DNA from: a virus
Reading direction: 5' to 3' (one strand)
DNA: 64,000 nucleotides
Virus record (IMG/VR): IMGVR_UViG_3300044640_002221
Span: 32,001-96,000 of that record
In this document: positions 1 to 64,000 of the stretch, piece after piece
Numbering within the stretch: position 1 is the first letter of the stretch
Layout: the number at the start of each line of letters is the position of its first letter
The notes under the pieces: model-generated
Database searches by the model: none
What the model saw: only the letters and a program-made list of their open reading frames with translations
What the model was told of the DNA's origin: nothing
Program-made: the position numbers and the translations under genes

Positions 1-1100
1 CAAAGCAAACTATGATGCTGCTTTACCTCACTCTTACCAAAGACTTCTAGAGCCACTCTGTGTAGCGGCATCACAGTCTTGTTAAGTAAGTCCTTGTAGG
101 TATCTACATCATACTCAATAGCGACGAACAGTTCATTGAGGTCTTTAATACCGGGCAGGTCTGGGACTTTCCAAGTAAAGATGGGTATTCTCAGCTCAAT
201 AGCCAACTCACACAGATAAGGAGTAATCTGACTCCAGCTTTTGTATTGTCCAGCTTGTGCTGTGCCTAGCGGATACTTGTCTCTGTCAAATATTGCTAGT
301 AGATGCGTGCAGTGTTTTAAGTCCTTAGCATGAGGTAGTAAAGGTATGTTCACATTAAAGGTAGCGATCGCTGGTTCTCCCATTTCCATTAAACTCCGGC
401 AGTCACTAATGCCCTCTACTATCACAGCATAATCATGAGTTTTAATACCATGAAGATTGTATAAGTAATTAGTTATAGAGGGAGTACCTTTATCTGCCAG
501 CCAGCGGCGTTGTGGGTCTACACCAAGATTTCTACCTTGTAGGTGAACTAACGAACCTCTGCTGTTGCGAATAGGAAAGATTAGATGCTCATCATAAATC
601 TCTTTATCCGCAGACCACATCAGACCTAGCTCTTCTAGTTGAGTTTTATCTAAACCCTTCTGTTGTAAAAGAGTAGAACTGTTAGAAAAACCAAAATCTT
701 TTTGCTGTAGAGTCTGTTTCCAGCCTCTTGACAAACAATACTCTGCTACTCTGTCTTTTGAGCTTTTTAGTTCTTCTTGATAGATGTTAAAGGCTTTATC
801 CATACCTTTCAAGCGAGCACGGTATTTTCTGGTTTCTACTGTACTATCAACGTGCTGTAAAAGAAGCTGCCACGCCTCTCTAAAGGATGAAGCGAGTTTT
901 GCATCTTCTAGCAGAGTAAACACGTCTCCCTTAGCTCCACAGCGGAAGCACTTGTAAACCTTCTCGTAATAAACTTTGAATGCTTTAGAAGACTGACAAA
1001 AAGGACAAGGTTGGTAGCTTTGTCCTGGAGTGATTGGGATATTAAAGAGAGAAGCTACCTTAGAAACGGTTAAAGCTTCTTTAATTTGTTGAGCATCCAT
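1..1100 (-). CDS. dnaG: DnaG-like DNA primase (N-terminal part; runs off the window edge)
   Basis: Not in the ORF track; translated by hand from ATG 1100: MDAQQIKEALTVSKVASLFNIPITPGQSYQPCPFCQ...YKCFRCGAKGDVF (CHC2-type Zn finger), then IFPIRN..G.LVHLQGR and the TOPRIM motifs VIVEGISD...FDRD. Confidence 0.88.
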   Translation of the reverse strand, partial: MDAQQIKEALTVSKVASLFNIPITPGQSYQPCPFCQSSKAFKVYYEKVYKCFRCGAKGDVFTLLEDAKLASSFREAWQLLLQHVDSTVETRKYRARLKGMDKAFNIYQEELKSSKDRVAEYCLSRGWKQTLQQKDFGFSNSSTLLQQKGLDKTQLEELGLMWSADKEIYDEHLIFPIRNSRGSLVHLQGRNLGVDPQRRWLADKGTPSITNYLYNLHGIKTHDYAVIVEGISDCRSLMEMGEPAIATFNVNIPLLPHAKDLKHCTHLLAIFDRDKYPLGTAQAGQYKSWSQITPYLCELAIELRIPIFTWKVPDLPGIKDLNELFVAIEYDVDTYKDLLNKTVMPLHRVALEVFGKSEVKQHHSLL

Positions 1101-1140
1101 TTTAGTAGAGGGTAGAGAGCTCTCTCCATTGTATTAAATT

Positions 1141-1557
1141 TTAGTCTTGAACTCTCTTTAACTCTTCAGAATACTTTCTTTGATAAGTCACGTAATAAGT
1201 ACCTGGTGGTAGAATTTGGTCTCCATGTTCAGGATGTGTTAACAAAGTAGGGTTGGGGTTTACCCAAACTGGTCCTTGCAGAGCATTAGGATTGAGTAAG
1301 CTATAAAACTTACCCTCTTTTACAGATTCTTGGTCTAAGCAATGTCTACTACCTCTTGTTGATCCAGGTGCTAATTGATAAACTGGTTTTGACTCTTTTA
1401 ACTCTGGGAAGCCTTCTAAAGAATCAAACCTATATATGTAAATATCTCCTTGGTCTGAACGGCTGTTGGTTAAAGTAAATACCGGGGTTTTTGTGCTATC
1501 ATCAGCATTTGTCTGTCCGTGCTGAAGAATCTCTTTAATTACTGTTGTGGCTGTCAT
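1141..1557 (-). CDS. Conserved phage protein, partner of the adjacent DUF6745-like protein
   Basis: C-terminal LTHPEHGDQILPPGTYYVTYQRKY motif, typical of the small gene paired with DUF6745-like genes. Confidence 0.6.
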   Translation of the reverse strand: MTATTVIKEILQHGQTNADDSTKTPVFTLTNSRSDQGDIYIYRFDSLEGFPELKESKPVYQLAPGSTRGSRHCLDQESVKEGKFYSLLNPNALQGPVWVNPNPTLLTHPEHGDQILPPGTYYVTYQRKYSEELKRVQD

Positions 1558-1561
1558 AGTT

Positions 1562-2749
1562 TTAAGTCCTTAATACTGGGTAAGTTTCTGTTGGTCTAAA
1601 CGAAAAGCCAGAAAAAGCTTCTTCTGGGGCTTGTAGGTAATGCTGTGCCTCTTGGCAGGTTTTGCATTTAGGATCAACTTCTAGGGCGTAAGGACGACCA
1701 GTTGAAGGGTCATAAGTGCAGAGAACTTTAATGTCGTTTAATTGCATTAAAGATTCCATCCAAGTTGTACCAGACTGTAGTTTGATAATCTTGGTTTCTA
1801 CCACTTCTGCCTTTGACCGCTGTAAGTAATCTGTCCAGCCATAGCGTTCAATTCTGACTCTCTTCACCTCCTCATTTTCTTCTGAGTTTATCTGCTCCAG
1901 CGTTTGTGTTTTTGGGTGTAATACTATTTGCTCATCTACTTTAACTCCATTAATAGCCCAAATACAAAAACCATCTTTGTATGCAACTGCAGGACTATCT
2001 TCAGAGTGAATTACACCTTCTAATAAATTACACGTTACAGGTTTCTCTGACAGAATACAAATGTTCTCTCTTGGAATCCACCACCCACAGTTATCTACAA
2101 GATTCATTAATGGTTTTAGTTTTTCTGCTTCTTTAATTTTTAACACCTCTAAAAAGAAGTTATAAAAACCTAGCCAATAAGCATCTTGGGAGCCATAAGC
2201 TGAAGCCCAGACTGAATCCCAGACTGAATCCCAGACTGAATCCCCGACTGAAGCCCTGACTGAATCCCCGACTGAAGCCCCGACTGAAGCCCTGACTGAA
2301 TCCCAGACTGAATCCCAGACTGAATACCAGACTGAATCCCCGACTGAAGCCCTGACTGAATCCCCGACTGAAGCCCCGACTGAAGCCCTGACTGAATCCC
2401 AGACTGAATCCCAGACTGAATACCAGACTGAATCCCCGACTGAAGCCCTGACTGAATCCCCGACTGAAGCCCCGACTGAAGCCCTGACTGAATCCCCGAC
2501 TGAAGCCCCGACTGAAGCTTTACTTTTATTTTTCAACACATTGTCAGTAATCACTAAACTTAAAGGAGAGTCGCACCACACAAACTCTTCTGGAGGTTTT
2601 AACCCAGCTATTAGGTAAGCTTCTTTAGCAGCTTTTTCTGCTAGACTTCTATTGCAAGGTTCTGTGCTTAATCCTATCTTCAGCCATTTATCTCTGTAGA
2701 CAGGTAGGAGTGCTTCTTGCTCTGCTGTTAACTTTTCAATTTTGTTCAT
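1562..2749 (-). CDS. DUF6745-like phage protein with an internal tetrapeptide-repeat tract
   Basis: GSQDAYWLGFYNFF...NCGWWIPRENICILSEKP...PAVAYKDGF core, plus an (S-V-x-x)n repeat. Confidence 0.7.
   Translation of the reverse strand: MNKIEKLTAEQEALLPVYRDKWLKIGLSTEPCNRSLAEKAAKEAYLIAGLKPPEEFVWCDSPLSLVITDNVLKNKSKASVGASVGDSVRASVGASVGDSVRASVGDSVWYSVWDSVWDSVRASVGASVGDSVRASVGDSVWYSVWDSVWDSVRASVGASVGDSVRASVGDSVWDSVWDSVWASAYGSQDAYWLGFYNFFLEVLKIKEAEKLKPLMNLVDNCGWWIPRENICILSEKPVTCNLLEGVIHSEDSPAVAYKDGFCIWAINGVKVDEQIVLHPKTQTLEQINSEENEEVKRVRIERYGWTDYLQRSKAEVVETKIIKLQSGTTWMESLMQLNDIKVLCTYDPSTGRPYALEVDPKCKTCQEAQHYLQAPEEAFSGFSFRPTETYPVLRT
2200..2518. repeat. 12-nt-period tandem repeat (ACTGAATCCCAG / ACTGAAGCCCCG variants), in frame in 1562..2749
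   Basis: About 26 imperfect 12-mers encoding SVGA/SVGD/SVRA/SVWD/SVWY, with a higher-order 84-nt duplication. Confidence 0.95.
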
Positions 2750-2780
2750 TTTTATCTTGTTTCTCCTTCTCTTGCCTTTT

Positions 2781-3104
2781 TTATTGTACCCAACAGTAGA
2801 CGTTTACATTCGGGTTCTTTTTGATGTAGTCTTGAATCTTATCCCAGCTATCTAGTGAGCAGACATAGCTGTGAAGCTGCTGTAGAGTCTGTAATAAGTC
2901 CATAGCCTTGTTACCTGAAAGTTCATTGAGAAAATCACAAACTCTAGTGTCAGAATCCGGCAGGGTATCTCTTGCTCTACCAAAGTCAAAGCAGTTCTCT
3001 GAGGAAGCATGGTCATAAAAGCTCTCACCATACCTAGCTGCTTCTTCTTCTAACCTTTTGTACTCTTCAGCCTCTAAAAGAATTAGGTCTACATCAACAC
3101 TCAT
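2781..3104 (-). CDS. Hypothetical protein
   Basis: ORF track; tightly packed in the minus-strand gene run. Confidence 0.6.
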   Translation of the reverse strand: MSVDVDLILLEAEEYKRLEEEAARYGESFYDHASSENCFDFGRARDTLPDSDTRVCDFLNELSGNKAMDLLQTLQQLHSYVCSLDSWDKIQDYIKKNPNVNVYCWVQ

Positions 3105-4609
3105 ACGCTATCCTGCCTGTAGTTTTCACTCTTGTCATAAGCCTGACAAGCTCTTTCTATCTCAATACCTAAGTAACCTAGATGGGCTGCTTGAATACCT
3201 GGATTAGCCGCAGCTATTTGTCTTACCAGTCTTAGTGGAATAGTGCCCTTATACTCTCTGACTGCTTGACCACCCGGAGTTGTTTGAGTAACCAGTACAT
3301 CAAAGTCTTCTACTGTAATTACGAAGTTACCGACTGGATCGCTGTAATCAACTTTTAGTTGATAGTGTTCTTTCAAGACATCATCTGTATGTTGGAAAGA
3401 ATGACCGTAGATGTGAGCTGACTGTGAATTGATTATTAGTTCTCCTGCGATGTAACTGTCATCCAGATACTTTAATAGCACGTCCTGCAGCCGCCGCAAT
3501 GCCATGACATTACTGGGGTAAGCAGTGTACATATCATGAGAGCGGAAGGTAGCTATCATAATTAATCTTTTATCTATCAGTCGCACCCAGATGTTAGTCA
3601 AGCACGGAGGATTCTTGGAGTTAGTGTCTGTAGCAACATTCCAAAGCGAGATTGTACATTGAGAAGAGTCTGGGTTGGCTATAAGTTTGTTAGCTACTTC
3701 GGCTATCTGGTCTGTGGTTATAATCTCATCTTTGATACCTTCATACCACTTAAAAGCTCTAATCTTAGAGCCATAATTATAAGACACGCCTTCTGATATC
3801 TCACCTGTAACCATATAAGGTAGATAGCCTTCCATGAAGTCTGGTGTTACAGGTAGCCAAGGCTCAAAGTGAAAGTCTGCTGGCTCTGCTGCTACTACAG
3901 AAGTCATTTGAATTAATTCCTGTCTTTCACCGTACTGTGAGGCTGTCAGTCTACCAGTAGACCTGATTAAGTGAATAGCCTTTAACCATACTTCTGCTAC
4001 TGTCTGTCCTTTCACTAGATGCCCAGAGAGATCTCCCGGAAGGGTTGGGGATTCTGGTTTTGGTACTTCTACCATGACTGGTTCAGCATATTGTTTAAAG
4101 GGGTCAGACCCTTCTATAAATAAGTAGTGGCGAACCTTGTTGTGCTCTCTCAAATCTTTTACAAGGGTGTCAAGATTAGAAAACAGCGTGAAGTAGGTTA
4201 AGTTATTAAGAGTTGTTCTTAAAGACTCTTCTGGCACAACTAAGTCTACCCTCCCATTAACTTGAGACTTTGGCTTATAGTAGTTAGACTCTTTAGTAAA
4301 TGTTTCTCTTAAGGAAGAAGTAACATTAATTAAGTCATAGAAGCAACGACTAGCCCCTGCTATCTCATCTTGCCTTGTAGCAGACAGAACATAAACATCC
4401 CAGTTATGAGGATTGGCTAACAGGTTAACTATCAGCGGGGTTAAGCCATACATTGGGCTGTATAAGTTACCAATACAAGCGTACTCATGTGGTTCTAGTA
4501 ACTTAGCCACCCGCTCTTTAGGAGTCCAGCCAGTGATAATGATTGCCCTACCAGTTCCAACGATCAGTTCGTTGGCTCGGCATATTGGTTTGTACTGTGG
4601 GTTATTCAT
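3101..4609 (-). CDS. thyA: Thymidylate synthase (ThyA fold), long cyanobacterial-type form with extra N- and C-terminal domains
   Basis: NPPCLTNIW (catalytic Cys), ATFRSHDMY..YPSNVMAL, INSQSAHIY motifs. Confidence 0.8.
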   Translation of the reverse strand: MNNPQYKPICRANELIVGTGRAIIITGWTPKERVAKLLEPHEYACIGNLYSPMYGLTPLIVNLLANPHNWDVYVLSATRQDEIAGASRCFYDLINVTSSLRETFTKESNYYKPKSQVNGRVDLVVPEESLRTTLNNLTYFTLFSNLDTLVKDLREHNKVRHYLFIEGSDPFKQYAEPVMVEVPKPESPTLPGDLSGHLVKGQTVAEVWLKAIHLIRSTGRLTASQYGERQELIQMTSVVAAEPADFHFEPWLPVTPDFMEGYLPYMVTGEISEGVSYNYGSKIRAFKWYEGIKDEIITTDQIAEVANKLIANPDSSQCTISLWNVATDTNSKNPPCLTNIWVRLIDKRLIMIATFRSHDMYTAYPSNVMALRRLQDVLLKYLDDSYIAGELIINSQSAHIYGHSFQHTDDVLKEHYQLKVDYSDPVGNFVITVEDFDVLVTQTTPGGQAVREYKGTIPLRLVRQIAAANPGIQAAHLGYLGIEIERACQAYDKSENYRQDSV

Positions 4610-5012
4610 CTACTGACTCCTGTAATCTTTCAGCCTCACAAAGCGACTGGTGAGCCTGCTCCATTAAATGCTTAATCTTAACTACTTTATCTTCTTTTGG
4701 TTCAGCAGCTTCCTTTTGAGATTCTTTGTATAGACGTAGATACTCAGCGGCATCCTCTTTTGAGGCAAAAAAGTAACCTAAACGCCATCTAGCGTTTGTG
4801 GCAGACCAAGCTTTTGTTATGCTTGTTATGTTTCCTTTACAGTCACAGGGCGTAGCTGGTAACAACTGTTGCTCTCCAAAAGTTTCTTCTTTGGCTACTC
4901 CCAAAGCATAAAGGTAAGTAGTTCCTCGCTTTACTACTATCCACTCTGTTATTACTCCTCCCTCTCCAAGTCTGTAAAGGCTTTTATATTTCTCTTTTTT
5001 TGGTTTGGTCAT
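4602..5012 (-). CDS. Hypothetical protein
   Basis: ORF track; stop overlaps the start of the next gene. Confidence 0.6.
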   Translation of the reverse strand: MTKPKKEKYKSLYRLGEGGVITEWIVVKRGTTYLYALGVAKEETFGEQQLLPATPCDCKGNITSITKAWSATNARWRLGYFFASKEDAAEYLRLYKESQKEAAEPKEDKVVKIKHLMEQAHQSLCEAERLQESVDE

Positions 5013-5136
5013 AGTTTAAGATTTGAACTCTTTCTCTTTTCTTTTTTTATTTATAAACACACAAACATCATAAAACTTTTTGAAGCTTTATGATGTAGTT
5101 ATATACGTGCTAATCCTACAGTCTTAAGCTACTAAT

Positions 5137-5931
5137 TTATCTACTTACTAATCTCTTACCTGTACGAACTCTATCCATAGCCCATAGTAACTTTTTGTAT
5201 AACTCTTCTAGCTTCTGTTTGGTACTATCAGAATATCTATCCTCTTCTTCTTCTTCTGCTAGACTTTGCATCTCAAGAATGGCGTAAACACCCACTTCTT
5301 TAGGCTTAAAAAACCTCTTAAATAACTTATTACCAATGCTCTCTTTTGAAGATAGCAGACGAGAGTATACGCTCTTAATTCCCAAACTATCTAGATAAAC
5401 AATACATCCTGGGCTAAGAGTAGAGTCTTCTATTGATAAGTTTAAAAACTTATCATCTGAGTATCTTTTAATCTCTTCGCTTATTCTTTCTATATCTATA
5501 TCTTTTAAAATATTTTTTACAGACTCAATACCTTGTCTGCGGGCTTCATACTTTACAGTCATCTTTGTAAAGTGTAGTTTACCCCAATTAGTTCCATTAT
5601 GTAATATTCCCAAACACACTCTGTCTGAGTGTGATATAGTCAGCATCTCTTTTAAAATATTTTCTATATACTCTCTATCTTGAAAGTGCTCTGGTTTAAG
5701 ATAGGCTACAACGTTCTTTCTTGCTGTCTCACCTGCTTCTACGAGGTTAATTATATTAGTAATTATGTTAGCTGTTAAAAATAAACCTATCACTCCAAGA
5801 ACTAAAGCACCATCGTAAGTTAAATAACCGGTGTCTTTATACTGCTTAATTATTTGTATGCCGGTTTCTACAGAAATATGGTGATTAGACTGTTGTTTTT
5901 CGGTTGGTGTGTGAGCAATTTGGTTAACCAT
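5137..5931 (-). CDS. Single-TM membrane protein with a GAF-like C-terminal domain (possible T4-T-type holin)
   Basis: Hydrophobic GALVLGVIGLFLTANIITNII followed by SDRVCLGILHNG..F.K..V.YE. Confidence 0.35.
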   Translation of the reverse strand: MVNQIAHTPTEKQQSNHHISVETGIQIIKQYKDTGYLTYDGALVLGVIGLFLTANIITNIINLVEAGETARKNVVAYLKPEHFQDREYIENILKEMLTISHSDRVCLGILHNGTNWGKLHFTKMTVKYEARRQGIESVKNILKDIDIERISEEIKRYSDDKFLNLSIEDSTLSPGCIVYLDSLGIKSVYSRLLSSKESIGNKLFKRFFKPKEVGVYAILEMQSLAEEEEEDRYSDSTKQKLEELYKKLLWAMDRVRTGKRLVSR

Positions 5932-5950
5932 TGTTCTAAACTCTGTGAAT

Positions 5951-5984
5951 ACACTACCAGCTTAAACTAAGAAGCTGGTAGTGT
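5951..5984. terminator. 13-bp hairpin, terminator-like
   Basis: ACACTACCAGCTT-N8-AAGCTGGTAGTGT in the gap between 5931 and 6015. Confidence 0.55.
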
Positions 5985-6014
5985 GGGGCTCAATAATGTT
6001 TTGGTTGTGCAGCT

Positions 6015-6557
6015 TTATCGCTCTTCACAGTAGAAAAGCCACAAAGTTATACTCAACTCTCTCTCATCAATAGAAGTATTAGCTTTAAATTGGAACCTGT
6101 ACTTTTTACTAGAGTCTACTTTTTCGGCTAGTTCGCTCATTAAAGCTTTGCGAAGATTTCTTTTTACTTCAGTTACTACATCTTCATTCTCATGCTCTTT
6201 ATCTATGTAGAAAACCCTCTGCAAGACTCTTGTGTCTAACCAGCTTTGTCTTCTAGCTTGCTGATGATTTATCAACTCTGTCATGTCAACCGGATTTGTA
6301 GGACACCAAGCATAGTAGCCAGAAGGTAACTGTCTAAGAACAAATTGATGCTCTGAGTAGTTAATTCTTAGCAACCTTGGCGGTGTTAACAAACTATACG
6401 CTTCAAGAGCAACCTTTTCATATAGAGGTTTTCTAATAACAAAAGTCTCACCTCCATTGTAATGATTAGCTTCTAAAGCTTTATTGTAAGTGCAGAACTT
6501 ATCTAAACAAAGCTGTAGTAGGTCGCTATTAGTTGTAAGAATACTATCACTCATCAA
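6015..6557 (-). CDS. Hypothetical protein
   Basis: ORF track. Confidence 0.6.
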   Translation of the reverse strand: MMSDSILTTNSDLLQLCLDKFCTYNKALEANHYNGGETFVIRKPLYEKVALEAYSLLTPPRLLRINYSEHQFVLRQLPSGYYAWCPTNPVDMTELINHQQARRQSWLDTRVLQRVFYIDKEHENEDVVTEVKRNLRKALMSELAEKVDSSKKYRFQFKANTSIDERELSITLWLFYCEER

Positions 6558-6909
6558 AATCCTCCTCTTGCAAGATAAAGTTTGACTCCTCTAATTTGTA
6601 GGGTGTCTTCACACAATCAGCTACTTGCTGCTGTACTTCAGACTTATAAACAATAGTTTCTACTATCTTGTTAGGTACTGTGGCAAGTTTGGCTAAGGCT
6701 GGCAGGCGATCGCTCTTTTTAAGATATACACCACCTTGAAGTACCAGCAAAAGCTTCCCAAAAGCCCAGGCGGCTAGATAAGAACTGTAAGTTCTGTTAT
6801 CTACAGAGGGCATAAAGAAACTGGTAGAGGCTTTTCTGTTAGGCTGCCAAGCCACGTACCAGCTCTTAGTGAACACTCCTTTAAATTCAGGAGAGTTAAA
6901 TAATTTCAT
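6547..6909 (-). CDS. Hypothetical protein
   Basis: ORF track. Confidence 0.55.
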   Translation of the reverse strand: MKLFNSPEFKGVFTKSWYVAWQPNRKASTSFFMPSVDNRTYSSYLAAWAFGKLLLVLQGGVYLKKSDRLPALAKLATVPNKIVETIVYKSEVQQQVADCVKTPYKLEESNFILQEEDFDE

Positions 6910-7079
6910 TATTTCTTTGTTAGTGGGTTAATAAACACAGCAAACACCCAGGCTATTACAAACGTCCCTACTACTATCCAGAATCTACTTTGGTTTGTTA
7001 TAGTCTGTACAAACAAACTAACTAGATAGGCTATAAAGCTCATAAGTGTAGAAAATAATAGCGGTGCGGCTTCAAACAT
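6909..7079 (-). CDS. Small two-TM membrane protein (56 aa)
   Basis: Hand translation MFEAAPLLFSTLMSFIAYLVSLFVQTITNQSRFWIVVGTFVIAWVFAVFINPLTKK; its stop abuts the next start. Confidence 0.6.
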   Translation of the reverse strand: MFEAAPLLFSTLMSFIAYLVSLFVQTITNQSRFWIVVGTFVIAWVFAVFINPLTKK

Positions 7080-7244
7080 TTAGTTACCTTCTTTGATTAC
7101 AGATTTTATTATGTCAGTAAGACAAAGATTAACAGATGCTGAGCCTGTTTTTTTAAAAAAACAATGGTAAAAAAAGAAGAAAGAAGAAAGAAGATAATAA
7201 GCCGAGTTCTTTTACCTAGAAACTCTAATGATGCTTTTATCAGG

Positions 7245-7463
7245 TCAATCATCTGAGAATAGTCTCTTAATTTCTTCTAAGTTATCCCCTCCATTTAGAG
7301 GATGGTCATCATGCCACTCTCCAATCTCTGCTTCTTTCACCTTTATTACTATGGGGTTTATGCAGTGGTTAGGATAACGAGCATTACTTAAGACTTCTTC
7401 AATACCTTCTGCTCCAAGGTTATCGTGATCGTTTATTAATACAGTCAGCAAGTATGCTTTCAT
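7245..7463 (-). CDS. Hypothetical protein
   Basis: ORF track; 4-nt overlap with the upstream gene. Confidence 0.6.
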   Translation of the reverse strand: MKAYLLTVLINDHDNLGAEGIEEVLSNARYPNHCINPIVIKVKEAEIGEWHDDHPLNGGDNLEEIKRLFSDD

Positions 7464-7954
7464 GTTATTAAACTCCTCAAAAACTCTGTGAATATTTCTA
7501 CTACCAACTTTCTGTCTGGTGGGTCTTCTTGCTCAAATTCTACTATAGCTGCAAGCCAATACCCTGGTTGGTACAGGTCTATTCTAGTGTCTCGCATAAC
7601 GTGATGCTCTTTATGAATATTCAAGACTAAAATACATCCCGGAAGCTGTGGAGCTATATCAAAGCGAGATTGTCTAGAGCTTTTGGCTATAAAGCCATCA
7701 TTTCTGAGAATAAGAAAAGCTGCCCACTGTGGGAACAATTCAGAGTCCTTGTGCTTCTTCTGCTCTCTACACGCTATGTATTGTAAGTCTTTACCTTCTA
7801 ATAGTTGCTTTAATTTACCTTGAGTCTCTATTGTTTGACCTCTAAGTTGTAAATGAGGAATAGGACTGCTATAAGGATAAAAGTCTTGATGAATACCTGC
7901 TTGGTACATTAATTCACTGCGGGAGCTAAACTCTTGCCATTGATCTATTAACAT
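7460..7954 (-). CDS. Hypothetical protein
   Basis: ORF track. Confidence 0.6.
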   Translation of the reverse strand: MLIDQWQEFSSRSELMYQAGIHQDFYPYSSPIPHLQLRGQTIETQGKLKQLLEGKDLQYIACREQKKHKDSELFPQWAAFLILRNDGFIAKSSRQSRFDIAPQLPGCILVLNIHKEHHVMRDTRIDLYQPGYWLAAIVEFEQEDPPDRKLVVEIFTEFLRSLIT

Positions 7955-8325
7955 TGGTCTGCTTGATTATCTAAAAGAAGTTTTAACCATTTGCTTGTTT
8001 TTGTTAGTGTGTTACCCTTTTCTTTTTCTTCAATACTTGCAAGTTGTTCTATTTCTGTAAGGTAGTGGTCATAATTATTAGGGGCGAATAATTTGTCTGG
8101 TATAAGTCCTAGCAATCTCTTTTGAGTCTGGAGTTCTTTACTACCTTTACAGGCTAAAACAAAATCTTCTACAGAATGAAATACACAAACAGTATTAATT
8201 TCTACAAAGCAGTTGATACAAGTATTCCAAAAAGCAAAATCTGTAGCTGCTGGCTCTCCGGTATCTTCCTCAAGTTGTATCTGGTCTCCTATCCAAATAA
8301 ATCTCATCATTTTCTTTACTTCCAT
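7948..8325 (-). CDS. Hypothetical protein
   Basis: ORF track. Confidence 0.55.
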   Translation of the reverse strand: MEVKKMMRFIWIGDQIQLEEDTGEPAATDFAFWNTCINCFVEINTVCVFHSVEDFVLACKGSKELQTQKRLLGLIPDKLFAPNNYDHYLTEIEQLASIEEKEKGNTLTKTSKWLKLLLDNQADQC

Positions 8326-8390
8326 GTAATAAATAATCTCTATCTCTAGGAAAGTATTTAATAACAGATACTTTCCTGGAGACTTTTATT

Positions 8391-9347
8391 TTAAACCATT
8401 GCCAGTGCGCGTTCTTCAGCTTTAGCTAAGAAGTTAGCGTCGCTGCCAAACCATATAGAGTTGAATCTGCTATCTTTATTAGAGCTTTTAGCATGAGTAA
8501 CCCACTCCGTCAACGAGTTGAAGGCTGCATAAGCAGTACCACGCACACCATCAACCTGTAGATCAAGTGAGCTATTATAAACAGCTAGAATCTTTCTGCA
8601 AGAACGTAGGTCTTCTAACTCAGCGGTAGTCTCTAATCTTTTACTAGCAGCTTTCAAGTCACTCACAAACAAGTCTTCCAAGTAGTTGCGGAACTGTTTG
8701 GTGCTAATGTTAGTAGCAGCCATTTGACGATACTTTACAACTGTGTTGTCAAAGCTCTTTCGACAGATATCAAGAGAAGCTTGAATCTCGGATAATGCAA
8801 TAGCAGCTTTAGAGTTATGCGAGATAGCTTTAAATGCTCCGCTTTCACCTAATGCCACCCTTAAAGTGTTGGCACAGACTACTCTCTCAGAAACAAACTT
8901 GACAATAGCTTTCATACTACCGTCATGGGAGTTTGCTAGTAGCAAGTAGTTCCTGATGCGATCACCTTCAATAACTTCTGTCTCTGAGTTCTCAATCTCT
9001 GCCGCGATCCAGCACTTTTTCCCGGAGTCTAAAATCCCTGCTGTGCTGATATAACAATCTCTCTCATGCAGAAAGGGGTCAAAGAACTTAAAAGCATCTT
9101 CGTTCTGAATAGGTCGGTAAACCTTCCCTACAGTTGCCAGGTATGCTCCTGTATCGTCTCTGTGGACTGCCTTTTTATCTGGTATCTCTTGACCACAAGA
9201 GCTTACAGGGTGTAAAGACACCTTCCAGTCTGCCCCTGCTAGTTTCAAAGCCTCAGAGGTGCTGTAGACTTTATCTTCTAGAACTGTTCCTAAACCATGC
9301 CAAGTCGGTTCTTTAACAAAGAATCCACTTTCAAATTGATGAGCCAT
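8391..9347 (-). CDS. DUF932 family (phage/plasmid-like) protein
   Basis: WHGLG, Y.PIQNEDAF.F, YLLLANSHDGS, RVVCANTL, GTAYAAFNSLTEW motifs. Confidence 0.85.
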   Translation of the reverse strand: MAHQFESGFFVKEPTWHGLGTVLEDKVYSTSEALKLAGADWKVSLHPVSSCGQEIPDKKAVHRDDTGAYLATVGKVYRPIQNEDAFKFFDPFLHERDCYISTAGILDSGKKCWIAAEIENSETEVIEGDRIRNYLLLANSHDGSMKAIVKFVSERVVCANTLRVALGESGAFKAISHNSKAAIALSEIQASLDICRKSFDNTVVKYRQMAATNISTKQFRNYLEDLFVSDLKAASKRLETTAELEDLRSCRKILAVYNSSLDLQVDGVRGTAYAAFNSLTEWVTHAKSSNKDSRFNSIWFGSDANFLAKAEERALAMV

Positions 9348-9373
9348 ATTATTTATTTCCCTATTATTGATTG

Positions 9374-9853
9374 TTAATTATCTTTGTCGAAACGTTTAAT
9401 ATCTTCTTCCAGCCAGTAAAAAGCATTGCCAACTGCTTTTCTATATACAGTTTCAGCACTTGTTATTATGGACAGGCAAACTAATAATCTCTGTTCTACT
9501 ATGCCTGGATATTTAAGCTTTAGGTTATTTAGGCTTGTGGCAGATGGCAGAAATTGGTCTGCTAGTTCTTTAACTCTTTGCTCTCTTAATAGCAAAGTTA
9601 GTTCTTGCTTCTCCTGCTCTTTTATATCCAAATAGACATCTTCCCCAAGAACTATTCTGTACTCAGGTATGTTCATCTTTAGTACACAGTGCCTGATTGC
9701 TTCAGAAGCATACTCAAAGCTTCTATTCAGAACTTTACGCCCAACATGGCATACTGTTTTTCCATCTTTAAGCTTTCGTTTGGCACACCTTATCACCCAG
9801 CCCTCTTTATACCAACAGCTTTTTGATCTTCCTTTGACTACTGTTACTAACAT
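9374..9853 (-). CDS. Hypothetical protein
   Basis: ORF track. Confidence 0.55.
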   Translation of the reverse strand: MLVTVVKGRSKSCWYKEGWVIRCAKRKLKDGKTVCHVGRKVLNRSFEYASEAIRHCVLKMNIPEYRIVLGEDVYLDIKEQEKQELTLLLREQRVKELADQFLPSATSLNNLKLKYPGIVEQRLLVCLSIITSAETVYRKAVGNAFYWLEEDIKRFDKDN

Positions 9854-10213
9854 CTAAGTCTTAATATTGTTTGCTCTTTCAAAGTCCCTGAAGTCAACAC
9901 TCTCAACTATCTGCTGCAACACAGTTATGTCAAACGACTCAGGTACGACTAACTCACCTACTACTTGTGGGGTTAATACTTTATCTATTTGTTCTACTAA
10001 GTTTGGTTCTAGATTTAATAAGCCCGCCCACAGCGCATGACGAACTGACCTAATAAAGGCAAGTCGCGGGCTTACTATCAATCTTTGCTCTTGCTCTTCT
10101 CTTTTTTCTTCTGGTGCTGCAACAATTTCTTCAACTACTTCTATAGACTCTACAGAGCTTCTAATCTTTTGAGCTTGCTGTAGTAGCTTGTCTAAGTCCA
10201 ATAAACTCGGCAT
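9854..10213 (-). CDS. Hypothetical protein
   Basis: ORF track. Confidence 0.6.
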   Translation of the reverse strand: MPSLLDLDKLLQQAQKIRSSVESIEVVEEIVAAPEEKREEQEQRLIVSPRLAFIRSVRHALWAGLLNLEPNLVEQIDKVLTPQVVGELVVPESFDITVLQQIVESVDFRDFERANNIKT

Positions 10214-11681
10214 ACAACTCTTCCTCAGTTACAACCTTACTGCTATCAGGATATAGCTTATTCAAATGTGTAAGCCTCTTTCTAGCTTGGTTTAGGTAGT
10301 AATGAGGTTCTTCATCCCAGAAGTCTATTTGAAAGGCTGCAGTCTTGCGTTTAGATTGGTCTATCCTGATTCCCCTACCTGTCTTTTGAGTTACTCCAAT
10401 AGTTCCGCTTCCAGCTGCAGCATTAATGTTTAACCCAATACTTGGAAAGTCTACCCCTACGTTTAATGCTGGCGAGGAAAGCAATACTCTCATCTGACAG
10501 TTACTAAAGGCATTTTGTATACTTTCCCTTTCCTTTTTTTTAAGCAGTTTAGTATTGCTATGCACAAAAGGAATATCTAAACCTGTATTGGCAAACTCTT
10601 TTTGAAGTATTAGCCCATGTTCATCTATCTCTGTTACTAGAATTAGCACTTGACTATCAGATGTACACTCTAAATACTTTTGTACTACTCTGACGATCAG
10701 TTCGTTGCGGATTTTATTTCTACAGATAGCTGTAAGATAAACCTCTCGCTGCTCTGGCTTATCAGGATAAACTATTTTACCTCCTTTCATCACAGCGTTT
10801 GAGTAAATGGTAACTGATGCAGGCACTTTAATAAATCTTCCTTTAGGTTTATGGATAACTTTTTTATCAACCATCTCCATTTCTGGTATGACTAAGGCTA
10901 GTGGACCATATACACCTTCTAGGAGTAAATCAGCTCCTGATTCTGAGTACGCTGTGGCTGACAATCCTAACCGGAAGAAGGTATTGGGACAATGTTCGCC
11001 AATAGTCTGGTAAGAGTAACAAGAACCTGTGTGGCACTCATCGCCTATTAGAATTTCTGTTTCAGCTAAGTTGTACTTAAACTTACCCCCAGCATGAGAG
11101 AACAGCGAATTGATAATACCTACAGTTACACGCTGCCAGTCTTCTTTACCATCTCCTACTTGACCTATAGGCTCATCAAGAAACTCTGATAGTTGTTTTA
11201 CTAAAGACTTCTGCAAGGCTATTTGGGGTACAGTAATGAGGATTTTCTGGGTAGGGTATTGCTTGACTACCCATACTAAAGTTTTGCTCTTACCACTACC
11301 TGTAGGGGAGCTAATCATACAACGTTGGAAGTCAATAGCTGTCTTAACTGCTAACTCTTGATGATCCCATGCCCACTCAGGTAACTTCCAGGGGGTGTAA
11401 GCTTCTGCTTGGTATAAGCACTCTAGTTCATAGGGTTCTCCAATCTCTACTAAAAACTCTATTACTCTTGGCAACAACCCAGTGGGAAACGAACTGGTTC
11501 CAACGTCGTAGCAGCTTCTTTTAGGGTCTGCTGGATTCCATTTCTGGTAGTAGTTATTTCTTTCTACTTTCTTGTCTATCCACTGTAATAGCTGCTTAAG
11601 CTTGTAGTCTAGGTTTAGACCACCTGCTTGCTCCTTACTTATTACAGTAGCCTTTGCCCCATTAAAAACTATCTTTATCAC
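10161..11681 (-). CDS. Superfamily 2 helicase (UvsW/XPB-like)
   Basis: SPTGSGKS (Walker A), GDECH (DExH), GLSAT, LNVGVDFP, QKTGRGIR. Confidence 0.9.
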   Translation of the reverse strand: MIKIVFNGAKATVISKEQAGGLNLDYKLKQLLQWIDKKVERNNYYQKWNPADPKRSCYDVGTSSFPTGLLPRVIEFLVEIGEPYELECLYQAEAYTPWKLPEWAWDHQELAVKTAIDFQRCMISSPTGSGKSKTLVWVVKQYPTQKILITVPQIALQKSLVKQLSEFLDEPIGQVGDGKEDWQRVTVGIINSLFSHAGGKFKYNLAETEILIGDECHTGSCYSYQTIGEHCPNTFFRLGLSATAYSESGADLLLEGVYGPLALVIPEMEMVDKKVIHKPKGRFIKVPASVTIYSNAVMKGGKIVYPDKPEQREVYLTAICRNKIRNELIVRVVQKYLECTSDSQVLILVTEIDEHGLILQKEFANTGLDIPFVHSNTKLLKKKERESIQNAFSNCQMRVLLSSPALNVGVDFPSIGLNINAAAGSGTIGVTQKTGRGIRIDQSKRKTAAFQIDFWDEEPHYYLNQARKRLTHLNKLYPDSSKVVTEEELYAEFIGLRQATTASSKD

Positions 11682-11687
11682 GGCATT

Positions 11688-11712
11688 AAAAAGGGGAGTC
11701 TCAGCTCCCCTT
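11688..11712 (-). terminator. Rho-independent terminator
   Basis: On the minus strand AAGGGGAG-CTGAGA-CTCCCCTT followed by a T-run, downstream of the stop of 11735..13078. Confidence 0.65.
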
Positions 11713-11734
11713 AACTTAACTTCACAGATTAGAA

Positions 11735-13078
11735 CTACTCAACTGACTCTAATGTCTTTACTTTTGGTGCGAAGGCACTAAAAAGAGCTGGGTTGGTTTT
11801 TCCAACACTTGAAGAGCTTACAGGTTTAGTAACTACAGGTTCAGTTACAGCTTGCAGAGCAGGCATTCTAGGAGCAGACTCAAAACTAGTCTTACCATTA
11901 GCTACTTCACGCTCTAGCTTTAGAATAGACATAGCATGACGTACCCAGTCTAAAGAAGTCCAGCCTGCTTCAGCCTCAATTACATTTTTATCAGAGACAG
12001 GGTGGAATACTGGGATGTAGTCTTGACCATATTGCTGTTTCTCTAGGTGTCCACAATGCACTTCTGTTACTACTGGATAGCACAACTGACCACCTTGCAG
12101 AACACGGTGGCGTGTACCAGTATAGTTCTGGTCATGCAGGTACTTGAAGTATTCACCTGTAGAATAAATCTCTGAGGGAATGTGAGGGTCTGGTACTACG
12201 TTTCTGTCGAATGTTCCAGTACCAATCCCAGCGTGCTGGGACTTGGATAAACCTTTCAGCTTGAGAATGAATGGACGCTTGAAAGGAACTTTCTGATCTC
12301 CTTCCATTGTGTTAATCTTGGCATCCTCAATGCTTACCCATTTGATAGTAGCTTTTTCAGTATCAATATCATAGTTGTAGATACCTAACTGGAAGACAGC
12401 TATTAAGGCATAACCACCCATACTGCATTTAGCAAACTGAGCATTCTTGTCATTAAACAACTCAGGGTCTCCACCAGTTCCTTCTGGCTTACCATGTAGA
12501 TAATGCTCCCCTGCTTCTACACAAGACTTACAAGTTCGGGGAGTGCTAAAACTTGCGTTAGGATCTGCTCCGATAGGAGGACGACTACCATATAGAACCA
12601 TGTGCTCTTTATCTAACTGAGGGTTAAATACATGAGGATTATTCTTGTTCTGGTACATCCGCTCAAAAGGAAACTTGAGAGGATTGTTGTCGGTGGTATC
12701 TGTACTATTTTTACCTAAATGTTCTACTAAACGAGTAGTACGGCAGATGTTCTTAAAGTTTTTAGGGTCACTATTATCATCAAACGAAGCACCATAATGA
12801 AAGCCTAAGACAATCCCTCTTACAGCACAGAAGTGATGAGAGAAGTGTGATGATACTTCTTTATAAGTTCCAGCACCTTCTTCTCGCTCTTTCTTGGTAG
12901 TAGGTAAAGCCCAATCGAACTTATTAAGAGACTTGATTGAACACTCACGATGAGCTCTCCAAGTGTTGTCAAAGTCTTGACGCTGACCTTCACGCAGGGC
13001 TTGTGGTAATACTTCAGGGTTTTCTTCAAATATTAACTCTTCTGGTTCAAAAGTTGCTAAGTCAGATGTTGTAGTCAT
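11735..13078 (-). CDS. Hypothetical protein (replication-module position; possibly an ssDNA-binding or recombination protein)
   Basis: 447-aa ORF between the helicase and clamp-loader genes; no motif recognised. Confidence 0.55.
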   Translation of the reverse strand: MTTTSDLATFEPEELIFEENPEVLPQALREGQRQDFDNTWRAHRECSIKSLNKFDWALPTTKKEREEGAGTYKEVSSHFSHHFCAVRGIVLGFHYGASFDDNSDPKNFKNICRTTRLVEHLGKNSTDTTDNNPLKFPFERMYQNKNNPHVFNPQLDKEHMVLYGSRPPIGADPNASFSTPRTCKSCVEAGEHYLHGKPEGTGGDPELFNDKNAQFAKCSMGGYALIAVFQLGIYNYDIDTEKATIKWVSIEDAKINTMEGDQKVPFKRPFILKLKGLSKSQHAGIGTGTFDRNVVPDPHIPSEIYSTGEYFKYLHDQNYTGTRHRVLQGGQLCYPVVTEVHCGHLEKQQYGQDYIPVFHPVSDKNVIEAEAGWTSLDWVRHAMSILKLEREVANGKTSFESAPRMPALQAVTEPVVTKPVSSSSVGKTNPALFSAFAPKVKTLESVE

Positions 13079-13158
13079 TTATACTTTTCCTATGATTTCT
13101 CTTTCTCTTTTCTTTTTTCTTTCAACATGAGTAACTTTATTCGTGTTGAATAGCTAGT

Positions 13159-13707
13159 CTAGCTTACTTTCTCGTAAACCACTTGGAAAGTGTTATGAAG
13201 AACTACTCTTGCTACACTAACTGTCATCTCTAGCCCAACGTTAGTGGCACTCTCCCAAGATTTTATCTGGTATATCTTGTATGGTCTACCATTTGAAAAC
13301 TCTTCAGCAGCTTCTTTGAGAACTTTTAAACAGGTGTTGTACTCGTAAAAGATAGCTTCTACCAGACTCTTTATAGGCATTTGAGGAGGCTCTCCTAGAT
13401 TATGCCCTGTAGCTACGCTTATAGAGATTTTGTGGTCGTAGTCTGAGTTAGAACATCCTTCAAAGTTTCTTTCTGTTACGTTTTCTTTGCCAATAAAACC
13501 ATCAGAAACTCTTGAGAGAAAAGCTTTTGACGTTTTTATTAAATTGTAAGAAAGATACTCTTTTTCTGGTTCTACCTTAGTGGAATCACATTTGGAAAAT
13601 TCTGCTACTGGCAGAAGCTCTGGGCTTCTTTCTATCACTTTTTTAAACCAGTTGAGCATATCTTCAACTGTCAAGCTAGACTGTATACTGTATTGAATTT
13701 CTTCCAT
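13159..13707 (-). CDS. Hypothetical protein
   Basis: ORF track. Confidence 0.6.
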   Translation of the reverse strand: MEEIQYSIQSSLTVEDMLNWFKKVIERSPELLPVAEFSKCDSTKVEPEKEYLSYNLIKTSKAFLSRVSDGFIGKENVTERNFEGCSNSDYDHKISISVATGHNLGEPPQMPIKSLVEAIFYEYNTCLKVLKEAAEEFSNGRPYKIYQIKSWESATNVGLEMTVSVARVVLHNTFQVVYEKVS

Positions 13708-13750
13708 TAATCTTTCTTACCATTCTCTTTTCTTTTTTCTTACCTACTTG

Positions 13751-14611
13751 CTACAGTCCTGCCATAGCAAGCCATTTTCGTTTAGCTTTGGGGGAAGGAT
13801 TGAAGTAAAAGTTTACTCCTTCTCCTTTAGGTGCTGTCTTTCTTGTTAGTCCTGGATATCCGCTAACAGCCCAATACTCTGTGGAAAAATAAACCCACTG
13901 TGCAAACCTTTTTAGAAACACACTCTGTCTATTACTAGACCAATGCTTTTCTACTAAATGGCAGAAAGGATTGATAAAAGGTACCAGCCCCTGCGCTTTA
14001 GCTATTTTTAGTAAAATAGGTTCGGATATTCCTGGAGTGACAAACCACTTTCTTAGTTCTCCCTTGGTGAAAGAACCCCACTGTGCCACCCCTTCTATAG
14101 TGGTTAACGAGTCTACAAGCGACTGCTCGTAGCTTAGTGAGTTAGTTCTAGAAAAGCTGTTCTTACCATATTCTAACTCATGCAAAGCTACGTAGGGGTA
14201 GGCGGGGAGGTCTTCTATTCTTCTGAGGTCTAAGATTCTATAACAACCACCTTCTATCTTTTTAGCCGCCCCAGCCAGCTTATCAGAGATCTCTGCTGAG
14301 AGTTCTGTGACAGCTATAAAAGCATAATTGGTTGGGTGAACAAAGAAGAAAGGGTCTGTGGGTAAAAGAAACTCGCTGGTTACTGTTCCTTTAATGCCAC
14401 TACCTTTTAACTCTTTAGGTTGAATAACAAATGCCGCGTCATTAAAAGTTGGGTACTCTAGAGCTTTACGAATCTGGTCTGAAGATGGCTCGTACAAAAG
14501 TTCAGGTTCTAGCCTTAACTTTCTACAAATCCAAGCTATCTGTTCTATAGTACCCAGAGTCAGATAAACACAGCCGGCTCTAAGCTGTGGTAGAACCTCA
14601 GCTAGTAACAT
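13751..14611 (-). CDS. Hypothetical protein, possibly a delta-like clamp-loader subunit
   Basis: 286 aa, overlapping the end of the DnaX-like gene; function inferred from context only. Confidence 0.4.
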   Translation of the reverse strand: MLLAEVLPQLRAGCVYLTLGTIEQIAWICRKLRLEPELLYEPSSDQIRKALEYPTFNDAAFVIQPKELKGSGIKGTVTSEFLLPTDPFFFVHPTNYAFIAVTELSAEISDKLAGAAKKIEGGCYRILDLRRIEDLPAYPYVALHELEYGKNSFSRTNSLSYEQSLVDSLTTIEGVAQWGSFTKGELRKWFVTPGISEPILLKIAKAQGLVPFINPFCHLVEKHWSSNRQSVFLKRFAQWVYFSTEYWAVSGYPGLTRKTAPKGEGVNFYFNPSPKAKRKWLAMAGL

Positions 14612-15719
14612 AGTTTATTACTCCATGATCTTCATCTTGGATGCAAGCTCCTCGTTGAACTAAGTTCTTTCCATACAACTGAGTCACATAAGTAATGAAG
14701 TTAGTTAGTTTAACCTCATATTGTGTGAGAAGGTTTAATGCTACTATTTGGTCTTCGGATAGATTATTAACCATAGCTGCTGAGGTAAGAATGTCATCCT
14801 GCATCTGCTTACAAAGCTGCTCTGGACTTACTCTTTCTAAAAGTTGCTTTGTATAGTGCATTGTATAGAGAAAGTTACTTTTACTCTGTAGCATTTCCCA
14901 TAAAGTCCAGCGCCATTCACCTCTTGCTCTCTGAGCTGTGTATGCTGCTACTTCTGGTGTAACCGTCTCAAACTTTTCTATGCAAGAATCATACAAAGCA
15001 GTAGCCACCCCTATTCTACCTTTAGAGCCTTCTGCTAATATACTTGCAGCTTCTGGGTTCAAGTCTGGGTAGGCTGCTCTCAGAAATACTGCGATAGCTT
15101 CTGGTTCTATTACTCCCAGTCTGATAACACCACTAGCTGACCTTCTTATCAAAGCTGTCCGGTCTTCCTCTGCTAAGTCTTCCTCTTTCATAGTTAGAAA
15201 GATATAACAAACTTGATTACCGGGTACTTCTAGCTCTGTGCGAAGTAAAACTTGCTGCCGAAGGTTTCTAGCGAACTCCTGCCACTCATCAAACACGACG
15301 AACAGTACATCGCGGCTAGGGTCTCCTGTGTTAGTTGCACCTTTAGCAGCAGCATGAAGAGCGTTCTTAACACTTTGGTTAATAGTCTCCTCGGTATAGC
15401 TTCCAGGTTGAACCCAGACTACTCCACTCATAGAGCGGTCTGATAACCTAACATCTATGTCCTTACAGGCTTCACACTCTCCACAAGGTTCATACTCCCC
15501 TTCTACTCTGTTAAGACACCTAAAAGATCGAATCAGAAGTAAGACTAAAGAGGTTTTGCCAACGCCTGACTTCCCTGTAATAAACAAGGAACGAGGTAGA
15601 GCTTTTGCCCCTTTAGTTACTATTCTTTTGAGATAATCAACTTCTGCTTGATTAGTTCCAGAGCCGCAGTAGTAATCTGCCCACCTTTTGGGGGATCTGG
15701 TATAAGGATGATTGTGCAT
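14598..15719 (-). CDS. dnaX: DNA polymerase III gamma/tau (DnaX)-like clamp-loader ATPase
   Basis: FITGKSGVGKTS Walker A, RCLN...EPCGECEAC Zn module, VVFDEWQ Walker B. Confidence 0.85.
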   Translation of the reverse strand: MHNHPYTRSPKRWADYYCGSGTNQAEVDYLKRIVTKGAKALPRSLFITGKSGVGKTSLVLLLIRSFRCLNRVEGEYEPCGECEACKDIDVRLSDRSMSGVVWVQPGSYTEETINQSVKNALHAAAKGATNTGDPSRDVLFVVFDEWQEFARNLRQQVLLRTELEVPGNQVCYIFLTMKEEDLAEEDRTALIRRSASGVIRLGVIEPEAIAVFLRAAYPDLNPEAASILAEGSKGRIGVATALYDSCIEKFETVTPEVAAYTAQRARGEWRWTLWEMLQSKSNFLYTMHYTKQLLERVSPEQLCKQMQDDILTSAAMVNNLSEDQIVALNLLTQYEVKLTNFITYVTQLYGKNLVQRGACIQDEDHGVINYVTS

Positions 15720-15998
15720 CTAGCTATTAATCCTTTCTAACTTTTTAGCAAGTTCCTCATAAATATCTTGCATCTTTTCTGCAGTTAGCTTGAACAACCT
15801 TAAAGCTTCTCCCGCATCTTCTACATTTTTTGCTTCTTTAAGTAATAAAGAAGCTGATGCTAAAAATGCCAGCGCATTATCTGTCTGCTCATTTGTTTCT
15901 ATAAACATTGGTGCAAACGGTCTAAGAGGGTTTGAAGTAGCTTCTAAAAATCCCTTCTTAAATTCCTCAGGCATATCTGACAAACTCATAAATTTCAT
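15720..15998 (-). CDS. Hypothetical protein
   Basis: ORF track. Confidence 0.6.
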   Translation of the reverse strand: MKFMSLSDMPEEFKKGFLEATSNPLRPFAPMFIETNEQTDNALAFLASASLLLKEAKNVEDAGEALRLFKLTAEKMQDIYEELAKKLERINS

Positions 15999-16021
15999 AA
16001 CTCTCCCTCCCTTTTCTTTTT

Positions 16022-17683
16022 TTATCGCCCAGCTGTTAATAATCTTCTCAGCACGTCTGCTTGAGACATATCTGTACTATCTTCAGCTTCTAGGTCAAAG
16101 TCTTCTAGCAATCTACTACCTTTAATCTTCTGTGTCGCTAGAACAACCTGATGCTCGTCTACCAGTCCCTTATGATAAATGTAATGTAGAACCACCTCTT
16201 CATTTCTATTACCAGGACGGACGGCACGGTACATTGACTGCCTGAGTTTTTTAACTCCCCAAGGTGGGCAGTAGTAAATTACATCACTAGCGGAAGTTAG
16301 GTTAATGGACTCACTAGCTAGATTAATAGCAAATACTCCAACTTTGATATTGGGGTCAAACTGGAACTGGTCTACTAGTTCTACTCTCTGGGCTGCGGAA
16401 ATACTTTTAACCTCAGCTTGCTCATCAGTAGCATAGATTCTTACTACTTTATCTTTACCTAAAAGACTTTCAAGGTAAGTAGTAACTATGTTTGCTGACT
16501 TGATGTAAGTGCAGAAGACTACTACCTTCCCTGTAGAAGAAGTTACCACCTCACCTAACCTTTCTAGTTTAGGGCTTTCAGGATTATGATTACACAAAGC
16601 TATTAAAGGAAATAGTAGTCTTAATGCTTCTGCTTTCTGTTTTACTCCAACAGCTTGAGAGGCCATTAGTAAGGCTCTCTGGTGTTTGATTGTGTAATCT
16701 AGATGAGTAGCTCTCTGTTCAGGTGTAGGAGTAACGCCATGAATCTTGGTTAGACAGTTTGGTATCTTGATACAATCTTTAACCTGCGGATCTGTGAGTT
16801 TAACTCGGTGGATGAATCTCTTAATCAGAGTGAAATACTCTACCAGCTTTTCCGAGTCTAATTTCTGTAGATACTTGACGTTAGAGTTTTCTTGTAGTCT
16901 AGAGCCATACAGATAGTTGGTAGTTAACTGTTCTTTAGTGCCAAACTTTTTAGCAAACGCTTGGGCACTAGTGAAAGGCCAGACTTTGCCATAAACTAAC
17001 TCACAAAGATTATGAATCTCTGTTAGCTTGCCCTCTGAAGGCGTACCAGTCAACACTAAAACTCTCTTAGCTCTGTTGAGCAAATACTTTATTTGCTCAG
17101 TACGGGCTGTCTTTGGTTGGCAGTTATGCACTTCATCAATAATGATAGTAGCTGGTCTGAAAAGATTGGCTAACCTACGACTGATAAATGGTCTAGCACT
17201 TTCTTTTCTATGCTTAGAGCGGTTCTTCGGAAAGTCTAGGGAGTAGATGATAATAGGCTTTGTGCAGTTATCTAAGTCTCTCTCTGATTTGATTACTTCA
17301 TAGTGTTCTTGCATGGTTGGCGATCGCTCTAGCTCTTCTACCCAGCGTTGAGCGGCTAGTAAGTTGGGAACTAGAAGGTGTATACAACCAGCTCGGCGGC
17401 TATGAAATGTTTGGTATATACCTTGCAGCATAAGCACGCTTATTAAAGTCTTTCCTAGTGACATCTCGTAAGCCATGATGTTGCGGCGGCGTACTGCCAT
17501 GAGAGCAGCATACTCCCACTGGTAAGGACGTGGCTCAAAGTCTGCACCTAGTTGGGCGAAAGCTTCTTTAGTTCTGGTTAGATAAAGTCGGTAAGCAGGA
17601 AGAGCAGTAAGTAACTGCTCTTCTACTAATTCAAACTCTTCTAATTCTGTGTAATGGTCAATTAGTAAGAGTTGGTTGGTCAT
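16022..17683 (-). CDS. SNF2-family helicase/ATPase
   Basis: YEMSLGKT, IIIDEVH, LTGTP, ESINLTSA..VIYY, RAVRPG motifs. Confidence 0.88.
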   Translation of the reverse strand: MTNQLLLIDHYTELEEFELVEEQLLTALPAYRLYLTRTKEAFAQLGADFEPRPYQWEYAALMAVRRRNIMAYEMSLGKTLISVLMLQGIYQTFHSRRAGCIHLLVPNLLAAQRWVEELERSPTMQEHYEVIKSERDLDNCTKPIIIYSLDFPKNRSKHRKESARPFISRRLANLFRPATIIIDEVHNCQPKTARTEQIKYLLNRAKRVLVLTGTPSEGKLTEIHNLCELVYGKVWPFTSAQAFAKKFGTKEQLTTNYLYGSRLQENSNVKYLQKLDSEKLVEYFTLIKRFIHRVKLTDPQVKDCIKIPNCLTKIHGVTPTPEQRATHLDYTIKHQRALLMASQAVGVKQKAEALRLLFPLIALCNHNPESPKLERLGEVVTSSTGKVVVFCTYIKSANIVTTYLESLLGKDKVVRIYATDEQAEVKSISAAQRVELVDQFQFDPNIKVGVFAINLASESINLTSASDVIYYCPPWGVKKLRQSMYRAVRPGNRNEEVVLHYIYHKGLVDEHQVVLATQKIKGSRLLEDFDLEAEDSTDMSQADVLRRLLTAGR

Positions 17684-17688
17684 TGTTA

Positions 17689-18057
17689 TTAAATCTCTTG
17701 ATAGAACCCGTATCTTTGGTAAAAAGGTGTTTCTACCTCTTCACACCATCTCTCATCCCAAGCAACTTGCTCTTGTTCTGTACCTTGATCTGGATAACCT
17801 TTTAAAGTTGGAGAAAACATCTTTACTAGAGCTCTACCAAGAGGTGTTCTTTCATCATCGTCGAAGTCTACGCCCTGTCCTCTATAGTTATTAGCCACCC
17901 TATCTAAGATGTTCAGGAGTTCTTCTTTTGATAGTTGGTCTATCTCTTGCTCTACTTCGTTAAAGGCTGCATGAATAGCCTTGTAACAAGGCAGTTCAAG
18001 TGATAACTCTCTGTACCTACTAGAGTTGAATATCTCATTGATTGCTGGATTAGTCAT
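17689..18057 (-). CDS. Hypothetical protein
   Basis: ORF track. Confidence 0.6.
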   Translation of the reverse strand: MTNPAINEIFNSSRYRELSLELPCYKAIHAAFNEVEQEIDQLSKEELLNILDRVANNYRGQGVDFDDDERTPLGRALVKMFSPTLKGYPDQGTEQEQVAWDERWCEEVETPFYQRYGFYQEI

Positions 18058-18532
18058 CTTTGTAAAGTTCTTCTTCCTTATCCATTTGCTCTTTAGCTTT
18101 TAAGAAGCTTGCTGCTGCTGTATCTAAATTAACATCTTGGTCTGAATCATATGGTCTTAGCCATACCTTTACGTTAGAAGGAAGGTGAGATAAGACTGCA
18201 CTTCTGTAGTCTCTTGTTTCTACTAGCACTGCAATGTCAACTCCTTTCTCACCTTCTGGCGGTTTGACTACCACTATGGCTAACTCATCTTCTTCAAGGA
18301 TTACTTCACTAGGAATAGATATGAATTTATTGTTACCTGGAGAAGGTAAATGAGAAAGCCAGAACTTAACTGTATCTGTTTGAACTCCCTCCCAGCATTT
18401 GTGAACTATTGAGAAGAAAAGCAATTGTCTAAACTCACAACCTGATTCTGTCTCAGCTATGCAATAGTGATATCCTGAGTCAGTTGGATGTTCATCGGCA
18501 GGCTTCCACAATTTATCTACATTAATCAGCAT
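18050..18532 (-). CDS. Hypothetical protein with a DUF551-like N-terminus
   Basis: WKPADEHPTDSGYHYC...V.FWLSHLPSP. Confidence 0.55.
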   Translation of the reverse strand: MLINVDKLWKPADEHPTDSGYHYCIAETESGCEFRQLLFFSIVHKCWEGVQTDTVKFWLSHLPSPGNNKFISIPSEVILEEDELAIVVVKPPEGEKGVDIAVLVETRDYRSAVLSHLPSNVKVWLRPYDSDQDVNLDTAAASFLKAKEQMDKEEELYKDD

Positions 18533-19106
18533 CTGTTACCCCAAATACGTCTTGTATTAACTTCTGTTGAGCTTCTTCCAGTTCTGCTTGTTCTTCTAAC
18601 ACTTTCAAAACTAACTCAGGGTTTGCAGCACCATACTTCTCTTTAACTTTAGACTCTGCATCAAGAACTTTTTGAGCAGCTCTAAAAGGCATAAAGCAAG
18701 GCTTACCCATAGCTAGATTAGCCTCTCCTAAATAAGCCTTAAGATATACGTCTAAGCAAGGCGTTTCTTCTCCATTAACTACTAAATCTTCTATTACTCT
18801 GACAACTACCTCTATACTTGCCCCATCAGCACCTTCTGGAGGGTGAACTACTAAGCTTCCGGTTTCACCTTCCTCTAACTCAAGTTCATTACCTACATTT
18901 AGGAAGCAAACTTCATTAAAGTTATCAGGTACTGGTGGAATAGGCATCCAAGCCTTAATTTTATAAGGGAGACCCCAACACCCATCTGTAAAGTTCTGGA
19001 CTGTTGCCTCGTCTCCACTGCTTGTAGTAATAATTGTCAAGTATCTACCATCCTCTTCAGGACGCGTGGTTACTGGTCTGTAAAGCTTTCCTAATTCCGT
19101 GATCAT
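18522..19106 (-). CDS. Hypothetical protein with a DUF551-like N-terminus
   Basis: RPEEDGRYLT...IKAWMPIPPVP; paralogous to 18050..18532. Confidence 0.6.
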   Translation of the reverse strand: MITELGKLYRPVTTRPEEDGRYLTIITTSSGDEATVQNFTDGCWGLPYKIKAWMPIPPVPDNFNEVCFLNVGNELELEEGETGSLVVHPPEGADGASIEVVVRVIEDLVVNGEETPCLDVYLKAYLGEANLAMGKPCFMPFRAAQKVLDAESKVKEKYGAANPELVLKVLEEQAELEEAQQKLIQDVFGVTDAD

Positions 19107-19300
19107 TCTGATAGTTTAAACTCCTGTGGTATTAGTGGTATCTCCATGTAGGCTAAAGCTCCTAAGCAAGCAAACTTACCATCTTTAAATGGTTGAGCTA
19201 TAAAAGTCTCATTATTCCATAGACATCTATAAACTAAGTAGTGACCTCCTTCTTTAGGGAGAGTCTCAGGGGCGTAAGGTATCCAAGGTGTGTTATCCAT
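19103..19300 (-). CDS. DUF551-like small protein
   Basis: WIPYAPETLPKEGGHYLV...ALAYMEIPLIP. Confidence 0.6.
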   Translation of the reverse strand: MDNTPWIPYAPETLPKEGGHYLVYRCLWNNETFIAQPFKDGKFACLGALAYMEIPLIPQEFKLSE

Positions 19301-20111
19301 TTAACAGTGGCTCCAAGAACCTCAAATCATTTATAAAAGAAGCAACAGGCGTGCCAGGTAGCGGCGGGTAAAGCCACTCGTTTCTTGTGATAGTTACTCT
19401 ACCATCTTTGGTAACTACTTCACTCTCAATACGGGGTTCAGCTCTGGATATCTTGGTAGTATTTTCTGTAAATACTACAGGTCTGTTACCCAGCATTAAC
19501 CCAGCTCGCCGCCGGCAACCATTCAATCCCCACTCTTGCATCCACAACTCTCTTTTGTAGAGCATCTTGCAAGCTTTAAAAGCCTGTGTACCAGCTACCA
19601 ATAAAGGAACAGAAGGACAATACTCGTTTAAGATATTAAACTCACTAGTCAGCCAATGGCTGACGCAGGGCTTGATGTGTTTAGCTTCAATAATCTTCTG
19701 GTCAAAGGGGTTACATTTTACAGCATTAGTAAACCAACAATCTGTATAAGTGTCTAATCCGAACATTAAATTAAGTGCCATTCTCAGAAAACCACCTGCA
19801 TTACGAGGGCGCAGCAAACCTTTCCTACGTTCCTTTTGCTGCAAGGATAAATCAACCATAGGGTAAAGATTTCTCTCTTGGCTCTCAGAATGCCCTGGAT
19901 GGCAGCTTAAAATTATTAACTTTACTTTGCTAAGGTCATCTGGTCCTGCTCCTCCTACAGTGTAGTGAGCATCTTGGTTAGCTTTCAGAAAGCTGTTTAG
20001 TCTTTGCTTACGTTTACCAAGCTCACACTGCTCACACTTTGGGTCTATTCGGATTAAGCTGTGGGATTCCCTTTGATAAGTTTTAGGTAAGTCATTAAGG
20101 TTTATGTTCAC
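19293..20111 (-). CDS. Uracil-DNA glycosylase superfamily protein (family 4-like, Fe-S)
   Basis: CEQCELG, ILSCHPG..E, WFTNAVKCNP, I.PC..HWL.SE motifs. Confidence 0.75.
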   Translation of the reverse strand: MNINLNDLPKTYQRESHSLIRIDPKCEQCELGKRKQRLNSFLKANQDAHYTVGGAGPDDLSKVKLIILSCHPGHSESQERNLYPMVDLSLQQKERRKGLLRPRNAGGFLRMALNLMFGLDTYTDCWFTNAVKCNPFDQKIIEAKHIKPCVSHWLTSEFNILNEYCPSVPLLVAGTQAFKACKMLYKRELWMQEWGLNGCRRRAGLMLGNRPVVFTENTTKISRAEPRIESEVVTKDGRVTITRNEWLYPPLPGTPVASFINDLRFLEPLLNG

Positions 20112-20292
20112 TGCTATCCTGCTCCTCTAACACAATCCTTGGCTGCTCTTCTAGCTTTGAGTGGATAACTTGTTTGACTAGAAACGACTTTCCCTCCTTC
20201 CGCAAAATATCTCCTTGTTTTAGAAGAAATATTTTTTTACTCCAAGGAGTTGTATCGGGGTAGGTATTCTTATATCTATCAGTCTGACTCAT
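20095..20292 (-). CDS. Hypothetical protein
   Basis: ORF track. Confidence 0.5.
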   Translation of the reverse strand: MSQTDRYKNTYPDTTPWSKKIFLLKQGDILRKEGKSFLVKQVIHSKLEEQPRIVLEEQDSSEHKP

Positions 20293-21679
20293 TGAGGTCT
20301 TCTGTTCTTTCTTTAGTTTGAACCATTAGGACTATTACACAGCCATCTCGATTAAGAGGTTGTAAATAGAGTAAGTGATGCCCTGTTGTCTTAATATTAG
20401 AAGCCTGGGAGAGCTTAACGAACATCTTGTTAGTTACTTCTTCCTCTTCTTCTATCTGCTCGAAGTCAAAAGAGTCAGACATAACTCCACCCTCTAGCTT
20501 TTGTTGGCGTGTAATGTAAGTCTTTAAGGACTTTAGAGCATCTGTAAGATAAGAATGGTCCACTACTATAGGCATCCATTCTTTATCTAATCCATCAGTA
20601 GAAGGAGGAATAACCTCAGCTCGCTCTGACTTCTTGTTGTCAGAGCGTTTGGATAAAATGGCTTTACCTTCAATAAATTCTATTACTATGTCCTTGCGAG
20701 TGGCGTTCTTTTTAGGAGTACATATCTGAACAGCGTTAATTAGCTCCTGCAAATCAAAAACCCTATAACCTTTCTTTTCTACTTGTAGCCCCTTACCTTC
20801 TTTAAAGAAGTGAGCGGCTGCTCCTCTTGATAAAGCTGGACACTTGTAACCATCAATGGTTGGTATATTGGCATGACCTTGTTTGCCAACTATATGTAAC
20901 CTTTTTCCTTCTTGAGAGTATCTAAGTTCAATTCCTTGTCCTACTTCCTCATCTGAATAGATTGGTTTGGAAACAAAGGTTGTACGAGTAATGTGTCTAC
21001 CTCTTACTCCTAAATCCCAGTCCCTTCCACCTACAGTACCAATTAGAACACACAACAGCCCAGAACCTTGACTCCCATCTCGTTCTGTTGCTGTAAGGTA
21101 TAAGTTTCCTTCTCTACACCACAACCAAGCTTCTTTTTCTGTTGTATCTGCTTTGAGACTGCTGAAAGAATCACAAAGAGCGATCGCATGGAATAAGTCT
21201 AAAACTAACTCCTGGTGCACCTCAGCCAGGGTTTCATAGTCATATTCTTGAACTTTTAACTCTCTATCCTCAAACTCTGCTTCATCACCGTTGAAAGTCC
21301 CTATCAGGACATTGTTTGTAAGTTTCAACCTTTTACTGTTTGGAAGGATACAATCTACCTTCATTTGACTGGAAGGGGTTTGAGTGACTCGTAAGCCGTT
21401 TAGCTTCCAGACGTCCAGTTTTTCATTTACTCGTGTGAGTAGATCGTCTGCGTCAAATAAGTAAGTTGTACCAATAATCCCTGCTGAGTTGACATATCTT
21501 TCAAACCAGACACTTCCCGCTAAATAAGCTGTTAGACGAGAGTTGTCAGTCTCTATTTGCTCTAAACGCATAAAGGTTAAGGCAGACCCTTCTGGTAACT
21601 GTTTGTCTGGGTCATAGAGCGATCGCACTGCGGCGGTTAATTCTTTAGTTGTACCAAAGTCAATTTGAGTGATGGACAT
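20279..21679 (-). CDS. dnaN: Putative DnaN (beta)-like sliding clamp
   Basis: Clamp-like segments LYLTATERDG, VFDLQELINAVQI and IVVDHSYLTDALKSL (cf. beta C-terminal I.FN..YL.DAL), plus an adjacent DnaX homolog. Confidence 0.55.
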   Translation of the reverse strand: MSITQIDFGTTKELTAAVRSLYDPDKQLPEGSALTFMRLEQIETDNSRLTAYLAGSVWFERYVNSAGIIGTTYLFDADDLLTRVNEKLDVWKLNGLRVTQTPSSQMKVDCILPNSKRLKLTNNVLIGTFNGDEAEFEDRELKVQEYDYETLAEVHQELVLDLFHAIALCDSFSSLKADTTEKEAWLWCREGNLYLTATERDGSQGSGLLCVLIGTVGGRDWDLGVRGRHITRTTFVSKPIYSDEEVGQGIELRYSQEGKRLHIVGKQGHANIPTIDGYKCPALSRGAAAHFFKEGKGLQVEKKGYRVFDLQELINAVQICTPKKNATRKDIVIEFIEGKAILSKRSDNKKSERAEVIPPSTDGLDKEWMPIVVDHSYLTDALKSLKTYITRQQKLEGGVMSDSFDFEQIEEEEEVTNKMFVKLSQASNIKTTGHHLLYLQPLNRDGCVIVLMVQTKERTEDLNESD

Positions 21680-21733
21680 AAAATAATAGCTGCCTTATTA
21701 GACAGCTTAGAGTAGTATCTCAATTTTTCTTCT

Positions 21734-21931
21734 TTAACTGTCTGACTGCAGCTTATTAATTGCTTCTTGAGCATCAACAAAACTCTGTAAAGCTTTTGTT
21801 AACTCTTCATCACTAATAAAGAACAAGTTCTTTCTGTCTGTATAAGATAAAGCGTTAATTAGTAGTTGACCTACTCTTAATTCTGGGCAGGCAGTTTTTG
21901 CTACTTGTATTGTTGTTAAAAGGTCTTTCAT
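21734..21931 (-). CDS. Hypothetical protein
   Basis: ORF track; CPELRVGQL..N motif seen in small phage proteins. Confidence 0.6.
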   Translation of the reverse strand: MKDLLTTIQVAKTACPELRVGQLLINALSYTDRKNLFFISDEELTKALQSFVDAQEAINKLQSDS

Positions 21932-21966
21932 TTTTCACCTTCTGTTGTTTTGCAATAGCTATTATA

Positions 21967-22647
21967 TTACTCTTCCTCTTTTCTTTTTTCTCTGATTGGG
22001 TTTAACAAACGTCCCCAAGTTGGATTTTTTAAGACCGTAGAGGGTACAAAGTTTAGAGTTTGTTCTAACTCTCTTAGTTTGAACTTACTAGCTAGAAGCC
22101 ATATAGACCTTAGCATAAAAGACCTAAAGTAGTTCTGATCTTCATCTAACTTGTGTCTATGTGCTCTCTCAACCTTTAATCTACTCTCCCAGTTGTTTAT
22201 TCTAGCGTTAGAAGTAATCTGTTCCTGCTTTAAAGTCTCAAGTTTATCTAGAATAATGTTTATGCTTTTATCTAGCTGTTCTACTTTTACCTTTTTATCT
22301 GGAGTATTTACTACTTTCCACTTTGTTAAGATACACATCTGCTGCCGCAGCATTCTTCGCTTATGAATAGCACTTCTCCTCCAGTCTAATCTTTCTGCGG
22401 ATGTGTCTTCTGTTGAACCTTTTAGTTCTCCTGACTTCCAAGCTAGTATTGCTGTTTCTATCTGAGCTGTTATATCTCCTATTACAAAGTAAAGGTCACT
22501 CAACATCTCTTCACACTCTTCTAGAGAAGAAGGCAGCTTTGTAGTTTCATAAACTATTGGTGGCATTCCCCATACTCTGGGAAATCCGTAGGTGTCATGT
22601 TGTTCTTCTACAACCTCTCGGCGGTAACTTTGTAAGTCTTCTTGCAT
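21967..22647 (-). CDS. Hypothetical coiled-coil protein
   Basis: ORF track. Confidence 0.6.
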   Translation of the reverse strand: MQEDLQSYRREVVEEQHDTYGFPRVWGMPPIVYETTKLPSSLEECEEMLSDLYFVIGDITAQIETAILAWKSGELKGSTEDTSAERLDWRRSAIHKRRMLRQQMCILTKWKVVNTPDKKVKVEQLDKSINIILDKLETLKQEQITSNARINNWESRLKVERAHRHKLDEDQNYFRSFMLRSIWLLASKFKLRELEQTLNFVPSTVLKNPTWGRLLNPIREKRKEEE

Positions 22648-23114
22648 TGCTTTACTCTCTTTAGCTTATTGTGTGAGTATAACCTGTTTATATGGCTAAT
22701 AAACAGTTTCTTTTTACCTGATATAGGGCGTGTCGGCTTCTGCACCTTTACTAAACTGTCTAGGTCAAGCCCTGCCAGCACTTGTAAATCTTCTATGCAC
22801 AAGTCTGAAAAGCTTAACTCATGTAGGTGCATACCTACCTTTGTAATTACTGTATTGCTTGTGAAACCGTTAACAGACTCTTCTACCAAGTCTAAGAACT
22901 TTAGTCTGATCGGTTTCTTTAGTCTGATCGGTTTCTTTAGTAAACATAGCTTTACAGGTTTTCCATTATTCTCTGGTTTATAAAGAGCTGGGCTACTCCA
23001 GGTCTTTTCCTGTCTATACTCACTATCTTTCAGATAAGGTTTCACTATCTGCTTGATAGTCTTAATTAAATGCTTTTTGAGAGTATCTAACTCTTGGTCT
23101 GTTAGTAATGTCAT
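22608..23114 (-). CDS. Hypothetical protein
   Basis: ORF track; contains an 18-nt tandem duplication (KKPIRL x2). Confidence 0.55.
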   Translation of the reverse strand: MTLLTDQELDTLKKHLIKTIKQIVKPYLKDSEYRQEKTWSSPALYKPENNGKPVKLCLLKKPIRLKKPIRLKFLDLVEESVNGFTSNTVITKVGMHLHELSFSDLCIEDLQVLAGLDLDSLVKVQKPTRPISGKKKLFISHINRLYSHNKLKRVKQCKKTYKVTAERL

Positions 23115-23123
23115 AAACTGCCT

Positions 23124-23558
23124 TTAGTAATCGCAACCACAATCTGAACTGCTATCGTAAGAGCTGCAATCTGAACTACTATAATCATTACAGTCAAAGG
23201 TACTGCTACTGTCATCAAAAGCAGTGTGGGTAAAACGGTAACTTTCATCAACCCAGTCTTCCACTTTTGCTGTATTTAAGTTGTACTCCTTTTTACTATG
23301 GTATCTACGACTTTCTGAAGTATTTACATTAGTCTGTTTCAAAGGCTTTATATGTAATCCAGCTTTTCTTCTATCTTCTGAGTTATAAGGCCACTGAAAG
23401 TCTGGTGAGTTGAAGAACTCTTCCTTTTCTTTAGTAGTTATCCCTGCTATTTCTTCTTGAGTGGGTGCAGCCTTTCTCTGACCTAAGTTATGCACGGCAG
23501 GGTCATAAGGCCAATCAATATGTTGTTTAACTAATTCATTAAGTTCTTCATTTGTCAT
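23124..23558 (-). CDS. Hypothetical protein with a Ser/Asp/Cys-rich tail
   Basis: ORF track. Confidence 0.55.
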   Translation of the reverse strand: MTNEELNELVKQHIDWPYDPAVHNLGQRKAAPTQEEIAGITTKEKEEFFNSPDFQWPYNSEDRRKAGLHIKPLKQTNVNTSESRRYHSKKEYNLNTAKVEDWVDESYRFTHTAFDDSSSTFDCNDYSSSDCSSYDSSSDCGCDY

Positions 23559-23603
23559 AAAGCCTCCTGGTTAAATATTACAAAACTCCCCTAGCTTATT
23601 CTA

Positions 23604-23894
23604 CTAGAGGAGCTTGCGATTTGCTCTATTAGAGTCTAGATAATCATCCAAATATTCTTGTAAGCAGACAGAGCCGCAGAAAGTTCCTTGTTCATTTTGA
23701 GAATGAGGTACTAGGACTTCACTTCTAATAGTTAAAGTAACCAGCAGACTGTGGTTTAAGTCCATCTTTAGACTCCCTCCACACCAGTCGCAGCAATCTT
23801 TCTTACCTATAGCTCCTGTCATTGTTTGCCTCCTAGATATGACAAAGGGAGGGTAATACCCTCCCCTCTTATCAATGAAGCCAGATTGGTCCAA
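23604..23894 (-). CDS. Hypothetical protein with CxxC pairs
   Basis: CDWCG...CGSVC. Confidence 0.55.
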   Translation of the reverse strand: MDQSGFIDKRGGYYPPFVISRRQTMTGAIGKKDCCDWCGGSLKMDLNHSLLVTLTIRSEVLVPHSQNEQGTFCGSVCLQEYLDDYLDSNRANRKLL

Positions 23895-24123
23895 TATTGT
23901 ACTCAGCTCGTCCGGTCAAGGGACTGCCAGCAGCTTTAAAGAACTCAGTCTCTACTTCCACCATTATTCTGTGAATCAGCTCTGCTGCTTCTTTAGCCTC
24001 CGCGTCCCAAGCAAACTTAGGTGTAGTTGGTCTACCATCTTTATCAATTACGTTACCGTGTTTATCAAAGAAGGTTTTAGTCTCATCTATCCAAGTCTTA
24101 CCCGGAGCGCGGGCGTTTAGTTC
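23872..24123 (-). CDS. polA: Family A DNA polymerase, last exon
   Basis: ELNARAPG...AELIHRIMVEVE...YNIGPIWLH* completes motif C (VHD|EL) and the IG..W..H terminus; follows the intron terminal G at 24124. Confidence 0.9.
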   Translation of the reverse strand, partial: ELNARAPGKTWIDETKTFFDKHGNVIDKDGRPTTPKFAWDAEAKEAAELIHRIMVEVETEFFKAAGSPLTGRAEYNIGPIWLH

Positions 24124-24274
24124 CACTTGTGTTACGAGTAGCCCGGTTCCGACTACTCTCTCTAGCTTTCACTAGAGGTCAGATCATATCATCCTCAGTT
24201 ATGAGGGAGCCTGTTTCGAGTGTCCGACACCCTACGTCTTGTGACTGACCGTTGAACCTTGTACGTGCTATAAG

Positions 24275-24355
24275 TGGATGCTAAAAGAGTTGAACTTTTC
24301 TTGGGTTTCCCCACGACTTATGAGGTCGTTGCCTAAACCGCTCGGCCAAGCATCC
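24275..24355 (-). tRNA. tRNA(CAU), probably Ile2 (Met not excluded), with a 13-nt variable region; nested in intron 4
   Basis: GGATGCT/AGCATCC+A acceptor; D arm GCCGAGCGGTTTAGGC; ACGAC-CTCATAA-GTCGT anticodon arm; GGGGAAACCC variable hairpin; AAAAG-TTCAACT-CTTTT T arm; no encoded CCA. Confidence 0.88.
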
Positions 24356-24427
24356 ATCTTTATAGTTTAGCACCTTGGCTGCTGATTGTCCATATCCTTG
24401 TTCTTTTTAAACCTGATGACAGCTAGT

Positions 24428-24703
24428 TTAACAAAGGTCTAAGTTACCTTCTGAACTATAATCTACGTCTGTCAGATGGTCTTGACAACATAAGTAAACT
24501 TTTGCGTCTGCTTTTACCAATCCATCTGCTAACAACTTCTGCACCTTATCTAAAAGCTGCTGAACTGTTATTGCTTCTGGGGGTTTAGGAGCATAGTTTT
24601 GAGGTACTAGTAATGCCCCTATGGTCTTTAAACCTGGATGAGGTGCAGCACCACTTTTGGTTATTGTTTTAGGAAGTATGTAAGGTTCTGTCATGTCTTC
24701 CAC
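24428..24703 (-). CDS. Intron-encoded hypothetical protein (no nuclease motif)
   Basis: ORF track; enclosed by the stem ATGATAGTTA/TAGCTGTCAT between the P and Q elements. Confidence 0.6.
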   Translation of the reverse strand: MEDMTEPYILPKTITKSGAAPHPGLKTIGALLVPQNYAPKPPEAITVQQLLDKVQKLLADGLVKADAKVYLCCQDHLTDVDYSSEGNLDLC

Positions 24704-24815
24704 TATTTATTAACTATCATTATAATCACGCTTGCCGTTTCCAGCTACGTTGTGGTGAACAAGGCTCTGAGGAATTTCCAGCAATTTAAGCTCTTTACCC
24801 ACGACCAACTAATCA

Positions 24816-24905
24816 ATCGTGCACCGCGTTTAATATTATAATTCCTGTTCCTTTAGCCTCCTTTCGTACGCGTATCATGGCTTCTTTCATCATCTGGGCG
24901 CATTC
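24816..24905 (-). CDS. polA: Family A DNA polymerase exon (30 codons)
   Basis: ECAQMMKEAMIRVRKEAKGTGIIILNAVHD, matching the IQGxAAD..K.AM to motif C segment. Confidence 0.9.
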
Positions 24906-25000
24906 CGATTATGTTATCACTGAGCTTTTTATCTCAGTTTCTAAAGATTTCTCCTTAGTCCAGGGCACGTCTTGAACAGTAAGTGGGTAGTAGGTTTGGT

Positions 25001-25366
25001 CTAGAAGGGAGAGGCGTAACCTTTCCAGTCTTCTATGGTATTTAAGGTTTGAGTCTCAGTGGTCAGTCCAGCTATTAAAGTAGAGACACCTCCTTGTAAG
25101 TTTGGTAGTTTTATTCCTTTAGAAGGATTAGCTCTTTCAAACTCTGCATAAGCTTTATCAGAGTAAAACTGCCCCGTGCTTTGCTGGAGTTGGTCTCTCA
25201 GCTTAGTGTTCTCTTCCATAGCAACAATCAACTTTTCAGTCAATTGTTGGTTCTGTGTTTGCAGGTCAGCTACTAAAGCTTGATAGCTACTGGTGAGAAC
25301 TATCTTGGTGTCAAGTATCTTCTCTAAGTCAGAAGACTCGACGAACTGTTCGTTGTGGTTGTTCAT
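25001..25366 (-). CDS. Intron-encoded hypothetical coiled-coil protein
   Basis: ORF track 25001..25411; likely start is ATG 25366, just after the upstream stop. Confidence 0.6.
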   Translation of the reverse strand: MNNHNEQFVESSDLEKILDTKIVLTSSYQALVADLQTQNQQLTEKLIVAMEENTKLRDQLQQSTGQFYSDKAYAEFERANPSKGIKLPNLQGGVSTLIAGLTTETQTLNTIEDWKGYASPF

Positions 25367-25370
25367 TTGT

Positions 25371-25979
25371 TTAGATAACGTAAGGTTGAACAATTGCGCG
25401 GTACTCTTCAAGTCTGGCTTCTAAGGTTTGGCACTTAGTTTCAAGTTGATTAATCTGCTCTACATACTTAGGAACTAAGTCTTCAAGCTCTGCCAATCTA
25501 GCTCTCAAGTGTATGAGTTCTGACTTTGAGCTTTCCTTCTTCTCTGTAGCCTTTTCAGACTGTTCATTAAAGTAGTCTTCTGCAGTACCTTCCCATAAAG
25601 GGTTAGCCTCAAGCTTATCAACTGCCCAGCGAAGAATCTTATCACTGATAATTACTTTGAAGCAGCTCTCTTCTTTTAGAAGACCAATCTTTTCCACAAC
25701 GTCCCAATGCTCATAGAGGAAGATACAGCGGTAAGCTTTTCTTCTTTCTACTCTCTCTTCTAAATAATGATTAAAAGAGTTGAAAGTTCCTCTGTCAGTT
25801 TCTACAGGGTTAGACTTAGTAGCTGATGCCAGCATATCTCTAATCTTTGTGAGAGACTCTCCAGCATCTCGGTAATGTTGAAGGCTCTTTCTCCTTAACT
25901 GTTGAGACTCTTTAAAGTTCTCGTCAGCTTCACCAAACTTAGTCATGTAATTTGTTTCTAATAGAGATAGGATAAGCAT
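25371..25979 (-). CDS. Intron-encoded protein, DUF3102-like N-terminus plus coiled coil
   Basis: YRDAGESLTKIRDML...F.HYLEE.V..RKAYRCI.LYEHW resembles the N-terminus of 43906..45258. Confidence 0.55.
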   Translation of the reverse strand: MLILSLLETNYMTKFGEADENFKESQQLRRKSLQHYRDAGESLTKIRDMLASATKSNPVETDRGTFNSFNHYLEERVERRKAYRCIFLYEHWDVVEKIGLLKEESCFKVIISDKILRWAVDKLEANPLWEGTAEDYFNEQSEKATEKKESSKSELIHLRARLAELEDLVPKYVEQINQLETKCQTLEARLEEYRAIVQPYVI

Positions 25980-26320
25980 AGAACTTTTATTCTGCTAAAG
26001 GACATGACCTGTGGTTTAAACCACAGGTTCTCATTACTAATATAGCAGCTTATTCTAGAAGAAACATCTTGAGTCTTATTAAACCTTCCAACTACCTTAA
26101 TACGACCTTTGCTGCCTACTTACTGTCCGGGGGCGCTCTTGGGTCTCTTACCGTCTGTTCCTGCAATGCAAGACTGAAGACTTAGACCTGCCCGTCGCAC
26201 CTTCCTACCATTTCTGATAGGCTTGGCTCAAAGTTATCCTCAACATCACTTGGTAGGACTTTCTTATGAGTTCACCCCCTGCACTCTAAAAGTCACCTAA
26301 TAGAGGGGCAATTGTTATTT

Positions 26321-27204
26321 CAGTGTTATTACCGTCAAGGCTCTTTATCCCTGACTTCTACTGGTCACCCAGCAGCTTGGACTATTTCATTATCTAGACT
26401 TAGTAGTAGAACTCTCTTTCTATTTAAGAAGAAACCAGGTTCTTGGTACATAAGCTTGGTCAGCCGTTCAACGCGTTCCTTACTGCCGACTCTTATCACT
26501 TGCACACTCCTATTGTTGTAGATGCTAACCTTAAAGTCATTCTCTCTAAGAAAACTAACTAATTGGTCAACAAACTCTTTACTAGCAGAGCATAAAGTTA
26601 TAGCTTTGTAATCCCCTTTTGCCCCATCCTTTTTGATGTGACCATTCCCATCCATGACACCTCTAAAGAAGCTAAAACTTAAAGGAAAGTTAACCTTTAA
26701 AGATTTACTCTTTCTAGGGGTTATTCCAAGGCTAGTTAAATAAGAAGCAACTTCTTTATTAGTGAAGCTTACCTCGTAATAAGTAGTTTGGTATCTCTTG
26801 TCGAAGATAGGGTAGGGTTTCATCAATTCCCCTAAAAAGCTGCAGAAAGCTAAGGCTAAGTCTTCATCTTTTGTAACTAGACTAACCTTTCCTCTATCAT
26901 GCACGCAGCCATCTGTTGCCATTATTCCCAGCCAGTATTGAACTTCTGGGGCAAGCATTTCTGTAAATGGATTAGTTGTTACTTTCTTAGGGAGTCTTGG
27001 CATCTTTTTCTCTACTACATTCTCAGTCTAGATATCGGGCGCTCGTGGGCAGATTATTATTGGGATTCACTGCCTAGTCTCTGAACCTTCTAGGAAACCT
27101 ATGCCCTTCCTAGCTTGGCTTAGCGTTATCTTACCTTGTAAGACTTTCACTAAATTCACCCGATTTTCATTTATTGATTACTCAATAAAGGGGCTCTCTA
27201 CGGG
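26321..27204 (-). mobile_element. Group I intron 3a of polA (884 nt) with a LAGLIDADG gene in P8
   Basis: IGS GCCCC; P GAAUUUAGUGAAA; R UUCAGAGACUA; P3' CGCCCGAU; P8 AUCUAGACU/AGUCUAGAU; S GAAAUAGUC; ends AUAACACUG. Confidence 0.88.
26365..27003 (-). CDS. LAGLIDADG homing endonuclease (double motif)
   Basis: YWLGIMATDGCV and FFRGVMDGNGHI. Confidence 0.9.
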   Translation of the reverse strand: MPRLPKKVTTNPFTEMLAPEVQYWLGIMATDGCVHDRGKVSLVTKDEDLALAFCSFLGELMKPYPIFDKRYQTTYYEVSFTNKEVASYLTSLGITPRKSKSLKVNFPLSFSFFRGVMDGNGHIKKDGAKGDYKAITLCSASKEFVDQLVSFLRENDFKVSIYNNRSVQVIRVGSKERVERLTKLMYQEPGFFLNRKRVLLLSLDNEIVQAAG

Positions 27205-27274
27205 ACCCTGGATCGCGTGGTTCACTGCAGCGCGAACCGAGCTTTCTCCTACGCCCTTAGCATTCTCTTCATCT
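27205..27274 (-). CDS. polA: Family A DNA polymerase exon (70 nt)
   Basis: (V)DEENAKGVGESSVRAAVNHAIQG, the R.A.N..IQG motif. Confidence 0.9.
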
Positions 27275-27441
27275 CTATTGTGTTATCGCCAGGGCTCTTT
27301 ATCCTTGGCTTCTGTAGGTTATTTTTCCACTACAGTACAGACTATATCATCAACTTAAAAGCAAGCAATTAGTTAAACGTACGGTGTTTTAGTCACGTAG
27401 ACTATTTTGAGTTATTCTTTCTCTTTTCTTTTTTATTACTC

Positions 27442-27573
27442 CTACTGCTTAAACACTACTTCTCTGACGCTGCTGTCCTCTCTTTGTAAGAAAAGTTTAG
27501 ACCCTGCTATTCTTTCCTTTAAGAAGTAAGCTCCTGTAACTATAGCTTTTGTACTTACTTCTTCTGTGGTCAT
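27442..27573 (-). CDS. Small hypothetical protein (43 aa), intron 2 cargo
   Basis: Hand translation MTTEEVSTKAIVTGAYFLKERIAGSKLFLQREDSSVREVVFKQ. Confidence 0.4.
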   Translation of the reverse strand: MTTEEVSTKAIVTGAYFLKERIAGSKLFLQREDSSVREVVFKQ

Positions 27574-27639
27574 ATCTTGGCTTCTAAAATGTTTGTAATG
27601 GAAACACTCTGTTTGCTAAGTAGCTTGTCCTCTAGTTGG

Positions 27640-28512
27640 TCAATCTTTGGTATGTTCACTTTGTTGTGCTTGCCAGACAGTAATACCAACTTCATCTTCT
27701 ATAGCTACTAACTCAGCCGTTATGTTAAAGCTCGAAAAATCAAAAACGCTGACTAAATCTACAGATTTAATATGTACCGCTTTTAAAGACAAAGCAGAAA
27801 CTACACGATAGAATAACTCTTCTTGATTACTTACAGAGTTCTTGATTAAGTAAGTTAACTTGTAAAGTTGAGGAGTGGGAGCGGTGTTTTTAACGCTACA
27901 AACTACATTACCCTCTTCATCTTCTACTCTTGTTAAAGACCAAATAGAGTCTTCGGTACTGAACTCTCCCGCAATATCAAAGCCTTTTTGTTTAGCTAAG
28001 TTTTCAGACTCAGTGCTGAATATCTTATAAAACTCACTGACAGAAGCTTTGTTGTTTACAGAGAATACCAGTTTGTAATCTTGAGAATGCTCTTCTTCTA
28101 AGCACTCACCAACTTCACAGTCCCAAACTATCAGGTTGTCTGAGTCATAAATACGTTTTAAAGTTACTAACCTCTCAGAACCTTGAAGTGCATCTATTGT
28201 AATCTCTGCTGCTACTAAAGCTTCTTGCAGGTCTTTAACTATAACTTCTCTTTCTAAGTTAAAGCTTCTTGGTACAATTTGCTTATTAACGTAAAACTCT
28301 AGCCTGAAAGTTTTCAGGTAAGAATATCTACAATGAAGTCTATAAAGAACTGCGCCAGCTCTAGTTTGACCATCTTTAAGAGTCTCTCTAGCTGCATCTA
28401 AGTAACCCTGAAGTACCTCTCTTTCAATGCCTGGATAGCTTTGGATTAGAAACTCTAGGGTCGGGAGTTCTTTTAAAGTATCGGCAATCAAACAATTGTA
28501 TAGTTGTTGCAT
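27640..28512 (-). CDS. Hypothetical protein with internal YKL repeats, intron 2 cargo
   Basis: ORF track; repeated YKL...FY(K/R)...(V/L)EDE.G..V units. Confidence 0.65.
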   Translation of the reverse strand: MQQLYNCLIADTLKELPTLEFLIQSYPGIEREVLQGYLDAARETLKDGQTRAGAVLYRLHCRYSYLKTFRLEFYVNKQIVPRSFNLEREVIVKDLQEALVAAEITIDALQGSERLVTLKRIYDSDNLIVWDCEVGECLEEEHSQDYKLVFSVNNKASVSEFYKIFSTESENLAKQKGFDIAGEFSTEDSIWSLTRVEDEEGNVVCSVKNTAPTPQLYKLTYLIKNSVSNQEELFYRVVSALSLKAVHIKSVDLVSVFDFSSFNITAELVAIEDEVGITVWQAQQSEHTKD

Positions 28513-28741
28513 GGTTATTTCTTTTAGTCTTGGTAATAATCTGATTGAAATTGTTCTTCTACGAGGTTATCAAGCTGTTCTGTAGCTATATGAGCAAAGC
28601 ATACATGGAGGCTGCTCATATAGTCGGAAGCTTCATTACCTATTACTAAAGCATTCTCTAAGTTACTAGCCAACACATCTCTATAGATTAAAAAGTCTGG
28701 CAAAACCTCTGTACTGACGGTTTAACGTCAGTTTGTATCTA

Positions 28742-28891
28742 TTACTGCTTTTCTTTCTCCTCAATGTCATCAGCTTCCTCCCTGTAAGAGTTCAGTTGTG
28801 CAACTATTTGTTCTGCTGTTTCTCCTTCTGGGAGGGTTACAGCTCCGCTGAGAACATAGTCTTGCAGCATTGTAATAATATCTTGGCTCAT
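28742..28891 (-). CDS. Small hypothetical protein (49 aa), intron 2 cargo
   Basis: Hand translation MSQDIITMLQDYVLSGAVTLPEGETAEQIV...; paralog of 29500..29706. Confidence 0.6.
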   Translation of the reverse strand: MSQDIITMLQDYVLSGAVTLPEGETAEQIVAQLNSYREEADDIEEKEKQ

Positions 28892-29319
28892 GGTAGCTTA
28901 GTCTTGTTGTTCTGTTTATACCAATCTGGGTTGTACATTTCTACTTTCTGATCAATCTCTAGCTTTAGACAAGCCTCTAAATTTACTTCAACCACATTAA
29001 GAGTGCGGACTGCTACACTAGATAACCGTTGAACCTGTAAGTTTGGTTCATCCTCCTCTGTTAAAGTCTTTAAAACTTCTAGAGCACTCATCGTGGTTGG
29101 TAGAGTAATGATAAACGGATTGAGCCCTAGCCAATGAAGAGCTGCACTTGTTGACCAAGTAGCATCTAGCTCATGAGAACTTTTATAGCCAGTCTCAAAA
29201 GCAGCTTTAGCTTTTTCTGCTGAACGAAAAGTGCATAGAGACTTATCTTCAGTAAGAGACAAAAAAGCTTTTCCTTGAGTTCTAAAGATTATGAAGTAGT
29301 TATTCACTGCGTTTACCAA
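28888..29319 (-). CDS. Hypothetical protein, intron 2 cargo
   Basis: ORF track. Confidence 0.6.
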   Translation of the reverse strand: MVNAVNNYFIIFRTQGKAFLSLTEDKSLCTFRSAEKAKAAFETGYKSSHELDATWSTSAALHWLGLNPFIITLPTTMSALEVLKTLTEEDEPNLQVQRLSSVAVRTLNVVEVNLEACLKLEIDQKVEMYNPDWYKQNNKTKLP

Positions 29320-29500
29320 ACCCTTTGGCTGACCTTAAATCTGCCTTAGTTCTTATTTTAGGCGTAGGCTGACAGGGGGAGGAGTCATCAATAAAGGATT
29401 TAATTTCTGCTCTATCAACTTGACTTATCCCATAGCTGTTAATTAGTCCTCTGTCATCAGACCAGACAGGACTAGCGACAAATATTTCTGCTTCACGCAT
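29300..29500 (-). CDS. Hypothetical protein, intron 2 cargo
   Basis: ORF track; ends AKGFGK like its neighbour (ARGFGK). Confidence 0.55.
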   Translation of the reverse strand: MREAEIFVASPVWSDDRGLINSYGISQVDRAEIKSFIDDSSPCQPTPKIRTKADLRSAKGFGKRSE

Positions 29501-29706
29501 TACTTAACTCCTTTAGGCTTACCAAATCCTCTAGCTGCTGGCAGTGGTGGATTGAGATAACCAAACTCCCCCTGGTCTAAGACAAAGGTTTCAAAGAAAA
29601 CTAAGTCTTTCTGCATCTTCTCGACGTTAGACCCTTCTGGTGGGGTTATAGCCCCACTCTGAATGAGCTTTATCAACTGAATGGAAGTCTTTTCACGTTT
29701 AGTCAT
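29500..29706 (-). CDS. Hypothetical protein, intron 2 cargo
   Basis: ORF track; SGAITPPEG motif. Confidence 0.6.
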   Translation of the reverse strand: MTKREKTSIQLIKLIQSGAITPPEGSNVEKMQKDLVFFETFVLDQGEFGYLNPPLPAARGFGKPKGVK

Positions 29707-30208
29707 CTTGATTTACCTTTGGTAGTCTTCTACCTATTTCATAGTTCTCAAACATCCACTTAACTACGTGGTCTACTAGATAGTGTTTTAACTGCCAGTA
29801 ACTTGACCTGCCCATCTGTTCTTCAGCTACCTGCATACAAGCCTTTAACTTTTCAGACCCTTCAGGTTCATGGTTAGAAGTTTTAGTAAGAGCTTGGCTT
29901 ATCTTATCAAGAATCTCCTCTACATTATCTGCTGGTCTTGTTTGATAAACAGTTACTCCACCAGACAGATTACCTACTGGTGGAGTGGCTAAGTTTTCTA
30001 CTGGTGGAGTGGCTAAGTTTTTAGGAATCCTGTAAACCTGAAAGTAACAGTCGGGCGCGGCAAGTAGCATCCTAGTGAGAGTTACATTCTTGTAGTCTGG
30101 AAAGTCTTTAACTAATTCTTCCATTTGGGTATACAGCTTCAGCAGCTCTCTAGGTAGCATATAGAGAGTCTTAGCATACTGTACATAATCAAAGTCTTGT
30201 TCTGTCAT
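29699..30208 (-). CDS. Hypothetical protein, intron 2 cargo
   Basis: ORF track; 24-nt tandem duplication (NLATPPVE/NLATPPVG). Confidence 0.6.
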   Translation of the reverse strand: MTEQDFDYVQYAKTLYMLPRELLKLYTQMEELVKDFPDYKNVTLTRMLLAAPDCYFQVYRIPKNLATPPVENLATPPVGNLSGGVTVYQTRPADNVEEILDKISQALTKTSNHEPEGSEKLKACMQVAEEQMGRSSYWQLKHYLVDHVVKWMFENYEIGRRLPKVNQDD

Positions 30209-30213
30209 AATGT

Positions 30214-30546
30214 TTAAGAGTTTTGTTCTTTATTCTTGAAAAAGGTCAGCCAATCTATTACTACATCTAATAGAGCGTCTTTTGCTTCTGGAGATAGTCT
30301 TGCTACCATTTCCACCAAATCTCTCTGAGCATCTTCAGCAAACAACTTGGGCTGATAGACTCTTCTAAACTCCTTTCTAATCTCTCTAAGCTTTGGCAGG
30401 TGCGCTTTTAGTAAAGGGTTAACCTCCCAAGCTGCTATTATGCTTTCAATAATGTCTGAAGCTTCTTTTACTACAGGACTAAGACTAGTCTCTATAGCTT
30501 GCTCAATAAGCTGGGTAGCTTCTTCTACATACTCTTGTTCTGTCAT
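30214..30546 (-). CDS. Hypothetical protein, intron 2 cargo
   Basis: ORF track. Confidence 0.6.
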   Translation of the reverse strand: MTEQEYVEEATQLIEQAIETSLSPVVKEASDIIESIIAAWEVNPLLKAHLPKLREIRKEFRRVYQPKLFAEDAQRDLVEMVARLSPEAKDALLDVVIDWLTFFKNKEQNS

Positions 30547-30888
30547 TTAATTCTCCGATGCAGATGGTTTGTACATCCAATTATCTCCTCCATGCGGCGG
30601 AGGAACGTCTATAAACCCTAATCTTTCATACCAAGCTTTAAGGTCAGTCTTTCCTAAGCCTTGATTAAACGGAACAGACTGCAAACAAAAGGTTGCTTTA
30701 GGATGAGCATCAAAGACCTCTTGCAAAAGCTGCGTGCCGTAACCTTGTCTCTGAAACTCAAGGTTGATGAACAAGTTTATTATCTGAACTTGTTTACCCT
30801 CTTTGACTGTGAATGTGCCGCCTATTATCTCACCTGTGTCTGACAGAAGCTCATAATAGGCAGCTTTTAACTTGTTTATTTTTACCAT
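30547..30888 (-). CDS. GNAT-family acetyltransferase, intron 2 cargo
   Basis: LFINLEFQRQGYGTQLL (acetyl-CoA motif A) and LKAWYERLGF (motif B). Confidence 0.85.
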   Translation of the reverse strand: MVKINKLKAAYYELLSDTGEIIGGTFTVKEGKQVQIINLFINLEFQRQGYGTQLLQEVFDAHPKATFCLQSVPFNQGLGKTDLKAWYERLGFIDVPPPHGGDNWMYKPSASEN

Positions 30889-30920
30889 TGCTTGCTTTTA
30901 AGTTGCTGGGCGCTCGTGTG

Positions 30921-31544
30921 CTACAAGTAATTCATGTCTATTTTATAAGACATAGATGGAATGATAAATGGCTCAACAAGGGCTATAAATTTCTTTGCTT
31001 CCTTTGTTCCACAAGTTAATCTGTACCAACCTTTGTTTAGAACCTGACCAAAGTTAATAGCGTACTTTTCTTTAAAGAAATCTATGATAATTTGGTTTTC
31101 TTCTTTGGTTCTATGAGTGTTCAGATATATTCTTCTAGCGTGAATCTTTCCATTTCTTTTAGGTAAAGAAAGATTTCCATCGTCCATATACCAAATAGCT
31201 ATTCCTTCTGGCGTTAGGTAGTTTAAAATCTTTCTTTGATAGGTTTTTATCCCATTTGGGTACATCCACTTTCTTAAATAACGAAACCATCTATGCTGTT
31301 TTGAAATTTGCACACCTGGATACCCATTATTATTTATCTCCTGGATTTTTGGTTGTTTGCCCCCGAGAATTGAGTGTAGTAACTTAGCTTTGTGCTCCAG
31401 GTACTCTCTTTGCTTTGCTGAGTGTCGCAACTTCAAAGTATAGTACGTTTTAGGAACAGTACATCTTTTGTTAACTACAGGCGTTACGTACCCGTCCCCT
31501 AAGACCATTGCTATTAGCAGAGATTTTTTTAACTGTCTTTCCAT
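30921..31544 (-). CDS. LAGLIDADG homing endonuclease (LAGLIDADG_2-like)
   Basis: LIAMVLGDGYV, HSAKQREYL..K, LTPEGIAIWYMDDG. Confidence 0.9.
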   Translation of the reverse strand: MERQLKKSLLIAMVLGDGYVTPVVNKRCTVPKTYYTLKLRHSAKQREYLEHKAKLLHSILGGKQPKIQEINNNGYPGVQISKQHRWFRYLRKWMYPNGIKTYQRKILNYLTPEGIAIWYMDDGNLSLPKRNGKIHARRIYLNTHRTKEENQIIIDFFKEKYAINFGQVLNKGWYRLTCGTKEAKKFIALVEPFIIPSMSYKIDMNYL

Positions 31545-31723
31545 CTTCTTTTACAAACCTTTTGGTTGTACTTTATGTAAATTGTAGCTTAGTCGTTACA
31601 CTTTCCTACCATCCCTGATAGGCTTAGCTAGGTATTACCCTTCCTTGCTGCAAAGGTTTGGGGCTTTCACCTAATTCACCCAGTTGTCATCCACCAATCA
31701 CTTGGTGGCGGGGCTGAGAACCA

Positions 31724-32154
31724 ACCCATCTCCATAATCCTGATACTGGAGAGATAGCATATCCTCTGGCGGCTGCGATCGCTCCGAACTCTTCTGCCCA
31801 AGCGTAATAACCTGGATAGGTAGTTCTGTGTCCTGTTAACCAAGACTGAGCTACTTCTTCTTTTACACAGAAGTTTTCAGCAGCTGTTGAAGCGGACATA
31901 AGATATATGCTACCAAAGTTGAGAGATTTTGCACTCTTCCTTGCTCCGCTTTTGTCTGCTATTGCTCTCCATTCGTGCTCTGGTTTTCCTTCAAATAAAT
32001 GAGGGGCTACACAACCTTTTGATGAGAGAGTATGTAAATCGGAGTAGGGATTTACATACTCTGTACCATCTTCTAAGTAGAGCTTAGTTTTTGCTAGATA
32101 ACTGTTGACCATTGTGGGGTCTTTCGACCATGCTGCGGCTGTGATTAGCTCTTG
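31724..32154 (-). CDS. polA: Family A DNA polymerase exon containing motif B
   Basis: QELITAAAWSKDPTM...DLHT...RKSAKSLNFGSIY...SGLWRW(V); 431 nt, and phase matches both neighbouring exons. Confidence 0.92.
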
Positions 32155-32308
32155 CTTTTGTGATTACCGTGAGGCTCTTTATCCTCACCTCTTATAGTTT
32201 CCTATAAGCTTCGACTATCTCTTCATCTCATGTTGTATTAATACCCTAGACGGGGCTCGAACCCGCAGTTCCTTTCGTAAGCATAAGGGTTAGGAGAAAA
32301 GGTTATAA

Positions 32309-33418
32309 CTACCTGAGCCATTTTCTTATAGCGTTGTCACTTACACCAAACATTTTACCCACAGAAACATAACTTTTTGAAGAAACTAGAGCTAATAGTT
32401 CTTCTTTACTAGGTCTGTCTTTGACTTTTCTAGTATGTAATTGATGACAAGAGGGACAGCGAGCACTCTTTCTACTCAATGTGATTTTGCCGCAGTCTTT
32501 ACACTTGTTATCTTGAACTTCTTTGTTTCTGAGTTTTTCCTGTTTTAGCTTCAGTAAGTCTGCCTTTTCTTGTCTTTTAATGGTCAGTTGTTTCTGCTTT
32601 TCTTCTGTAGCCTTATTACGAAGATGTCTCTCTGCCTGCTTAACTCTTAGTGTGTCTAACTTTACTGTTTCTAGTGTTATTAGCTGCATTGCCAGACTGA
32701 ACTTTCTTTCTAGCTTGCTTGTAGAGTCTGCATATAATACTTGACAAACTTTTAAAGCTCGCAGCCCATTAACATTGACCTCGCAGTAGTTACCTCTATT
32801 AACAGGTCTACACCTATAAGCTGGGTCTATAGACTTTACATATTCTATAAACCCTTCCACCATATTTATAGACCCACATAGACCAACTGCTCTTTTCTTT
32901 TCTCCTACATAAACCCATCCATCTCCATCTATACAGCCCCGCCAAAAGTGACGCTGTAAAGAGGGTTCTATGTAAGGTGGTGATGCTATTAGAGATTTAC
33001 GAGGTACTACCCCAAGCTTTGCCAAGTCTTCTTTCATTCTTTTTGAGAATACTGATAGACAAGCAGAGTTTTTCTTCGTGTATCTAACTTTTGTGTGGGC
33101 TTCTAAATAATCTTTAAACTCTTCCAGTATAAGAAAATCATTTTTATGTACTTCTAAGGAAATATTATTTCCTTTTGTAGATACACACCCATCAGTTATT
33201 AAAAACCCAAGGAAATAGGCTTTACTTTCAGTATCAATGTTTTCAAAGAATGACTCGTTCACAGGTTTAAGCGTGCCTCTTCCGTTTTTGGCTACTAGGG
33301 CAAGATTAATATAACATAAGATGCCTGGCGTTCGTGGAGCTTTCTGCTGTTCCAGCTTATTAACTCTAGTCTGTACACCTTCCTTCCATTCCTGGAAGGC
33401 TTGGCTCGGTGTTGTCAT
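32309..33418 (-). CDS. LAGLIDADG homing endonuclease with a C-terminal Zn ribbon and HTH
   Basis: YFLGFLITDGCV, FWRGCIDGDGWV, CKDCG...CPSC, SYVSVGKMFGVSDNAIRKW; the N-terminus overlaps the intron core. Confidence 0.88.
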   Translation of the reverse strand: MTTPSQAFQEWKEGVQTRVNKLEQQKAPRTPGILCYINLALVAKNGRGTLKPVNESFFENIDTESKAYFLGFLITDGCVSTKGNNISLEVHKNDFLILEEFKDYLEAHTKVRYTKKNSACLSVFSKRMKEDLAKLGVVPRKSLIASPPYIEPSLQRHFWRGCIDGDGWVYVGEKKRAVGLCGSINMVEGFIEYVKSIDPAYRCRPVNRGNYCEVNVNGLRALKVCQVLYADSTSKLERKFSLAMQLITLETVKLDTLRVKQAERHLRNKATEEKQKQLTIKRQEKADLLKLKQEKLRNKEVQDNKCKDCGKITLSRKSARCPSCHQLHTRKVKDRPSKEELLALVSSKSYVSVGKMFGVSDNAIRKWLR

Positions 33419-33514
33419 GCTCTAGTAGAGTTTAGAGTTCACCGAGTTAACCAGGTTTACACTACATGATTACTCGTGTAGGAGGCCAATGGTAGATGCA
33501 ACCCTGTCTTTGCC

Positions 33515-33856
33515 TTAAAGACGGTTATGCTTTTCGGTTCTTTGTACTCTTCTTGGTACTTTATTCTCATCGAGAATGTTATATAAGACAGTAGTGCCAA
33601 AACCAAACTCTTTTAGGATGTCGCCAGCTTTTGAACCAGCTTTATATTTTGATATAACCTGCTCAACAGTGGCAGAAGGCAGCTTGACTTTACTAGCGAT
33701 AGTCCTTCTTTCATAAACTTGGTTTTTATCCAATAGAGTATAAAAATTATGACTGTTAAGCTCGTATCTCAGTTTTATTCTGTGTACAGGCTCGCCATCT
33801 TTATATGCTGCTATTATTTCTGCTACTTGTTGTGGGGTTAAATCTTTATAGCTCAT
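33515..33856 (-). CDS. Intron-encoded tandem-HTH DNA-binding protein
   Basis: Two similar HTH-like units (QVAEIIAAYKDGEPVHRIKLRYEL / QVISKYKAGSKAGDILKEFGFG); no nuclease motif. Confidence 0.65.
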   Translation of the reverse strand: MSYKDLTPQQVAEIIAAYKDGEPVHRIKLRYELNSHNFYTLLDKNQVYERRTIASKVKLPSATVEQVISKYKAGSKAGDILKEFGFGTTVLYNILDENKVPRRVQRTEKHNRL

Positions 33857-33877
33857 TGCACCTACCGGATATTTTCA

Positions 33878-33991
33878 ACCTGCGTAATCACAGCTTATAT
33901 GCACTTCTCCTGGTCTACATTCAAACCCTACTCTGGGATTACCTGGGAAGGTAATTGTTCTTGTTTCAGGTTGCCATAGAGTAATTCCCAA
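33878..33991 (-). CDS. polA: Family A DNA polymerase exon containing motif A
   Basis: ...TITFPGNPRVGFECRPGEVHISCDYAG; same frame as 34154..35554 but separated from it by 4 stops; the 5' limit (TTG 33991, preceded by AAAGGA) is uncertain. Confidence 0.75.
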
Positions 33992-34188
33992 ATTTCTTTT
34001 CCTTTCTTAGTTAGTTGCAGATACTGCCTCTTGATGAGCAGCTGCTTACTTTTTAAAACATTCAAAGCAAGCATCACCTCCTTGGTGGTTAGTGGAACAT
34101 CTGGAAATAGAATACCCTTTTGAGGGTCTTTAAAGCACTGGAGAACTAGCAACTCATGCTGGCTCAACTTTAAGCCCAACGGGAGCAA
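33928..34188 (-). CDS. Winged-helix-like reading frame bridging two polA segments
   Basis: LSQHELLVLQ...LNVLKSKQLLI..YLQLTKKGKEIWELL; +1 frame relative to polA. Confidence 0.45.
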   Translation of the reverse strand: MLPLGLKLSQHELLVLQCFKDPQKGILFPDVPLTTKEVMLALNVLKSKQLLIKRQYLQLTKKGKEIWELLYGNLKQEQLPSQVIPE

Positions 34189-35554
34189 ACCAGGCTTTAG
34201 ATAGTGTAAGATTGCAATGCGTTTTATTCCCTATTTGTTGGCTGTTAGGTGCTGAAGAACTGGCTCTACTTGTAGCGGCTCCAAGTTGATCATAGCGAGG
34301 ATGAACGTTACCAGTCACAGGATTAATAAACTTTCTCAAGTCCATACCTTCCTGCTTCAATAACTTCTTAAACTCAAGAATAGCTTTCACTACAGGGCTG
34401 AGAGCTATCAAGTCTGACTGTTCCATGATAGTTAGTTCCTCAAAGAGAGATTCCTCATCATCACTAATAAAGATATCATCTCCACCAGCCTCACCATCGC
34501 CCCCGCTGTCTGTCTTTTTAGAAGCATGAAGTAAGTCTACAATGTCTAGCATTCTTTTGAGAGTTTTACCTTGTACATCAGTTAGCTTATTCATGTTGAT
34601 AGCTTTCTGAAGTACATCTAGTAAGCCTGTTGAGGAGCGAAGAACCTTGAGGGCTTTCTGCGAAGGAACTTCTTTACCAGACCAATCACGTTGGGGAGTG
34701 TCAAGCTCTAGTTCTCTCGAAAGATAAACTCCAGCTTCGTCTAGTGCTTCACAAACCCCTTCTTGATAAAGTCGCATGGTTTCTTCACTGACTGGCATAC
34801 CGCCATATTCCATCTCAGCTACTATGACAGTGAAGTTTAATTCTCGTTTAAGAACTTTCTCCATTCCAAAGCCATAAACACCTGAGCTGTTACCTGTCTG
34901 TAAGATAGGGCTATCTGGTAGTGCGGCTATAATAACTTGCTCCATGATGTCATGTATCTGAAATAGATATTTAACATCTGTAGCTGCGTATAGCACCTTC
35001 TCATACCACCATTCATTATCTAGAGTTCTGGCTGATATTGCAGTTCCCCAGGTAGAAGCACGCAGGTCTTTCTTACCGGTGATGTGAACACTCAAATACT
35101 CTCGGCACAAGTCAGCGTAACTATGTCCATGACCTTTACCTACCTTTGAGCCTGTGGCATTGGATATTAACTTACCCATTACCATGATGTCTCGCACGCG
35201 CTCTGGCATATAGTCCAAGGTTGATTTCATGAACTGCATATCAAACTTGTAGTTAATACCTAGCTGATAGTCTTGTACACTTTCTAAAGTGTCTATCAGT
35301 TCTTGAGGGTTGTAACCAGCAACTTCTAGGTGAAGTAAATCAAAGACGTAGGGGATACCTTTAGGCTTCTGGGCTATTAGCAGAGAGATTCTACCTGTGT
35401 GAGGGTCAAGAGCAGAGCCACCTTTGGTTAACCACTCTGGTCTTACACAGGTTTCTGTATCTACTGCCAGCCGCTTTGCTCCATAAAGGTCTCTACAAGC
35501 TAGAGGATAGTCTTGCAGGTTGGTTATGTAGGCAAAAGGTTTAGTTTGTTTCAC
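34154..35554 (-). CDS. polA: Family A DNA polymerase, N-terminal 3'-5' exonuclease and thumb region
   Basis: ExoI AVDTE, ExoII NYKFD, ExoIII YAATD, and HPRYDQLGAATSRASSSAPNSQQI (TGRLSS.PNLQNI equivalent). Confidence 0.92.
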   Translation of the reverse strand: MKQTKPFAYITNLQDYPLACRDLYGAKRLAVDTETCVRPEWLTKGGSALDPHTGRISLLIAQKPKGIPYVFDLLHLEVAGYNPQELIDTLESVQDYQLGINYKFDMQFMKSTLDYMPERVRDIMVMGKLISNATGSKVGKGHGHSYADLCREYLSVHITGKKDLRASTWGTAISARTLDNEWWYEKVLYAATDVKYLFQIHDIMEQVIIAALPDSPILQTGNSSGVYGFGMEKVLKRELNFTVIVAEMEYGGMPVSEETMRLYQEGVCEALDEAGVYLSRELELDTPQRDWSGKEVPSQKALKVLRSSTGLLDVLQKAINMNKLTDVQGKTLKRMLDIVDLLHASKKTDSGGDGEAGGDDIFISDDEESLFEELTIMEQSDLIALSPVVKAILEFKKLLKQEGMDLRKFINPVTGNVHPRYDQLGAATSRASSSAPNSQQIGNKTHCNLTLSKAWFAPVGLKVEPA

Positions 35555-35723
35555 TAGCCGCTAGTTCCTCATAGTCAGCTAACTCTCTAGCAGCTTTTTC
35601 TTTTATAGCTTTAGCTTGGACTAAAGTAGCTTGCGCCCTCTCAAATTCTTTCTTAGCTTGAGTTAAGTTTCTAGTTATGCGAGTTAGATAGGCTTGCTCT
35701 TGGTCTTTCTTGTCTAAGCTCAT
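35541..35723 (-). CDS. Hypothetical coiled-coil protein
   Basis: ORF track. Confidence 0.55.
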   Translation of the reverse strand: MSLDKKDQEQAYLTRITRNLTQAKKEFERAQATLVQAKAIKEKAARELADYEELAASETN

Positions 35724-36769
35724 ACAATCCCATTCTTTGTGAGAACATCCTTATAAATACGAGCATACAGCTCTGGGTTGGAATCTAGAAACTCTCCAGC
35801 TTTTTCTTCACCCTGACCGGCATTAATTTTCTCCACTCCCAACTCACCTGCATAAGCTTCATTAAACTTCATCCAAGACCCAGCTTTTTGCATTAAGCCT
35901 ACCTTTACAGCTTCTATGACTAAGGACTGTCCCAGTTGAACGACACCTTTATAGATAGGAATCTCTGTTGTTAGGTGCGGTGTAAAAGTTTTGTTCTTAA
36001 TAACCTTCAGGTGAGACTTGATCATACCAGGCTTGTCATTTTCTTTGATAGCTTGGGTAATCATCATTTCTATTGAGAAAAGATGCTTAATAGTATGACC
36101 ACCAGGTGTATCTAAACCCCCATGAGGAGATTTAATATTATCTCTAACTTGATTTACCAAAACCCAGCAAGCATCAGTAGCTGTTAGACCTGAAACTATC
36201 TTGCCCTTCAGTCTTTTAAACATAGCTGCTTGAGCCATAGCTGGTCCATTGTAGTTAGAGTCATCCTGAGTTTTATCAACAACTGCCTTTGGGTCCATAA
36301 ATGGTAAAGAATCAGTGACTATAAGTCTACACCCACTATTGGCGGCTGTGAGAGCGACATCAACGCAGTCTTCGCCATACACAGGCTTACATACAAGTAG
36401 ATTCTCCCCTAGATTGTTACCATCAAATAATTGTAAGTTTCTAGATTCCAGGTTTATTAGATGGTCTTTTGCTAAAGTTTCTTCTAAATCTTGATATACA
36501 GCTTGGTAGCCCTGATTGACTTCATGTTTACAGGACATAAGCATTATGGCAGACTTGCCCATACTTTCTTTGCCTGCCAGCTCTACAAGTCTTCCTTTTG
36601 GCCAACCTCCTCCAGTAACAACATCTAGACCCGCAATACCTGTAGAGAATCTATAAATAGGAGGGATGTTGTTTCCCATCACTACAGCACAGTCGCCATG
36701 TTTTTTCTGCATTATCTCAAATAGAGATAAATTATCCTGAGAATTATCTGGTGTTGTTTTCTTAACCAT
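35720..36769 (-). CDS. recA: RecA/UvsX-like recombinase
   Basis: GRLVELAGKESMGKS Walker A, IVTDS Walker B, NQVRD, TPGG..IKH, GSW...GQG.EKA. Confidence 0.92.
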   Translation of the reverse strand: MVKKTTPDNSQDNLSLFEIMQKKHGDCAVVMGNNIPPIYRFSTGIAGLDVVTGGGWPKGRLVELAGKESMGKSAIMLMSCKHEVNQGYQAVYQDLEETLAKDHLINLESRNLQLFDGNNLGENLLVCKPVYGEDCVDVALTAANSGCRLIVTDSLPFMDPKAVVDKTQDDSNYNGPAMAQAAMFKRLKGKIVSGLTATDACWVLVNQVRDNIKSPHGGLDTPGGHTIKHLFSIEMMITQAIKENDKPGMIKSHLKVIKNKTFTPHLTTEIPIYKGVVQLGQSLVIEAVKVGLMQKAGSWMKFNEAYAGELGVEKINAGQGEEKAGEFLDSNPELYARIYKDVLTKNGIV

Positions 36770-36781
36770 GTACGCTCCTTA

Positions 36782-37264
36782 TTACTTTCCCTGTTCTTTT
36801 TTTACCAATGCCAGCAGCAACCCCGCCATTCTTTCCTCAATCATAAACATAGTCAAAGGCTTTCCTGTTTCAGGATGAGTGATAGTGATGCCATAAACAT
36901 CAATACCCTGCCTCTGACCTTTCTCATACTCTTGAAGAGTGAGATTCCAAGACTTCCTCACACCTCTATCTTTAGTCTCCATTCTCAGAGTACCTTCAAG
37001 TAGAGAAGTGTCTCCGTCTCCCAAGGCTGCTCCTGACCTGAGAGTTGAGGTAGCGATCGCTCTTCTCTGATTACTCTCAACCTTCTTAGCTTGCAGCAGA
37101 CGTTTCTGTTTCTTGCTATCAGGTTTGTGAGGGTGTTCTGGCAACCATCCTGTTGTACTTTCATAAAACAGTTGGCTACTGTTACCGCTGCCAGCGGCGC
37201 ATACTCTACATTTGTTAAGAGCATTTGCACACTGGTTATAGTATTCATCTGGACAGTTCTTCAT
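36782..37264 (-). CDS. PD-(D/E)XK nuclease, putative Holliday junction resolvase
   Basis: SGA...DGD...RMETK motif next to recA. Confidence 0.6.
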   Translation of the reverse strand: MKNCPDEYYNQCANALNKCRVCAAGSGNSSQLFYESTTGWLPEHPHKPDSKKQKRLLQAKKVESNQRRAIATSTLRSGAALGDGDTSLLEGTLRMETKDRGVRKSWNLTLQEYEKGQRQGIDVYGITITHPETGKPLTMFMIEERMAGLLLALVKKEQGK

Positions 37265-37818
37265 AGTACGCGAGCGTTTTTAAGAGCTGCTATAATGCTA
37301 GTTCTAGACTCATTAGGTCTTCGTATCATAACTCTATCTATTGCTTGTTCACTGGTGGCTGCCACAATCTTTGATGGAATATTACCTTGTAGCTCATCAT
37401 CTTTACTGTAGTTACAGAGGTAGCTGGCGGCGCGTTTAATAGCTATAGGGTGTTTTAGTACCATTCCATAACTTAACTCACCTGCTTGGCGTAGAATACT
37501 TCTCCTAAACCTTGTGTCATCTATAGTAAGCCAAGCTGCAAGAACTCCTTCTTGAACAATCTGCTGACTCTCTTTGTCAAACAGAGCTGCTAGTTCTGCT
37601 GCTCCTGGGTAGGCACTAGTATTTAATATCTCCCATACTATCAACCCATTAAACTCATGGTTATAAAGAGAAACTATGTTGTCAGGGATAGACCTACAAC
37701 AGTTAAACTGTTCATAAAGCTGGTTTACTCTAGCAGTTAGGGTCTTTATAAGCTTTGTGTGCTCATAAATAATTGGGGCTTCATGTTTGTGATAAGCGTA
37801 ATCTCCTGCTGATACCAA
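37261..37818 (-). CDS. Hypothetical protein
   Basis: ORF track. Confidence 0.6.
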   Translation of the reverse strand: MVSAGDYAYHKHEAPIIYEHTKLIKTLTARVNQLYEQFNCCRSIPDNIVSLYNHEFNGLIVWEILNTSAYPGAAELAALFDKESQQIVQEGVLAAWLTIDDTRFRRSILRQAGELSYGMVLKHPIAIKRAASYLCNYSKDDELQGNIPSKIVAATSEQAIDRVMIRRPNESRTSIIAALKNARVL

Positions 37819-37820
37819 AA

Positions 37821-38165
37821 TTAATCTTCTTCCACCTCTGAATTAATACCTTGGCAGAGAGCTGACAGCATTAGATATTCTATTCTGTACTCTTGAGCTA
37901 ACTGGTATACAGTCAGCTTCCACTGCTGTACAGCCTCGCAGAGTCCTTCCCAAGGGCTGTTAGGCTTGTACTTCTGCTCAAGCACGAACGCTTTTCTCTG
38001 CATTTCGTTCTTTAACTGAAGTCTATCAAATGCTGCTGTAATCTCTTGTTCTGCCTCCCACTTTTCTTTTTTCTTCTCCGCTTCTGCTAGTTGTGATTTG
38101 GAGTTTACTAGCTTGTCCAGAAGTTGTTGGCACAACTCTTTTTGTTCACTCAGCTTCATCTTCAC
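37821..38165 (-). CDS. Hypothetical protein
   Basis: ORF track. Confidence 0.6.
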   Translation of the reverse strand: MKMKLSEQKELCQQLLDKLVNSKSQLAEAEKKKEKWEAEQEITAAFDRLQLKNEMQRKAFVLEQKYKPNSPWEGLCEAVQQWKLTVYQLAQEYRIEYLMLSALCQGINSEVEED

Positions 38166-38739
38166 TAGCCTCTGAAGCTTTTACAAGCGTTTGTAGAGTG
38201 TCAGCTAGTCTAGTATCTTGAGAAAACTCTCTGAACTTTGAGTTTACTTGTTTTACTATCTCAAACTCTTCTTGATGTTTCTTTAATTCTTCTACAAGCT
38301 TTTCTACTAAAGCTGCTTTTTCTATTATGAGTTCTTTGAGCTCTTGCTCTCTATGTATATTACTAACCATACTTGATGCCAGTTCAAAAAACTGGGAGTA
38401 ACTATCATTACTTACTATAGTAAGGTTTACTTCGCTTGTACTCATTACTTCACTCTCTGTTATTTTAAATTCCTTTCTCTTATCTTTTTTTTCACTTACT
38501 TCTTTTTCTTCTTTCTCTTGTTTTAACAGATTCTGGACTGCTTGTCTATCTTCTTCATTATCTAAGCAGTTTAGTAACACCAAACCTTCTTTTGTCTTCA
38601 ACACTACTTCTATGTCCGGGGTTAAGTATTGTTCAACCTGTCGTAGAGAGTCAAGGCTTATATAAGGATAATTGGGAGTAGATGCTACTTCTATAGCTTT
38701 TACTTGTCTATTGTTGAATATTACTAGAGTATTGAGCAT
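38146..38739 (-). CDS. Hypothetical coiled-coil protein
   Basis: ORF track. Confidence 0.6.
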   Translation of the reverse strand: MLNTLVIFNNRQVKAIEVASTPNYPYISLDSLRQVEQYLTPDIEVVLKTKEGLVLLNCLDNEEDRQAVQNLLKQEKEEKEVSEKKDKRKEFKITESEVMSTSEVNLTIVSNDSYSQFFELASSMVSNIHREQELKELIIEKAALVEKLVEELKKHQEEFEIVKQVNSKFREFSQDTRLADTLQTLVKASEASEDEAE

Positions 38740-38790
38740 GGCTTATTATGCGTGTTAATGTTAAGCTGGACTTGTTACATAATTAATACT

Positions 38791-39015
38791 ATGTCTTCTA
38801 ATATTGTCACATCTAATGGTTTAAAGTTAGTTTACACAGGGGAGTTTCTTAACGACCCGGCTGCGGATACAGCAGTAGATTTAGCAACAAACTTCAATAC
38901 TAATACTGAATATCTAGATACGCTGGTTACTAGAGTAACTCTCCTAGAGCCTTTGGCACAGGTTGTGGAAGATTCTGGACTATCAGCAAAATTCTTAAAT
39001 GGTGGAAGCTTCTAA
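38791..39015 (+). CDS. Small hypothetical (probably virion-associated) protein
   Basis: ORF track 38752..39015; likely start is ATG 38791; co-oriented with the tail fibre. Confidence 0.6.
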   Translation: MSSNIVTSNGLKLVYTGEFLNDPAADTAVDLATNFNTNTEYLDTLVTRVTLLEPLAQVVEDSGLSAKFLNGGSF

Positions 39016-39063
39016 ATCTTTCAACGAACAGTTCGTCGCATAAGCAATAAATAATAAATAATC

Positions 39064-42000
39064 ATGTCTAGCCCAGCCGACTTTGACCCTACAAGAATTA
39101 TTAACAAACATTCAGCTACAGCTAACACTGTTCCTAGTCTGTCTACTCTAGAAATTGATGACCAGTTAGTTGGTTTGTATAAAGGTGAGATAGCTGTAAA
39201 TCATTACTCTAATGGCACTTTACTATCTTCTGTAGGGTTATTCATTAGAGTAGGAGCTACCACAACAGAAGAGGTTTCTGACAAATTAGTTCGCATAGGC
39301 CCTGCTTTTGTTACTAACGACTTAACTACAACTACCGCTCCTACTTTAAGTAATCTTTCTAATCCCAGCCTTAATCTTGCTGGACAACTATGGTTAAGAA
39401 CTACAGACTCAGCCGTTTTTATTCATAACTCTATAGGTTGGCAGAGAGTAACTCCTTTAGTGGCTACTGCCGCGACAGCTGGGTTAGTGAGATTAGCAAC
39501 AGAAGCCGACTTAAATGCTGAAGTTTCTGACAGAGTTCTCACACCAGCACTATTAAAGAGTTGGAGAGATAATAAGAAGCTTATAAGTGAAAAAGAATCA
39601 GCGTTCTCTTTTTATGTGGATTGTTACTCTGGTGATGATTCGGTAGAAAACGATGGTAGAGACCTTTATAGACCTTTCAAAACTATTGAGCGAGCTTTAC
39701 TTGAAGTTGCTAAAGTCAGTTATCTACCAGATGCGGGTACTGGCAGCAGAGACTATTACGCTAACTCTACTGTTTTTGTAGGCATTGGAGATTATGTAGT
39801 TGACAACAGACCAGGTTCGGCTCTAGTATCTGAAATTTTATCTTCGGCTGCTGACTCTACAGAACCAATTCAACCTATTAGTGTTGGTGCTATCACAAGC
39901 TATGATCTTACGACTCAAACTTTAGTATTAAGTGGTGGAGTAACTGAAGAGTTAACTGTTGGGACTCAGTTATTTTCTAGTGGTGGTGGAAAAGCTGTAA
40001 TAGAAGCACAACTAGAAACAGGGTACAAATTAAAATCTGTTAGCGGCTCTTGGCTGCCAACTTTAACTGTCAGAGTCTCACAACATAGAGTTTATAACAG
40101 TGTTACAGGCGGTGTTATAGTCCCAAGAGGGTGTTCTATTGTAGGAGCAGACTTAAGAAAAACCAGAATAAGACCAAAGTATGTTGGTGACTTCACTGCT
40201 TGGCAAGATGATTCTGGTTGTTTTGGCACAGGTAGAACATCAATCTTTAAGTTAACAGGCGGGTCTCACTGTACTGCTTTTACATTTACAGATAACTTAA
40301 ATATTCTCTCAACACACCATCTCTGTACTTGCGTTGAGTTTGCTTCTAGCGATGAGTTATCTAATTCAACTTCTGGTTATTACTCTAAAGTCTTTAAAGG
40401 TCTAGGAGCTACTGTTAGCCCGACTATGTTAGCTACTAACTTGGCGGCTGTACTTGAAGAGAGTAGTATTGTGTCTCCTACAATATCTTCTACAGAGTTA
40501 GATCCTAATGGCTTTACTGCTGTTAACAGTGTTGTGGGTTCCTCTCCTTACGTCTTTAACTGCTCTGTGCTTTCCAGGTTTGGTCTGTGCGGTATGTTGG
40601 TTGACGGAGCAAAGGCAACTGGCTTTAGAAGTATGGTGACAGCACAGTTTACTAATGTCTCCCTGCAAGTTGACTCTAGAGCTTTTGAGAATGATATTGC
40701 TACTCCTGGTGGTAAAAGATATAAAGAACTATGGAGACACTTCTCGTTTAAAGCTTGTAACAACGGTTATATCCAGATTGTTAGTTGCTTTGTAGTGGGC
40801 TCGGCTATTCACTATCAAACAGTAGATGGTGGAGAAATGAGTATCACAAACAGTTGCTCTAACTTTGGTGACTTGTCTCTTGTTTCTAATGGGTATAGCA
40901 CCAATATTCTTCCTCAAGATACTGGCGGTACTATTACAAAACTTATCAGCCCTAAACCTCTTTCTCTAACTCCGGTAGAGATACCAACTCTTCCTTTTGT
41001 AGCAGCTAACTCTACAACTACTAAGCTATATCTTGAAGGAGATTTAGCTGAAGAAAGAATAGCTCCTTTTACCTTTGTAGGTGGCGACACTCTTTATGTA
41101 AATGATGGTGAAGGTACAGAGTATACTGCAAAACTATCGGCTACAGCTCCTTTCTTTGCTCAAGATAGTAACGGCTGGTACTTTATCACTCAAGCAACTT
41201 CTAACGGCATCTATGCTAATAGAGCTTTGATAAACTTATTTCCTATTTCTATCAAAAGGGTGGTTGACGAGAGATCACAAGACGACAGAATCTATTGGTT
41301 AAAGCTGGAAGGATTAACCTCTGACTCTCAGCGTAGACCTTTAGAAAACTTTGTTCTTAGGTTTAACCAGACTTTAATGAGTAAGACTCTCGCAAGAAGT
41401 CTATTTGTAGCAGCAGTTAAAACTACTGATAGTGCCGGAGTTAATCTTGCTACTGGAACTTATTTAATAGCATTACTAAGTGCAGATGGTAATAATGACC
41501 TGACTGAGAATATTTATCCACCAATAGCGGTTAATGCCCCTCTTGAGAACTCTGCTACTAGCTTGACTTACAAGGCTATGCAGACTCTACTCACTGCTTT
41601 AGAGATATCACAAGCGGAGCAATCAACCTTACTGGTGGCATCTAACTCTGAAGCTACTATTCCAGTAACTATCCGTCCTGACTTTGCTAGACCCTCGTTG
41701 ATAAGATGCTCTATGCACACTTGGGAGTGGCAAGGGTACATGAACTACTCTTCTGCTTTACCTAAGTTTCAACAAAAAGTTTTATCCTTTACTGACTCAA
41801 TGAAAAGAATAAAGGTAGAAACAGAGGGAGGTCGTGTTTACTCTACTGGTATAGATCAAGACGGTAATTTTATTGTTGGTAATAAGGTTATTGACTTAAA
41901 GACTGGTAATGAAAAGGCACTTAACGGAGCTAATACAGACTCTCAAGTGTTTAAGAAGCTAACAGTGACTGAAAGGCTGTTAATGTTTCCTAACTCTACT

Positions 42001-42834
42001 TTAGATTTGAGGTCTACAAAGCTAAGTATTGATTCACGGACTAGGTTTACAAGCCCTATTACTACTAACTCTCTTACTTACGCCACAACCGAGCAGCCAG
42101 GGTTTATAGAGATTGCTAATGTTGCTGAAGTTATTGCGGGGACTAATAATAAACTAGCTGTAGTGCCTGCTACTTTAAAAGCAGTTACAGACTTGTTAGA
42201 AACAGGGATAGGAAACATACTAGACTCTTTAGTACCTATATTAGACTCTTTAGTGCCTCTAGGAACAATTATTGAGGCTTCTACTAATACTGCTCCTACT
42301 TGGGGAACATGGATGCCTGCTGATAACAGAGAAATATCTGTCGAAACTTACCCAGAGTATTATGCTGCTTTAGGAAGTCCAACCTTATCCTCTGAACCTT
42401 CATTAGCGGCTCCTTTAGGAAAGTATAGAATACCAGATAGAAGAGATAGAGTTTCTGTGGGTGCTGGAGGAAGTTATAGTTTGGGGTCTACAGGGGGAGC
42501 ACCCACTCATACTTTGACTATTAATGAGATGCCTACTCATAGTCATACTGCTGATCACACACATACTTATAATGATCCCTCTCACACTCATGTTTTAACT
42601 TTAGGAGGAACTCAACTTAGAGGATATGCTGAGGGCAATGGAGCAAAAGGAGATGGAGCAGAATTAACCACTATACCCGGGGGTTCTCTAATGTATGCAC
42701 TTAATTCTTATAGCTATACTGGGATTACTATTAATCCTACTTCTGGGCTTACAACCAGCAGTCAAGGTTTAGGGCAAGCTCACAACAATATGCAACCCTA
42801 CATAGTTCACAATCATTTTGTAAGAGTCAAGTAG
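39064..42834 (+). CDS. Tail fibre / receptor-binding protein with a C-terminal tail-collar domain
   Basis: Fibre repeats ATAATAGLVRLA and ATTEQPGFIEIA; YVD..SGDD...RPFKTIERAL; collar PLGTII...YPEYYAALG...IPDRRDRV; GG..THTLT..EMP.H.H tip. Confidence 0.85.
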   Translation: MSSPADFDPTRIINKHSATANTVPSLSTLEIDDQLVGLYKGEIAVNHYSNGTLLSSVGLFIRVGATTTEEVSDKLVRIGPAFVTNDLTTTTAPTLSNLSNPSLNLAGQLWLRTTDSAVFIHNSIGWQRVTPLVATAATAGLVRLATEADLNAEVSDRVLTPALLKSWRDNKKLISEKESAFSFYVDCYSGDDSVENDGRDLYRPFKTIERALLEVAKVSYLPDAGTGSRDYYANSTVFVGIGDYVVDNRPGSALVSEILSSAADSTEPIQPISVGAITSYDLTTQTLVLSGGVTEELTVGTQLFSSGGGKAVIEAQLETGYKLKSVSGSWLPTLTVRVSQHRVYNSVTGGVIVPRGCSIVGADLRKTRIRPKYVGDFTAWQDDSGCFGTGRTSIFKLTGGSHCTAFTFTDNLNILSTHHLCTCVEFASSDELSNSTSGYYSKVFKGLGATVSPTMLATNLAAVLEESSIVSPTISSTELDPNGFTAVNSVVGSSPYVFNCSVLSRFGLCGMLVDGAKATGFRSMVTAQFTNVSLQVDSRAFENDIATPGGKRYKELWRHFSFKACNNGYIQIVSCFVVGSAIHYQTVDGGEMSITNSCSNFGDLSLVSNGYSTNILPQDTGGTITKLISPKPLSLTPVEIPTLPFVAANSTTTKLYLEGDLAEERIAPFTFVGGDTLYVNDGEGTEYTAKLSATAPFFAQDSNGWYFITQATSNGIYANRALINLFPISIKRVVDERSQDDRIYWLKLEGLTSDSQRRPLENFVLRFNQTLMSKTLARSLFVAAVKTTDSAGVNLATGTYLIALLSADGNNDLTENIYPPIAVNAPLENSATSLTYKAMQTLLTALEISQAEQSTLLVASNSEATIPVTIRPDFARPSLIRCSMHTWEWQGYMNYSSALPKFQQKVLSFTDSMKRIKVETEGGRVYSTGIDQDGNFIVGNKVIDLKTGNEKALNGANTDSQVFKKLTVTERLLMFPNSTLDLRSTKLSIDSRTRFTSPITTNSLTYATTEQPGFIEIANVAEVIAGTNNKLAVVPATLKAVTDLLETGIGNILDSLVPILDSLVPLGTIIEASTNTAPTWGTWMPADNREISVETYPEYYAALGSPTLSSEPSLAAPLGKYRIPDRRDRVSVGAGGSYSLGSTGGAPTHTLTINEMPTHSHTADHTHTYNDPSHTHVLTLGGTQLRGYAEGNGAKGDGAELTTIPGGSLMYALNSYSYTGITINPTSGLTTSSQGLGQAHNNMQPYIVHNHFVRVK

Positions 42835-42835
42835 C

Positions 42836-43852
42836 TTAAAGTATTTCTGGGGCGGAGAGACCTAGTTCTTGAGCTTTAGCTGCTAGTCTTTTCAGCTCCA
42901 GGTTACTAATCTGTCTTACTCTATAGTGAGTAATATTTAAAATACTTCCTATCTCTTTAGCAGTCATAGGAGCTTCACCATCCAAACCAAATCTCCAAGT
43001 CAGGATATTTCTTTCTCTATCGTTACTGTCTTCCATGAGAAGGGTTAAAGTAGCTAGATAGTCTAACTTCTCTAAGCTTGGAAGTATCTGGTCTTCTGCT
43101 TCTATTAACTCTCCTATAGTGCATTTCGAGTCAGCAAACTCTCCTGTAACAATATCTGTGGAGCAAACGCTTTGGCTCCACCTCTGCAAATTAACTATTT
43201 TTTCATAGGGTAAACACATTACTTCGGCTAACTGTGCCACTTTAGGAGTGCAGCCGCTTTGTTCTGTTAATACTTTAGTTATTCTTTTTAGCTTATTAAC
43301 CTGTTCGTGAACCATTACAGGCAGTCTTATAGTTCTACTCTGTTGAGTTATAGACCTAGTTATAGCTTGTCTAATCCAGCAAGAAGCATAGGTAGAAAAC
43401 TTAAAACCCTTGTCTGGGTCGAACTTCTCGGCGGCTCTATTCAACCCTACAGAACCTTCTTGCACTAAGTCTATTAGAGACTCTTCTTGTTTTCTGGCGT
43501 ATCCTTTTGCTAAAACTACTACTAATCTTAAATTAGCTTCTATAAGTTTTTTTCTAGCGTTACTAGCTCTTTTTAATATAGTATTTAACTCTTGTAAGCT
43601 TATTCCTATTGTTTCTGCTTGCTGTAAAGTAGCTATGGGTTTAGCGAGATTTAATTTTAGTTGAGGGTGTTGTTCTGCTAAACCCATAGCCTTTCTTACA
43701 ATCCTGCCTAAAGACTTTTCCTCCTCAGCGGTTAGCAGTTTATACCTTCCTATAGCTCGTAAAAAAGCACCAAGGCAATCTTCTTCTCTGCCGTTTGGTT
43801 CTTCTATTCTTATATCCTGTAATACTGTCGTTTTCTTCTTGTCTGTCTTCAT
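42836..43852 (-). CDS. Sigma-70 family RNA polymerase sigma factor (RpoD/group 2-like)
   Basis: ANLRLVV..AK.Y, DLVQEG..GL.RAAEKFDP.KGFKFSTYA..WIRQAITR, RTIRLP, region 4 HTH. Confidence 0.93.
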   Translation of the reverse strand: MKTDKKKTTVLQDIRIEEPNGREEDCLGAFLRAIGRYKLLTAEEEKSLGRIVRKAMGLAEQHPQLKLNLAKPIATLQQAETIGISLQELNTILKRASNARKKLIEANLRLVVVLAKGYARKQEESLIDLVQEGSVGLNRAAEKFDPDKGFKFSTYASCWIRQAITRSITQQSRTIRLPVMVHEQVNKLKRITKVLTEQSGCTPKVAQLAEVMCLPYEKIVNLQRWSQSVCSTDIVTGEFADSKCTIGELIEAEDQILPSLEKLDYLATLTLLMEDSNDRERNILTWRFGLDGEAPMTAKEIGSILNITHYRVRQISNLELKRLAAKAQELGLSAPEIL

Positions 43853-43905
43853 ACGCTGTTAGTTTTAGTAGTTAGGCTTATACTAACAGTTTTGTTGCCT
43901 TGTGT

Positions 43906-45258
43906 TCAACCTACCTCTAAGAATTTTGATGCTCCACAATTAGAGGCTATATTCTTTAATGCTTCTCTGATACCAAAATGTTCCTTTGCTGAACCATAAA
44001 CGCAGTGCATTACTGTGTTATTAACTTCTACAATTGGTGTAAGAAATCTGTTTAAACACTCTTCCATGCCGTTTTCTATTTCATCATATCCTTCTACTAA
44101 TTCTGGGGCTTGGTTCTCCTCTACTTCTTTATCTAAAGTCTGTAAGTCCACAATCATCTTTCTAGGGGCGTAGTAAGGCGGCTTATAGACTAACGCAATA
44201 ATAACAGAGGCACACGTGATGTTTATGCCGACAATACTACGACTGCGACCTGTATGACGGCGCAGAACTAATAGGTGTAAAGGAGTCAGCCCGCCGGCTT
44301 CTATAATTGGGCCACAAAACATAGCTGCTTTATGTCCTATTGTTATCAAACCAAAACCACCAGGCTTGATTATATTACCCAACTGACCGCATAGTTTGAT
44401 AAAACCTTCCTCTTCATCTTTTATAAAGCTATATCTCATAGGAGCTTCTACTACTGCTACGTCAACAGACTCATAAGGTACTTTATTCAAAGCTGTTGGT
44501 GCTAAACCTTTATAAACTTTTGACTTCATTCCTCCAGTAGAAAGAGCAGCCTTTTCTTTTTGTATTTCCTCATCTTGTGTCTTTTCTTTTTCTTTTTTTA
44601 TAGATAATAAAGCTTCTTTTGTGCTCTTAAAGCCAGAGTTAGTATCTGTTACTAAAAGATTTGCTACTTCTATTTGTCTTTTAGCACTCAGTTTAGAAAG
44701 GTTCCTTAGTTCCTTTGCGTCCTCTGCTACACTACTTTCTGCTAAAACATCTATGACTTGTGGGTTTACTCCAGCCTCGGCTAGTTTTATCTTTCTGTAT
44801 ACTTTTATTAAGTCAGTTATTTCTTCTCTTGTTGGGGGTTCTTTAGATGCAGCTGCTAGTTTAAGTATTTCTTCTTTTACTTCAGGCTCTACAGTTGTTC
44901 TGGCTGTGTTATACAAAGCACTTAAGCTTAATCTAGATATTCCTTTTGAATGCTCTTCACCATGCTCTAAAACTAAGTTATAGAGGTTTATAAGATTATT
45001 GGCTGTGTCATGAGATATTTCACCTACTAACTCTGTCTCAACCCATCTTTGCCAAAGTTTGCCTTTGTTATTCTTCATGAATATCTCTCTAGCTACTTTA
45101 AGCTTTCCACCAATCTCAACCGCTACTGTCTGGCTTTGTCTTCTCCAAGAAGAACTTATTTCTAAAACTTCAGTGGCAATTGTTTTAAGCTCTTCTGAAG
45201 CTGTTTCTTCTATTTCTAGAAACTCATTAGTTAAAATTAAAGAACCGTTATTTAACAT
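43906..45258 (-). CDS. DUF3102-like N-terminal domain fused to a degenerate methyltransferase-like domain
   Basis: EIGGKLKVAR...WQRWVE...SHDTANNLINLY; C-terminal SVDVAVVEAPM where DPPY would be expected, then IKPGGF. Confidence 0.55.
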   Translation of the reverse strand: MLNNGSLILTNEFLEIEETASEELKTIATEVLEISSSWRRQSQTVAVEIGGKLKVAREIFMKNNKGKLWQRWVETELVGEISHDTANNLINLYNLVLEHGEEHSKGISRLSLSALYNTARTTVEPEVKEEILKLAAASKEPPTREEITDLIKVYRKIKLAEAGVNPQVIDVLAESSVAEDAKELRNLSKLSAKRQIEVANLLVTDTNSGFKSTKEALLSIKKEKEKTQDEEIQKEKAALSTGGMKSKVYKGLAPTALNKVPYESVDVAVVEAPMRYSFIKDEEEGFIKLCGQLGNIIKPGGFGLITIGHKAAMFCGPIIEAGGLTPLHLLVLRRHTGRSRSIVGINITCASVIIALVYKPPYYAPRKMIVDLQTLDKEVEENQAPELVEGYDEIENGMEECLNRFLTPIVEVNNTVMHCVYGSAKEHFGIREALKNIASNCGASKFLEVG

Positions 45259-45377
45259 ACAGCCTTCCTGTTTTATTTTTAGGTCTCTAGATTATAACTT
45301 CTATTTTGTTATTTTGAAACCTAAAAATAAAATTTATTGTAAGGTGTATACAATTACAGCTTAATGACAGGGGGTGT

Positions 45378-45629
45378 TTAAATACAGCTTACTACGTTAG
45401 CTACGCGTGAAAGCAGGTTAAAATTGTACCCAATACTACTATATGAATTTGTTAATACTTTAACATCTTCTGGAGTTAATTTATTTTCTGCTAATTGCGG
45501 TAGAACATAATACTCTAAAAATACCTCAGCTTCTTTCTCTGTTAATGTTAAAACTCCCTCAACTATCCATCTACTAATAACTTGAGTTGGGGGTAGAGAA
45601 GATTTCTGATTATCTAAAGAAACAAGCAT
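45378..45629 (-). CDS. Hypothetical protein
   Basis: ORF track. Confidence 0.55.
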   Translation of the reverse strand: MLVSLDNQKSSLPPTQVISRWIVEGVLTLTEKEAEVFLEYYVLPQLAENKLTPEDVKVLTNSYSSIGYNFNLLSRVANVVSCI

Positions 45630-45808
45630 AAGTGCTACTTTTTACTAGATTGCTTGACTATTATAGTTAAAAGTTAAGTTATATGCCTACTTGAAAAGAT
45701 TGATGATAAACGACAAAAGCAAGCATTTACTCTATGGAATGTAAGAGCTATTATGTGTGCAAAAAACCTTTCTTAACTCAACGAACTGTTCGTCGTTTTT
45801 TTGCTAAG

Positions 45809-46507
45809 TTAATTGGGTTGAAAGTTTTTTGCTCCTATACCATGAACGTCAACTACTATATTGCCAAACCTACCATTACACTTACCACAATCTTGACAAG
45901 TTATGGCATAGTTACTACTATCTGCTGGGCAGTAGGTTTCATCCGGCAGTACAGGTTCATGTTTTTGTTTAACTCTAAAGGTCTTCCACCCTCTTGAGTT
46001 TGCTTCTGTTTTTAGTCTTACACTTTCTACTGAAGCTTGTATATGTTGTCTCCATCTAGAGTCACAATCTCTCCATCTGTGAGTGTACCCTGTTTTGATT
46101 CTTGTCACTTTTAGTAATGCCTCCCATATTTCAAAGGGAACTGCAGTAGCTTCTCCATAAGCGGCTATTCTTAAATCTCTACCATTTAACTTGTAAGAAG
46201 TTTTAATTAAAGGATACTTATCTTCCTTATAAGCCTTGTACACCTGTCCTATAGTCATGTGGTTAACATAACAGATTCTTCCTTTACCTTTATCTCCCCT
46301 TAGAGGACAGCTACCACATACTGACTCATCTGCTCCACTCCTAATAGCTTCTGTAGGATGAATATCTTTTGGTAAAATCCAAGTCTGTAACATCCAACCT
46401 GTCTTGCGATTAGCTGAGGGTCTAGTTGTACCTGTTACCAGCAAAATAATAGAAGCTCCATTAATTAATGAAGCTCCCTCCCATATAACATTTCCGTTTG
46501 GTATCAT
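45809..46507 (-). CDS. Conserved Cys-rich phage protein (radical-SAM-like, Fe-S candidate)
   Basis: NRKTG.MLQTWIL, CGSCPLR...CYV, LRIAAYGE, GYTH.W, ITCQDCGKC. Confidence 0.55.
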   Translation of the reverse strand: MIPNGNVIWEGASLINGASIILLVTGTTRPSANRKTGWMLQTWILPKDIHPTEAIRSGADESVCGSCPLRGDKGKGRICYVNHMTIGQVYKAYKEDKYPLIKTSYKLNGRDLRIAAYGEATAVPFEIWEALLKVTRIKTGYTHRWRDCDSRWRQHIQASVESVRLKTEANSRGWKTFRVKQKHEPVLPDETYCPADSSNYAITCQDCGKCNGRFGNIVVDVHGIGAKNFQPN

Positions 46508-46556
46508 CTGTTCTGGCTTATTTTAATTTCTTTCTTTCGCTCTCTCTCGTCTTTTT

Positions 46557-47105
46557 TTATTCAGACTTGAACAAGTCCTGCTCAGCTTTTCTTCTTAGGA
46601 CTAGCCCCTTTAAAATCCCTCTTCTACCTCTTCTCCATTTTGGCAGCTCGTCCGCCGCCCCGGCATAATCTCCTCTGTTCAGCTTCTTCAGTAAAGAAGA
46701 CCTTTGAAAAGCTCCGTCTCCTGTATTAAAAGTGAAAGATACTAGAGCACTAAACTGGTTATCAGTAAGAGGAACCTTTACATATTTACTAACTACAGCC
46801 TCAAATTCTTTCATATCTTGCTGTAGCAGTAGCTCTGCTTTCTCTACTGTAATAGCTCTACCTTGCCTTGCGGTTTTACCTGTATGACCCCACCCAATAC
46901 TTTTTACACCTGATGGACATAAGTAAGGTCTTAGGTACAAACCTTCAAAGTGTTTAACCAGTTTTAACCCCGCTGGGTTGATACGTCTTTCTTGTTTAAC
47001 TGGTTGTATACTGACTTCTTCTTCTTCTTCTTGCTTAAAGTCTATTAAAGGTGTATGCCACTTGAGAGTAACTGCTAATAGAAGGGATTCAAACATTTCT
47101 GTCAA
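46557..47105 (-). CDS. Endolysin, GH24 lysozyme
   Basis: HFEG...Y.CPSG..SIGWGHT; QFSALVSFTFNTG; GL..RR.AE. Confidence 0.92.
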   Translation of the reverse strand: MTEMFESLLLAVTLKWHTPLIDFKQEEEEEVSIQPVKQERRINPAGLKLVKHFEGLYLRPYLCPSGVKSIGWGHTGKTARQGRAITVEKAELLLQQDMKEFEAVVSKYVKVPLTDNQFSALVSFTFNTGDGAFQRSSLLKKLNRGDYAGAADELPKWRRGRRGILKGLVLRRKAEQDLFKSE

Positions 47106-47190
47106 TTGAGTTCTACATCCGCTGAAGTGCGGCTAACTATTGGTCTATCCCTATTTTCTCACTAGTTGAAGATTAATGGAATGTTATAAG

Positions 47191-47229
47191 CTAAAAGCCT
47201 CTTAAATCAATGATTTAAGAGGCTTTTAG
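47191..47229. terminator. Perfect 19-bp inverted repeat (terminator-like)
   Basis: CTAAAAGCCTCTTAAATCA-A-TGATTTAAGAGGCTTTTAG. Confidence 0.7.
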
Positions 47230-47520
47230 GTGCTGGCGTAACAGCCTAGAGGTTAACTATCGTTCTGAGAATAACGTATAAGACCTTGTTCTAGGGTTTT
47301 ATCGAGCGTTGACCCTTAATGGTTGAGCTTTGATAAATAAGAACTTTGAGCTTTTAGGATTGAAAGTTGAACTTTGAAGGTTGAGCTTTGAAGTCTTTTC
47401 TTCGGATGGTTCACTGACCACTAAAGAACGATACGCTTTATGTACACTTCGCCGAGTGTTGGTTAGCCTTTGCCCCAGCTAGAGGGTTCTCTGATTTAAG
47501 TTATTCGCTATGACAGCACT
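47229..47520 (-). ncRNA. Candidate structured ncRNA with an internal heptamer-repeat array
   Basis: ORF-free; ends pair (GUGCUG/CAGCAC, AUAGC/GCUGU); about 12 UCAANNN-type 7-mers at 47299-47391; followed by a hairpin. Confidence 0.65.
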
Positions 47521-47533
47521 GTAATTATAACAC

Positions 47534-48157
47534 CTAAACTTCGATTGTGGTTGTGGAGTTACTAACTGAGATAATGTCATCTACATTATTCATAAAAGCC
47601 TCTACGTCATCATGAAGTTTATTGATTAAAGTAACCAAGTTGAGCGGATCTATAGCAGTAGCTTGATTACGTTCTAAAAAAGGTGTAGCAACGGCTTTAT
47701 AGTCTGACTCTGCTATATCAGTCTTTCCTTGAAAGGTAGACTTGATTAAGTCATCTAACCTATCAGAAACTCTGTTATTTAGGGAAGTCACGGTAGATTC
47801 TACTTTCTTCAGCTGCTGCTGCATTACTTTACCAAGCTGTAGTCGGTACAGGATAGACTGTTTAGTCTCAATAGCAGCGGCTACAGTGTACTCCTTACCA
47901 GCAATAGTAACTTTGGTTGCGCCGTTACTGTTAACTATTGCTTGCTTGATTTTCTCACGATAGTCAATAAGGTCGTTAATAGCCTGGTAACTGCTCTTAA
48001 TAGCTTTTTCTAACTCTTCTTGGCTTCGGTAGCCTACTGGCAGCTGACCTGGCTTTTCCATTAAGAAGACAAAAGTAGACTCAGAAGTGAGTTTTGTGAT
48101 GCGATCGCCTAAAGTTTTGAGTTCTTTGAGGGCGCGAGTGATTGTTAAGGTTGTCAT
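47534..48157 (-). CDS. Conserved coiled-coil protein (DUF6847/DIP1984-like)
   Basis: TITRALKELKTL..RI, DLIDYREKIKQAIVNSN..T.V.IAG..YTVAAAIE.K, D.FM..VD..ISVSNSTT. Confidence 0.65.
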   Translation of the reverse strand: MTTLTITRALKELKTLGDRITKLTSESTFVFLMEKPGQLPVGYRSQEELEKAIKSSYQAINDLIDYREKIKQAIVNSNGATKVTIAGKEYTVAAAIETKQSILYRLQLGKVMQQQLKKVESTVTSLNNRVSDRLDDLIKSTFQGKTDIAESDYKAVATPFLERNQATAIDPLNLVTLINKLHDDVEAFMNNVDDIISVSNSTTTIEV

Positions 48158-48192
48158 AAAGAAGATTGATTGTTGAATGTGAATATTGTAAC

Positions 48193-48828
48193 TTAATCTG
48201 GAAGACTTGGTAGCTGTACTAGAGAAGTATCTACCTCGGTTAGCATTGCCTCTTGTGAATGTAGAATCCCCGTGTCTTTAGACCTGGGAGTGTCAAGCTG
48301 TATTTTCTTAAGTGTCTTCACTTTACTAACAACTGTTTCACTGATATTCTGCCATAAAACATTAATAGGAGTCTGAAGAATCTCTATAATAGTAAGTGGG
48401 GCTGGTGGAATAACAACAGCTTTTGATGACTGTTCCTCTACGTCTGCTGATCTTAAAGCTTTTACATTAGATTTTGCGTTAGTCACCATCGTAGTAGATT
48501 CTAGGCTGCCAAAATCAAGTTCTAACTGGATAAACTCTTTATTGAGCTTACTTTCTTCTACTATCTCTGGATTAACTTTATTCTCTACAAAGTGTGTAGC
48601 TATGTTAGATAAAAGTAATGGAAAGTAGACAGCTCCAATACAAACTGTGATCAGACTTAAAGTTATTAGCTGTAGTGCTTTCAAACTTAGCAAGATAGCT
48701 TCTTTGAGTTGTTTTAAGGATTCTTCTGTCCACAAATCATTCTTGGCGTAATGAATAACTTGCTGAGTGTACAAGTCTAAACGCTCTTCTAAAGTTGTTA
48801 AAAGTTCTTTTTGACTGGGTAAATACAT
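48193..48828 (-). CDS. Hypothetical membrane protein
   Basis: One hydrophobic segment LITLSLITVCIGAVYFPLLL. Confidence 0.55.
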   Translation of the reverse strand: MYLPSQKELLTTLEERLDLYTQQVIHYAKNDLWTEESLKQLKEAILLSLKALQLITLSLITVCIGAVYFPLLLSNIATHFVENKVNPEIVEESKLNKEFIQLELDFGSLESTTMVTNAKSNVKALRSADVEEQSSKAVVIPPAPLTIIEILQTPINVLWQNISETVVSKVKTLKKIQLDTPRSKDTGILHSQEAMLTEVDTSLVQLPSLPD

Positions 48829-48925
48829 AATTCTTTTCCTTTCTGTTAATTAAATAGTTTGGGGAGTCATAAGACCCCCCCTCTTTCTCTTTTCTTTTCT
48901 TTTCGTTTCTCTTACTTTGAGCTTA

Positions 48926-49186
48926 CTAAAACGGCTCTTGATAGCTTGGATCTAGCTTACTAAACCAATGTTTTATCCTTAAAGTTAGATAAGCCTTTAG
49001 AAGTCTTAACTGCTCTAATAAAGATGGGCTTAATTCTACACAATCAGTTTCTTCTACTATGCTGTAGTCTGTAAATACTAGAAATGTAGCACCATAACTG
49101 TTACCAGAACAGTCACCATACAACTCTAGCTCCGAAACCTTGTCTTTCAGCTTCTTGATTCCTTGATTTTTGATTAGATAGTACAT
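48926..49186 (-). CDS. Hypothetical protein
   Basis: ORF track. Confidence 0.55.
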   Translation of the reverse strand: MYYLIKNQGIKKLKDKVSELELYGDCSGNSYGATFLVFTDYSIVEETDCVELSPSLLEQLRLLKAYLTLRIKHWFSKLDPSYQEPF

Positions 49187-49226
49187 ACTACTCTTCTCCT
49201 TCCTGCTTTCTCTTTTCTTTTTTTTC

Positions 49227-49505
49227 TTACATAGCCAGCTCTGTTATGATTGGGTCTACTTCTATACCCAGTTCCTTTCTCAACAAAGTTAAGTTAGGTT
49301 TTGTGTCCTCAAAGCAAGTATTTCTTGATGTGCTGTATCTTTCTAAGATATTAGTAGTTCTGTTATAGATACCTTCTGGATATAGTGTTTCTGCATCCAG
49401 CCCTGCTTGAAGATAGAAATATGCTCCTGCGTAAGTATCCTCCTCCTGAGACCATAGAACTCCGTAACGCCAGGATAAGGCTACATAGTTATTTATCTTC
49501 TTCAT
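49227..49505 (-). CDS. Hypothetical protein
   Basis: ORF track. Confidence 0.55.
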   Translation of the reverse strand: MKKINNYVALSWRYGVLWSQEEDTYAGAYFYLQAGLDAETLYPEGIYNRTTNILERYSTSRNTCFEDTKPNLTLLRKELGIEVDPIITELAM

Positions 49506-49959
49506 TCAATACTCCTGTTAAACTAAAAGACTTCTCAGCTTTATCTAATGAGTTTCTTTCTATTCGCATCCAGTCACGCATCCAGCCGTCTACTTGACCG
49601 CGAACTGCATCCTCAAGAGGCTCACGAATCTTCATGGTTAACTGTCTGCCATACTCTGCTACTAGAGTGTCCACTAACTTCCTAAGATTTCTATCACCAA
49701 AGCGATCGGCTATCTCATGAATCTGCTCTTTAGTTATGCTGGCGGCTATTGCTCTGATTATTCTGTCTTCTTCTTCTAAGAGATCCTCAAGATGCTTTAT
49801 TTTTTGTTGATGCTCTTCTAACTGCTTCTCATATCTATTTAGAGAACACATTAAGTCTACTGTCTGCTCAAGTCTTGAAGAAAGACTATTTACTTTCTCT
49901 GTTAGTTTAAGAAGCTCTCTGACTCCCAAAAGACTTCTAGCAAGGTTTGTAATGTTCAT
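49489..49959 (-). CDS. Hypothetical coiled-coil protein
   Basis: ORF track. Confidence 0.6.
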   Translation of the reverse strand: MNITNLARSLLGVRELLKLTEKVNSLSSRLEQTVDLMCSLNRYEKQLEEHQQKIKHLEDLLEEEDRIIRAIAASITKEQIHEIADRFGDRNLRKLVDTLVAEYGRQLTMKIREPLEDAVRGQVDGWMRDWMRIERNSLDKAEKSFSLTGVLNEEDK

Positions 49960-49991
49960 AATTGTTTAGGGTAGCTTAACTCCCCATTTCA

Positions 49992-52238
49992 TTAAATCTT
50001 GACTGTTGTTTCACCTAGTACAAAAGAAACCTTTGCTTGAACTCCATCAAACTGACCTTGTAGAGTACAGTTATCGCGGCTGTCAAACTCCGGGAACCAT
50101 TGTTTACCAAGGATAACTGAGAACTTACTGCGCTGTACTTGCGATCGCAGTTCACGCTGACGTTTCTTAACTACTTCTATCTGGCACTCCAGCCAGCCTT
50201 TAATAACTTCATCCTTACAGTTCTCTATGCAAGTTTTGAAGTAGATTAAAGTATGTACCATTGCTGTAAGAGGAGTTCCAGCTTTAAGAGTGTGAGTTTC
50301 TTCCAGAGCCTCAACAGCTTTCTCAACTTTGGGTAAAGAACTCCAGCCTGCTACTTTTAGCTCAAAGGTCTTCACTTGGTATTGATCTGTTACATCTTCC
50401 TTAACTGTTGGTGGTGCAAATCCATTCTTAGTTATACCTTTAGACTGCAGGAACGCTGTCTGCTCTTTTGTGTAACCTTCAAAGGAAACTTGTTCTGGTG
50501 TTACTTCAGCCAGAAGATATTTATAAACCTTTAGCTTGGCTCCCAGAACTTCATCCTCTACTGCTAAGTTAGCTAGAGTTTGACCTGCACCAAGTTGTCT
50601 TGCTGATTCGGCGATCGCTTGATTGATGAGAGGTAGTTTATATAGTTCTGCTACTCCTTCTCTCCTGGAGCGCGTTGTTATATAAGTACCCCAATTCTCT
50701 AGCTCTTGGTTAAAGGGTTCTTGGTTGAAGATGTCAGAGATAGCTTCATCTGATAATGCTAATGGCAGTCTTGAAGTCCACAGATGACCATCTTTAATGA
50801 TTGTGTAGTTTCTCCAGGTATAGGTGCTTATAGCGGCTGTAAGCCCTACTTCATCTGCATCTGGCAGATAAACAATGCCCGGTATCCTAACCAAAGCTGA
50901 CAGACTCAACTTTGAGCTATTCCAAGTCAAGCCCGCAATATCAGAACTTGCTCCTTGGATGGGCTGGAACTCTGGATATCCTTCTGCCGTTACTGTCTTT
51001 CTACCTGTACGCTTGTACTTAAAGTCAGGATGAGAAGGTAAGAAAGAAGCATTATGTTCTAGCAGCTTATCTAACAAGTCCAAAACACAAAAAACATTTT
51101 TATCTGGCTGGGGATTTGCTTGGTAGCCAAATGGATATCTGTTACGAACAGGGTTAGGATAGCCAATTGAGTTAAGCGGAGGTATTGGTTTGAAAATGTT
51201 AGCTACTTGATTCTCAAACTCTCCATGCTCTTGTGCAGTAAAAGCTCTATTAAGTCCCTCGAATAGAAACTTATTACCAATTGCAGATGAAAGAGCGATC
51301 GCGTCAGCAGTCTTCATTCTTTGGTTGAGAACTACAGCCCCTGCTAAAGCACCATCAATTAATGAATGATAATCTGGGTCATTAAACTTCAAGTCATTGA
51401 TAACTACTTTCTTAGAGTCACCAGCTACATCATTACTAATGAAGTAAACAGAGAAAGTGTCCCCTACGCTAGGCGGAGAGACTAATACTTCCCCAAAGGC
51501 TTGCTCATAACTACAGATGCCACTGTGAAGAGTAAAGACGTTTAAAATCTCACCCATACCATCAAGCTCAACATTAACTTTCTTTACAGTAGGCATCCCT
51601 TCTATAAAGTCAGTCATTGCACGCCCATAGTCTTGTTGGTCTGAACAGTGGCGTAACTCCCCACCAACTTCAGCAGCCATTTGTGCTAATAATTCTTTGT
51701 TGTAGTAGTCACCATAACCAATAAACTGCGCGGAAGTGAGTCTAGACTCCAACTTTGATAAAGCAGAGCTGATGCTCTCTACTTCCTTTTTATAGTTATT
51801 TACTACTGGATAGCCGTCTGTGAACAACCACAGCGCAAAGTTTGTACTAATCCATGACAACTCCTCAATAACATTTAAAGAGTCTTGTAGAATCTCAGAG
51901 AAGCAAGTGAGAGACAAGGATTGTTTGTACTTGTTTAGCTCCTGATCCAGCTTGTTGTGGTCTTCTTCTGTCGTCAGCTTCAAGCCTTTAAAGACAAAGC
52001 GGTACATTCCTTCCGAGCTAAAGTATCCAAAAGATAAAGTGTCTTGTGTGTTTAACTCTCTATGGCTTGTCTTGAGGTCGTCAATTAGTCTTGGCAGTTC
52101 TCTACTCATAGAACCGCTGCGGTCTACTAACCAAATGTGGTTTACTGCCGCTCTGACCTTGCTTTCTACCCGAGACTTAACAGTAACGAACTGTTCGTTC
52201 AAGTAGAGGTCTCCAAACTTGATATGTCTGTTAGTCAT
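49992..52238 (-). CDS. vWA-domain protein
   Basis: MIDAS WLVDRSGSM, LT, LFTDGYP in the N-terminal third. Confidence 0.8.
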   Translation of the reverse strand: MTNRHIKFGDLYLNEQFVTVKSRVESKVRAAVNHIWLVDRSGSMSRELPRLIDDLKTSHRELNTQDTLSFGYFSSEGMYRFVFKGLKLTTEEDHNKLDQELNKYKQSLSLTCFSEILQDSLNVIEELSWISTNFALWLFTDGYPVVNNYKKEVESISSALSKLESRLTSAQFIGYGDYYNKELLAQMAAEVGGELRHCSDQQDYGRAMTDFIEGMPTVKKVNVELDGMGEILNVFTLHSGICSYEQAFGEVLVSPPSVGDTFSVYFISNDVAGDSKKVVINDLKFNDPDYHSLIDGALAGAVVLNQRMKTADAIALSSAIGNKFLFEGLNRAFTAQEHGEFENQVANIFKPIPPLNSIGYPNPVRNRYPFGYQANPQPDKNVFCVLDLLDKLLEHNASFLPSHPDFKYKRTGRKTVTAEGYPEFQPIQGASSDIAGLTWNSSKLSLSALVRIPGIVYLPDADEVGLTAAISTYTWRNYTIIKDGHLWTSRLPLALSDEAISDIFNQEPFNQELENWGTYITTRSRREGVAELYKLPLINQAIAESARQLGAGQTLANLAVEDEVLGAKLKVYKYLLAEVTPEQVSFEGYTKEQTAFLQSKGITKNGFAPPTVKEDVTDQYQVKTFELKVAGWSSLPKVEKAVEALEETHTLKAGTPLTAMVHTLIYFKTCIENCKDEVIKGWLECQIEVVKKRQRELRSQVQRSKFSVILGKQWFPEFDSRDNCTLQGQFDGVQAKVSFVLGETTVKI

Positions 52239-52398
52239 GTTTATTGCTTTCTACTAGTAAATCAAACTTCATCTTTAGGTTGTCATACTGCTCTCTCCAG
52301 TAACAAACGTCGCATAGAGAAAGACTTTCACCTAAAGGTCTGCCACAATGTCCAGGGTTTATAGCATAGCTGCCACATACTCTACATTTAGTTCTCAT
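52231..52398 (-). CDS. Small Zn-finger protein (55 aa)
   Basis: Hand translation MRTKCRVCGSYAINPGHCGRPLGESLSLCDVCYWREQY... Confidence 0.7.
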   Translation of the reverse strand: MRTKCRVCGSYAINPGHCGRPLGESLSLCDVCYWREQYDNLKMKFDLLVESNKHD

Positions 52399-52810
52399 TC
52401 TCTTTTCTTTTTTCTTCCAGTTTTCCTAGCACAAGGCTAACAAAGCCTTGTATTTTATCTACAAACATTGGTATTGCTATATGTAGCTCTTCAGAAGAGG
52501 GTACTCCACTATCAGGTAAGTGTAGGTGCTTTGGCATTACTTCTGTCCATATAGCCGGAGAGTATTCGGTTTCCTCAATATCTTCTGAGTTAGTTACCCA
52601 AAGCCAACCTGCAGTTTCACCCAAGTCTGTTAAAACAACACCTTCGTTTTTTAGCTTGCTTATTGGGTTTACATAAACATCTATCACTGTGCCATCTGGT
52701 AACGTAAATGGAGTTGAAACTTTTATTTTGCATTTTGGTACAGGTTTATTAAGCCACTCGCAGCTATAACCCTGACCAAGCTGAAGCTGTAATTGATTAG
52801 GTGTGAGCAT
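52388..52810 (-). CDS. DUF1828-like protein
   Basis: STPFTLPDGTVIDVYV...LTDLGET..WL. Confidence 0.55.
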   Translation of the reverse strand: MLTPNQLQLQLGQGYSCEWLNKPVPKCKIKVSTPFTLPDGTVIDVYVNPISKLKNEGVVLTDLGETAGWLWVTNSEDIEETEYSPAIWTEVMPKHLHLPDSGVPSSEELHIAIPMFVDKIQGFVSLVLGKLEEKRKENEN

Positions 52811-52878
52811 GAGATAAAAAAGATAAAAAGAAAATAAAAAAATAAAAGAGGAAGATTTTTTCTGCTTCCTCTTTTTAT
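52811..52878 (-). terminator. Rho-independent terminator
   Basis: AAAAGAGGAAG/CTTCCTCTTTT stem with a long T-rich tract on the minus strand. Confidence 0.65.
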
Positions 52879-52889
52879 CTTGTTGTAGC

Positions 52890-53813
52890 TTACACTAGGT
52901 CTAAGTCTTTGCTGAAAGCCTTAGTTGTGCGATCGTGTAGCTTAATCAAGTCTTTGAAACAGTCATCAACCTTCTTTTCACCTACGACTCCTATTAGCTT
53001 ACAAACCGCAACGTCTTCAGCTTCTTCCTCATCATGGGAGTAAATATCCCAATCTGAATATCTCCAAGGCTTAGGAGTGAGTCGAGCTCTAAAGGTTTCT
53101 TGGCTTCTACATAGCAGGGAGTATTTAGGGTCAGCATAGAGATTAGTCATCAGCACTTTAGTTTTTGGGCTTGATGGCGACCACTCTTTTGAAGTCTCAA
53201 TATACCGAAGACCTCCAGCAGTTCTATAGACTCTGAAGTCTCCGCCATTTTCAGCCTGCCATGCTCTAAGAGCTCCTAGAGCTTGTTTTTCACTAACTAC
53301 AGCTTCAGAATAGCCATCAGCTTTTCCCGCTATGTCCACATCAACTATCAACATTCTTTCAGCGTTAAGCACTGTAGCTTGATAGCTGTTAACTGTAGTA
53401 ATGCCCTGAAAGACCTCTTTGTAGTAATACTCATCTTCTACCTCCTCTGTAAGAACAGAGTAGCCTGCGTTATACCAGTCACGCTCTAGAAAGCTGTCAT
53501 TGTAGTTTAAGAACTCAGCTTTTGGAAATCTGTAAGGAATGACTTTCCACAGTTCTTGCTTCTCTCTAGCTGATAAACACTTATTCCATATTTCGAGGTA
53601 AGGTTTAGCCTCCGCAAAGTCATCAGTCCGGCTTAGTACCAACTCATGAATATAGGTGTTAACTTCAGCTTGTGCATCATTAAATCTTCTTCTTCTACTA
53701 GCCCAATACTTTAACTTTTTAAGCAGAGTAGGATACTTTTGTTTAAACTGTTGAAAGTTGCGTGGATGGCCTACCATCTCACTTCTGTGACTTTTATAAG
53801 CCATTTGTCTCAC
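52890..53813 (-). CDS. Conserved hypothetical protein with AEP-like motifs
   Basis: LIVDVD, RVYRTAGGLR, DPKY..LC..QETFRARLTPKPWR. Confidence 0.5.
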   Translation of the reverse strand: MRQMAYKSHRSEMVGHPRNFQQFKQKYPTLLKKLKYWASRRRRFNDAQAEVNTYIHELVLSRTDDFAEAKPYLEIWNKCLSAREKQELWKVIPYRFPKAEFLNYNDSFLERDWYNAGYSVLTEEVEDEYYYKEVFQGITTVNSYQATVLNAERMLIVDVDIAGKADGYSEAVVSEKQALGALRAWQAENGGDFRVYRTAGGLRYIETSKEWSPSSPKTKVLMTNLYADPKYSLLCRSQETFRARLTPKPWRYSDWDIYSHDEEEAEDVAVCKLIGVVGEKKVDDCFKDLIKLHDRTTKAFSKDLDLV

Positions 53814-54105
53814 TACTCCTATTCTGTGCGGTTATGGAAGAGACTCTACAACAGTACCAATAGCTAACAGGAGTATTGCTTCTTCTATTAGTTCTTGTTA
53901 CTTCTATTAAGAATCTCTGTTGTGAAGACCTCTCAGGCTTGAACTTCCGATAGTTAGCTATATAAGGACTATACAAACTATAGAGCAGTTGTAAAGGGTC
54001 TTCACCAGCATTTACAACTGCTCTGACAATACCTATTCTTTCTACAGAGTGTTTTTTACTCCTCCAGCTCACCTGCTGATTTATCTGTACCATTGTTTCC
54101 TTCAA
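53794..54105 (-). CDS. Hypothetical protein
   Basis: ORF track. Confidence 0.55.
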   Translation of the reverse strand: MKETMVQINQQVSWRSKKHSVERIGIVRAVVNAGEDPLQLLYSLYSPYIANYRKFKPERSSQQRFLIEVTRTNRRSNTPVSYWYCCRVSSITAQNRSSETNGL

Positions 54106-54745
54106 TCTCTAATCGGTTAGTTTGAGCGATTGCTTTTAAACCTAAAGCTCTAACCTGGTCATCCATCCAAGCCGAAGCTTCTATCTTGCTGCGCGATATT
54201 GTGGCATCCATTGCTTCTTGGAAAGACTTCTCGACCCAAGGAGCTGTGTCAGTTAGATGCCTACTAACTGTTTCTGCCTTTTTTCTTAGCTCAGTCAGGT
54301 CTCCTTTGCCTGCTTTACCTTTAGAAGATAGTTCCTCAATAGCCTTCTTTAGCTCTTCTAAGGCTTCTAAGCCATCAGCTAGAGTATTCTTTAACTCTGA
54401 TTCAAATTCTGTTCTGGGTGGAGGAGGAGGGCAGTATCTTTCAACTTCTCCTTTTCCTGCTGGTGTTATCCACTCTAACGTACAGGGCGTACCAGTTCCA
54501 TTATTTAGGTTGGTTATTAACTCAGCAAACTGGTGATAAGAAAGTCTAAGAGAAATAACGCCTTTGTCCGGGTGAACATAGTTTCTACTTAATCTTCTAG
54601 TTAAGTGAGCTGTGTCAACTCTTACCTGTATATGCCCACCTAACTCTAATTCTTCTGCCATGAAGCAATTAGACTTATTACAGCCTTGTCTGGCTATAGA
54701 GATAATCCCAAAGGAAGGGTGTTCATATATTCTGTCGTTGCGCAT
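54056..54745 (-). CDS. Conserved phage protein
   Basis: HPSFG.I...QFAELIT..N.G.G.PCTL pattern plus a coiled-coil C-terminus. Confidence 0.6.
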   Translation of the reverse strand: MRNDRIYEHPSFGIISIARQGCNKSNCFMAEELELGGHIQVRVDTAHLTRRLSRNYVHPDKGVISLRLSYHQFAELITNLNNGTGTPCTLEWITPAGKGEVERYCPPPPPRTEFESELKNTLADGLEALEELKKAIEELSSKGKAGKGDLTELRKKAETVSRHLTDTAPWVEKSFQEAMDATISRSKIEASAWMDDQVRALGLKAIAQTNRLEIEGNNGTDKSAGELEE

Positions 54746-55269
54746 TATTGTTTTGCCTTTTTCTTTAACCAGTTATGAGCGTCTAACCACTCAATACTAT
54801 CTTTAGTAATCCAACACGCTCCACCACCATAAGCACCTGTTGTAGCTCTGTCAGCAGTATTGCTATAACAGAATCCAAAAGGAGGAATATTGTAGGTTTT
54901 TACCGCGTACTGAAGAAGAATATCTAATCCTACAGGCACTGTCTCGTCATAGTCAAATACTAGAACAGTAGGACTATGAGGGCTACCGTGTGAACAAACT
55001 AGGGTTTCAGAAGGATATCCGGCCTGGTGAAACAACATTATAGAAGCTTCAGAGTAGGAGAATTTAGTTAGAGTTTCTTGCTCATACAACTCAATAATCT
55101 TGCTATAAATTGCATGGGTAGAAACCTCTGTCAGTCTTTTTAGCTGAACACCAACTAAGTTTAGTTCAGACTGTAAAGCATCATACCCATTTAGAACTGA
55201 CTCAAACTCCTTGCGGTTCTCTTCACTTAGTAAGTCTAGCTGAAAGTATACCTTTGTGTAATAGTTCAT
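54745..55269 (-). CDS. Hypothetical protein
   Basis: ORF track; ends GGGACWIT...W. Confidence 0.6.
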   Translation of the reverse strand: MNYYTKVYFQLDLLSEENRKEFESVLNGYDALQSELNLVGVQLKRLTEVSTHAIYSKIIELYEQETLTKFSYSEASIMLFHQAGYPSETLVCSHGSPHSPTVLVFDYDETVPVGLDILLQYAVKTYNIPPFGFCYSNTADRATTGAYGGGACWITKDSIEWLDAHNWLKKKAKQ

Positions 55270-55328
55270 AAATTTCTTAATTGTTGAGTTGATTGGTTAG
55301 CCCTTTTACAGACTAACCGTTTAATTTA

Positions 55329-56231
55329 CTAACAGCCGCCGCGTACAGGTACTCTTACAGGCTGGCTCTCACTCATCTTATTACTTCCGGGTAACAGAGT
55401 GGTCAAATAAGCTCTTAATGATTCACCGCTATAAGGACGACGCACTACTAGACGCTCTCCAAGATTGTTTGTCTCAACATTAATGAAACAAACCTTCTCG
55501 GGTGCAGATGAACGCTCCTGCAGTTGAGATAGATATCTAAATTGAGATACTGCTAAATTAGCCGAGCGGGCGTATCTTGCTGTTTGTTCTAAGCTAACAA
55601 CATGACAAGGTTGAACTTGGATATCATAAATACCTCCTTGGTCAGGGCAAGCGCCATTAATCCAGTCAAAGTCCCCACAAGGTAAGAAACTATCACCACT
55701 AGATTGAACAAGCTTCCCAGGCTCAAAGTTACCACTCCAGTCGGTATCACGAGAAGGTCTAAAAGCTAAAGGGTTAGCTCTATCGAATGTTTCCTCTAAA
55801 GTAGAAGGCAACCAACTAGCACGGGTGTACAATACTAAGTCACCATCCCAGGTTAGGGGTATGGTTTGACTACCAGCTCTTTCAGCTAAACCAACTCTCA
55901 CGCTCTCATCTGGATGGCTTTTTAGTTTGTTCCAGAAGTTTACAAGAGGTTGATAAGGAATGCCATCATCTTGAAGCTTTCTGACTCTTGTACCGATACT
56001 GGTAGGGATAACTTCATCGTTGTAGAAATACTCTCCTGATTGATAGCGGAATGCTCCTCCTGTTGTTTCTTGGAGGTAGTTGTCTGTAGAAATCCAAGAC
56101 TCGCTAAATTCTTGATTACTTAACAACTTTGATTTAATCAAGTCAAAGTAAGAATTGCCTAAGTTGGAAATCAAGCGTGTTTGACCATTTGAGAAAACAG
56201 TAATTAAGTTATCGCTAATTAGGTACTTCAT
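55329..56231 (-). CDS. rIIB: rIIB-like protein
   Basis: Y.PLVNFW.KL..HP...IPLT.DG..V.Y; directly follows the rIIA-like gene. Confidence 0.6.
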   Translation of the reverse strand: MKYLISDNLITVFSNGQTRLISNLGNSYFDLIKSKLLSNQEFSESWISTDNYLQETTGGAFRYQSGEYFYNDEVIPTSIGTRVRKLQDDGIPYQPLVNFWNKLKSHPDESVRVGLAERAGSQTIPLTWDGDLVLYTRASWLPSTLEETFDRANPLAFRPSRDTDWSGNFEPGKLVQSSGDSFLPCGDFDWINGACPDQGGIYDIQVQPCHVVSLEQTARYARSANLAVSQFRYLSQLQERSSAPEKVCFINVETNNLGERLVVRRPYSGESLRAYLTTLLPGSNKMSESQPVRVPVRGGC

Positions 56232-58546
56232 GCGTCACAGTCCTTTATGTATTTTATAATTTCTGGTAACAATGCTTGTTGCTCTTTTGGTAACTCAGCA
56301 GAGTACCGAGACTTGTTGAAAGTGTAGTATCTGAGTATGTAAGTTAATAAAGGGTACTTCTCTACTAGCTTCTTGAAGATAGGTATGTTAGTCCATTGAT
56401 AACCTTGAAAGTAGTTGTTAGTGTGGTCAGCAGTGCCTTCTAACCTCCAAGATAGATTTTGTAGCCTTTCTCTTTTCTCTGTTCTTTCTGAGAGAGGCTC
56501 AAATACCTCTTTTTGCTCTAACAAACAGAATCCCTCTGCTGGATGGGAATTGATTATTAGAAACCTAGAACAAGATATATCAGCCAGCCAATTACCTTCA
56601 TCTGGTTTGTTTAATAGCTCTATAAGAACTAAAATATCTTCTCTTTTAATAGAAGAAGCTAACAATATTTCAGCCAGCGCACTTGAGGCTCTTTTATCTC
56701 CAAACAAAAAAGTCTTATTAAACCAATCTTGGTCTATTGTGTAGTTAATTAACTCTAGCCCTAGCTTATAGTAATCTGTAAGCCGGTCAAACTCTGTACT
56801 GCAGTAGTCTCTAAAGTTAATCCAGTTAGAGTCTTTTCTTAGCTCTTCAGCTATAGTGTTACTCACAAAAAACAAATCTTTTTTGGACAGAGAGGGAGGA
56901 AGATGGCAACGCTGGAAAGTATATTTAGCTTCTTCAGTCTTGATGTACACTCCTGAATCTGGAAGATCCTCTACTTTTTCTGTAGCTTCATAAATGTTGT
57001 GGATGCTCTCATCTGTTAAAGAGAGAGTTCTTGCGCCTCCTGACTTAACTAAACTTTTTAGACTAGCTTTCTTAGGTGTTAAACTAGAAGTTTTCTTTTT
57101 CTCAAAGTTTACAGTGATAACGTCGTCCATTAAAGATAGGAGTCTATGTCTTTTTACATAGTCTTCAGGCTCTTCTTCTGCTCTAATCGCTAATATGTGT
57201 TTATTAGACTCTACGTTAGCCAGTTTTCTCACTTTGTCTTTTGACATTCCTTTAGGATAAACAACCCAAGCGCAATCTAAGAGATGTTTAAGTGAATGAT
57301 TTGAACCATGAATAGTCGGTGAATCTCCTTGTGGAAGGTTTGCCCAAAATTCTTTGGTGATTTGACTGTATATAGAGTCATAAAAAGCTCCCCAAGTTAG
57401 AAAGCAAGATGAAAACAGGTCTGTGGTCAACCAAATATTTTTAGCACTACTGGCAAAAAAAGAGCATTTTGTAAGAGACACTCCCTGCCTCTCAAAATTA
57501 GAAAAAGGGTAGTCGCTATAAAAAGCTTTTAAGCAACTCCTTAGAGAAGGTAGCGTTACCAACTCAGAAAGTTTGGTTTCAACATCTGTTATTACTGACC
57601 ACACAAGAGCCTTCAGCTTATTTAGGTTCTTGTCTGTGTCTTCTATGTTTTCTCTATTAGAAGTAAGTTCCACTGACCCTACAGGTATTCTGATTATTAG
57701 GCTACTAAAGATTTTACTGTTAGCCGTTACCTCTAAGTCAAACTTAGTTAACAAACCTTTTACTTTTTGTCCTGTGATTAAGTAAGGTAGGTCTCCTATT
57801 AAAACTGTGACTTTTAGATAAGAAGTTCCGGCGTTATTAAAATACCAAGGTAAATCAATATCTCCTTGAAGCTTTTTAGCTACTCCTGTAAATTTCCAAG
57901 CTTTAGTGTCTTGAAAATATCCATACCCTTGTTTGAACACAATGGGTTGCTGCACCCACATAGTAAGTTCTCTGATATAATCAATAACTTTGAATATATC
58001 CTCTTCTTGAATAGGAATGCTTAGCTTTGTGCCATTTGGTTCATTTGTTGGCTGAGTATCTAAAGTAGCAGCGGCACAATTACCTTTTTCATTCCTGTAA
58101 AGAACATGGCTATACTTTATGCTATCGCATACACTTGTTATAGCTACTTGAGGGGCGATCGCCAGCGCACTAAATCTACCAACACCAAATCCACCCATTT
58201 GGGTATTATCTTCTCTTTTAGTAGACTCACCCCATCTCTTGTAAACCTTATCGAACCTTTCAGCACCAATACCTACACCACAATCTTCAAAAATTAGTAA
58301 AGGTTCGTCTTCTGTTGGTAATGTGATAGTAATAGGTAGATGCTGATTTCGTGCTTCTTTGTTAGCGTCTAGTGCGTTTTGTAGAGCCTCCCTGCAAGCA
58401 GCTTTTAAAGGATTTGCATATTGCTTTCTTATCAATATGTCTTGAATAATCTTTTTAGCTGTACCATCAGTTGGCAGGTCAAACTCTGACTGGTCTTCAG
58501 GTCTAAGGTTAGACAGGATAGTTCGTTCTTGTTGTGCTATTTGCAT
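56228..58546 (-). CDS. rIIA: rIIA-like protein with an N-terminal GHKL ATPase
   Basis: REALQNALDA, FEDCGVGI, STKR..N..MGGFGVGRFS. Confidence 0.8.
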   Translation of the reverse strand: MQIAQQERTILSNLRPEDQSEFDLPTDGTAKKIIQDILIRKQYANPLKAACREALQNALDANKEARNQHLPITITLPTEDEPLLIFEDCGVGIGAERFDKVYKRWGESTKREDNTQMGGFGVGRFSALAIAPQVAITSVCDSIKYSHVLYRNEKGNCAAATLDTQPTNEPNGTKLSIPIQEEDIFKVIDYIRELTMWVQQPIVFKQGYGYFQDTKAWKFTGVAKKLQGDIDLPWYFNNAGTSYLKVTVLIGDLPYLITGQKVKGLLTKFDLEVTANSKIFSSLIIRIPVGSVELTSNRENIEDTDKNLNKLKALVWSVITDVETKLSELVTLPSLRSCLKAFYSDYPFSNFERQGVSLTKCSFFASSAKNIWLTTDLFSSCFLTWGAFYDSIYSQITKEFWANLPQGDSPTIHGSNHSLKHLLDCAWVVYPKGMSKDKVRKLANVESNKHILAIRAEEEPEDYVKRHRLLSLMDDVITVNFEKKKTSSLTPKKASLKSLVKSGGARTLSLTDESIHNIYEATEKVEDLPDSGVYIKTEEAKYTFQRCHLPPSLSKKDLFFVSNTIAEELRKDSNWINFRDYCSTEFDRLTDYYKLGLELINYTIDQDWFNKTFLFGDKRASSALAEILLASSIKREDILVLIELLNKPDEGNWLADISCSRFLIINSHPAEGFCLLEQKEVFEPLSERTEKRERLQNLSWRLEGTADHTNNYFQGYQWTNIPIFKKLVEKYPLLTYILRYYTFNKSRYSAELPKEQQALLPEIIKYIKDCDA

Positions 58547-58709
58547 ATTTAGTTTATTTTAAATTCTCTTTCCCTTTTCTTTTTTCTTACAGGAGAGCTA
58601 CTACTCTCCTAAATTTGCTACTTACTACACTTGTTGTTAACTTGCTCTTTTGATGGATTCAGGTCTGCTATCACTTTTAGCTTAACCGACAAAAGCTCCA
58701 CCAAGTTCT

Positions 58710-59144
58710 TCAAAGTTCACGTACAAACTCTTTAATTCTGTTAATTACTTGCTGTTTTATACCAACTTGCTGCTGGAGGTCGAAGAGATCATCTTCATTT
58801 ATTTCTACATAACAGCAGACATTAAATAACCAAAAAGCAGGGGGTATACCTCCTCTCTTATGACTAGGAGTTAACGCAACTTTACTTAATTGGTCTTCAG
58901 TTCTTTTTAAACTAAAGAACTGTTCTACTGCGTCCCAATAAAAGAACTGCTCTCCATCTAAGCATAGCATGGGGCTTCCACTCGGACTTAGTTTAAACCC
59001 TCTTTCAATAAACCAAGGGTGTTGGGCGGCGTGACCAATAGCACAAGCAGTTGTTAAGCAAGTCCAGCTACTAAGGTCAATTAACTCATCTGGAGTAGCT
59101 TCTAAAATCTCTACTACCTTCAACAATGCTTCTACGTTAGGCAT
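58710..59144 (-). CDS. Hypothetical protein, paralog array member 3
   Basis: VEALLKV...DLSSW...TACAIGHAA. Confidence 0.65.
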   Translation of the reverse strand: MPNVEALLKVVEILEATPDELIDLSSWTCLTTACAIGHAAQHPWFIERGFKLSPSGSPMLCLDGEQFFYWDAVEQFFSLKRTEDQLSKVALTPSHKRGGIPPAFWLFNVCCYVEINEDDLFDLQQQVGIKQQVINRIKEFVREL

Positions 59145-59565
59145 TTTTTGTCTTCTCTTCCGGTTTGTAATGTGCCTTAATAAATTGATCTATTACTTGA
59201 CCAAGAATCTCAGCTCTTTCTTTACTATTTTCTGCTGCTCTTGCATAGGCATTATGTAAGTCTACTGGCCAGTAATTTCTATGAAACAGATCCTCGGTAA
59301 TGTTCCACTCATCATCTGTAAAACCTAAGATTTTAGAAGCAGCTTGAGATGCATAGGCTTCTAATGCTAAGTCGTTTAGGTTAGAGTCTGCACTATTCTC
59401 CTCAATAAACTTATTAATTATCAACTGACCTGCTATACAAGAAACAGTTCCACAGGGAGTGTCACATTCTGTTTGAATCCAAACTCCCATATTTAAGCTT
59501 TCAGGTTCAGCTAGTTTTTGAGCTTTAACTTGCAATAACGCTTCTACACCTTCTTTAGTCAGCAT
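59137..59565 (-). CDS. Hypothetical protein, paralog array member 2
   Basis: GVEALLQVK..KLAEPESLNM...SCIAGQLI...LFHR.YW. Confidence 0.65.
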   Translation of the reverse strand: MLTKEGVEALLQVKAQKLAEPESLNMGVWIQTECDTPCGTVSCIAGQLIINKFIEENSADSNLNDLALEAYASQAASKILGFTDDEWNITEDLFHRNYWPVDLHNAYARAAENSKERAEILGQVIDQFIKAHYKPEEKTKNA

Positions 59566-59591
59566 TTTGTAGTTCTTCCTCTTGGTAGTTT

Positions 59592-59984
59592 TTAGCCTTC
59601 CTCTTGGTAGTTTTTAGCTATGAATCTGTTAATTACTTCAGCTACTATTTGAGCTCTTTCATTTGCGGTAGTAGAGTTTTGCCATCTATTATATAAGTCT
59701 TTATCCCAGTAAAGTCTATGAAATAGAGAATCAGTTATCCTTTGATTATCAGGGTCTCCTTCAAATGGTATTCCCACAATAGAGCCTGCCAGCTTATGAC
59801 ACTCAAAGTCAATCTGTTCAGCTTCTTTAAGTCTCTGCATACCATACTTATTAAGTATTAACTGACCACCTATGCAAGTTGCTCCAAAATGGTCTAAATA
59901 AGTGTGCATTACTAGAGAGTCGGGGTCTGCAAGCTTTTGTTCTTTAACTTTTAATAGGGCTTCTACGCCGGCTGTTGTTAGCAT
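59592..59984 (-). CDS. Hypothetical protein, paralog array member 1
   Basis: GVEALLKVK..KLADPDSLVM...TCIGGQLI...LFHRLYW. Confidence 0.65.
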   Translation of the reverse strand: MLTTAGVEALLKVKEQKLADPDSLVMHTYLDHFGATCIGGQLILNKYGMQRLKEAEQIDFECHKLAGSIVGIPFEGDPDNQRITDSLFHRLYWDKDLYNRWQNSTTANERAQIVAEVINRFIAKNYQEEG

Positions 59985-60112
59985 AATCTGCTTTTCCTTC
60001 TTCTATTTGTAAGTTAATTAAGTGTTGGTCTAGTCCTGGTTCTTTAGCTGGGTCGCTATAAAACCCAACAATCTTGCTACTAGGAATGGTTAGCAAGCCA
60101 AGCTTAGGCTGC

Positions 60113-60598
60113 TTATCTCTCAGCCATATTTGGTGCACTGTCAGTTTGCCAGTTACCATTCTCTTTCTGAACAAACTTGAATCTGGGATAAACCAAGTTA
60201 CCCCAGCAGGGGTTGTTGTAAAGCCATTTACCACGCTCTTCTGTAGGTTCTGTAAAAGAGTGCCTAACAAAGAAAACAACGCCCTTCTTGGCAAAGAAAA
60301 AGGCGTTCTTGAGGATCTCGAAAGCTTGGTTAAAGGGTGGGTTTGTAACTACCCAATCTGTCTCTGGAAACTCTAACCAACTTCTAGAGTTAGCAGCATC
60401 ATAGTGTGAGTCAGCTTTAAGGTTAGTATTTATGTCATTAGTCCAGACCTTAGTAACGTTCTTGAAGTGAGGAAGGATAGAAGAGAGGTTGCCAGCCCCG
60501 CTGCATGGTTCTCCTACTACTCCATCAAGAGTTATGTAACTTGGTAAGTGGGTTACAAACCAACCAGGGCTGTCGTAGTGGTCTAGTAAGTTTCTCAT
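60113..60598 (-). CDS. DNA N6-adenine methyltransferase-like protein (C-terminus possibly continues in 59944..60140)
   Basis: EPCSGAG SAM-binding motif, WTNDI, WVVTNPPF catalytic motif, F...TEPT..R..WL, QTDS. Confidence 0.75.
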   Translation of the reverse strand: MRNLLDHYDSPGWFVTHLPSYITLDGVVGEPCSGAGNLSSILPHFKNVTKVWTNDINTNLKADSHYDAANSRSWLEFPETDWVVTNPPFNQAFEILKNAFFFAKKGVVFFVRHSFTEPTEERGKWLYNNPCWGNLVYPRFKFVQKENGNWQTDSAPNMAER

Positions 60599-60632
60599 CC
60601 CCCTATTATCAGTCCTAAGTCACCATAGCTTT

Positions 60633-60833
60633 CTACTTTCTCTCTATCACAAAAGAAATGCTCCCAGCTTGTGGGCACTTGGTAGTTTCCAAGTTTAAGG
60701 GTGGGATTGGTTTGCTTGGTGGTCTGTGGTCTGTTCTGACAGGTAGAGTTTGACATTGTAATACCTTATTAATCTCTTGTTGATTCCAGCCATGCCCTGA
60801 GAGCAGCACAGCAGCTTCTTCCTTAGTTCTCAA
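60633..60833 (-). CDS. Hypothetical protein
   Basis: ORF track. Confidence 0.5.
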   Translation of the reverse strand: MRTKEEAAVLLSGHGWNQQEINKVLQCQTLPVRTDHRPPSKPIPPLNLETTKCPQAGSISFVIERK

Positions 60834-60919
60834 GGTTCTGACTCCTTTATTACAGTCAAGGCAACTGACAGAGCTAGAAGGAGAAATATTACTAACACTC
60901 TTAAGATTACAAAACTCAT
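60830..60919 (-). CDS. Single-TM microprotein (29 aa)
   Basis: Hand translation MSFVILRVLVIFLLLALSVALTVIKESEP. Confidence 0.45.
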   Translation of the reverse strand: MSFVILRVLVIFLLLALSVALTVIKESEP

Positions 60920-60930
60920 AATTTCTCTCT

Positions 60931-61032
60931 TCAGGGTAAGTTGAGCAAGCAGACTACGTATGTGTATGCCAAAATAGCAAGGATTGCTACTAGAGACAAT
61001 AAAATGTCTATCAAGTTCTCTTCATCTAACAT
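60931..61032 (-). CDS. Single-TM microprotein (33 aa)
   Basis: Hand translation MLDEENLIDILLSLVAILAILAYTYVVCLLNLP. Confidence 0.45.
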   Translation of the reverse strand: MLDEENLIDILLSLVAILAILAYTYVVCLLNLP

Positions 61033-61147
61033 TTAGTAAAACCTTGTTTAAGTTGGTAAAAAGACTAAGCCACAGCAAGTAGCTAATAGAGCTTACTATT
61101 AGTGCGGCTACTGGGAAAGCTATTAAGTTTTTAATTGTCGTCTTCAT
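61022..61147 (-). CDS. Single-TM microprotein (41 aa)
   Basis: Hand translation MKTTIKNLIAFPVAALIVSSISYLLWLSLFTNLNKVLLNVR. Confidence 0.5.
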   Translation of the reverse strand: MKTTIKNLIAFPVAALIVSSISYLLWLSLFTNLNKVLLNVR

Positions 61148-61153
61148 TGTTAG

Positions 61154-61375
61154 TTAGGCGTACCATCTTTCAGTTAATAATTCTTGAGAAGTCAGAATTA
61201 ACTTTGCTTTCTCCACTAAGTTATCAGTACCACCATTAGCTATGTATTCCAGAAACTCCTTGTAGAGGTCATCTTCAATTATGTGGGCAGTTTCAGTGTC
61301 TTCTTCTTCTATCTCACTTAAGGTCTCCTGAATGTACTCCAGGGACATTTCTTCTTTACCTTTGTCATTAGTCAT
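61154..61375 (-). CDS. Hypothetical protein
   Basis: ORF track; D.E.AH..ED.LY..FL..IA pattern. Confidence 0.6.
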   Translation of the reverse strand: MTNDKGKEEMSLEYIQETLSEIEEEDTETAHIIEDDLYKEFLEYIANGGTDNLVEKAKLILTSQELLTERWYA

Positions 61376-62210
61376 TCTCTATCTCCTTGTTATACTTAAT
61401 TGCAAAGTCATTAGCTGCTTCAATGTACTTATCTAAGTCAGAAGCATAAACCCCGGCGCAATGGTAAGAACCAAGCTCTGCAACTTTTAACTCAGAGTTT
61501 CCTTCCATTCTACTGGTAGTGCAGATGTCTATACTCCACATAGCAGAAGGGTACCATTTAGCAGACTTAACTATCTTTTCTACTTCTGCTATTAAACCAG
61601 AAGAATGTTGACGAATAGGCCAAACTTCTCTGTAATCTAGGCTATAGTGGCTGCCAGTGACAAACTTATCACCATACATAAAGCAGCGCCATTCATTGAC
61701 TATCTCTTGCCTTGGAGCCACCAGAACCTTAAAGTCTTTACTCTGTCTGAGATAAATACAAAGCTGTTCAAGGCACCGATAGTCTGTAAGGTTAATTACT
61801 CCGCCGTGGAACTGCTTTAAGCCGCTGTCAGGTCTGATAAACAGTTCTCCTTGAGACTGGAAGTAATCAAGAATCTCAGCTCTGCGCCGCCACAGCTCTG
61901 ATAAAGATAGGATTAGATATTTACTGTTTAAAGCATGATTTCCGAAGTGGGTGAGCCAAGTCGAGCAGTTATAGTTTGACCAGTCATCAATTCCCACCTG
62001 CTGGTCTAAACCCATTGCTCTACAGCTTCTAAAGCTTCCTCTATAGGTTGGAACTTTATCAAACTTTGCTGCTTTGAGTTTAGGAGTAAAGTCATTACGA
62101 AGCATAAAGTTCTTATCAAACTCTAGAACCTCTAAGTTATGTCTTCTTAAAGCAGCAACGAACTGTTCGTCATTGAATACACCATGCTCGTAAATCCAGG
62201 TAGGCTTCAC
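61368..62210 (-). CDS. ATP-grasp fold protein (R2K/DUF4343-like)
   Basis: LFIRPDSGLKQFHG, EWRCF, SIDI, VAELG..HCAG.Y. Confidence 0.7.
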   Translation of the reverse strand: MKPTWIYEHGVFNDEQFVAALRRHNLEVLEFDKNFMLRNDFTPKLKAAKFDKVPTYRGSFRSCRAMGLDQQVGIDDWSNYNCSTWLTHFGNHALNSKYLILSLSELWRRRAEILDYFQSQGELFIRPDSGLKQFHGGVINLTDYRCLEQLCIYLRQSKDFKVLVAPRQEIVNEWRCFMYGDKFVTGSHYSLDYREVWPIRQHSSGLIAEVEKIVKSAKWYPSAMWSIDICTTSRMEGNSELKVAELGSYHCAGVYASDLDKYIEAANDFAIKYNKEIEND

Positions 62211-62680
62211 ACTACTCCTCCCAGTCGGTCTTGAGAAATAATCTGGTCTATAAAGGGTTTGATATTAAACTCTACTGGCTTACCAAATTCTAGCCTTGCA
62301 CCTTCTTTACCACTTTCAACCTTACAAGTTTTAGAAACTCTATCTAGAGATAGTAGAAGACTCTTCTCATAAACAAAGATAACAGGGCGCCATTCAAGAG
62401 TAAATAACTCTAGTGACTCAAAGACGCTCTTTTGAAGGCAGACGGTGATTTTAGATTCATCTCTGGGTAAAATAACCCAGTTTAACAAGTCAAAGTCTTT
62501 TGGAAACCAACTAGGCTGGCAATCAACTGTAAGAAACTCACCTCTTTTTAGTAGAGGCTGAGACTTTCTAAAGAAAGAAGCCAGCCTCTCCACGTCTTTG
62601 TTTAACTCATTAGCTACTTCTTGCTCCATCAACTCAAGAAGCTTTTCTGTAGTTTCTCTAAGTCTATGATGTATGTTCAT
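62207..62680 (-). CDS. Hypothetical protein
   Basis: ORF track. Confidence 0.6.
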   Translation of the reverse strand: MNIHHRLRETTEKLLELMEQEVANELNKDVERLASFFRKSQPLLKRGEFLTVDCQPSWFPKDFDLLNWVILPRDESKITVCLQKSVFESLELFTLEWRPVIFVYEKSLLLSLDRVSKTCKVESGKEGARLEFGKPVEFNIKPFIDQIISQDRLGGVV

Positions 62681-62889
62681 TGACCTACTCTCTCAAACCT
62701 CTTAACAAGTTTACCATCAACCTCCACGCTTTCATTAAATTGCTCTGGACTTCTGGTAAACAAAGGGTAGGGGCTGGGGTAAAGCGGAATGTAAACTACT
62801 CGCATTTCATCTTCATCAGCTTCTTTAGCTACGCCTATAACCTGGTAGAGGTTGCCTTTGTAATGCTTATAAGTGCCTGGTTGTATCAT
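62677..62889 (-). CDS. DUF1653-family protein
   Basis: G.YKHYKGNLYQVIG.A...VVY..LY...R....F.E.V. Confidence 0.85.
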   Translation of the reverse strand: MIQPGTYKHYKGNLYQVIGVAKEADEDEMRVVYIPLYPSPYPLFTRSPEQFNESVEVDGKLVKRFERVGQ

Positions 62890-62926
62890 TAGTTTTTCTT
62901 TTAGTTCCTTACTCTTTTCTTTTTTC

Positions 62927-63475
62927 TTACTTTACTTCACTAAGTTGAGGTTCTTCTGTTACTTTCTTTTTTCTGGGTTTCTTTACTGTAGGAGAGGCTA
63001 CTTTACTTTCAGCTTGCTCTATTTGCTCTGCAGCTTTTTCTAACTGTGTTGCGGCTTTTTCTATTTGCTTTTCTTCTTTTACTACTTTTACTGGAGATAA
63101 CAAAACCCAAGGCGCGGTGAGTTGTTCTTTATTGAGAGTTATAACCCAGAGTTCTTTAGGTTCTGCTTGTATTTCCCATTTGATACCTAACCAGAGTTCT
63201 TGTTGGATAGGATGGCTGCTGGGGCGCAGACCAGAGACTACGGTGAAGGAGTTACCGAGTTTCAATTGGGAGATAGTTTGTTTATCATTCACACTATGTA
63301 CATAAGCCACTCCTGGGCGGAGGGAGAGAACTTTAGTAAAGAAGAACTCAGCGCGGACGAAGCCTTCTTCTGATAGAAGTTTTGTAAGGTTCTGGGCGCA
63401 GGTAGTAGCCCAGGCTGTGAGTAGGGTATGTTTCTGTTGGTCTGGTAAAACAACTGGATGAGCGATGAGTGCCAT
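62927..63475 (-). CDS. Hypothetical protein
   Basis: ORF track. Confidence 0.6.
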   Translation of the reverse strand: MALIAHPVVLPDQQKHTLLTAWATTCAQNLTKLLSEEGFVRAEFFFTKVLSLRPGVAYVHSVNDKQTISQLKLGNSFTVVSGLRPSSHPIQQELWLGIKWEIQAEPKELWVITLNKEQLTAPWVLLSPVKVVKEEKQIEKAATQLEKAAEQIEQAESKVASPTVKKPRKKKVTEEPQLSEVK

Positions 63476-63477
63476 AA

Positions 63478-63888
63478 TTAGTGTTGAATAATAGGTTTTT
63501 TAAGTGCTCTGCGAAGTTCTTGCCAAGTAGTTTTAGGAGGGTTTAGTAGAGGCTCGCCTATTGACCTTTCTTGAGGATTGACTGCGATTGCCTTGACTGC
63601 CTGAACACCCTGCTCAACTGCTTGACCAAGTTTCTTCATTACCCAGCTTACTACTGCTTTAACCTTAGCACCAGCTCTCATGTCTTTCTCTATTGCTCCA
63701 GCTACAGCAGTTACAAGTTCTTCTGTGTCTTTTAACGAAGCGTACTTAACTGTTTCTCTAGCTGTAATGACTGGTTTTAGAACAGATTGTGTTGAAGGGT
63801 TGTACTTACTATCAGCTCTATAAAACTTCCTGTATAGAAGTACAAGAGTGTAGGGAGGATTAATTGGTGAATGGTTTGTGATAGTCAT
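63478..63888 (-). CDS. Hypothetical protein
   Basis: ORF track. Confidence 0.6.
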   Translation of the reverse strand: MTITNHSPINPPYTLVLLYRKFYRADSKYNPSTQSVLKPVITARETVKYASLKDTEELVTAVAGAIEKDMRAGAKVKAVVSWVMKKLGQAVEQGVQAVKAIAVNPQERSIGEPLLNPPKTTWQELRRALKKPIIQH

Positions 63889-64000
63889 AGAGTCTCTCTT
63901 TTTTAGTTAAAACCTTACTGTCTGTAAGGCTATCCCTAATAGGGTGTTATGATTCTTGCTAAAGAGAGTATCACAAATTTCCTGTAAGTTTGTAGTAGTT

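Follow-up and report, generated by a model that had tools for sequence, protein, structure and literature searches.

A split phage DNA polymerase whose catalytic half is probably self-spliced from five cargo-bearing group I introns

The analysed DNA is a stretch of 64,000 nucleotides (the window), positions 32,001 to 96,000 of the 137-kb viral record IMGVR_UViG_3300044640_002221. It encodes a family A DNA polymerase in two parts, PolA-N and the catalytic half PolA-C, with a small ORF between them (Table 1). PolA-C consists of five small exons and five probable group I introns; its coding sequence of 957 nt is stretched across 10.1 kb, and introns account for 90% of the gene. Their lengths (1723 + 4449 + 884 + 1415 + 692) add up to the 9163 nt stated in the initial annotation. 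The exon reconstruction, the ribozyme cores, the covarying closing helices, the purifying selection acting on both micro-exons and cargo, and the recurrence of the layout in a second phage come directly from the computation.

Table 1. Features of the polymerase locus, numbered from the first letter of the window; introns and their elements are predictions.
Feature	Position	Strand	Details
PolA-N gene, 466 aa	34154..35554	-	3'-5' exonuclease, thumb, start of pol domain; Pfam PF01612 and PF00476
Small ORF, 86 aa	33928..34188	-	overlaps PolA-N end and PolA-C start
PolA-C exon 1	33878..33991	-	TTG start 33991; C-terminal ...DYAG; pN 0.12, pS 0.53
Intron A, 1723 nt	32155..33877	-	terminal G at 32155
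A, tandem-HTH (double-HTH) ORF in L1	33856-33515		
A, core	33514-33318		
A, LAGLIDADG ORF	33418-32309		PF14528 31.3 bits; interrupts tRNA-like element within P8
A, P8, 19 bp	33323-33305 / 32242-32224		z = -6.5
A, S element	32220-32213		
PolA-C exon 2	31724..32154	-	QELITAAAW ... RKSAKSLNFGSIY ... GLWRW
Intron B, 4449 nt	27275..31723	-	terminal G at 27275
B, P1-P7 5' half	31723-31590		
B, LAGLIDADG ORF in P7.1/7.2 loop	31544-30921		PF03161 103.8 bits
B, P3'	30912-30906		
B, P8 5' arm / 3' arm	30905-30884 / 27378-27351		
B, L8 cargo, eight ORFs	30888-27640		
B, GNAT acetyltransferase ORF	30888-30547		Pfam 36.5 bits
B, S element	27347-27340		followed by P9 and P9.1
PolA-C exon 3, 70-nt micro-exon	27205..27274	-	DEENAKGVGESSVRAAVNHAIQG; pN 0.11 vs pS 0.83 against L005
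Intron 4a, 884 nt, complete	26321..27204	-	terminal G at 26321; RF00028 63.7 bits, above gathering score
4a, LAGLIDADG ORF in L8	27003-26365		PF14528 47.3 bits
Intron 4b, 1415 nt	24906..26320	-	terminal G at 24906
4b, core	26320-26108		
4b, P8	26129-26085 / 25008-24973		duplex analysis; encloses two conserved genes
4b, P8 ORFs	25979-25371, 25411-25001		202 aa, 136 aa
PolA-C exon 4, 90-nt micro-exon	24816..24905	-	ECAQMM...NAVHD; pN 0.12 vs pS 0.69
Intron D, 692 nt	24124..24815	-	terminal G at 24124
D, P1	24821-24816 / 24805-24800		exon CACGAU pairs with GUCGUG
D, 91-aa ORF in P5 extension	24703-24428		
D, tRNA (anticodon CAU), P6 tip	24355-24274		ARAGORN; RF00005 50.8 bits
D, 3' domain	24272-24124		
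PolA-C exon 5	23872..24123	-	ELNARAPG ... PIWLH, stop; dN/dS 0.16

Two cistrons and a rebuilt reading frame

The initial annotation had treated the entire 11.7 kb as one gene, a view that is not borne out. As judged from sequence comparison, PolA-N is a separate cistron that is not joined to PolA-C by an intron, and this holds throughout the clade: 82 PolA-N relatives of 450-470 aa share the same end point, and in the whole phage clade PolA is encoded by an N-terminal and a C-terminal cistron that flank a small conserved ORF. Homologues of this 86-aa ORF, which appears helix-turn-helix-like by eye and has no Pfam match, occupy the same position in the related contigs L005, L007, L008, L010 and L011, with a dN/dS of 0.36 against L005. 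An intron between PolA-N and exon 1 was considered and rejected because the N proteins of relatives stop at the same place, the intervening ORF is kept as a protein, and the C genes begin with a start codon of their own. In addition, the corresponding gap in L011 holds genes on the opposite strand, and the gap gives no group I signal.

Similar to other split family A polymerases (T7-like cyanophage exo/pol, PMC10201439; Ma-LMM01 gp180/gp179/gp178 as annotated), the two cistrons are adjacent, and their products presumably assemble as in those systems. Whereas the T7-like split is at the exo/pol border, here and in Ma-LMM01 the pol domain itself is interrupted, after the PNxQQ segment and before motif A. 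The small conserved ORF between the halves is a further difference from the known split family A polymerases.

Joining the PolA-C exons on the minus strand yields 957 nt encoding 318 aa with zero internal stops; read in the exon frame, the sequences between the exons do contain stops. The in-frame restoration of DYAG|QE, RKSAKSLNFGSIY, IQG|ECA and VHD|EL described in the initial annotation could be reproduced, and every catalytic motif is intact. The rebuilt protein matches intron-free C-terminal PolA genes (L010, E 8e-90; L011, E 5e-80), and its alignment with uninterrupted phage homologues runs end to end with all four exon junctions in gap-free columns. Exon 3 is contiguous with its neighbour exons in L008 and L010, and the position equivalent to the TTG start of exon 1 is an ATG in L005 and L007. 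Neither of the two micro-exons (23 aa and 30 aa) has its own ORF or start codon; pN of ~0.11 and pS of 0.7-0.8 indicate strong purifying selection on both.

The proteins of other relatives break at sites B, C and D, with the ends ...RWVN*, ...AAIN.. and ...VHDRFCRG*. In the window no in-frame Hint domain flanked by extein was found; relatives do carry inteins, located at ATSR|C and at RKSAK|C. The search for an intact intron-free polymerase elsewhere gave no other match to family A (PF00476) in the 137-kb record, which is ~71% complete. A Megablast search of isolate phages with the region returned nothing relevant, and the protein search retrieved only distant cyanophages (Ma-LMM01 group, Pam2, PA-SR01) with 23-28% identity.

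Group I features of the intervening sequences

An assignment of the intervening sequences as five group I introns, distributed over four sites that interrupt conserved catalytic motifs, is supported by RF00028 scores, by conserved elements of the core, by long-range helices and by covariation, the latter drawn mostly from two to four genomes. Recognisable structural elements, as first reported from inspection of the sequence, are backed by these lines of analysis; U before each of the five introns and a terminal G were seen at all junctions as well. The earlier count of five introns is correct, but only since the IQG| site carries two abutting introns, 4a and 4b, without an exon between them.

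The covariance-model check proposed with the initial annotation gave a graded result. At a gathering score of 50 bits, 4a in the window and the orthologues of intron A in L005 (81.8 bits) and L007 (69.3 bits) reach the threshold. Intron A itself matches in two pieces (43.7 and 28.4 bits) and B partially (26.4 bits); these and 4b, the L005 orthologue of which scores 25.5 bits, remain below it, and D gives no Rfam match. Large inserts interrupt each of these sub-threshold introns; for B, 4b and D such scores are expected given the kb-sized inserts, but they are still a shortfall. Every RF00028 match of the whole record falls inside this gene. R/S element pairs were identified for A, B and 4a, the P8 duplexes exhibit z values of -6.5 to -8.7, and each consensus fold contains 10-19 compensatory pairs, with 0 broken pairs in B, 4b and the 3' domain of D.

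The consensus fold of intron A, built on three sequences, comprises 73 pairs (19 compensatory), and P1 shows a compensatory change from A-U to G-C between window and L005. A 1089-nt insert of this intron is missing from L005. ARAGORN misses the tRNA-like element in P8 at its default setting and calls it, with an insert of 968 nt, only after the threshold is relaxed. A fold search with a model of the L1 ORF returned weak bipartite-HTH matches only (best E 0.056).

In intron B a P8 helix of 18-22 bp closes a loop of ~3.5 kb with eight co-oriented ORFs, and 4.25 kb separate the R and S elements. P3' and P8 follow directly past the endonuclease stop codon, exactly as predicted from the L005 orthologue. 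With a dG of -30.8 and a z of -6.7 the helix was equalled by 0/300 shuffles, and it differs from that of L005 by eight compensatory double changes. The consensus fold of the mini-intron contains 73 pairs, 10 of them compensatory and 0 broken. Two conserved motifs of intron B, searched as exact patterns in IMG/VR, recovered only the L005 contig, and the only match of the metagenome scan was the 1.1-kb L007.

L005 lacks intron 4a: its exon 3 runs straight into the orthologue of 4b. This comparison places the end of 4a at 26321, past an extra hairpin, and the end at 26358 suggested by the Rfam placement was rejected. In 4b, P1 is formed by GGGU|AA and UUGCCC, P7 by GGGCA/UGCCC, and the mini-intron consensus fold has 91 pairs (12 compensatory, 0 broken). 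Only once 4a is removed can the guide UUGCCC (26312-26307) reach the end of exon 3 and pair with it. For intron D, orthologues from four genomes (window, L005, L008, L009) were compared: 19 of the 31 pairs of the 3' domain are compensatory with 0 broken, and the U-G pair of P1 at the splice site occurs in 4/4 genomes. P7 is GGUCA/UGAUC and P8 a hairpin of 5 bp.

Cargo, splicing and alternative explanations

In total, the introns hold three LAGLIDADG genes, confirmed by Pfam matches above the cut-off in A, B and 4a, about a dozen ordinary ORFs and one tRNA. Four introns carry non-nuclease cargo or tRNA-type RNAs as initially described, located in L1 of A, in P8 of B and 4b, and in P5 and P6 of D. 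All cargo ORFs share the direction of the host gene, and those of 4b show dN/dS values of 0.12 and 0.23. The cargo layout is also kept in the independent relative L005 (73% identity); P8 arm sequence and cargo content differ between the two, with one shared ORF only.

The reading that we favour, with a probability of about 0.78, is a two-cistron polymerase whose PolA-C is self-spliced from five cargo-bearing group I introns. PolA-N and PolA-C would together make up the polymerase, and a single long minus-strand transcript would span PolA-C. The introns are predicted to be IA-type with P7.1/P7.2, and the core halves of each ribozyme would meet via long closing helices, chiefly the 18-22 bp P8, with P1, P5 and P6 contributing as well. 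Self-splicing initiated by guanosine, which we infer to proceed in cis, would then join the exons, and 4a would leave the IQG| site before 4b because the 4b guide must reach exon 3. Peripheral loops neutral to catalysis may have turned into insertion sites for endonuclease genes, phage ORFs and a tRNA. Such cargo would be expressed from the precursor or from excised introns; the introns may be neutral havens and may couple its expression to the replicase transcript. A translated loop of 3.5 kb within a ribozyme is kinetically demanding, which counts against this explanation.

Alternatively, intron B and perhaps 4b could be bipartite, the halves being separated by transcription or RNA processing and reassociating via P8, P3 and P7 for trans-splicing. 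The unusual length of the P8 arms, 18-22 bp compared to the 5-bp P8 of D, would suit intermolecular pairing, and the giant coral ND5-717 introns are not simply cis-spliced (PMC6545197). Long closing stems are, however, just as useful in cis, the cargo ORFs are all gene-directed, and the segment 27640-27380 in front of the 3' half of B shows neither an excess of minus-strand terminators nor a sigma-70-like promoter. We regard trans-splicing as unlikely.

Still less probable is an origin of the cargo as DNA cassettes whose terminal inverted repeats, the 'P8 arms', landed in intron loops. The arms are near-perfect inverted repeats, and arms and cargo are unlike in window and L005 apart from the single common ORF; this explanation would attribute the differences between the arms to cassette replacement, and the P8-arm differences of intron B could stem from swapping of whole cassettes instead of stepwise compensation. 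Against this, the arms of A, B and 4b begin exactly at the P8 position, between P3' and J8/7, the first six P8 pairs are conserved, G-U pairs and bulges occur within the arms, and neither Pfam nor PHROGs gave a transposase or recombinase match among the cargo ORFs. Cassettes would address the origin of the cargo, not the role of the helix in the ribozyme. That the C-terminal fragments are decaying relics or separate peptides while another polymerase replicates the genome is very improbable: another replicase is still conceivable because of the incomplete record, but the micro-exons without start or ORF combine saturated synonymous changes with conserved amino acids, the catalytic motifs are all intact, and L005 keeps the arrangement at 73% identity.

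Relation to known introns and significance

Phage group I introns are regarded as compact selfish elements with a homing endonuclease as sole passenger; td, nrdB and sunY of T4 are group IA examples with such endonucleases. To our knowledge, known phage group IA introns hold no more than one endonuclease gene and typically fall well short of 1.5 kb. Similar to these, the candidates described here lie in conserved motifs of a replication gene and have an endonuclease ORF in a peripheral loop as well as P7.1/P7.2, and several introns per gene are known there, too. The present set differs in that a single intron reaches 4.4 kb and holds up to nine ORFs, P6 contains a tRNA gene, and two of the introns abut. 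DNA polymerase introns of SPO1 and Bastille are listed in PMC3984707, that of Pf-WMP3 is described in PMC3428280, and a survey of Bastillevirinae introns is available (PMC11878797).

We found no published phage precedent, and as far as found the layout has been published only for coral mitochondria. The hexacoral ND5-717 group I intron holds 2 to 16 conventional genes within P8, interrupts an essential host gene, carries cargo co-oriented with that gene and is vertically inherited (PMC6545197). Conventional genes in P8 are likewise found here (eight ORFs in B, two in 4b). ND5-717 is, however, a single organelle intron that ends in A, and its giant forms, which are corallimorpharian, are removed by back-splicing from a circular genome (PMC6545197). 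Here, five introns, all with terminal G, are located in one 957-nt coding sequence of a phage, cargo also resides in L1, P5 and P6, and it turns over between close relatives. In the IStron (group I intron plus IS200/605, PMC4227781) a bacterial group I ribozyme likewise carries non-endonuclease protein genes. There, the cargo is the transposase of the element itself, placed at the 3' end; among the present cargo ORFs, situated in P8, P5, P6 and L1, no transposase family was found (Pfam, PHROGs).

The finding contrasts with the compact selfish element in that introns take up 90% of an essential 10-kb gene and the layout is kept in a second phage while the cargo changes. Tentatively, and with slightly less than even odds, group I introns in essential phage genes may represent heritable docking bays in which ordinary genes and tRNAs settle; a long helix clamp would let the ribozyme tolerate translated inserts of several kb, and cargo expression or tRNA supply would depend on the splicing of the replicase message. 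Two RNAs may make up intron B, and processing of the P6 tRNA may cut intron D, with splicing and tRNA maturation competing or cooperating. If splicing holds true, it would account for 'fragmented' polymerase annotations in metagenomic phages and offer natural designs for ribozymes that carry very large inserts in their loops: long P8 clamps, and introns in tandem whose splicing order is enforced. It would also provide a non-mitochondrial system to study translation, tRNA processing and ribozyme folding on one RNA, and the limits of size and content assumed for ribozymes of bacteria and phages would have to be revised.

Exons and cistrons of the polymerase

The C-terminal polymerase gene (PolA-C) could be reassembled from five exons. 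Translation of the segments proposed in the initial annotation recovered the PolA motifs as described there, and the joined exons yield 957 nt and 318 aa with no stop. The product aligns over its full length and collinearly with the uninterrupted C-terminal PolA of two related phages, L010 (11603-12511, E 8e-90) and L011 (13123-14181, E 5e-80), and all four junctions (DYAG|QE, WRW|VD, IQG|EC, VHD|EL) fall in gap-free alignment columns. Compared with L005, a close relative with 73% identity, the micro-exons of 70 and 90 nt exhibit pN of 0.11-0.12 and pS of 0.69-0.83; neither lies within an ORF of its own. This pattern marks them as translated sequence subject to purifying selection.

Features of the polymerase locus (window positions)
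Feature	Position	Strand	Basis or remark
PolA-C exon 1	33991-33878	minus	translated and joined
PolA-C exon 2	32154-31724	minus	translated and joined
PolA-C exon 3	27274-27205	minus	translated and joined
PolA-C exon 4	24905-24816	minus	translated and joined
PolA-C exon 5	24123-23872	minus	translated and joined
Small conserved ORF	34188-33928	minus	86 aa; dN/dS 0.36
Intron A	33877-32155	minus	RF00028 in two pieces; three-genome consensus fold
Intron B	31723-27275	minus	4449 nt; partial RF00028 and mini-intron consensus fold
Intron 4a	27204-26321	minus	RF00028
Intron 4b	26320-24906	minus	comparison with L005
Intron D	24815-24124	minus	orthologues at VHD| in four genomes

The single gene proposed for 23872-35554 has to be divided. 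Judged by its conservation, ORF 35554-34154 (466 aa) is a separate cistron, not joined to PolA-C: its 82 relatives (450-470 aa, identity down to ~30%), some with inteins at ATSR|C, share a common end point and none runs on into motif A. The small conserved ORF overlaps the end of this N gene in the window, L005, L007, L008, L010 and L011, and PolA-C starts inside it; the start codon is TTG (33991) in the window, and L005 and L007 have ATG at that position. In L011 the two polymerase genes are separated by two ORFs on the opposite strand (354 and 110 aa; 11538-12934). The Ma-LMM01 annotation exhibits the same arrangement (gp180/gp179/gp178), gp178 aligning to window exons 2 and 3. Judged from the split loci (window 33928-35554; L010 9989-12511; L011 9992-14181; Ma-LMM01 2475-4840), PolA of the whole phage clade is cut inside the polymerase domain, between the PNxQQ segment and motif A, with the small ORF between the cistrons. 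In published split PolAs the cut falls at the exo/pol border (PMC10201439); no description of a split within the pol domain was found in the literature. Each half has a stretch similar to one and the same pre-motif-A strand: ..SKAWFAPVG.. in the N-protein tail and ..PRVGFECRPG.. in the C-protein head. In two more distant relatives (P0102, P0121; ~746 aa) PolA is unsplit and both halves are covered, which suggests that the split arose within the clade as a derived state.

The full IMG/VR record, in which the window spans 32001-96000, comprises 136,923 bp and is ~71% complete according to CheckV; in a protein search its nearest isolates, cyanophages of the Ma-LMM01 group and Pseudanabaena phages, are distant (23-28% protein identity). 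As to the intron-free polymerase elsewhere that was considered in the initial annotation, a Pfam search of this partial record gave no second match to PF00476.

Group I character of the introns

The intervening sequences are, on their combined features, group I introns. As initially claimed, U precedes and G terminates all five. With RF00028, the model proposed for verification, 4a scored above the gathering score (63.7 bits, 27214-26358), intron A matched with 43.7 and 28.4 bits and B only over P3-P6 (26.4 bits), while D had no Rfam match. Intron A orthologues lacking the endonuclease insert reach 81.8 (L005) and 69.3 bits (L007). All RF00028 matches in the record lie within the polymerase gene. 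Covariation support was drawn from two to four genomes. Insertions of P7.1/P7.2 type separate P7 from P3' in A, B and 4b. The introns look like one proliferating family, because a P9.1 hairpin recurs in A, B, 4a and 4b, its loop being of the GAUAAAGAG type (GAUAAAAAG in 4b), all five end in an ...AACA... tail, and they match one another in blastn.

Cargo and intron architecture

Cargo had been placed in L1, P5, P6 and P8; we find ORFs in L1 of A, P5 of D and P8 of B and 4b, and a tRNA in P6 of D.

The core of intron A comprises 73 pairs, 19 compensatory, in the consensus of three genomes. Because ~390 nt separate the splice site from the downstream guide sequence, the 113-aa ORF 33856-33515 is located in L1; the pair between exon and guide is A-U in the window and G-C in L005. 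The predicted model of this ORF (pLDDT 78) is a tandem three-helix HTH protein without nuclease domain, weakly resembling bipartite DNA-binding domains in a fold search. An insertion of 1089 nt (33317-32229) in L8 distinguishes intron A from its L005 orthologue; it comprises a 19-bp P8 extension (z -6.5), a tRNA-like acceptor/T-arm shell, called by ARAGORN at relaxed threshold only, and a 369-aa LAGLIDADG ORF interrupting the shell. The shell (window 33304-32243; L007 about 775-975) is broken by a 968-nt LAGLIDADG region in the window and by a ~170-nt non-coding insert in L007; it is absent from L005.

The 5' part of intron B extends through P7 5' (R element 31601-31592), with LAGLIDADG ORF 31544-30921 in place of the P7.1/7.2 loop. 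The stop codon of this ORF is followed directly by P3' (GCGCCCAG, the same in L005) and the P8 5' arm; the P8 3' arm, S element (27347-27340), P9, P9.1 and terminal G lie 3.5 kb downstream. Of the 73 pairs in the mini-intron consensus, 10 are compensatory and none is broken. P8 forms 18 perfect pairs (22 with a bulge) with dG -30.8, equalled by 0/300 shuffles, and 21 pairs with dG -30.3 in L005. All eight positions differing between the two are compensated on the opposite strand, although replacement of cassettes, instead of stepwise compensation, might account for these differences. Within the P8 loop lie eight ORFs (30888-27640), co-oriented and closely packed. One is a GNAT acetyltransferase (Pfam, 36.5 bits), and most have no homologue or family match; the L005 loop holds four, a 68-aa ORF being common to both. 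The ~260 nt (27380-27639) that separate the last cargo ORF from the P8 3' arm hold no ORF of at least 60 aa, only ORFs of 41 and 43 aa, and no promoter or terminator in a simple scan.

The sequence that begins at 26320 in the window has its orthologue (89.6% identity) immediately after exon 3 in L005, so that the 884 nt of 4a represent an additional intron, located precisely where exon 3 meets 4b. Its terminal G, at 26321, lies one hairpin past the end reported by Rfam. P8 of 4b encloses ORFs of 202 and 136 aa, both conserved in L005 (dN/dS 0.12 and 0.23). Because a homologue of the 202-aa gene lies far away from the polymerase in L011, whose PolA-C has no introns, this gene is an ordinary phage gene.

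Intron D orthologues occur in the window, L005, L008 and L009, and in 4/4 genomes the P1 hairpin places a U-G pair at the splice site; of the 31 pairs in the 3' domain consensus, 19 show compensatory changes and none is broken. In the P5 extension, the window has a 91-aa ORF and L008 a LAGLIDADG gene on the reverse strand; the extension is empty in L005 and L009. At the tip of P6, the window and L005 have tRNA(CAU), L008 has a plain hairpin and L009 an ORF. This tRNA (24274-24355; L005 18563-18644), near-identical in both phages, combines a long variable arm, a Ser/Tyr-like D arm and discriminator A73, an architecture that is not the usual Met/Ile type.

Probable splicing and recurrent insertion

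Cis self-splicing from one long transcript is the best reading, since the ORFs are co-oriented and a sequence scan revealed neither terminator excess nor a sigma-70-like promoter upstream of the 3' half of B. Intron B may instead be spliced in trans: the closest analogue, the hexacoral ND5-717 intron, likewise holds genes inside P8 (2-16 there; B and 4b here), and its giant corallimorpharian forms are spliced unconventionally (PMC6545197). The 4b guide (26312-26307) can pair with the exon 3 end (GGGU|AA) only once 4a is gone, which implies removal of 4a before 4b. Phage introns with single endonucleases (PMC3984707, PMC3428280, PMC11878797) and IStrons (PMC4227781) are described; none with multi-gene cargo or tRNA was found in the literature searched.

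Many exon-2-related cluster representatives are intact (290-350 aa), and a few, of ~746 aa, are unsplit. Since others end at site B (...RWVN*), C (...AAIN...) or D (...VHDRFCRG*), the four motifs are recurrent insertion sites in the clade. L008 carries a further group I intron in another gene (2463-2736, RF00028, 83.1 bits), ~7 kb upstream of its polymerase and beside a LAGLIDADG homologue (1906-2547). Inteins, either mini or with an HNH or LAGLIDADG-type endonuclease, occur at ATSR|C (N gene) and RKSAK|C (exon 2) in P0001, P0004, P0005, P0014, P0021 and L005 (9983-12391, 13251-15095), and neither is present in the window polymerase. Across these close relatives, then, one polymerase is targeted by inteins, introns and endonucleases alike.

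Follow-up and report, generated by a model that had tools for sequence, protein, structure and literature searches.

[quoted passage not shown]

The window analysed here, the whole stretch of 64,000 nucleotides, comes from an uncultured cyanobacterial virus (record G000), and we compared it with a second, sister phage (G001) that is about 70% identical to it over the alignable parts. On its minus strand, to which all coordinates below refer, the window carries polA, a family A DNA polymerase gene that is interrupted by at least four or five introns. A group I intron of 692 nt (24124..24815) separates exon 4 (24816..24905; 30 codons, ECAQMMKEAM...ILNAVHD), which ends with the first half of polymerase motif C, from exon 5 (23872..24123; ELNARAPG...GPIWLH and a stop codon), which supplies the second half of the motif and the C-terminus. 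The G001 orthologue is 80% identical to exon 4 and 72% identical to exon 5. Joining of the exons without the intron gives ..NAVHD-ELNA.., which is motif C of Pol A (VHD|E), and leaves the frame intact. Beyond both phages, three protein clusters correspond to exon 5 (P0001-P0003), and one of them, P0002, is an intron-less homologue that reads ..NTVHDELNA.., with residues 26|27 exactly on the predicted junction and no gap: residues 1-26 share 21 of 26 positions with exon 4 in an alignment that stops at the last exon residue, and residues 27-109 are 75% identical to exon 5, starting at its first residue. All that this allele demonstrates is an optional intron. The other two clusters, P0001 and P0003, probably stem from relatives that do bear it. 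The intron ends given in a preliminary description of this DNA, 24815 and 24124, are correct, as P1, P10, the terminal G and the P0002 junction all agree on them. The internal guide (24800..24811) consists of a P10 strand UAGUU (24811-24807) and a P1 strand GUCGUG (24805-24800). The latter pairs with exon CACGAU (24821-24816), so that the last base of the 5' exon, a U, faces a G at the splice site, and the former pairs with AACUA of exon 5 (24122-24118) to form P10. The intron terminates in the G at 24124.

Around the tRNA gene described below, every helix of the P3-P9 core, including the P3/P7 pseudoknot, could be located, and the previously proposed group I fold of these flanks is backed by covariation with G001. 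The 5' strands (24757..24793) comprise P3 (24793-24788), P4 (24783-24778), P5 (24773-24771) and P5a (24764-24757), and the P5b hairpin GCUG-GAAA-CGGC with its GNRA loop (24734..24745) is paired at 4/4 positions in both genomes. The 3' strands of P5a (24403-24396), P5 (24391-24389) and P4/Q (24385-24380) lie together with the 5' strand of P6 (24379-24377) at 24377..24403. The region 24182..24258 holds the 3' strand of P6 (24258-24256), the 5' strand of P7 (GGUCA, 24250-24246), P7.1 (GUC-ACAA-GAC, 24245-24236), P7.2 (GGGUGU-CGG-ACACUC, 24232-24218), the 3' strand of P3 (AGGCUC, 24212-24207), P8 (24206-24193), J8/7 and the 3' strand of P7 (UGAUC, 24186-24182), and the last part (24124..24177) consists of P9 (24177-24160), P9.1 (24156-24138) and a 3' tail, folded by RNAfold, that ends with the terminal G. 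The presence of P7.1 and P7.2 between P7 and P3', the extended P6a and P9.1 suggest an IA2-like subgroup. Helices were compared by a script on the located strands, as MAFFT misplaces a gap of 312 nt. Among 65 pairs compared with G001, 7 show double compensatory changes, 3 are changed on one side and still paired, and 2 are broken. The compensatory changes fall in P3 (U.G to C-G), P5 (UCC/GGA to ACU/AGU), P5a (four double changes), P5b and P7 (G.U to A-U); P5b of G001 reads GUUG-GAAA-CAAC, where a double change has replaced C-G by U-A and a one-sided change has turned U.G into U-A.

The Rfam model RF00028 gave 14.3 bits for this intron (E 0.59), under the gathering score of 50, in an alignment that is global (model positions 1-253) and penalised for inserts of roughly 300 nt and 112 nt, and it gave no match at E ≤ 1 for the 384-nt copy of G001. 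As Rfam makes no call, the intron assignment rests on the hand-built helices, the covariation, the intron-less allele and the motifs shared with two Rfam-certified introns, L052 (63.1 bits) and L057 (51 bits). These have the same order of core motifs, with J6/7, P7, P7.1, "GUA", P7.2, P3', P8 and a 17-nt J8/7-P7 string in common, and the layout between P7 and P3' parallels that of L057. The intron is predicted to self-splice by the guanosine-initiated route.

The intron contains a tRNA(CAU) gene of 81 nt (24275..24355). ARAGORN reports it as the single tRNA of the window (24274-24355, minus strand, anticodon CAT, labelled Met), and Rfam RF00005, whose gathering score is 29, finds it at 24275-24355 with 50.8 bits. 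The complete 81-nt tRNA noticed earlier is thereby confirmed. The quoted Q string GACAAUCAGCAGCCAAG is present at about 24390-24374, the 5' strand of P6a, GUGCUA (24368..24373), pairs with UAGCAC (24270-24265) and is identical in G001, and the R/P7 segment AAGGUUCAACGGUCA lies directly 3' of UAGCAC. The tRNA is thus nested inside the group I intron, as had been described, but the enclosing loop is that of P6a (L6a) and not that of P6. Within the P6a stem, the tRNA is preceded by a 12-nt leader, AACUAUAAAGAU (24356..24367), that has a U at position −1 and a single change in G001, and it is followed by the 4-nt trailer CUUA, which together with the 3' strand of P6a occupies 24265..24274. In the minimum-free-energy fold, part of the leader pairs with the trailer, and such pairing could slow RNase P.

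The tRNA has a paired G1-C72 end and A73, a 3-bp D stem, a variable region of 13 nt that forms the hairpin GGG-GAAA-CCC, and UUCAACU as its T loop, and the invariant positions U8, A14, G18G19, U33, A37, G53-C61 and the T loop are kept. The T stem is weak (AAAAG/CUUUU). In 10 homologues the cloverleaf is 100% paired, with double changes at 18 of 23 pairs, a value that was reached by 0 of 500 shuffles. Compared with the cyanobacterial copies, all 7 acceptor pairs, the T-stem pairs and 2 anticodon-stem pairs of the phage tRNA differ, and every pair is kept.

An ORF had also been placed in the P5 region, and this location is confirmed; its length of 91 aa (GTG start, 24428-24703) is less likely than 88 aa from the ATG at 24694 (24428..24694). 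The ORF lies within a 312-nt insert in L5, between the two P5a strands, that is absent from G001. It had no significant match in Pfam (a weak, sub-threshold Mnd1 HTH hit, E 0.019), no match in PHROGs and nothing usable in the protein atlas; its one homologue, P0005, is 84% identical and probably comes from another intron-bearing relative, and the AlphaFold2 pLDDT is 46.6. We found no homing endonuclease in the intron, as neither Pfam nor PHROGs matches this ORF to an endonuclease and the G001 copy has no ORF.

The tRNA is most likely of the cyanobacterial/plastid tRNA-Ile(CAU) (tRNA-Ile2) type and would then read AUA, an assignment based on class homology and not on known TilS or IleRS determinants. 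In tRNA-Ile2, the host enzyme TilS turns C34 into lysidine, and this results in AUA decoding. Three complete cyanobacterial genomes each possess three main classes of CAU tRNAs. With Rfam RF04354, the class that has the phage-like D arm scores 37.9-40.6 bits, the other elongator class 21.7-27.7 bits, and the initiator gives no match. The RF04354 consensus corresponds to a CAU tRNA in reverse complement, and from plastid gene order we take the model to represent antisense plastid trnI-CAU. The D arm, anticodon arm and variable arm of the phage tRNA match the class that scores best on this model, and its T loop also matches cyanobacterial/plastid tRNA-Ile(CAU), but its acceptor and T stems have nothing in common with that type and contain more A/U, and its own score of 23.4 bits is no higher than the range of the other elongator class. 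A genome scan with the D-arm and anticodon pattern gave at least 120 matches, nearly all of them from cyanobacteria among the matches listed. The rare long variable arm with a GNRA tip also occurs in two cyanobacterial MAGs, where it is carried by the only copy of the class that was found. The anticodon is CAU, but an initiator tRNA is ruled out by the paired G1-C72 and by an anticodon stem that is not GGG/CCC and has no three G-C pairs at its foot. The long variable arm and A73 had suggested a Leu, Ser or Tyr identity, which we rejected, as the tRNA agrees with cyanobacterial tRNA(CAU) over its entire 5' half and the same variable arm is present in two tRNA(CAU) copies from cyanobacteria.

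The codon usage of the phages fits this assignment. ATA makes up 40% of the isoleucine codons in G000 and 37% in G001, compared to 9.6% in sampled cyanobacterial loci (444 ORFs, which served as the baseline), and AGA makes up 56-60% of the arginine codons in the phages versus 10.8% in these loci. Per 1000 codons, AUA is used 21-22 times in the phages and 6 times in the cyanobacterial loci, and AUG 15-16 versus 19 times. The tRNA thus fits the AUA bias of the phage, which is about four times that of the sampled cyanobacterial loci. The only tRNA types common to both phages are Arg(UCU) and the intronic tRNA(CAU).

In G001, the same intron is found at the same site; it is 384 nt long and contains the same tRNA (80/81 identical), which is retained there without the ORF. 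The single difference preserves the GNRA loop. The tRNA has fewer changes than the rest of the intron (1/81 vs 30/299, Fisher p = 0.006), but its advantage over the adjoining 3' intron half does not reach significance (1/81 vs 6/151, p = 0.43), and this half, from the tRNA to the terminal G, is 96-99% identical as compared to 83-84% for the 5' half (p about 1e-5), with identity at the 3' end over at least the last 52 nt. The near-identity of the tRNAs could stem from the 3' intron module having been exchanged as a whole in recent times, and not from selection on the tRNA. Among the collections searched, the intronic tRNA element occurs in two genomes only: a scan of IMG/VR with the exon-5 peptide gave no further relative, an exon-1 profile search of IMG/VR found G001 alone, a metagenome peptide scan and a metagenome scan with a 20-mer of the anticodon and variable arm gave none either, and the phage GenBank collection contained no DNA relative of the region. 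Other relatives of the tRNA(CAU) in IMG/VR, on 46 contigs, are all free-standing, and none is in an intron.

We consider it rather probable that the tRNA is a functional tRNA-Ile2 cargo, which shares the polA transcript and is freed from it by the host's RNase P and RNase Z. The gene would have been captured from a cyanobacterium and lodged in L6a of an IA2-type intron. As it is in sense orientation relative to polA and has no convincing promoter of its own, it would be transcribed as part of the polA precursor RNA, and one transcript probably yields the polymerase message as well as the tRNA. The host RNase P would cut after U-1 (24356|24355), host RNase Z or exonucleases together with the CCA-adding enzyme would complete the 3' end after A73 (24275), and TilS and then IleRS would turn the tRNA into an AUA decoder. 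CCA is encoded in none of the tRNAs of either phage, and no TilS or CCA-adding enzyme domains were found in either phage record (G000 is about 71% complete according to CheckV); with the U at −1, this would make host RNase P and host 3' processing the natural route. Guanosine-initiated splicing would restore VHD-E. As L6a is peripheral, the cut may follow splicing, or it may leave two halves that are held together by P3 and P6/P6a and are still able to splice.

Other explanations have to be weighed against this processing of a tRNA-Ile2 cargo. That the gene specifies a functional elongator methionine tRNA, with an unmodified C34, charged by MetRS and reading AUG, appears unlikely to us. It is established that MetRS recognises its tRNA mainly by a CAU anticodon and A73, the tRNA is labelled Met by ARAGORN and a related phage tRNA is annotated as tRNA-Met in its GenBank record, and the unusual acceptor stem and the low RF04354 score would suit such a tRNA as well. 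However, automatic labels are unable to separate Ile2 from Met, three arms match the class that fits the plastid trnI-CAU model best and not the other elongator class, and it is AUA and not AUG that the phage over-uses. Expression of the tRNA from its own promoter within the intron, independently of polA splicing, is highly improbable. We did find a sigma-70-like TGGACA-17-TAAACT with a TG before the −10 element (24392..24364), which ends 8 nt before tRNA position +1 and whose −10 is identical in G001, where the −35 matches at 4/6 positions; yet the 3 promoter-like sites found are not above chance (1.7 +/- 1.1 in shuffles), and the bases concerned are Q/P6/P6a core positions that would be conserved for the ribozyme anyway.

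A further explanation takes the cloverleaf mainly as an RNA-processing handle, where cutting in L6a by RNase P and RNase Z either controls polymerase expression, through competition with splicing, or tags the intron for degradation once it is excised. The order of transcription is compatible with this, as the tRNA is made before P7, P3', P8 and P9, so that its folding and cleavage can precede formation of the catalytic core; this clash, of cis-splicing with the processing of internal genes, was also raised for the corallimorpharian ND5-717 intron (PMC6545197), and the unusual conservation extends over the 3' intron half. A handle would, however, need no intact anticodon arm, U33, A37, T loop or host-type Ile2 body. 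Moreover, the T4 td intron can be physically split in P6-L6a, or lose sequence there by deletion, and it still trans-splices (Galloway Salvo et al., 1990, pmid 2308166, cited in PMC1851640 and PMC2729099), and group I introns that are circularly permuted into P6a still fold (PMC2729099). By analogy, the td findings suggest that a break in L6a can be tolerated and point away from a competition of tRNA processing with splicing, and we regard the handle as quite unlikely. Even less likely is that the tRNA is a passenger, neutral or in decay, which was brought into L6a by illegitimate recombination and survives for no other reason than that the intron does. Its presence in only two genomes among the collections searched, a conservation not above that of the flanking 3' intron half and the optional nature of the intron would all be expected of a passenger, but all 23 of 23 helix pairs are intact despite the rewritten stems relative to the cyanobacterial homologues, which would require long-term selection on the tRNA fold. 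Every invariant tRNA position is present, the tRNA persisted through the gain or loss of the ORF insert beside it, and it fits the codon bias.

Tentatively, and with little confidence, one may go further and link tRNA excision and splicing in a single kinetic competition that would set both the supply of AUA-reading tRNA and the amount of spliced polymerase mRNA; phage group I introns would then carry small RNA genes and serve as platforms for their expression, and the unusually conserved stretch that runs from the tRNA through to the 3' splice site would be the unit passed from phage to phage. In this linked scheme, cutting in L6a by RNase P and RNase Z would make a two-piece ribozyme or destroy the intron.

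The arrangement resembles several known systems. Like the intron of T4 td, it combines an IA2-type intron in a phage protein gene with P7.1 and P7.2 between P7 and P3' and a cargo in L6a; in td, the gene for I-TevI sits in the P6 loop (PMC3073962), and this cargo is a homing endonuclease that is translated, whereas the cargo here is a tRNA gene that needs RNA cutting. Large inserts, too, are known to be tolerated in this loop of td. The cyanophage Pf-WMP3 also has an IA2 intron in its family A DNA polymerase gene, for which self-splicing was shown, but this is the gene's one intron, and it codes for an HNH nicking endonuclease and contains no RNA gene. Group I introns that formally include a tRNA gene, which must be cut from the intron RNA, have been described in organelles: corallimorpharian ND5-717 has a P8 insert with 2 rRNA genes, 1 tRNA gene and 12 OxPhos genes (PMC6545197) and is removed by back-splicing of a permuted precursor, and in Ophiostoma minus, atp6-i1 contains a LAGLIDADG ORF followed by tRNA-Ile, and cox1-1281 contains tRNA-Arg (PMC7902536). 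These introns are mitochondrial, and the inserts that hold their tRNAs are large, with many genes or an ORF, in contrast to the compact phage intron (384-692 nt), where the tRNA is alone in L6a behind a 6-bp stem. Tying together a group I ribozyme and a tRNA is also known from the cyanobacterial introns in tRNA-Leu UAA and tRNA-fMet (PMC3984707), but there the relation is inverted, as the intron splits the tRNA at its anticodon loop and the two tRNA halves serve as exons, whereas the exons here encode a protein. Cyanobacterial and plastid tRNA-Ile(CAU) genes are free-standing behind their own promoters, unlike the phage gene inside its intron. Although tRNA genes in organelle group I introns have thus been published, our full-text literature search found no paper that reports a phage group I intron with a tRNA gene in it.

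The loops of group I introns are known to house homing-endonuclease genes. If the tRNA works, the bargain between intron and host would be a different one: decoding capacity supplied for an over-used codon would make the intron useful and thus harder to lose, and the tRNA would gain transcription and perhaps mobility from the intron. The locus would also let one see, as an experiment set up by nature, what happens to a ribozyme when an endonucleolytic cut is programmed into its own body, for which the intron-less allele (P0002) and the sister copy without the ORF (G001) are natural controls. In standard annotation, the intron is missed, the tRNA is called Met, and the polymerase is broken into fragments.

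The preliminary description had placed a complete tRNA gene inside a group I intron of the phage polymerase gene polA, and this observation is confirmed. A single tRNA was found in the window by ARAGORN (24274–24355, minus strand, anticodon CAT), and the Rfam tRNA model scored 24275–24355 at 50.8 bits (threshold 29). The acceptor stem consists of 7 bp starting with G1–C72 and is followed by A73, the D stem has 3 bp, the anticodon and T loops are CUCAUAA and UUCAACU, and the conserved positions U8, A14, G18G19 and G53–C61 are present. The variable region of 13 nt contains a hairpin (GGG-GAAA-CCC), and CCA is not encoded. The tRNA lies in sense orientation with respect to polA between the strands of P6a; its 12-nt leader has U as the last base, and its trailer is 4 nt long. 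Folding of the tRNA and its flanks alone gives the cloverleaf as the minimum-free-energy structure, and the cloverleaf was recovered in the unconstrained fold of the entire intron of the sister phage G001. In an alignment of ten sequences, it is 100% paired with double changes in 18 of 23 pairs, which was reached by none of 500 shuffles. The entire acceptor stem and most of the T stem are rewritten in the phage tRNA with every pair kept, which argues against a decaying pseudogene.

The intron itself remained below the gathering score of the Rfam group I model, with 14.3 bits in a relaxed search using global alignment (model 1–253), as its two large inserts are penalized, and the copy in G001 gave no Rfam group I match at all. 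The intron was therefore tested in four other ways, by its helices, the reading frame, an intron-less homologue and related introns. All helices of a group I core from P1 to P9.1 could be placed around the tRNA: P1 (CACGAU|/GUCGUG, with U·G at the splice site), P10 (AACUA/UAGUU), P3 (GAGCUU/AGGCUC), P4 (UGCUGG/UCAGCA), P5 (UCC/GGA), P5a (8 bp), the P5b hairpin with a GAAA loop, P6 (GCC/GGU), P6a (GUGCUA/UAGCAC), P7 (GGUCA/UGAUC) followed by P7.1 and P7.2, and P8, P9 and P9.1, with the terminal G at 24124. Joining exon 4 (24905–24816, minus strand) to exon 5 (24123–23872, minus strand) results in ..ILNAVHD-ELNARAPG.., the VHDE of motif C of family A polymerases, and the C-terminus ends with GPIWLH. 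The metagenomic protein P0002 (109 aa) is uninterrupted across this junction (..ILNTVHDELNAHAPG..); its residues 1–26 align with the last 26 of exon 4, and residues 27–109 with exon 5 from its first residue. As judged from this alignment, P0002 represents a natural intron-less allele and confirms the junction to the nucleotide. Only eight IMG/VR contigs contain the 17-nt string of J8/7-P7. Several of them have compact phage introns of the classic type, in which J6/7, P7, P7.1, 'GUA', P7.2, P3' and P8 follow one another as they do here. Two of these related introns are above the Rfam threshold (63.1 and 51 bits), and the compact introns have a short hairpin at the position that is occupied by the tRNA in our intron.

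The second copy is found in the IMG/VR contig G001 (IMGVR_UViG_3300046777_002658; 196,877 bp, 94% complete), where VHD|E is interrupted by the same intron, which again encloses this tRNA. The two genomes are about 70% identical across 46 alignable kb. The G001 intron has 384 nt; the 312-nt ORF-bearing insert is absent, but the tRNA is kept. Double compensatory changes between the two copies were detected in 7 of 65 helix pairs (in P5, P5a and P5b), and another three pairs show one-sided changes with pairing kept (U·G to C–G in P3, G·U to A–U in P7, and one in P5b); two pairs are broken in one of the genomes. The change in P7 settles the register GGUCA/UGAUC, as in the relatives. The region from Q to the terminal G (24124–24385, corresponding to G001:C1:143906–144173) is 96–99% identical between the copies (tRNA 80/81; tRNA to terminal G 96%), whereas identity is only 75–84% in the intron's 5' half and in exons 4 and 5 (P1 to L5 83%, P5a' to P6 84.5%, exon 4 83%, exon 5 75.5%). 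This contrast between the 3' and 5' parts of the intron is significant (Fisher p ~1e-5), and the 3' splice site is the exact point at which identity declines. The module could have been exchanged recently, or it could be under additional constraint. As the whole 3' module is nearly identical, the near-identity of the tRNA alone is no proof of selection on the tRNA, which has 1 change in 81 positions versus 6 in 151 in the adjacent 3' half of the intron (p = 0.43).

With regard to the identity of the tRNA, the label 'Met' given by ARAGORN reads the anticodon only, and the class with the same D arm points to tRNA-Ile2. A free-standing 73-nt tRNA with this pattern of D arm and anticodon was found in 46 other IMG/VR contigs, and the pattern is present in at least 120 records of bacterial genomes, almost all of them cyanobacteria among the matches listed. 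The free-standing tRNAs (L003–L049) are very uniform, with the same D and anticodon arms and a G1·U72 acceptor stem, and are common in freshwater viral contigs, usually beside one other tRNA. In each of three complete cyanobacterial genomes, the CAU tRNAs form three main classes, occasionally with additional copies: initiators, tRNAs with an ordinary D arm and tRNAs with the phage-type D arm. Reverse-complementing the consensus of RF04354 ('Plastid-ycf2 5' UTR') gives a CAU tRNA. The plastid gene order is rpl23, trnI-CAU, ycf2, and we therefore take this consensus to be plastid trnI-CAU. It scores highest for the class with the phage-type D arm (37.9–40.6 bits; ordinary D arm 21.7–27.7, initiator no match), and this class is thus most likely tRNA-Ile2. 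The phage tRNA agrees with it in D arm, anticodon arm and T loop. RF04354 also hits tRNA(CAU) genes of cyanobacteria and phages on their antisense strand with 22–41 bits (24275–24355, plus strand, in the window; L196, L197, L097), and its matches in sequences other than plastids therefore probably represent tRNA-Ile2 genes read in antisense. A long variable arm is unusual in tRNAs other than Leu, Ser or Tyr. It is also present in two cyanobacterial MAGs, Crinalium sp. (GGG-GCAA-CCC, L097:4602–4682) and the uncultured cyanobacterium MFD02581 (CUC-GAAA-GAG, L157:1122–1202), where it belongs to the only copy of its class found, and all four long arms have a GNRA loop at the tip. The arm of the Crinalium tRNA differs very little from that of the phage and may indicate the lineage of the donor or host.

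The codon usage of both phages is consistent with a demand for such a tRNA. AUA accounts for 40% (window phage) and 37% (G001) of the Ile codons and, at 21–22 per 1000 codons, is more frequent than AUG; AGA accounts for 56–60% of the Arg codons. In 444 long ORFs from the sampled cyanobacterial loci, the shares are 9.6% for AUA and 10.8% for AGA. The only tRNA types common to both phages are tRNA(CAU) and Arg(UCU), which reads AGA, and the CAU tRNA is likely the AUA decoder of the phage. It would be transcribed as part of the polA precursor, cut out of the intron RNA by RNase P and RNase Z, and then CCA-tailed, lysidinylated and charged with isoleucine. No phage tRNA encodes CCA, and no TilS or CCA-adding enzyme domains were found in the two records, that of the window phage being ~71% complete; maturation and modification would thus depend on the host.

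The preliminary description further suggested that a cut before splicing might inactivate the ribozyme and thereby regulate the polymerase; this is conceivable, because the tRNA is transcribed ahead of P7, P3', P8 and P9, but published work on the T4 td intron points rather in the opposite direction. The loop that carries the tRNA, L6a, holds the I-TevI gene in the td intron (PMC3073962), and accounts of an earlier study (pmid 2308166, via PMC1851640 and PMC2729099) describe the td intron as tolerant of deletion and splitting in the L6a region, with trans-splicing. Introns permuted into P6a retain folding (PMC2729099). After a cut in L6a, the pieces would stay joined through P3 (6 bp) and P6/P6a (9 bp). 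The end of a sigma-70-like site (24364–24392, minus strand; TGGACA-17-TAAACT, with TG preceding the -10) lies 8 nt ahead of the tRNA +1. Although conserved in G001, this site shares bases with the ribozyme core, and it is not above chance in comparison with shuffles.

tRNA genes in organelle group I introns have been published, as in the corallimorpharian ND5-717 intron, whose P8 insert includes one (PMC6545197), and in Ophiostoma minus, where atp6-i1 and also a cox1-1281 intron are annotated with tRNAs (PMC7902536). Cyanophage polymerase genes with IA2 introns are likewise known, from Pf-WMP3 (PMC3428280). Our full-text literature search found no report of a tRNA in a phage group I intron. 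The element belongs to a known kind, group I introns that carry cargo in a loop, and the cargo in this case is a tRNA.

The source is a single record of 136,923 bp (completeness ~71% by CheckV), with the window covering bases 32001–96000, and its polymerase has distant relatives in Pseudanabaena phages and in Microcystis phage Ma-LMM01 (23–28% identity). Intron, tRNA, exons and ORF are all on the minus strand, as is the whole of polA, which extends over ~11.7 kb (23872–35560). Upstream of exons 4 and 5, exon pieces are at ~35560–34170, ~32163–31690 and ~27279–27205 (..AVNHAIQG); in G001, the orthologue is divided into at least seven pieces. Rfam calls only one polA intron (26358–27214, 63.7 bits, with a LAGLIDADG ORF), and sub-threshold intron pieces are at 33276–33509, 32191–32389 and 31587–31677. 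Ordinary-looking phage ORFs apparently lie between the 5' and 3' core halves of two introns, eight (27640–30897) in the intron at 27283–31690 and two (25001–25994) in that at 24906–26357. The 3' tails of three introns (27283–27320, 26310–26357 and 24906–24940) are closely similar (GAUAAAGAGCC..G.GAUAACA.AAU.G), which suggests that the polA introns share an origin or have recombined with one another. In another polA intron, tRNA-like halves that gave no ARAGORN call flank a LAGLIDADG ORF of ~1 kb, the 5' half (33301–33260) with GCCCUAG, UA and a GCC..GGC D arm, and the 3' half (32270–32240) with the T arm GCGGG-UUCGAGC-CCCGU, then CUAGGGU and A, so that polA holds two tRNA-related modules.

Follow-up and report, generated by a model that had tools for sequence, protein, structure and literature searches.

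A predicted side-by-side pair of group I introns with no exon between them within the gene for the DNA polymerase of a freshwater cyanophage-like virus

The window (the whole stretch of 64,000 nucleotides analysed here) carries on its minus strand the C-terminal family-A DNA polymerase gene (polA) of an uncultured freshwater cyanophage-like virus. Joining the five exons of this gene gives a single open frame of 318 aa in which motifs A, B and C are present. Exon E3 ends ...GCGATCCAGGGT, with its final base at 27205, and exon E4 begins GAATGCGCCCAGATGATGAAA at 24905. Between them lie two introns (Table 1), in the 5' to 3' order E3, 3a, 3b, E4 on the minus strand, with 3a directly flanked by the terminal U of E3 and base +1 of 3b; the coordinates and sequences given in an initial annotation of this DNA were all recovered in the window. 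Intron 3a starts CCCGTAGAGAGCCCC and ends AATAACACTG, while 3b starts AAATAACAATTGCCCC and ends AACATAATCG, its terminal G lying at 24906. A further intron is found downstream of E4, after HD-E (here and below a hyphen within a sequence marks a junction).

Table 1. Positions of the exons, introns, predicted helices and open reading frames around the intron pair (window coordinates).
Feature	Position	Strand	Description	Evidence
Exon E3	27205..27274	(-)	70 nt, ..DEENAKGVGESSVRAAVNHAIQG	translation, tblastn to relatives, sequence
Exon E4	24816..24905	(-)	90 nt, ECAQMMKEAMIRVRKEAKGTGIIILNAVHD	
Intron 3a	26321..27204	(-)	884 nt, complete group I intron (predicted)	Rfam RF00028; exact insertion vs L001; helix check
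3a 5' core	27034..27204	(-)		Rfam alignment, family alignment, helix check
3a guide GCCC	27194-27191	(-)		
3a P2	27189-27170	(-)		
3a P3	27164-27158 with 27040-27034	(-)		
3a P4	27153-27148 with 27125-27120	(-)		
3a P5	27143-27138 with 27134-27129	(-)		
3a P6a	27113-27107 with 27096-27090	(-)		
3a P7 5' strand	27079-27075	(-)	GACUA	
3a P7.1	27074-27070 with 27052-27048	(-)		
3a P8	27032-27025 with 26400-26393	(-)		
3a 3' core	26321..26400	(-)	P8 3' strand, J8/7, P7, P9, P9.1, tail	
3a P7 3' strand	26384-26380	(-)	UAGUC	
3a P9	26375-26358	(-)	GUGA loop	
3a P9.1	26355-26334	(-)		
3a homing endonuclease gene (putative)	26365..27003	(-)	212 aa, double LAGLIDADG, within P8 loop	
Intron 3b	24906..26320	(-)	1415 nt, complete group I intron (predicted)	colinear with L001 16898-18322; model R1
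3b 5' core	26129..26320	(-)	P1 intron side AA/UU	P4, P5, P6 per family alignment
3b guide GCCC	26309-26306	(-)		
3b P2	26305-26284	(-)		
3b P3	26279-26274 with 26134-26129	(-)		
3b P6a	26221-26215 with 26210-26204	(-)		
3b P7 5' strand	26193-26189	(-)	GGGCA	
3b P7.1 region	26181-26153	(-)		
3b P8	26126-26118 with 24984-24976	(-)		
3b 3' core	24906..24984	(-)	P8 3' strand, J8/7, P7, P9, P9.1, tail	
3b P7 3' strand	24971-24963	(-)	GAC-G-UGCCC	
3b P9	24958-24941	(-)		
3b P9.1	24937-24920	(-)		
3b cargo ORF 1	25371..25979	(-)	202 aa, coiled-coil C-terminus, in P8 loop	
3b cargo ORF 2	25001..25366	(-)	about 121 aa from ATG at 25366	

Intron 3a matched the Rfam group I family RF00028 with 63.7 bits (gathering score 50, E 7.7e-14, model positions 1-253), and a covariance model, R1, scored it at 147 bits, 3a being among the introns on which R1 was trained (3a, intron 2 of the relative L001 and intron 1 of both phages, with 3b left out). 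Its ends follow the splice-site rules for this class: a U precedes the first base, GGGU-CCC... pairs with the guide, and the tail, CGGUAAUAACACUG, closes with the terminal G at 26321. The ORF of 3a is likely to encode a LAGLIDADG homing endonuclease with putative cleavage activity and target, as it matches Pfam PF14528 (E 2.5e-12, two stretches) and the endonuclease PHROG 4645 (E 4e-28). The frame is intact, its final codons extend into J8/7, P7 and P9, and both motifs (LGIMATDGCV and FRGVMDGNGH) are present and are conserved in a homologue with 80% identity, P0083. When this type of endonuclease was searched for by alignment, viral_contigs gave only a 29% relative, and genome_contigs gave no match.

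Intron 3b is the orthologue of the sole intron found at the same site in L001, a relative with about 73% protein identity to the window phage, and the 5' cores of the two are 89.6-91.6% identical. A search of 24880-26340 with RF00028 gave no match for 3b even at E<=10, and the L001 orthologue reached 25.5 bits (E 0.007), which is under the gathering score; the miss is probably due to the long P8 insert together with the unusual P7 (GGGCA/UGCCC). R1, however, finds 3b at 26129-26328 with 61.7 bits (E 1e-15) over model positions 1-182 of 182, and the L001 orthologue with 67.2 bits. RNAalifold, run on six 5' halves of the intron family, returned P2, P3, P4, P5, P6 and P6a, 25 of the 39 pairs showing compensatory changes, and the 3' halves can be aligned across J8/7, P7, P9, P9.1 and the tail. 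P7, P8, P9 and P9.1 of 3b pair fully in the helix check, and compensatory changes between 3b and L001 were seen in P5, P6a and P9.1. The splice-site rules are satisfied in 3b as well, with a U-G junction once 3a is removed, a terminal G closing the tail (UGAUAACAUAAUCG) and a ligation that restores the AIQG-ECAQ frame. The cargo of 3b is predicted to be two non-endonuclease genes in the P8 loop: ORF 1 (71% identity to L001 17290-17910) has no significant family in Pfam or PHROG and no endonuclease family, and ORF 2 has about 71% identity to L001 17916-18221 over 65 aa.

The boundaries of the pair can be placed to the base by comparison with relatives. L001 reads ...GCGATCCAAGGT-AAATTACATTTGCCCC, that is, 3b directly 3' of the exon without 3a, and when 3a is removed from the window in silico the two sequences are colinear with zero gap at the junction, the edges of 3a having no shared base that would permit a shift of the insertion point. 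Joining GGT-GAA translates as AVNHAIQG-ECAQMMKE, and this aligns without gaps to the uninterrupted homologues L003 and L004 (AVNYAIQG-ESS..) and L005 (AVNHAVQG-LAS..). More distant relatives without an intron at the site have no extra or missing residue at AIQG-E. A micro-exon was therefore rejected, as the colinearity with L001 and the intronless homologues leave no spare base or residue for one. The initial annotation had likewise found no micro-exon and had joined GGU directly to GAA to restore IQGECAQMMK, and both claims agree with these relatives.

It is very improbable that the arrangement is an artefact or a misreading, either a chimeric assembly or exon bases hidden between 3a and 3b. 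Although the window is a metagenome-assembled record, a Logan contig of 4601 nt from another sample (X3) is identical to it over 25132-28000 (0 differences) and spans both junctions, and L001 and the intronless homologues fix the boundaries. Contigs of four DNA runs aligned to the window contained no joint without 3a or without 3b, and the runs that matched it only in part were fragmented low-depth assemblies. A search for sequencing runs with this DNA listed no RNA run.

The two cores are only 47-53% identical and differ in P7 (GACUA/UAGUC in 3a, GGGCA/UGCCC in 3b), while each has a P7-P3 hairpin as in IA-type introns. Because of the low core identity, tandem duplication of one intron was rejected as the source of the pair. 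A nested twintron was rejected too, since 3a precedes base +1 of 3b and the bases of 3b are all contiguous. Judged from sequence, 3a and 3b would thus form a side-by-side (tandem) twintron, two complete modules with zero exon bases between them. Two group I introns in tandem around a zero-length exon is also what the initial annotation had proposed, and the L001 alignment, R1, Rfam and the intronless homologues confirm it; its term twintron-like is fair for the side-by-side type, not for the nested type.

At this site 3b alone was found in L001, and no genome was found with 3a alone. In viral_contigs, the 3a endonuclease, 3b ORF 1, a pattern for the 3b core and a degenerate one for E3 matched the contig of L001 only, two scans of metagenome_contigs for relatives found nothing, and megablast against GenBank phages gave nothing relevant. 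An antisense ORF at 27101-27358, which spans intron 2, E3 and 3a, had no matches in a protein-database search. The closest relatives by protein were P0001 (97%) and P0002 (90%), together with P0005, which is 99% identical to the N-terminal pol gene of L001.

Both introns appear to read the same exon end. GGGU at 27208-27205, the last four bases of E3, is the 5' strand of P1 for 3a and 3b alike, and the GCCCC guide that the initial annotation had noted in each intron indeed lies a few bases inside each and pairs with it. With 3a removed, E3 and 3b fold into a GGGUAA/UUGCCC hairpin (-6.3 kcal/mol), so the idea that removal of 3a regenerates the P1 of 3b was borne out. The tail of 3a and the start of 3b fold at 0.0 kcal/mol, and the model known from fungi, where the tail of the upstream intron serves as a pseudo-exon and lets the downstream intron be the first to splice, was rejected because pairing of the 3a tail with the 3b guide is absent. 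In the U-G register, the one that the sister intron 2 uses, the P1 of 3a is limited to 4 bp; the minimum-energy fold of 3a favours a register shifted by one base with the splice-site U unpaired, as does the Rfam alignment. A search for P10, pairing 3a with the 3b start or E4 and 3b with E4, turned up nothing beyond trivial helices (-1 to -3 kcal/mol).

The most likely reading, and one that we consider probable, is a tandem group I pair in pol made up of a resident 3b, whose site follows the Gly codon of AIQG-E, and a distinct family member, 3a, which would splice as a two-step ratchet. Transcription reaches the guide of 3a, 10 nt from the splice site, some 900 nt ahead of that of 3b, so 3a would be first to form P1. 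Intron 3a would then splice out and join E3 to the first base of 3b, giving the intermediate junction CAGGGU-AAAUAACAAUUGCCCC (that is, CAGGGU-AAAUAACAAUUG); this joining would yield the hairpin GGGU-AA/UU-GCCC, the normal P1 of 3b, after which 3b would splice out and GGU would be joined to GAA. Beside the directly observed anatomy, exact boundaries, 3b-only allele and pairing possibilities stand the activity of both ribozymes and the splicing order, which we infer.

As the guides are identical, the distal 5' splice site would be open to 3b as well, and a fixed order is thus unforced, the same mRNA arising in one step. The pair could then behave as a single intron of 2.3 kb, cut at GGU-CCC and ligated at the terminal G of 3b; E3 would be paired by the 3b guide or by a cooperative ribozyme to which both introns contribute parts, and the E3-3b intermediate would be absent. 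Both GCCC guides read the same GGGU and either core could perform the first step at 27205/27204. Experiments on engineered Tetrahymena introns in tandem have shown distal 5' splice-site routes and a cooperative "single large ribozyme", and exon skipping was seen for Twort introns 2 and 3 (PMC10136302); composite splicing is also the proposal made for the tandem intron cox3-640 of a fungus (PMC7902536). However, we regard such excision as quite unlikely here: in the precursor the P1 of 3b would have 4 bp and would have to span a loop of about 900 nt, compared to 6 bp and a 7-nt loop after removal of 3a, and 3a has its own guide adjacent to the splice site and transcribed first. In addition, the core of 3a is full and exceeds the Rfam threshold, its own ends bear the proper U and terminal G, and two cores that are about 50% alike with different P7 sequences disfavour hybrid folding. 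The claim of the initial annotation that splicing must be ordered is therefore kept with 3a first as the likeliest route, but not as an obligatory one.

How the pair arose is a history that we infer, and the asymmetry of the pairings favours arrival of 3a at a site already occupied by 3b, since the 3a guide fits the exon and nothing in the 3a tail fits the 3b guide. The direction of the event fits the data either as a gain in the lineage of the window or as a loss in L001. That the tandem is ancestral, an old stable state of the phage group from which L001 precisely lost 3a rather than a recent invasion, is tenable but doubtful. P0083 shares its contig tally with P0005 (5 contigs, longest 69318), so a 3a-type endonuclease seems to be present in a strain 99% identical to L001, and the 80% identity of P0083 is near the range seen for the divergence of other orthologues in the two lineages (54-75%). 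However, the co-location of P0083 and P0005 is read solely from the matching tallies, the 197-kb record of L001 is 94% complete and has no 3a-type gene, and for an intron to be lost exactly something special is required, for example recombination with cDNA or with an allele that has 3b alone.

For a gain of 3a, the initial annotation had proposed that it homed precisely into the 5' junction of 3b; the exact position stands, given the 3b-only allele of L001, but homing itself was not established. Placement by DNA-level homing or by illegitimate double-strand-break repair, with the exact junction reflecting selection for a working polymerase, seems rather unlikely to us. The LAGLIDADG gene in 3a is intact, intron acquisition with limited exon homology has been recorded in T4 (Parker et al. 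1999, as cited in PMC3984707), and direct experimental proof of mobility by reverse splicing is absent (PMC3984707). On the other hand, the 3b-occupied allele loses the 3' half of the presumed target (GAATGCGCC to AAATAACAA), which would leave the enzyme a half-target, and repair templated by a donor with 3a alone would draw on E4 homology, thereby replacing 3b instead of stacking onto it; the joint of 3a and 3b is also without visible microhomology. Reverse splicing is one possible route for 3a, as it requires just 4-6 nt of 5' exon. The tandem could accordingly be the footprint of transposition at the RNA level, 3a having been reverse-spliced after GGGU, all that its guide requires, in a pre-mRNA that contained 3b and then copied to DNA. 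We hold this scenario to be unlikely, though in line with it GGGU closes the 5' exon at intron 2 as well as at the 3a/3b site, with GCCC guides reading it in both cases.

For fungal mitochondria, proposals of tandem group I twintrons and of ratchet splicing already exist. In the tandems of Endoconidiophora resinifera rns (mS917a/b, PMC6279837), Hypomyces aurantius (cox3-i2, PMC4964425) and Ophiostoma ips (cox3-640, PMC7902536), two complete group I modules, each with an ORF, stand consecutively at one insertion site as in the window, where the LAGLIDADG gene is carried by the upstream module, and mS917a/b likewise has no apparent exon sequence between the modules; according to these three papers the cases come without splicing assays. 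In contrast to these organellar tandems the present pair is viral. The proposed account for H. aurantius is that the end of the upstream intron offered a look-alike site into which the downstream intron inserted; this end acts as a pseudo-exon, and the downstream intron would splice first (PMC4964425). In the window, the 3a tail offers the 3b guide no pairing, both guides read the true exon, and the intron missing from the relative is the upstream one. O. ips cox3-640 has a 16-nt spacer between its modules, compared to 0 here. The ratchet-like model for O. ips cob-490 (Hafez and Hausner 2015, in the account given by PMC7902536) resembles our proposal in that removal of the first module regenerates the P1 of the second, but by that account its modules are nested with a six-base pseudo-exon between them, whereas here no base intervenes and the true exon is in P1.

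Two related IA-type self-splicing introns also lie close together in Staphylococcus phage Twort (introns 2 and 3 of a single gene, orf142; Landthaler and Shub 1999, PMC22036, from the description in PMC10136302), and the introns of the Coxiella 23S rRNA are a comparable case. For Twort, cross-talk of the neighbouring introns in the form of exon skipping is described there as shown experimentally, and skipping the exons between the introns (23 nt in Twort, 34 nt in Coxiella) removes coding sequence (PMC10136302), while with the zero-length exon of the window skipping and stepwise routes would lead to the same mRNA. Group IA2 introns are known from phage DNA polymerase genes in cyanophage Pf-WMP3, with I-PfoP3I (PMC3428280), and in Bastillevirinae (PMC11878797). 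These share with the window the gene class, endonuclease genes in peripheral loops and the targeting of conserved polymerase motifs. SPO1 and its relatives also have group IA2 introns in their DNA polymerase genes. The intron endonucleases of SPO1 and SP82, in work by Goodrich-Blair and Shub from 1996, reportedly compete and are mutually exclusive. All these phages have a single intron per site, in contrast to the two at one site found here.

In homing theory, an occupied site is closed to further invasion. The window presents an endonuclease-bearing second intron on an already occupied site; its boundaries are exact to the base, and a natural allele with 3b alone allows comparison. Group I introns of phages usually self-splice well in vitro, and E3-3a-3b-E4 would therefore make a simple test system. 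Questions raised by the fungal tandems could be addressed in it, namely whether tandem introns follow a set order in splicing or leave as a single unit, how identical guides compete for one exon end, and whether or not reverse splicing can place an intron at the 5' junction of another. For annotation, it means that the polymerase of this phage group is readable only by joining exons across stacked introns. If reverse splicing were the route of 3a, the pair would be natural phage evidence for a long-postulated way of group I spread, and an occupied homing site would be unprotected against a second intron.

The virus, a 136.9-kb IMG/VR record from lake water, encodes a family-A DNA polymerase on the minus strand of the window, with matches among sequenced phages only in Microcystis and Pseudanabaena phages (23-28% identity). 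Several group I introns interrupt the C-terminal part of the gene, and the five joined exons, the last three of them derived independently here, give a single open frame of 318 aa, checked over its whole length and containing motif A (DYAGQE), motif B (RKSAKSLNFGSIY) and motif C (VHDE). The initial annotation described two of these introns, 3a and 3b, as adjoining with no exon between them, and all its coordinates and sequences for the tandem were found at the bases it named. The related 197-kb IMG/VR contig L001 (~73% protein identity) carries the same gene with the exon end GCGATCCAAGGT followed immediately by AAATTACATTTGCCCC, the 3b orthologue, which stops before GAATGTTCGCAAATG. When 3a was removed from the window in silico, the E3-3b-E4 alignment with L001 was gap-free at the joint, and the insert cannot be slid because its first and last bases differ from the flanking bases. 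More distant relatives (L003-L007) have no intron at this site and are colinear with the window across it (AVNYAIQG/ESS and AVNHAVQG/LAS, for example, against AVNHAIQG/ECAQ), so no micro-exon is missing, in line with the initial annotation. The Gly codon at the site is GGG or GGA in the intronless genes that have Gly and GGT in both intron-bearing genes, because the U-G rule demands it. The tandem is not an artefact, since a 4601-nt Logan contig from a different sample spans 25132-28000 with 0 differences to the window.

Features of the polymerase C-terminal region (window numbering)
Feature	Position	Strand	Remarks
Polymerase C-terminal exons (E1-E5)	33991-33878, 32154-31724, 27274-27205, 24905-24816, 24123-23872	minus	joined and translated
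E3 end	27205	minus	reads GCGATCCAGGGT
Intron 3a	27204-26321 (884 nt)	minus	begins CCCGTAGAGAGCCCC, finishes AATAACACTG
Intron 3b	26320-24906 (1415 nt)	minus	directly after 3a; begins AAATAACAATTGCCCC, finishes AACATAATCG
E4 start	after 3b	minus	reads GAATGCGCCCAGATG
tRNA gene	24275-24355	minus	Rfam 50.8 bits; within intron between E4 and E5

The L001 polymerase also contains two inteins (9983-12391 and 13251-15095), one after GAATSRS (CIAAG...VHNS) and the other in motif B (CVTGDTKV...). Both are missing from the window, and thus the same gene has been colonised by introns and inteins in differing combinations. The tRNA gene is kept in L001 (18563-18643). In the intron after HD/E, a contig of run X5 (depth 10) has 29 other bases instead of 24393-24760, a stretch that includes a 91-aa ORF (24428-24703), indicating that a strain or relative without this intron ORF exists.

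Intron 3a matched Rfam RF00028 over the entire model with 63.7 bits (gathering score 50). For 3b of the window there was no Rfam match, even when that stretch was searched alone, and its L001 orthologue reached 25.5 bits. Therefore, a covariance model (R1) was built without 3b, on an alignment of the 5' halves of four sisters from this gene: 3a, intron 2 of L001, and intron 1 from each phage. This model found 3b at 26129-26328 with 61.7 bits (E ~1e-15, all 182 positions), and L001 3b scored 67.2 bits. RNAalifold recovered P2, P3, P4, P5, P6 and P6a from six 5' halves, with two-sided changes in 25 of the 39 pairs, while the 3' halves (n=7) align across J8/7, P7, the P9 hairpin and the P9.1 hairpin with its GAUAAAGAG loop, and share a GAUAACA-type tail with terminal G. 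The named helices pair fully in both 3a and 3b. In 3b, P7 is GGGCA/UGCCC, compared to GACUA/UAGUC in the other introns, with both strands altered, and the changes between window and L001 3b in P5, P6a and P9.1 are compensated, so the RNA structure is under selection. A hairpin between P7 and P3 groups the family with IA-type introns. The P8 loop of 3a encodes a double-motif LAGLIDADG protein (212 aa), with both motifs intact and kept in an 80% homologue; 3b carries two genes that are conserved but match no known family, and family searches found no endonuclease gene among them.

Elsewhere in the family, P8 of intron 2 (30913-30890 with 27400-27380) is a ~20-bp helix closing ~3.5 kb of genes, and L001 has another, fully compensated 20-bp sequence in the same place. 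L001 introns 2 and 3b share an identical 27-nt P9 segment (tgaacgtgcaaggtaacttgcagaagc; 16768-16794 and 18266-18292), suggestive of gene conversion from one intron to another within the gene; P9 of the window 3b differs (CUAAGG/CUUUAG). In L003, a 54% relative, R1 matched an additional core at 2516-2678 (53 bits, E 3e-13), ~7.5 kb upstream of the polymerase and just after a LAGLIDADG gene (~1915-2499; G002 24948-25532) with 29% identity to that of 3a. Loose contig ends show the family in further genes or further phages of the lakes: in run X7 (window 27277) an intron-2-like element has its 3' end attached to different downstream sequence, and in run X6 (27153-27188) a short 3a-like P2/P3 piece stands in another context.

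As the initial annotation claimed, both guides read one exon end: each has GCCC, after a purine-rich or AU-rich stretch, which pairs with exon GGGU so that the splice-site U faces G. Its claim that removal of 3a regenerates P1 of 3b agrees with the E3+3b fusion, which folds to GGGUAA/UUGCCC with a 7-nt loop (-6.3 kcal/mol). The fusion of the 3a tail to 3b has no structure (0.0 kcal/mol), and hence 3b cannot use the 3a tail as its 5' exon, which rules out a pseudo-exon route. In the primary transcript the 3b guide could reach E3 only over ~900 nt and with 4 bp, whereas the 3a guide, at a distance of 10 nt from the splice site, is transcribed earlier. It is thus most likely that splicing is stepwise: 3a would be excised, P1 of 3b would then be rebuilt, and 3b would leave last. 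Ordered splicing had been stated as a must, which is too strong, as tandem Tetrahymena introns were found in experiments to act as one large cooperative ribozyme and also to splice from a distal 5' splice site (PMC10136302). This reading has weak points: in the U-G register P1 of 3a has only 4 bp, the minimum-energy fold favouring a shifted register, and a pairing test gave no convincing P10 in 3a or 3b.

A recent duplication is ruled out, since only 47-53% of the core positions are identical between 3a and 3b. The sequences favour entry of 3a into a site already occupied by 3b, because the 3a guide fits the exon and the 3b guide fits nothing in 3a. The suggestion that 3a homed into the 5' junction of 3b holds for the exact position and is favoured for the order of arrival, but homing of the ordinary kind should replace 3b rather than stack upon it. 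Reverse splicing would create exactly such a joint in one step, although no system has given direct experimental support for this route (PMC3984707). The 197-kb L001 record has no 3a-type gene. P0083 is a 3a-type endonuclease (80% identical), and its contig tally equals that of P0005, which is 99% identical to the L001 pol N-terminal gene. If the two are on the same contigs, a 3a-type intron would be present in some L001-lineage strains and missing in others, and the tandem would be mobile, or else an old arrangement that has undergone a recent loss.

Side-by-side group I twintrons are known from fungal mitochondria (PMC6279837, PMC4964425, PMC7902536). Of these, mS917a/b resembles 3a/3b in that its modules adjoin with "no apparent exon sequence" (PMC6279837). 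Ratchet-like splicing has been proposed for such fungal introns, the P1 of the second module being formed again once the first has been excised (PMC7902536). In contrast, a pseudo-exon model was proposed for the H. aurantius twintron (PMC4964425), while the 3a tail is unusable by 3b. Full-text literature searches for twintrons in phages gave no such case, and neither twintrons nor tandem introns are mentioned in a review of bacterial group I introns (PMC3984707). Thus, 3a/3b is the first phage case found, and its comparative proof is unusually clean.

At the 5' splice site of intron 2 (31724/31723; compare 27205/27204) the exon ends UGGGU and the guide is likewise GCCC(C), so introns 2, 3a and 3b read the same four exon bases within 4.5 kb. 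In Twort, the 23-nt exon between introns 2 and 3 is skipped (PMC10136302). Similarly, mispairing of the E2 end with the 3a or 3b guide would skip the 70-nt E3 and shift the frame. Between 3a and 3b, where the exon has zero length, "skipping" still yields the correct mRNA, which may be the reason why the arrangement is tolerated.
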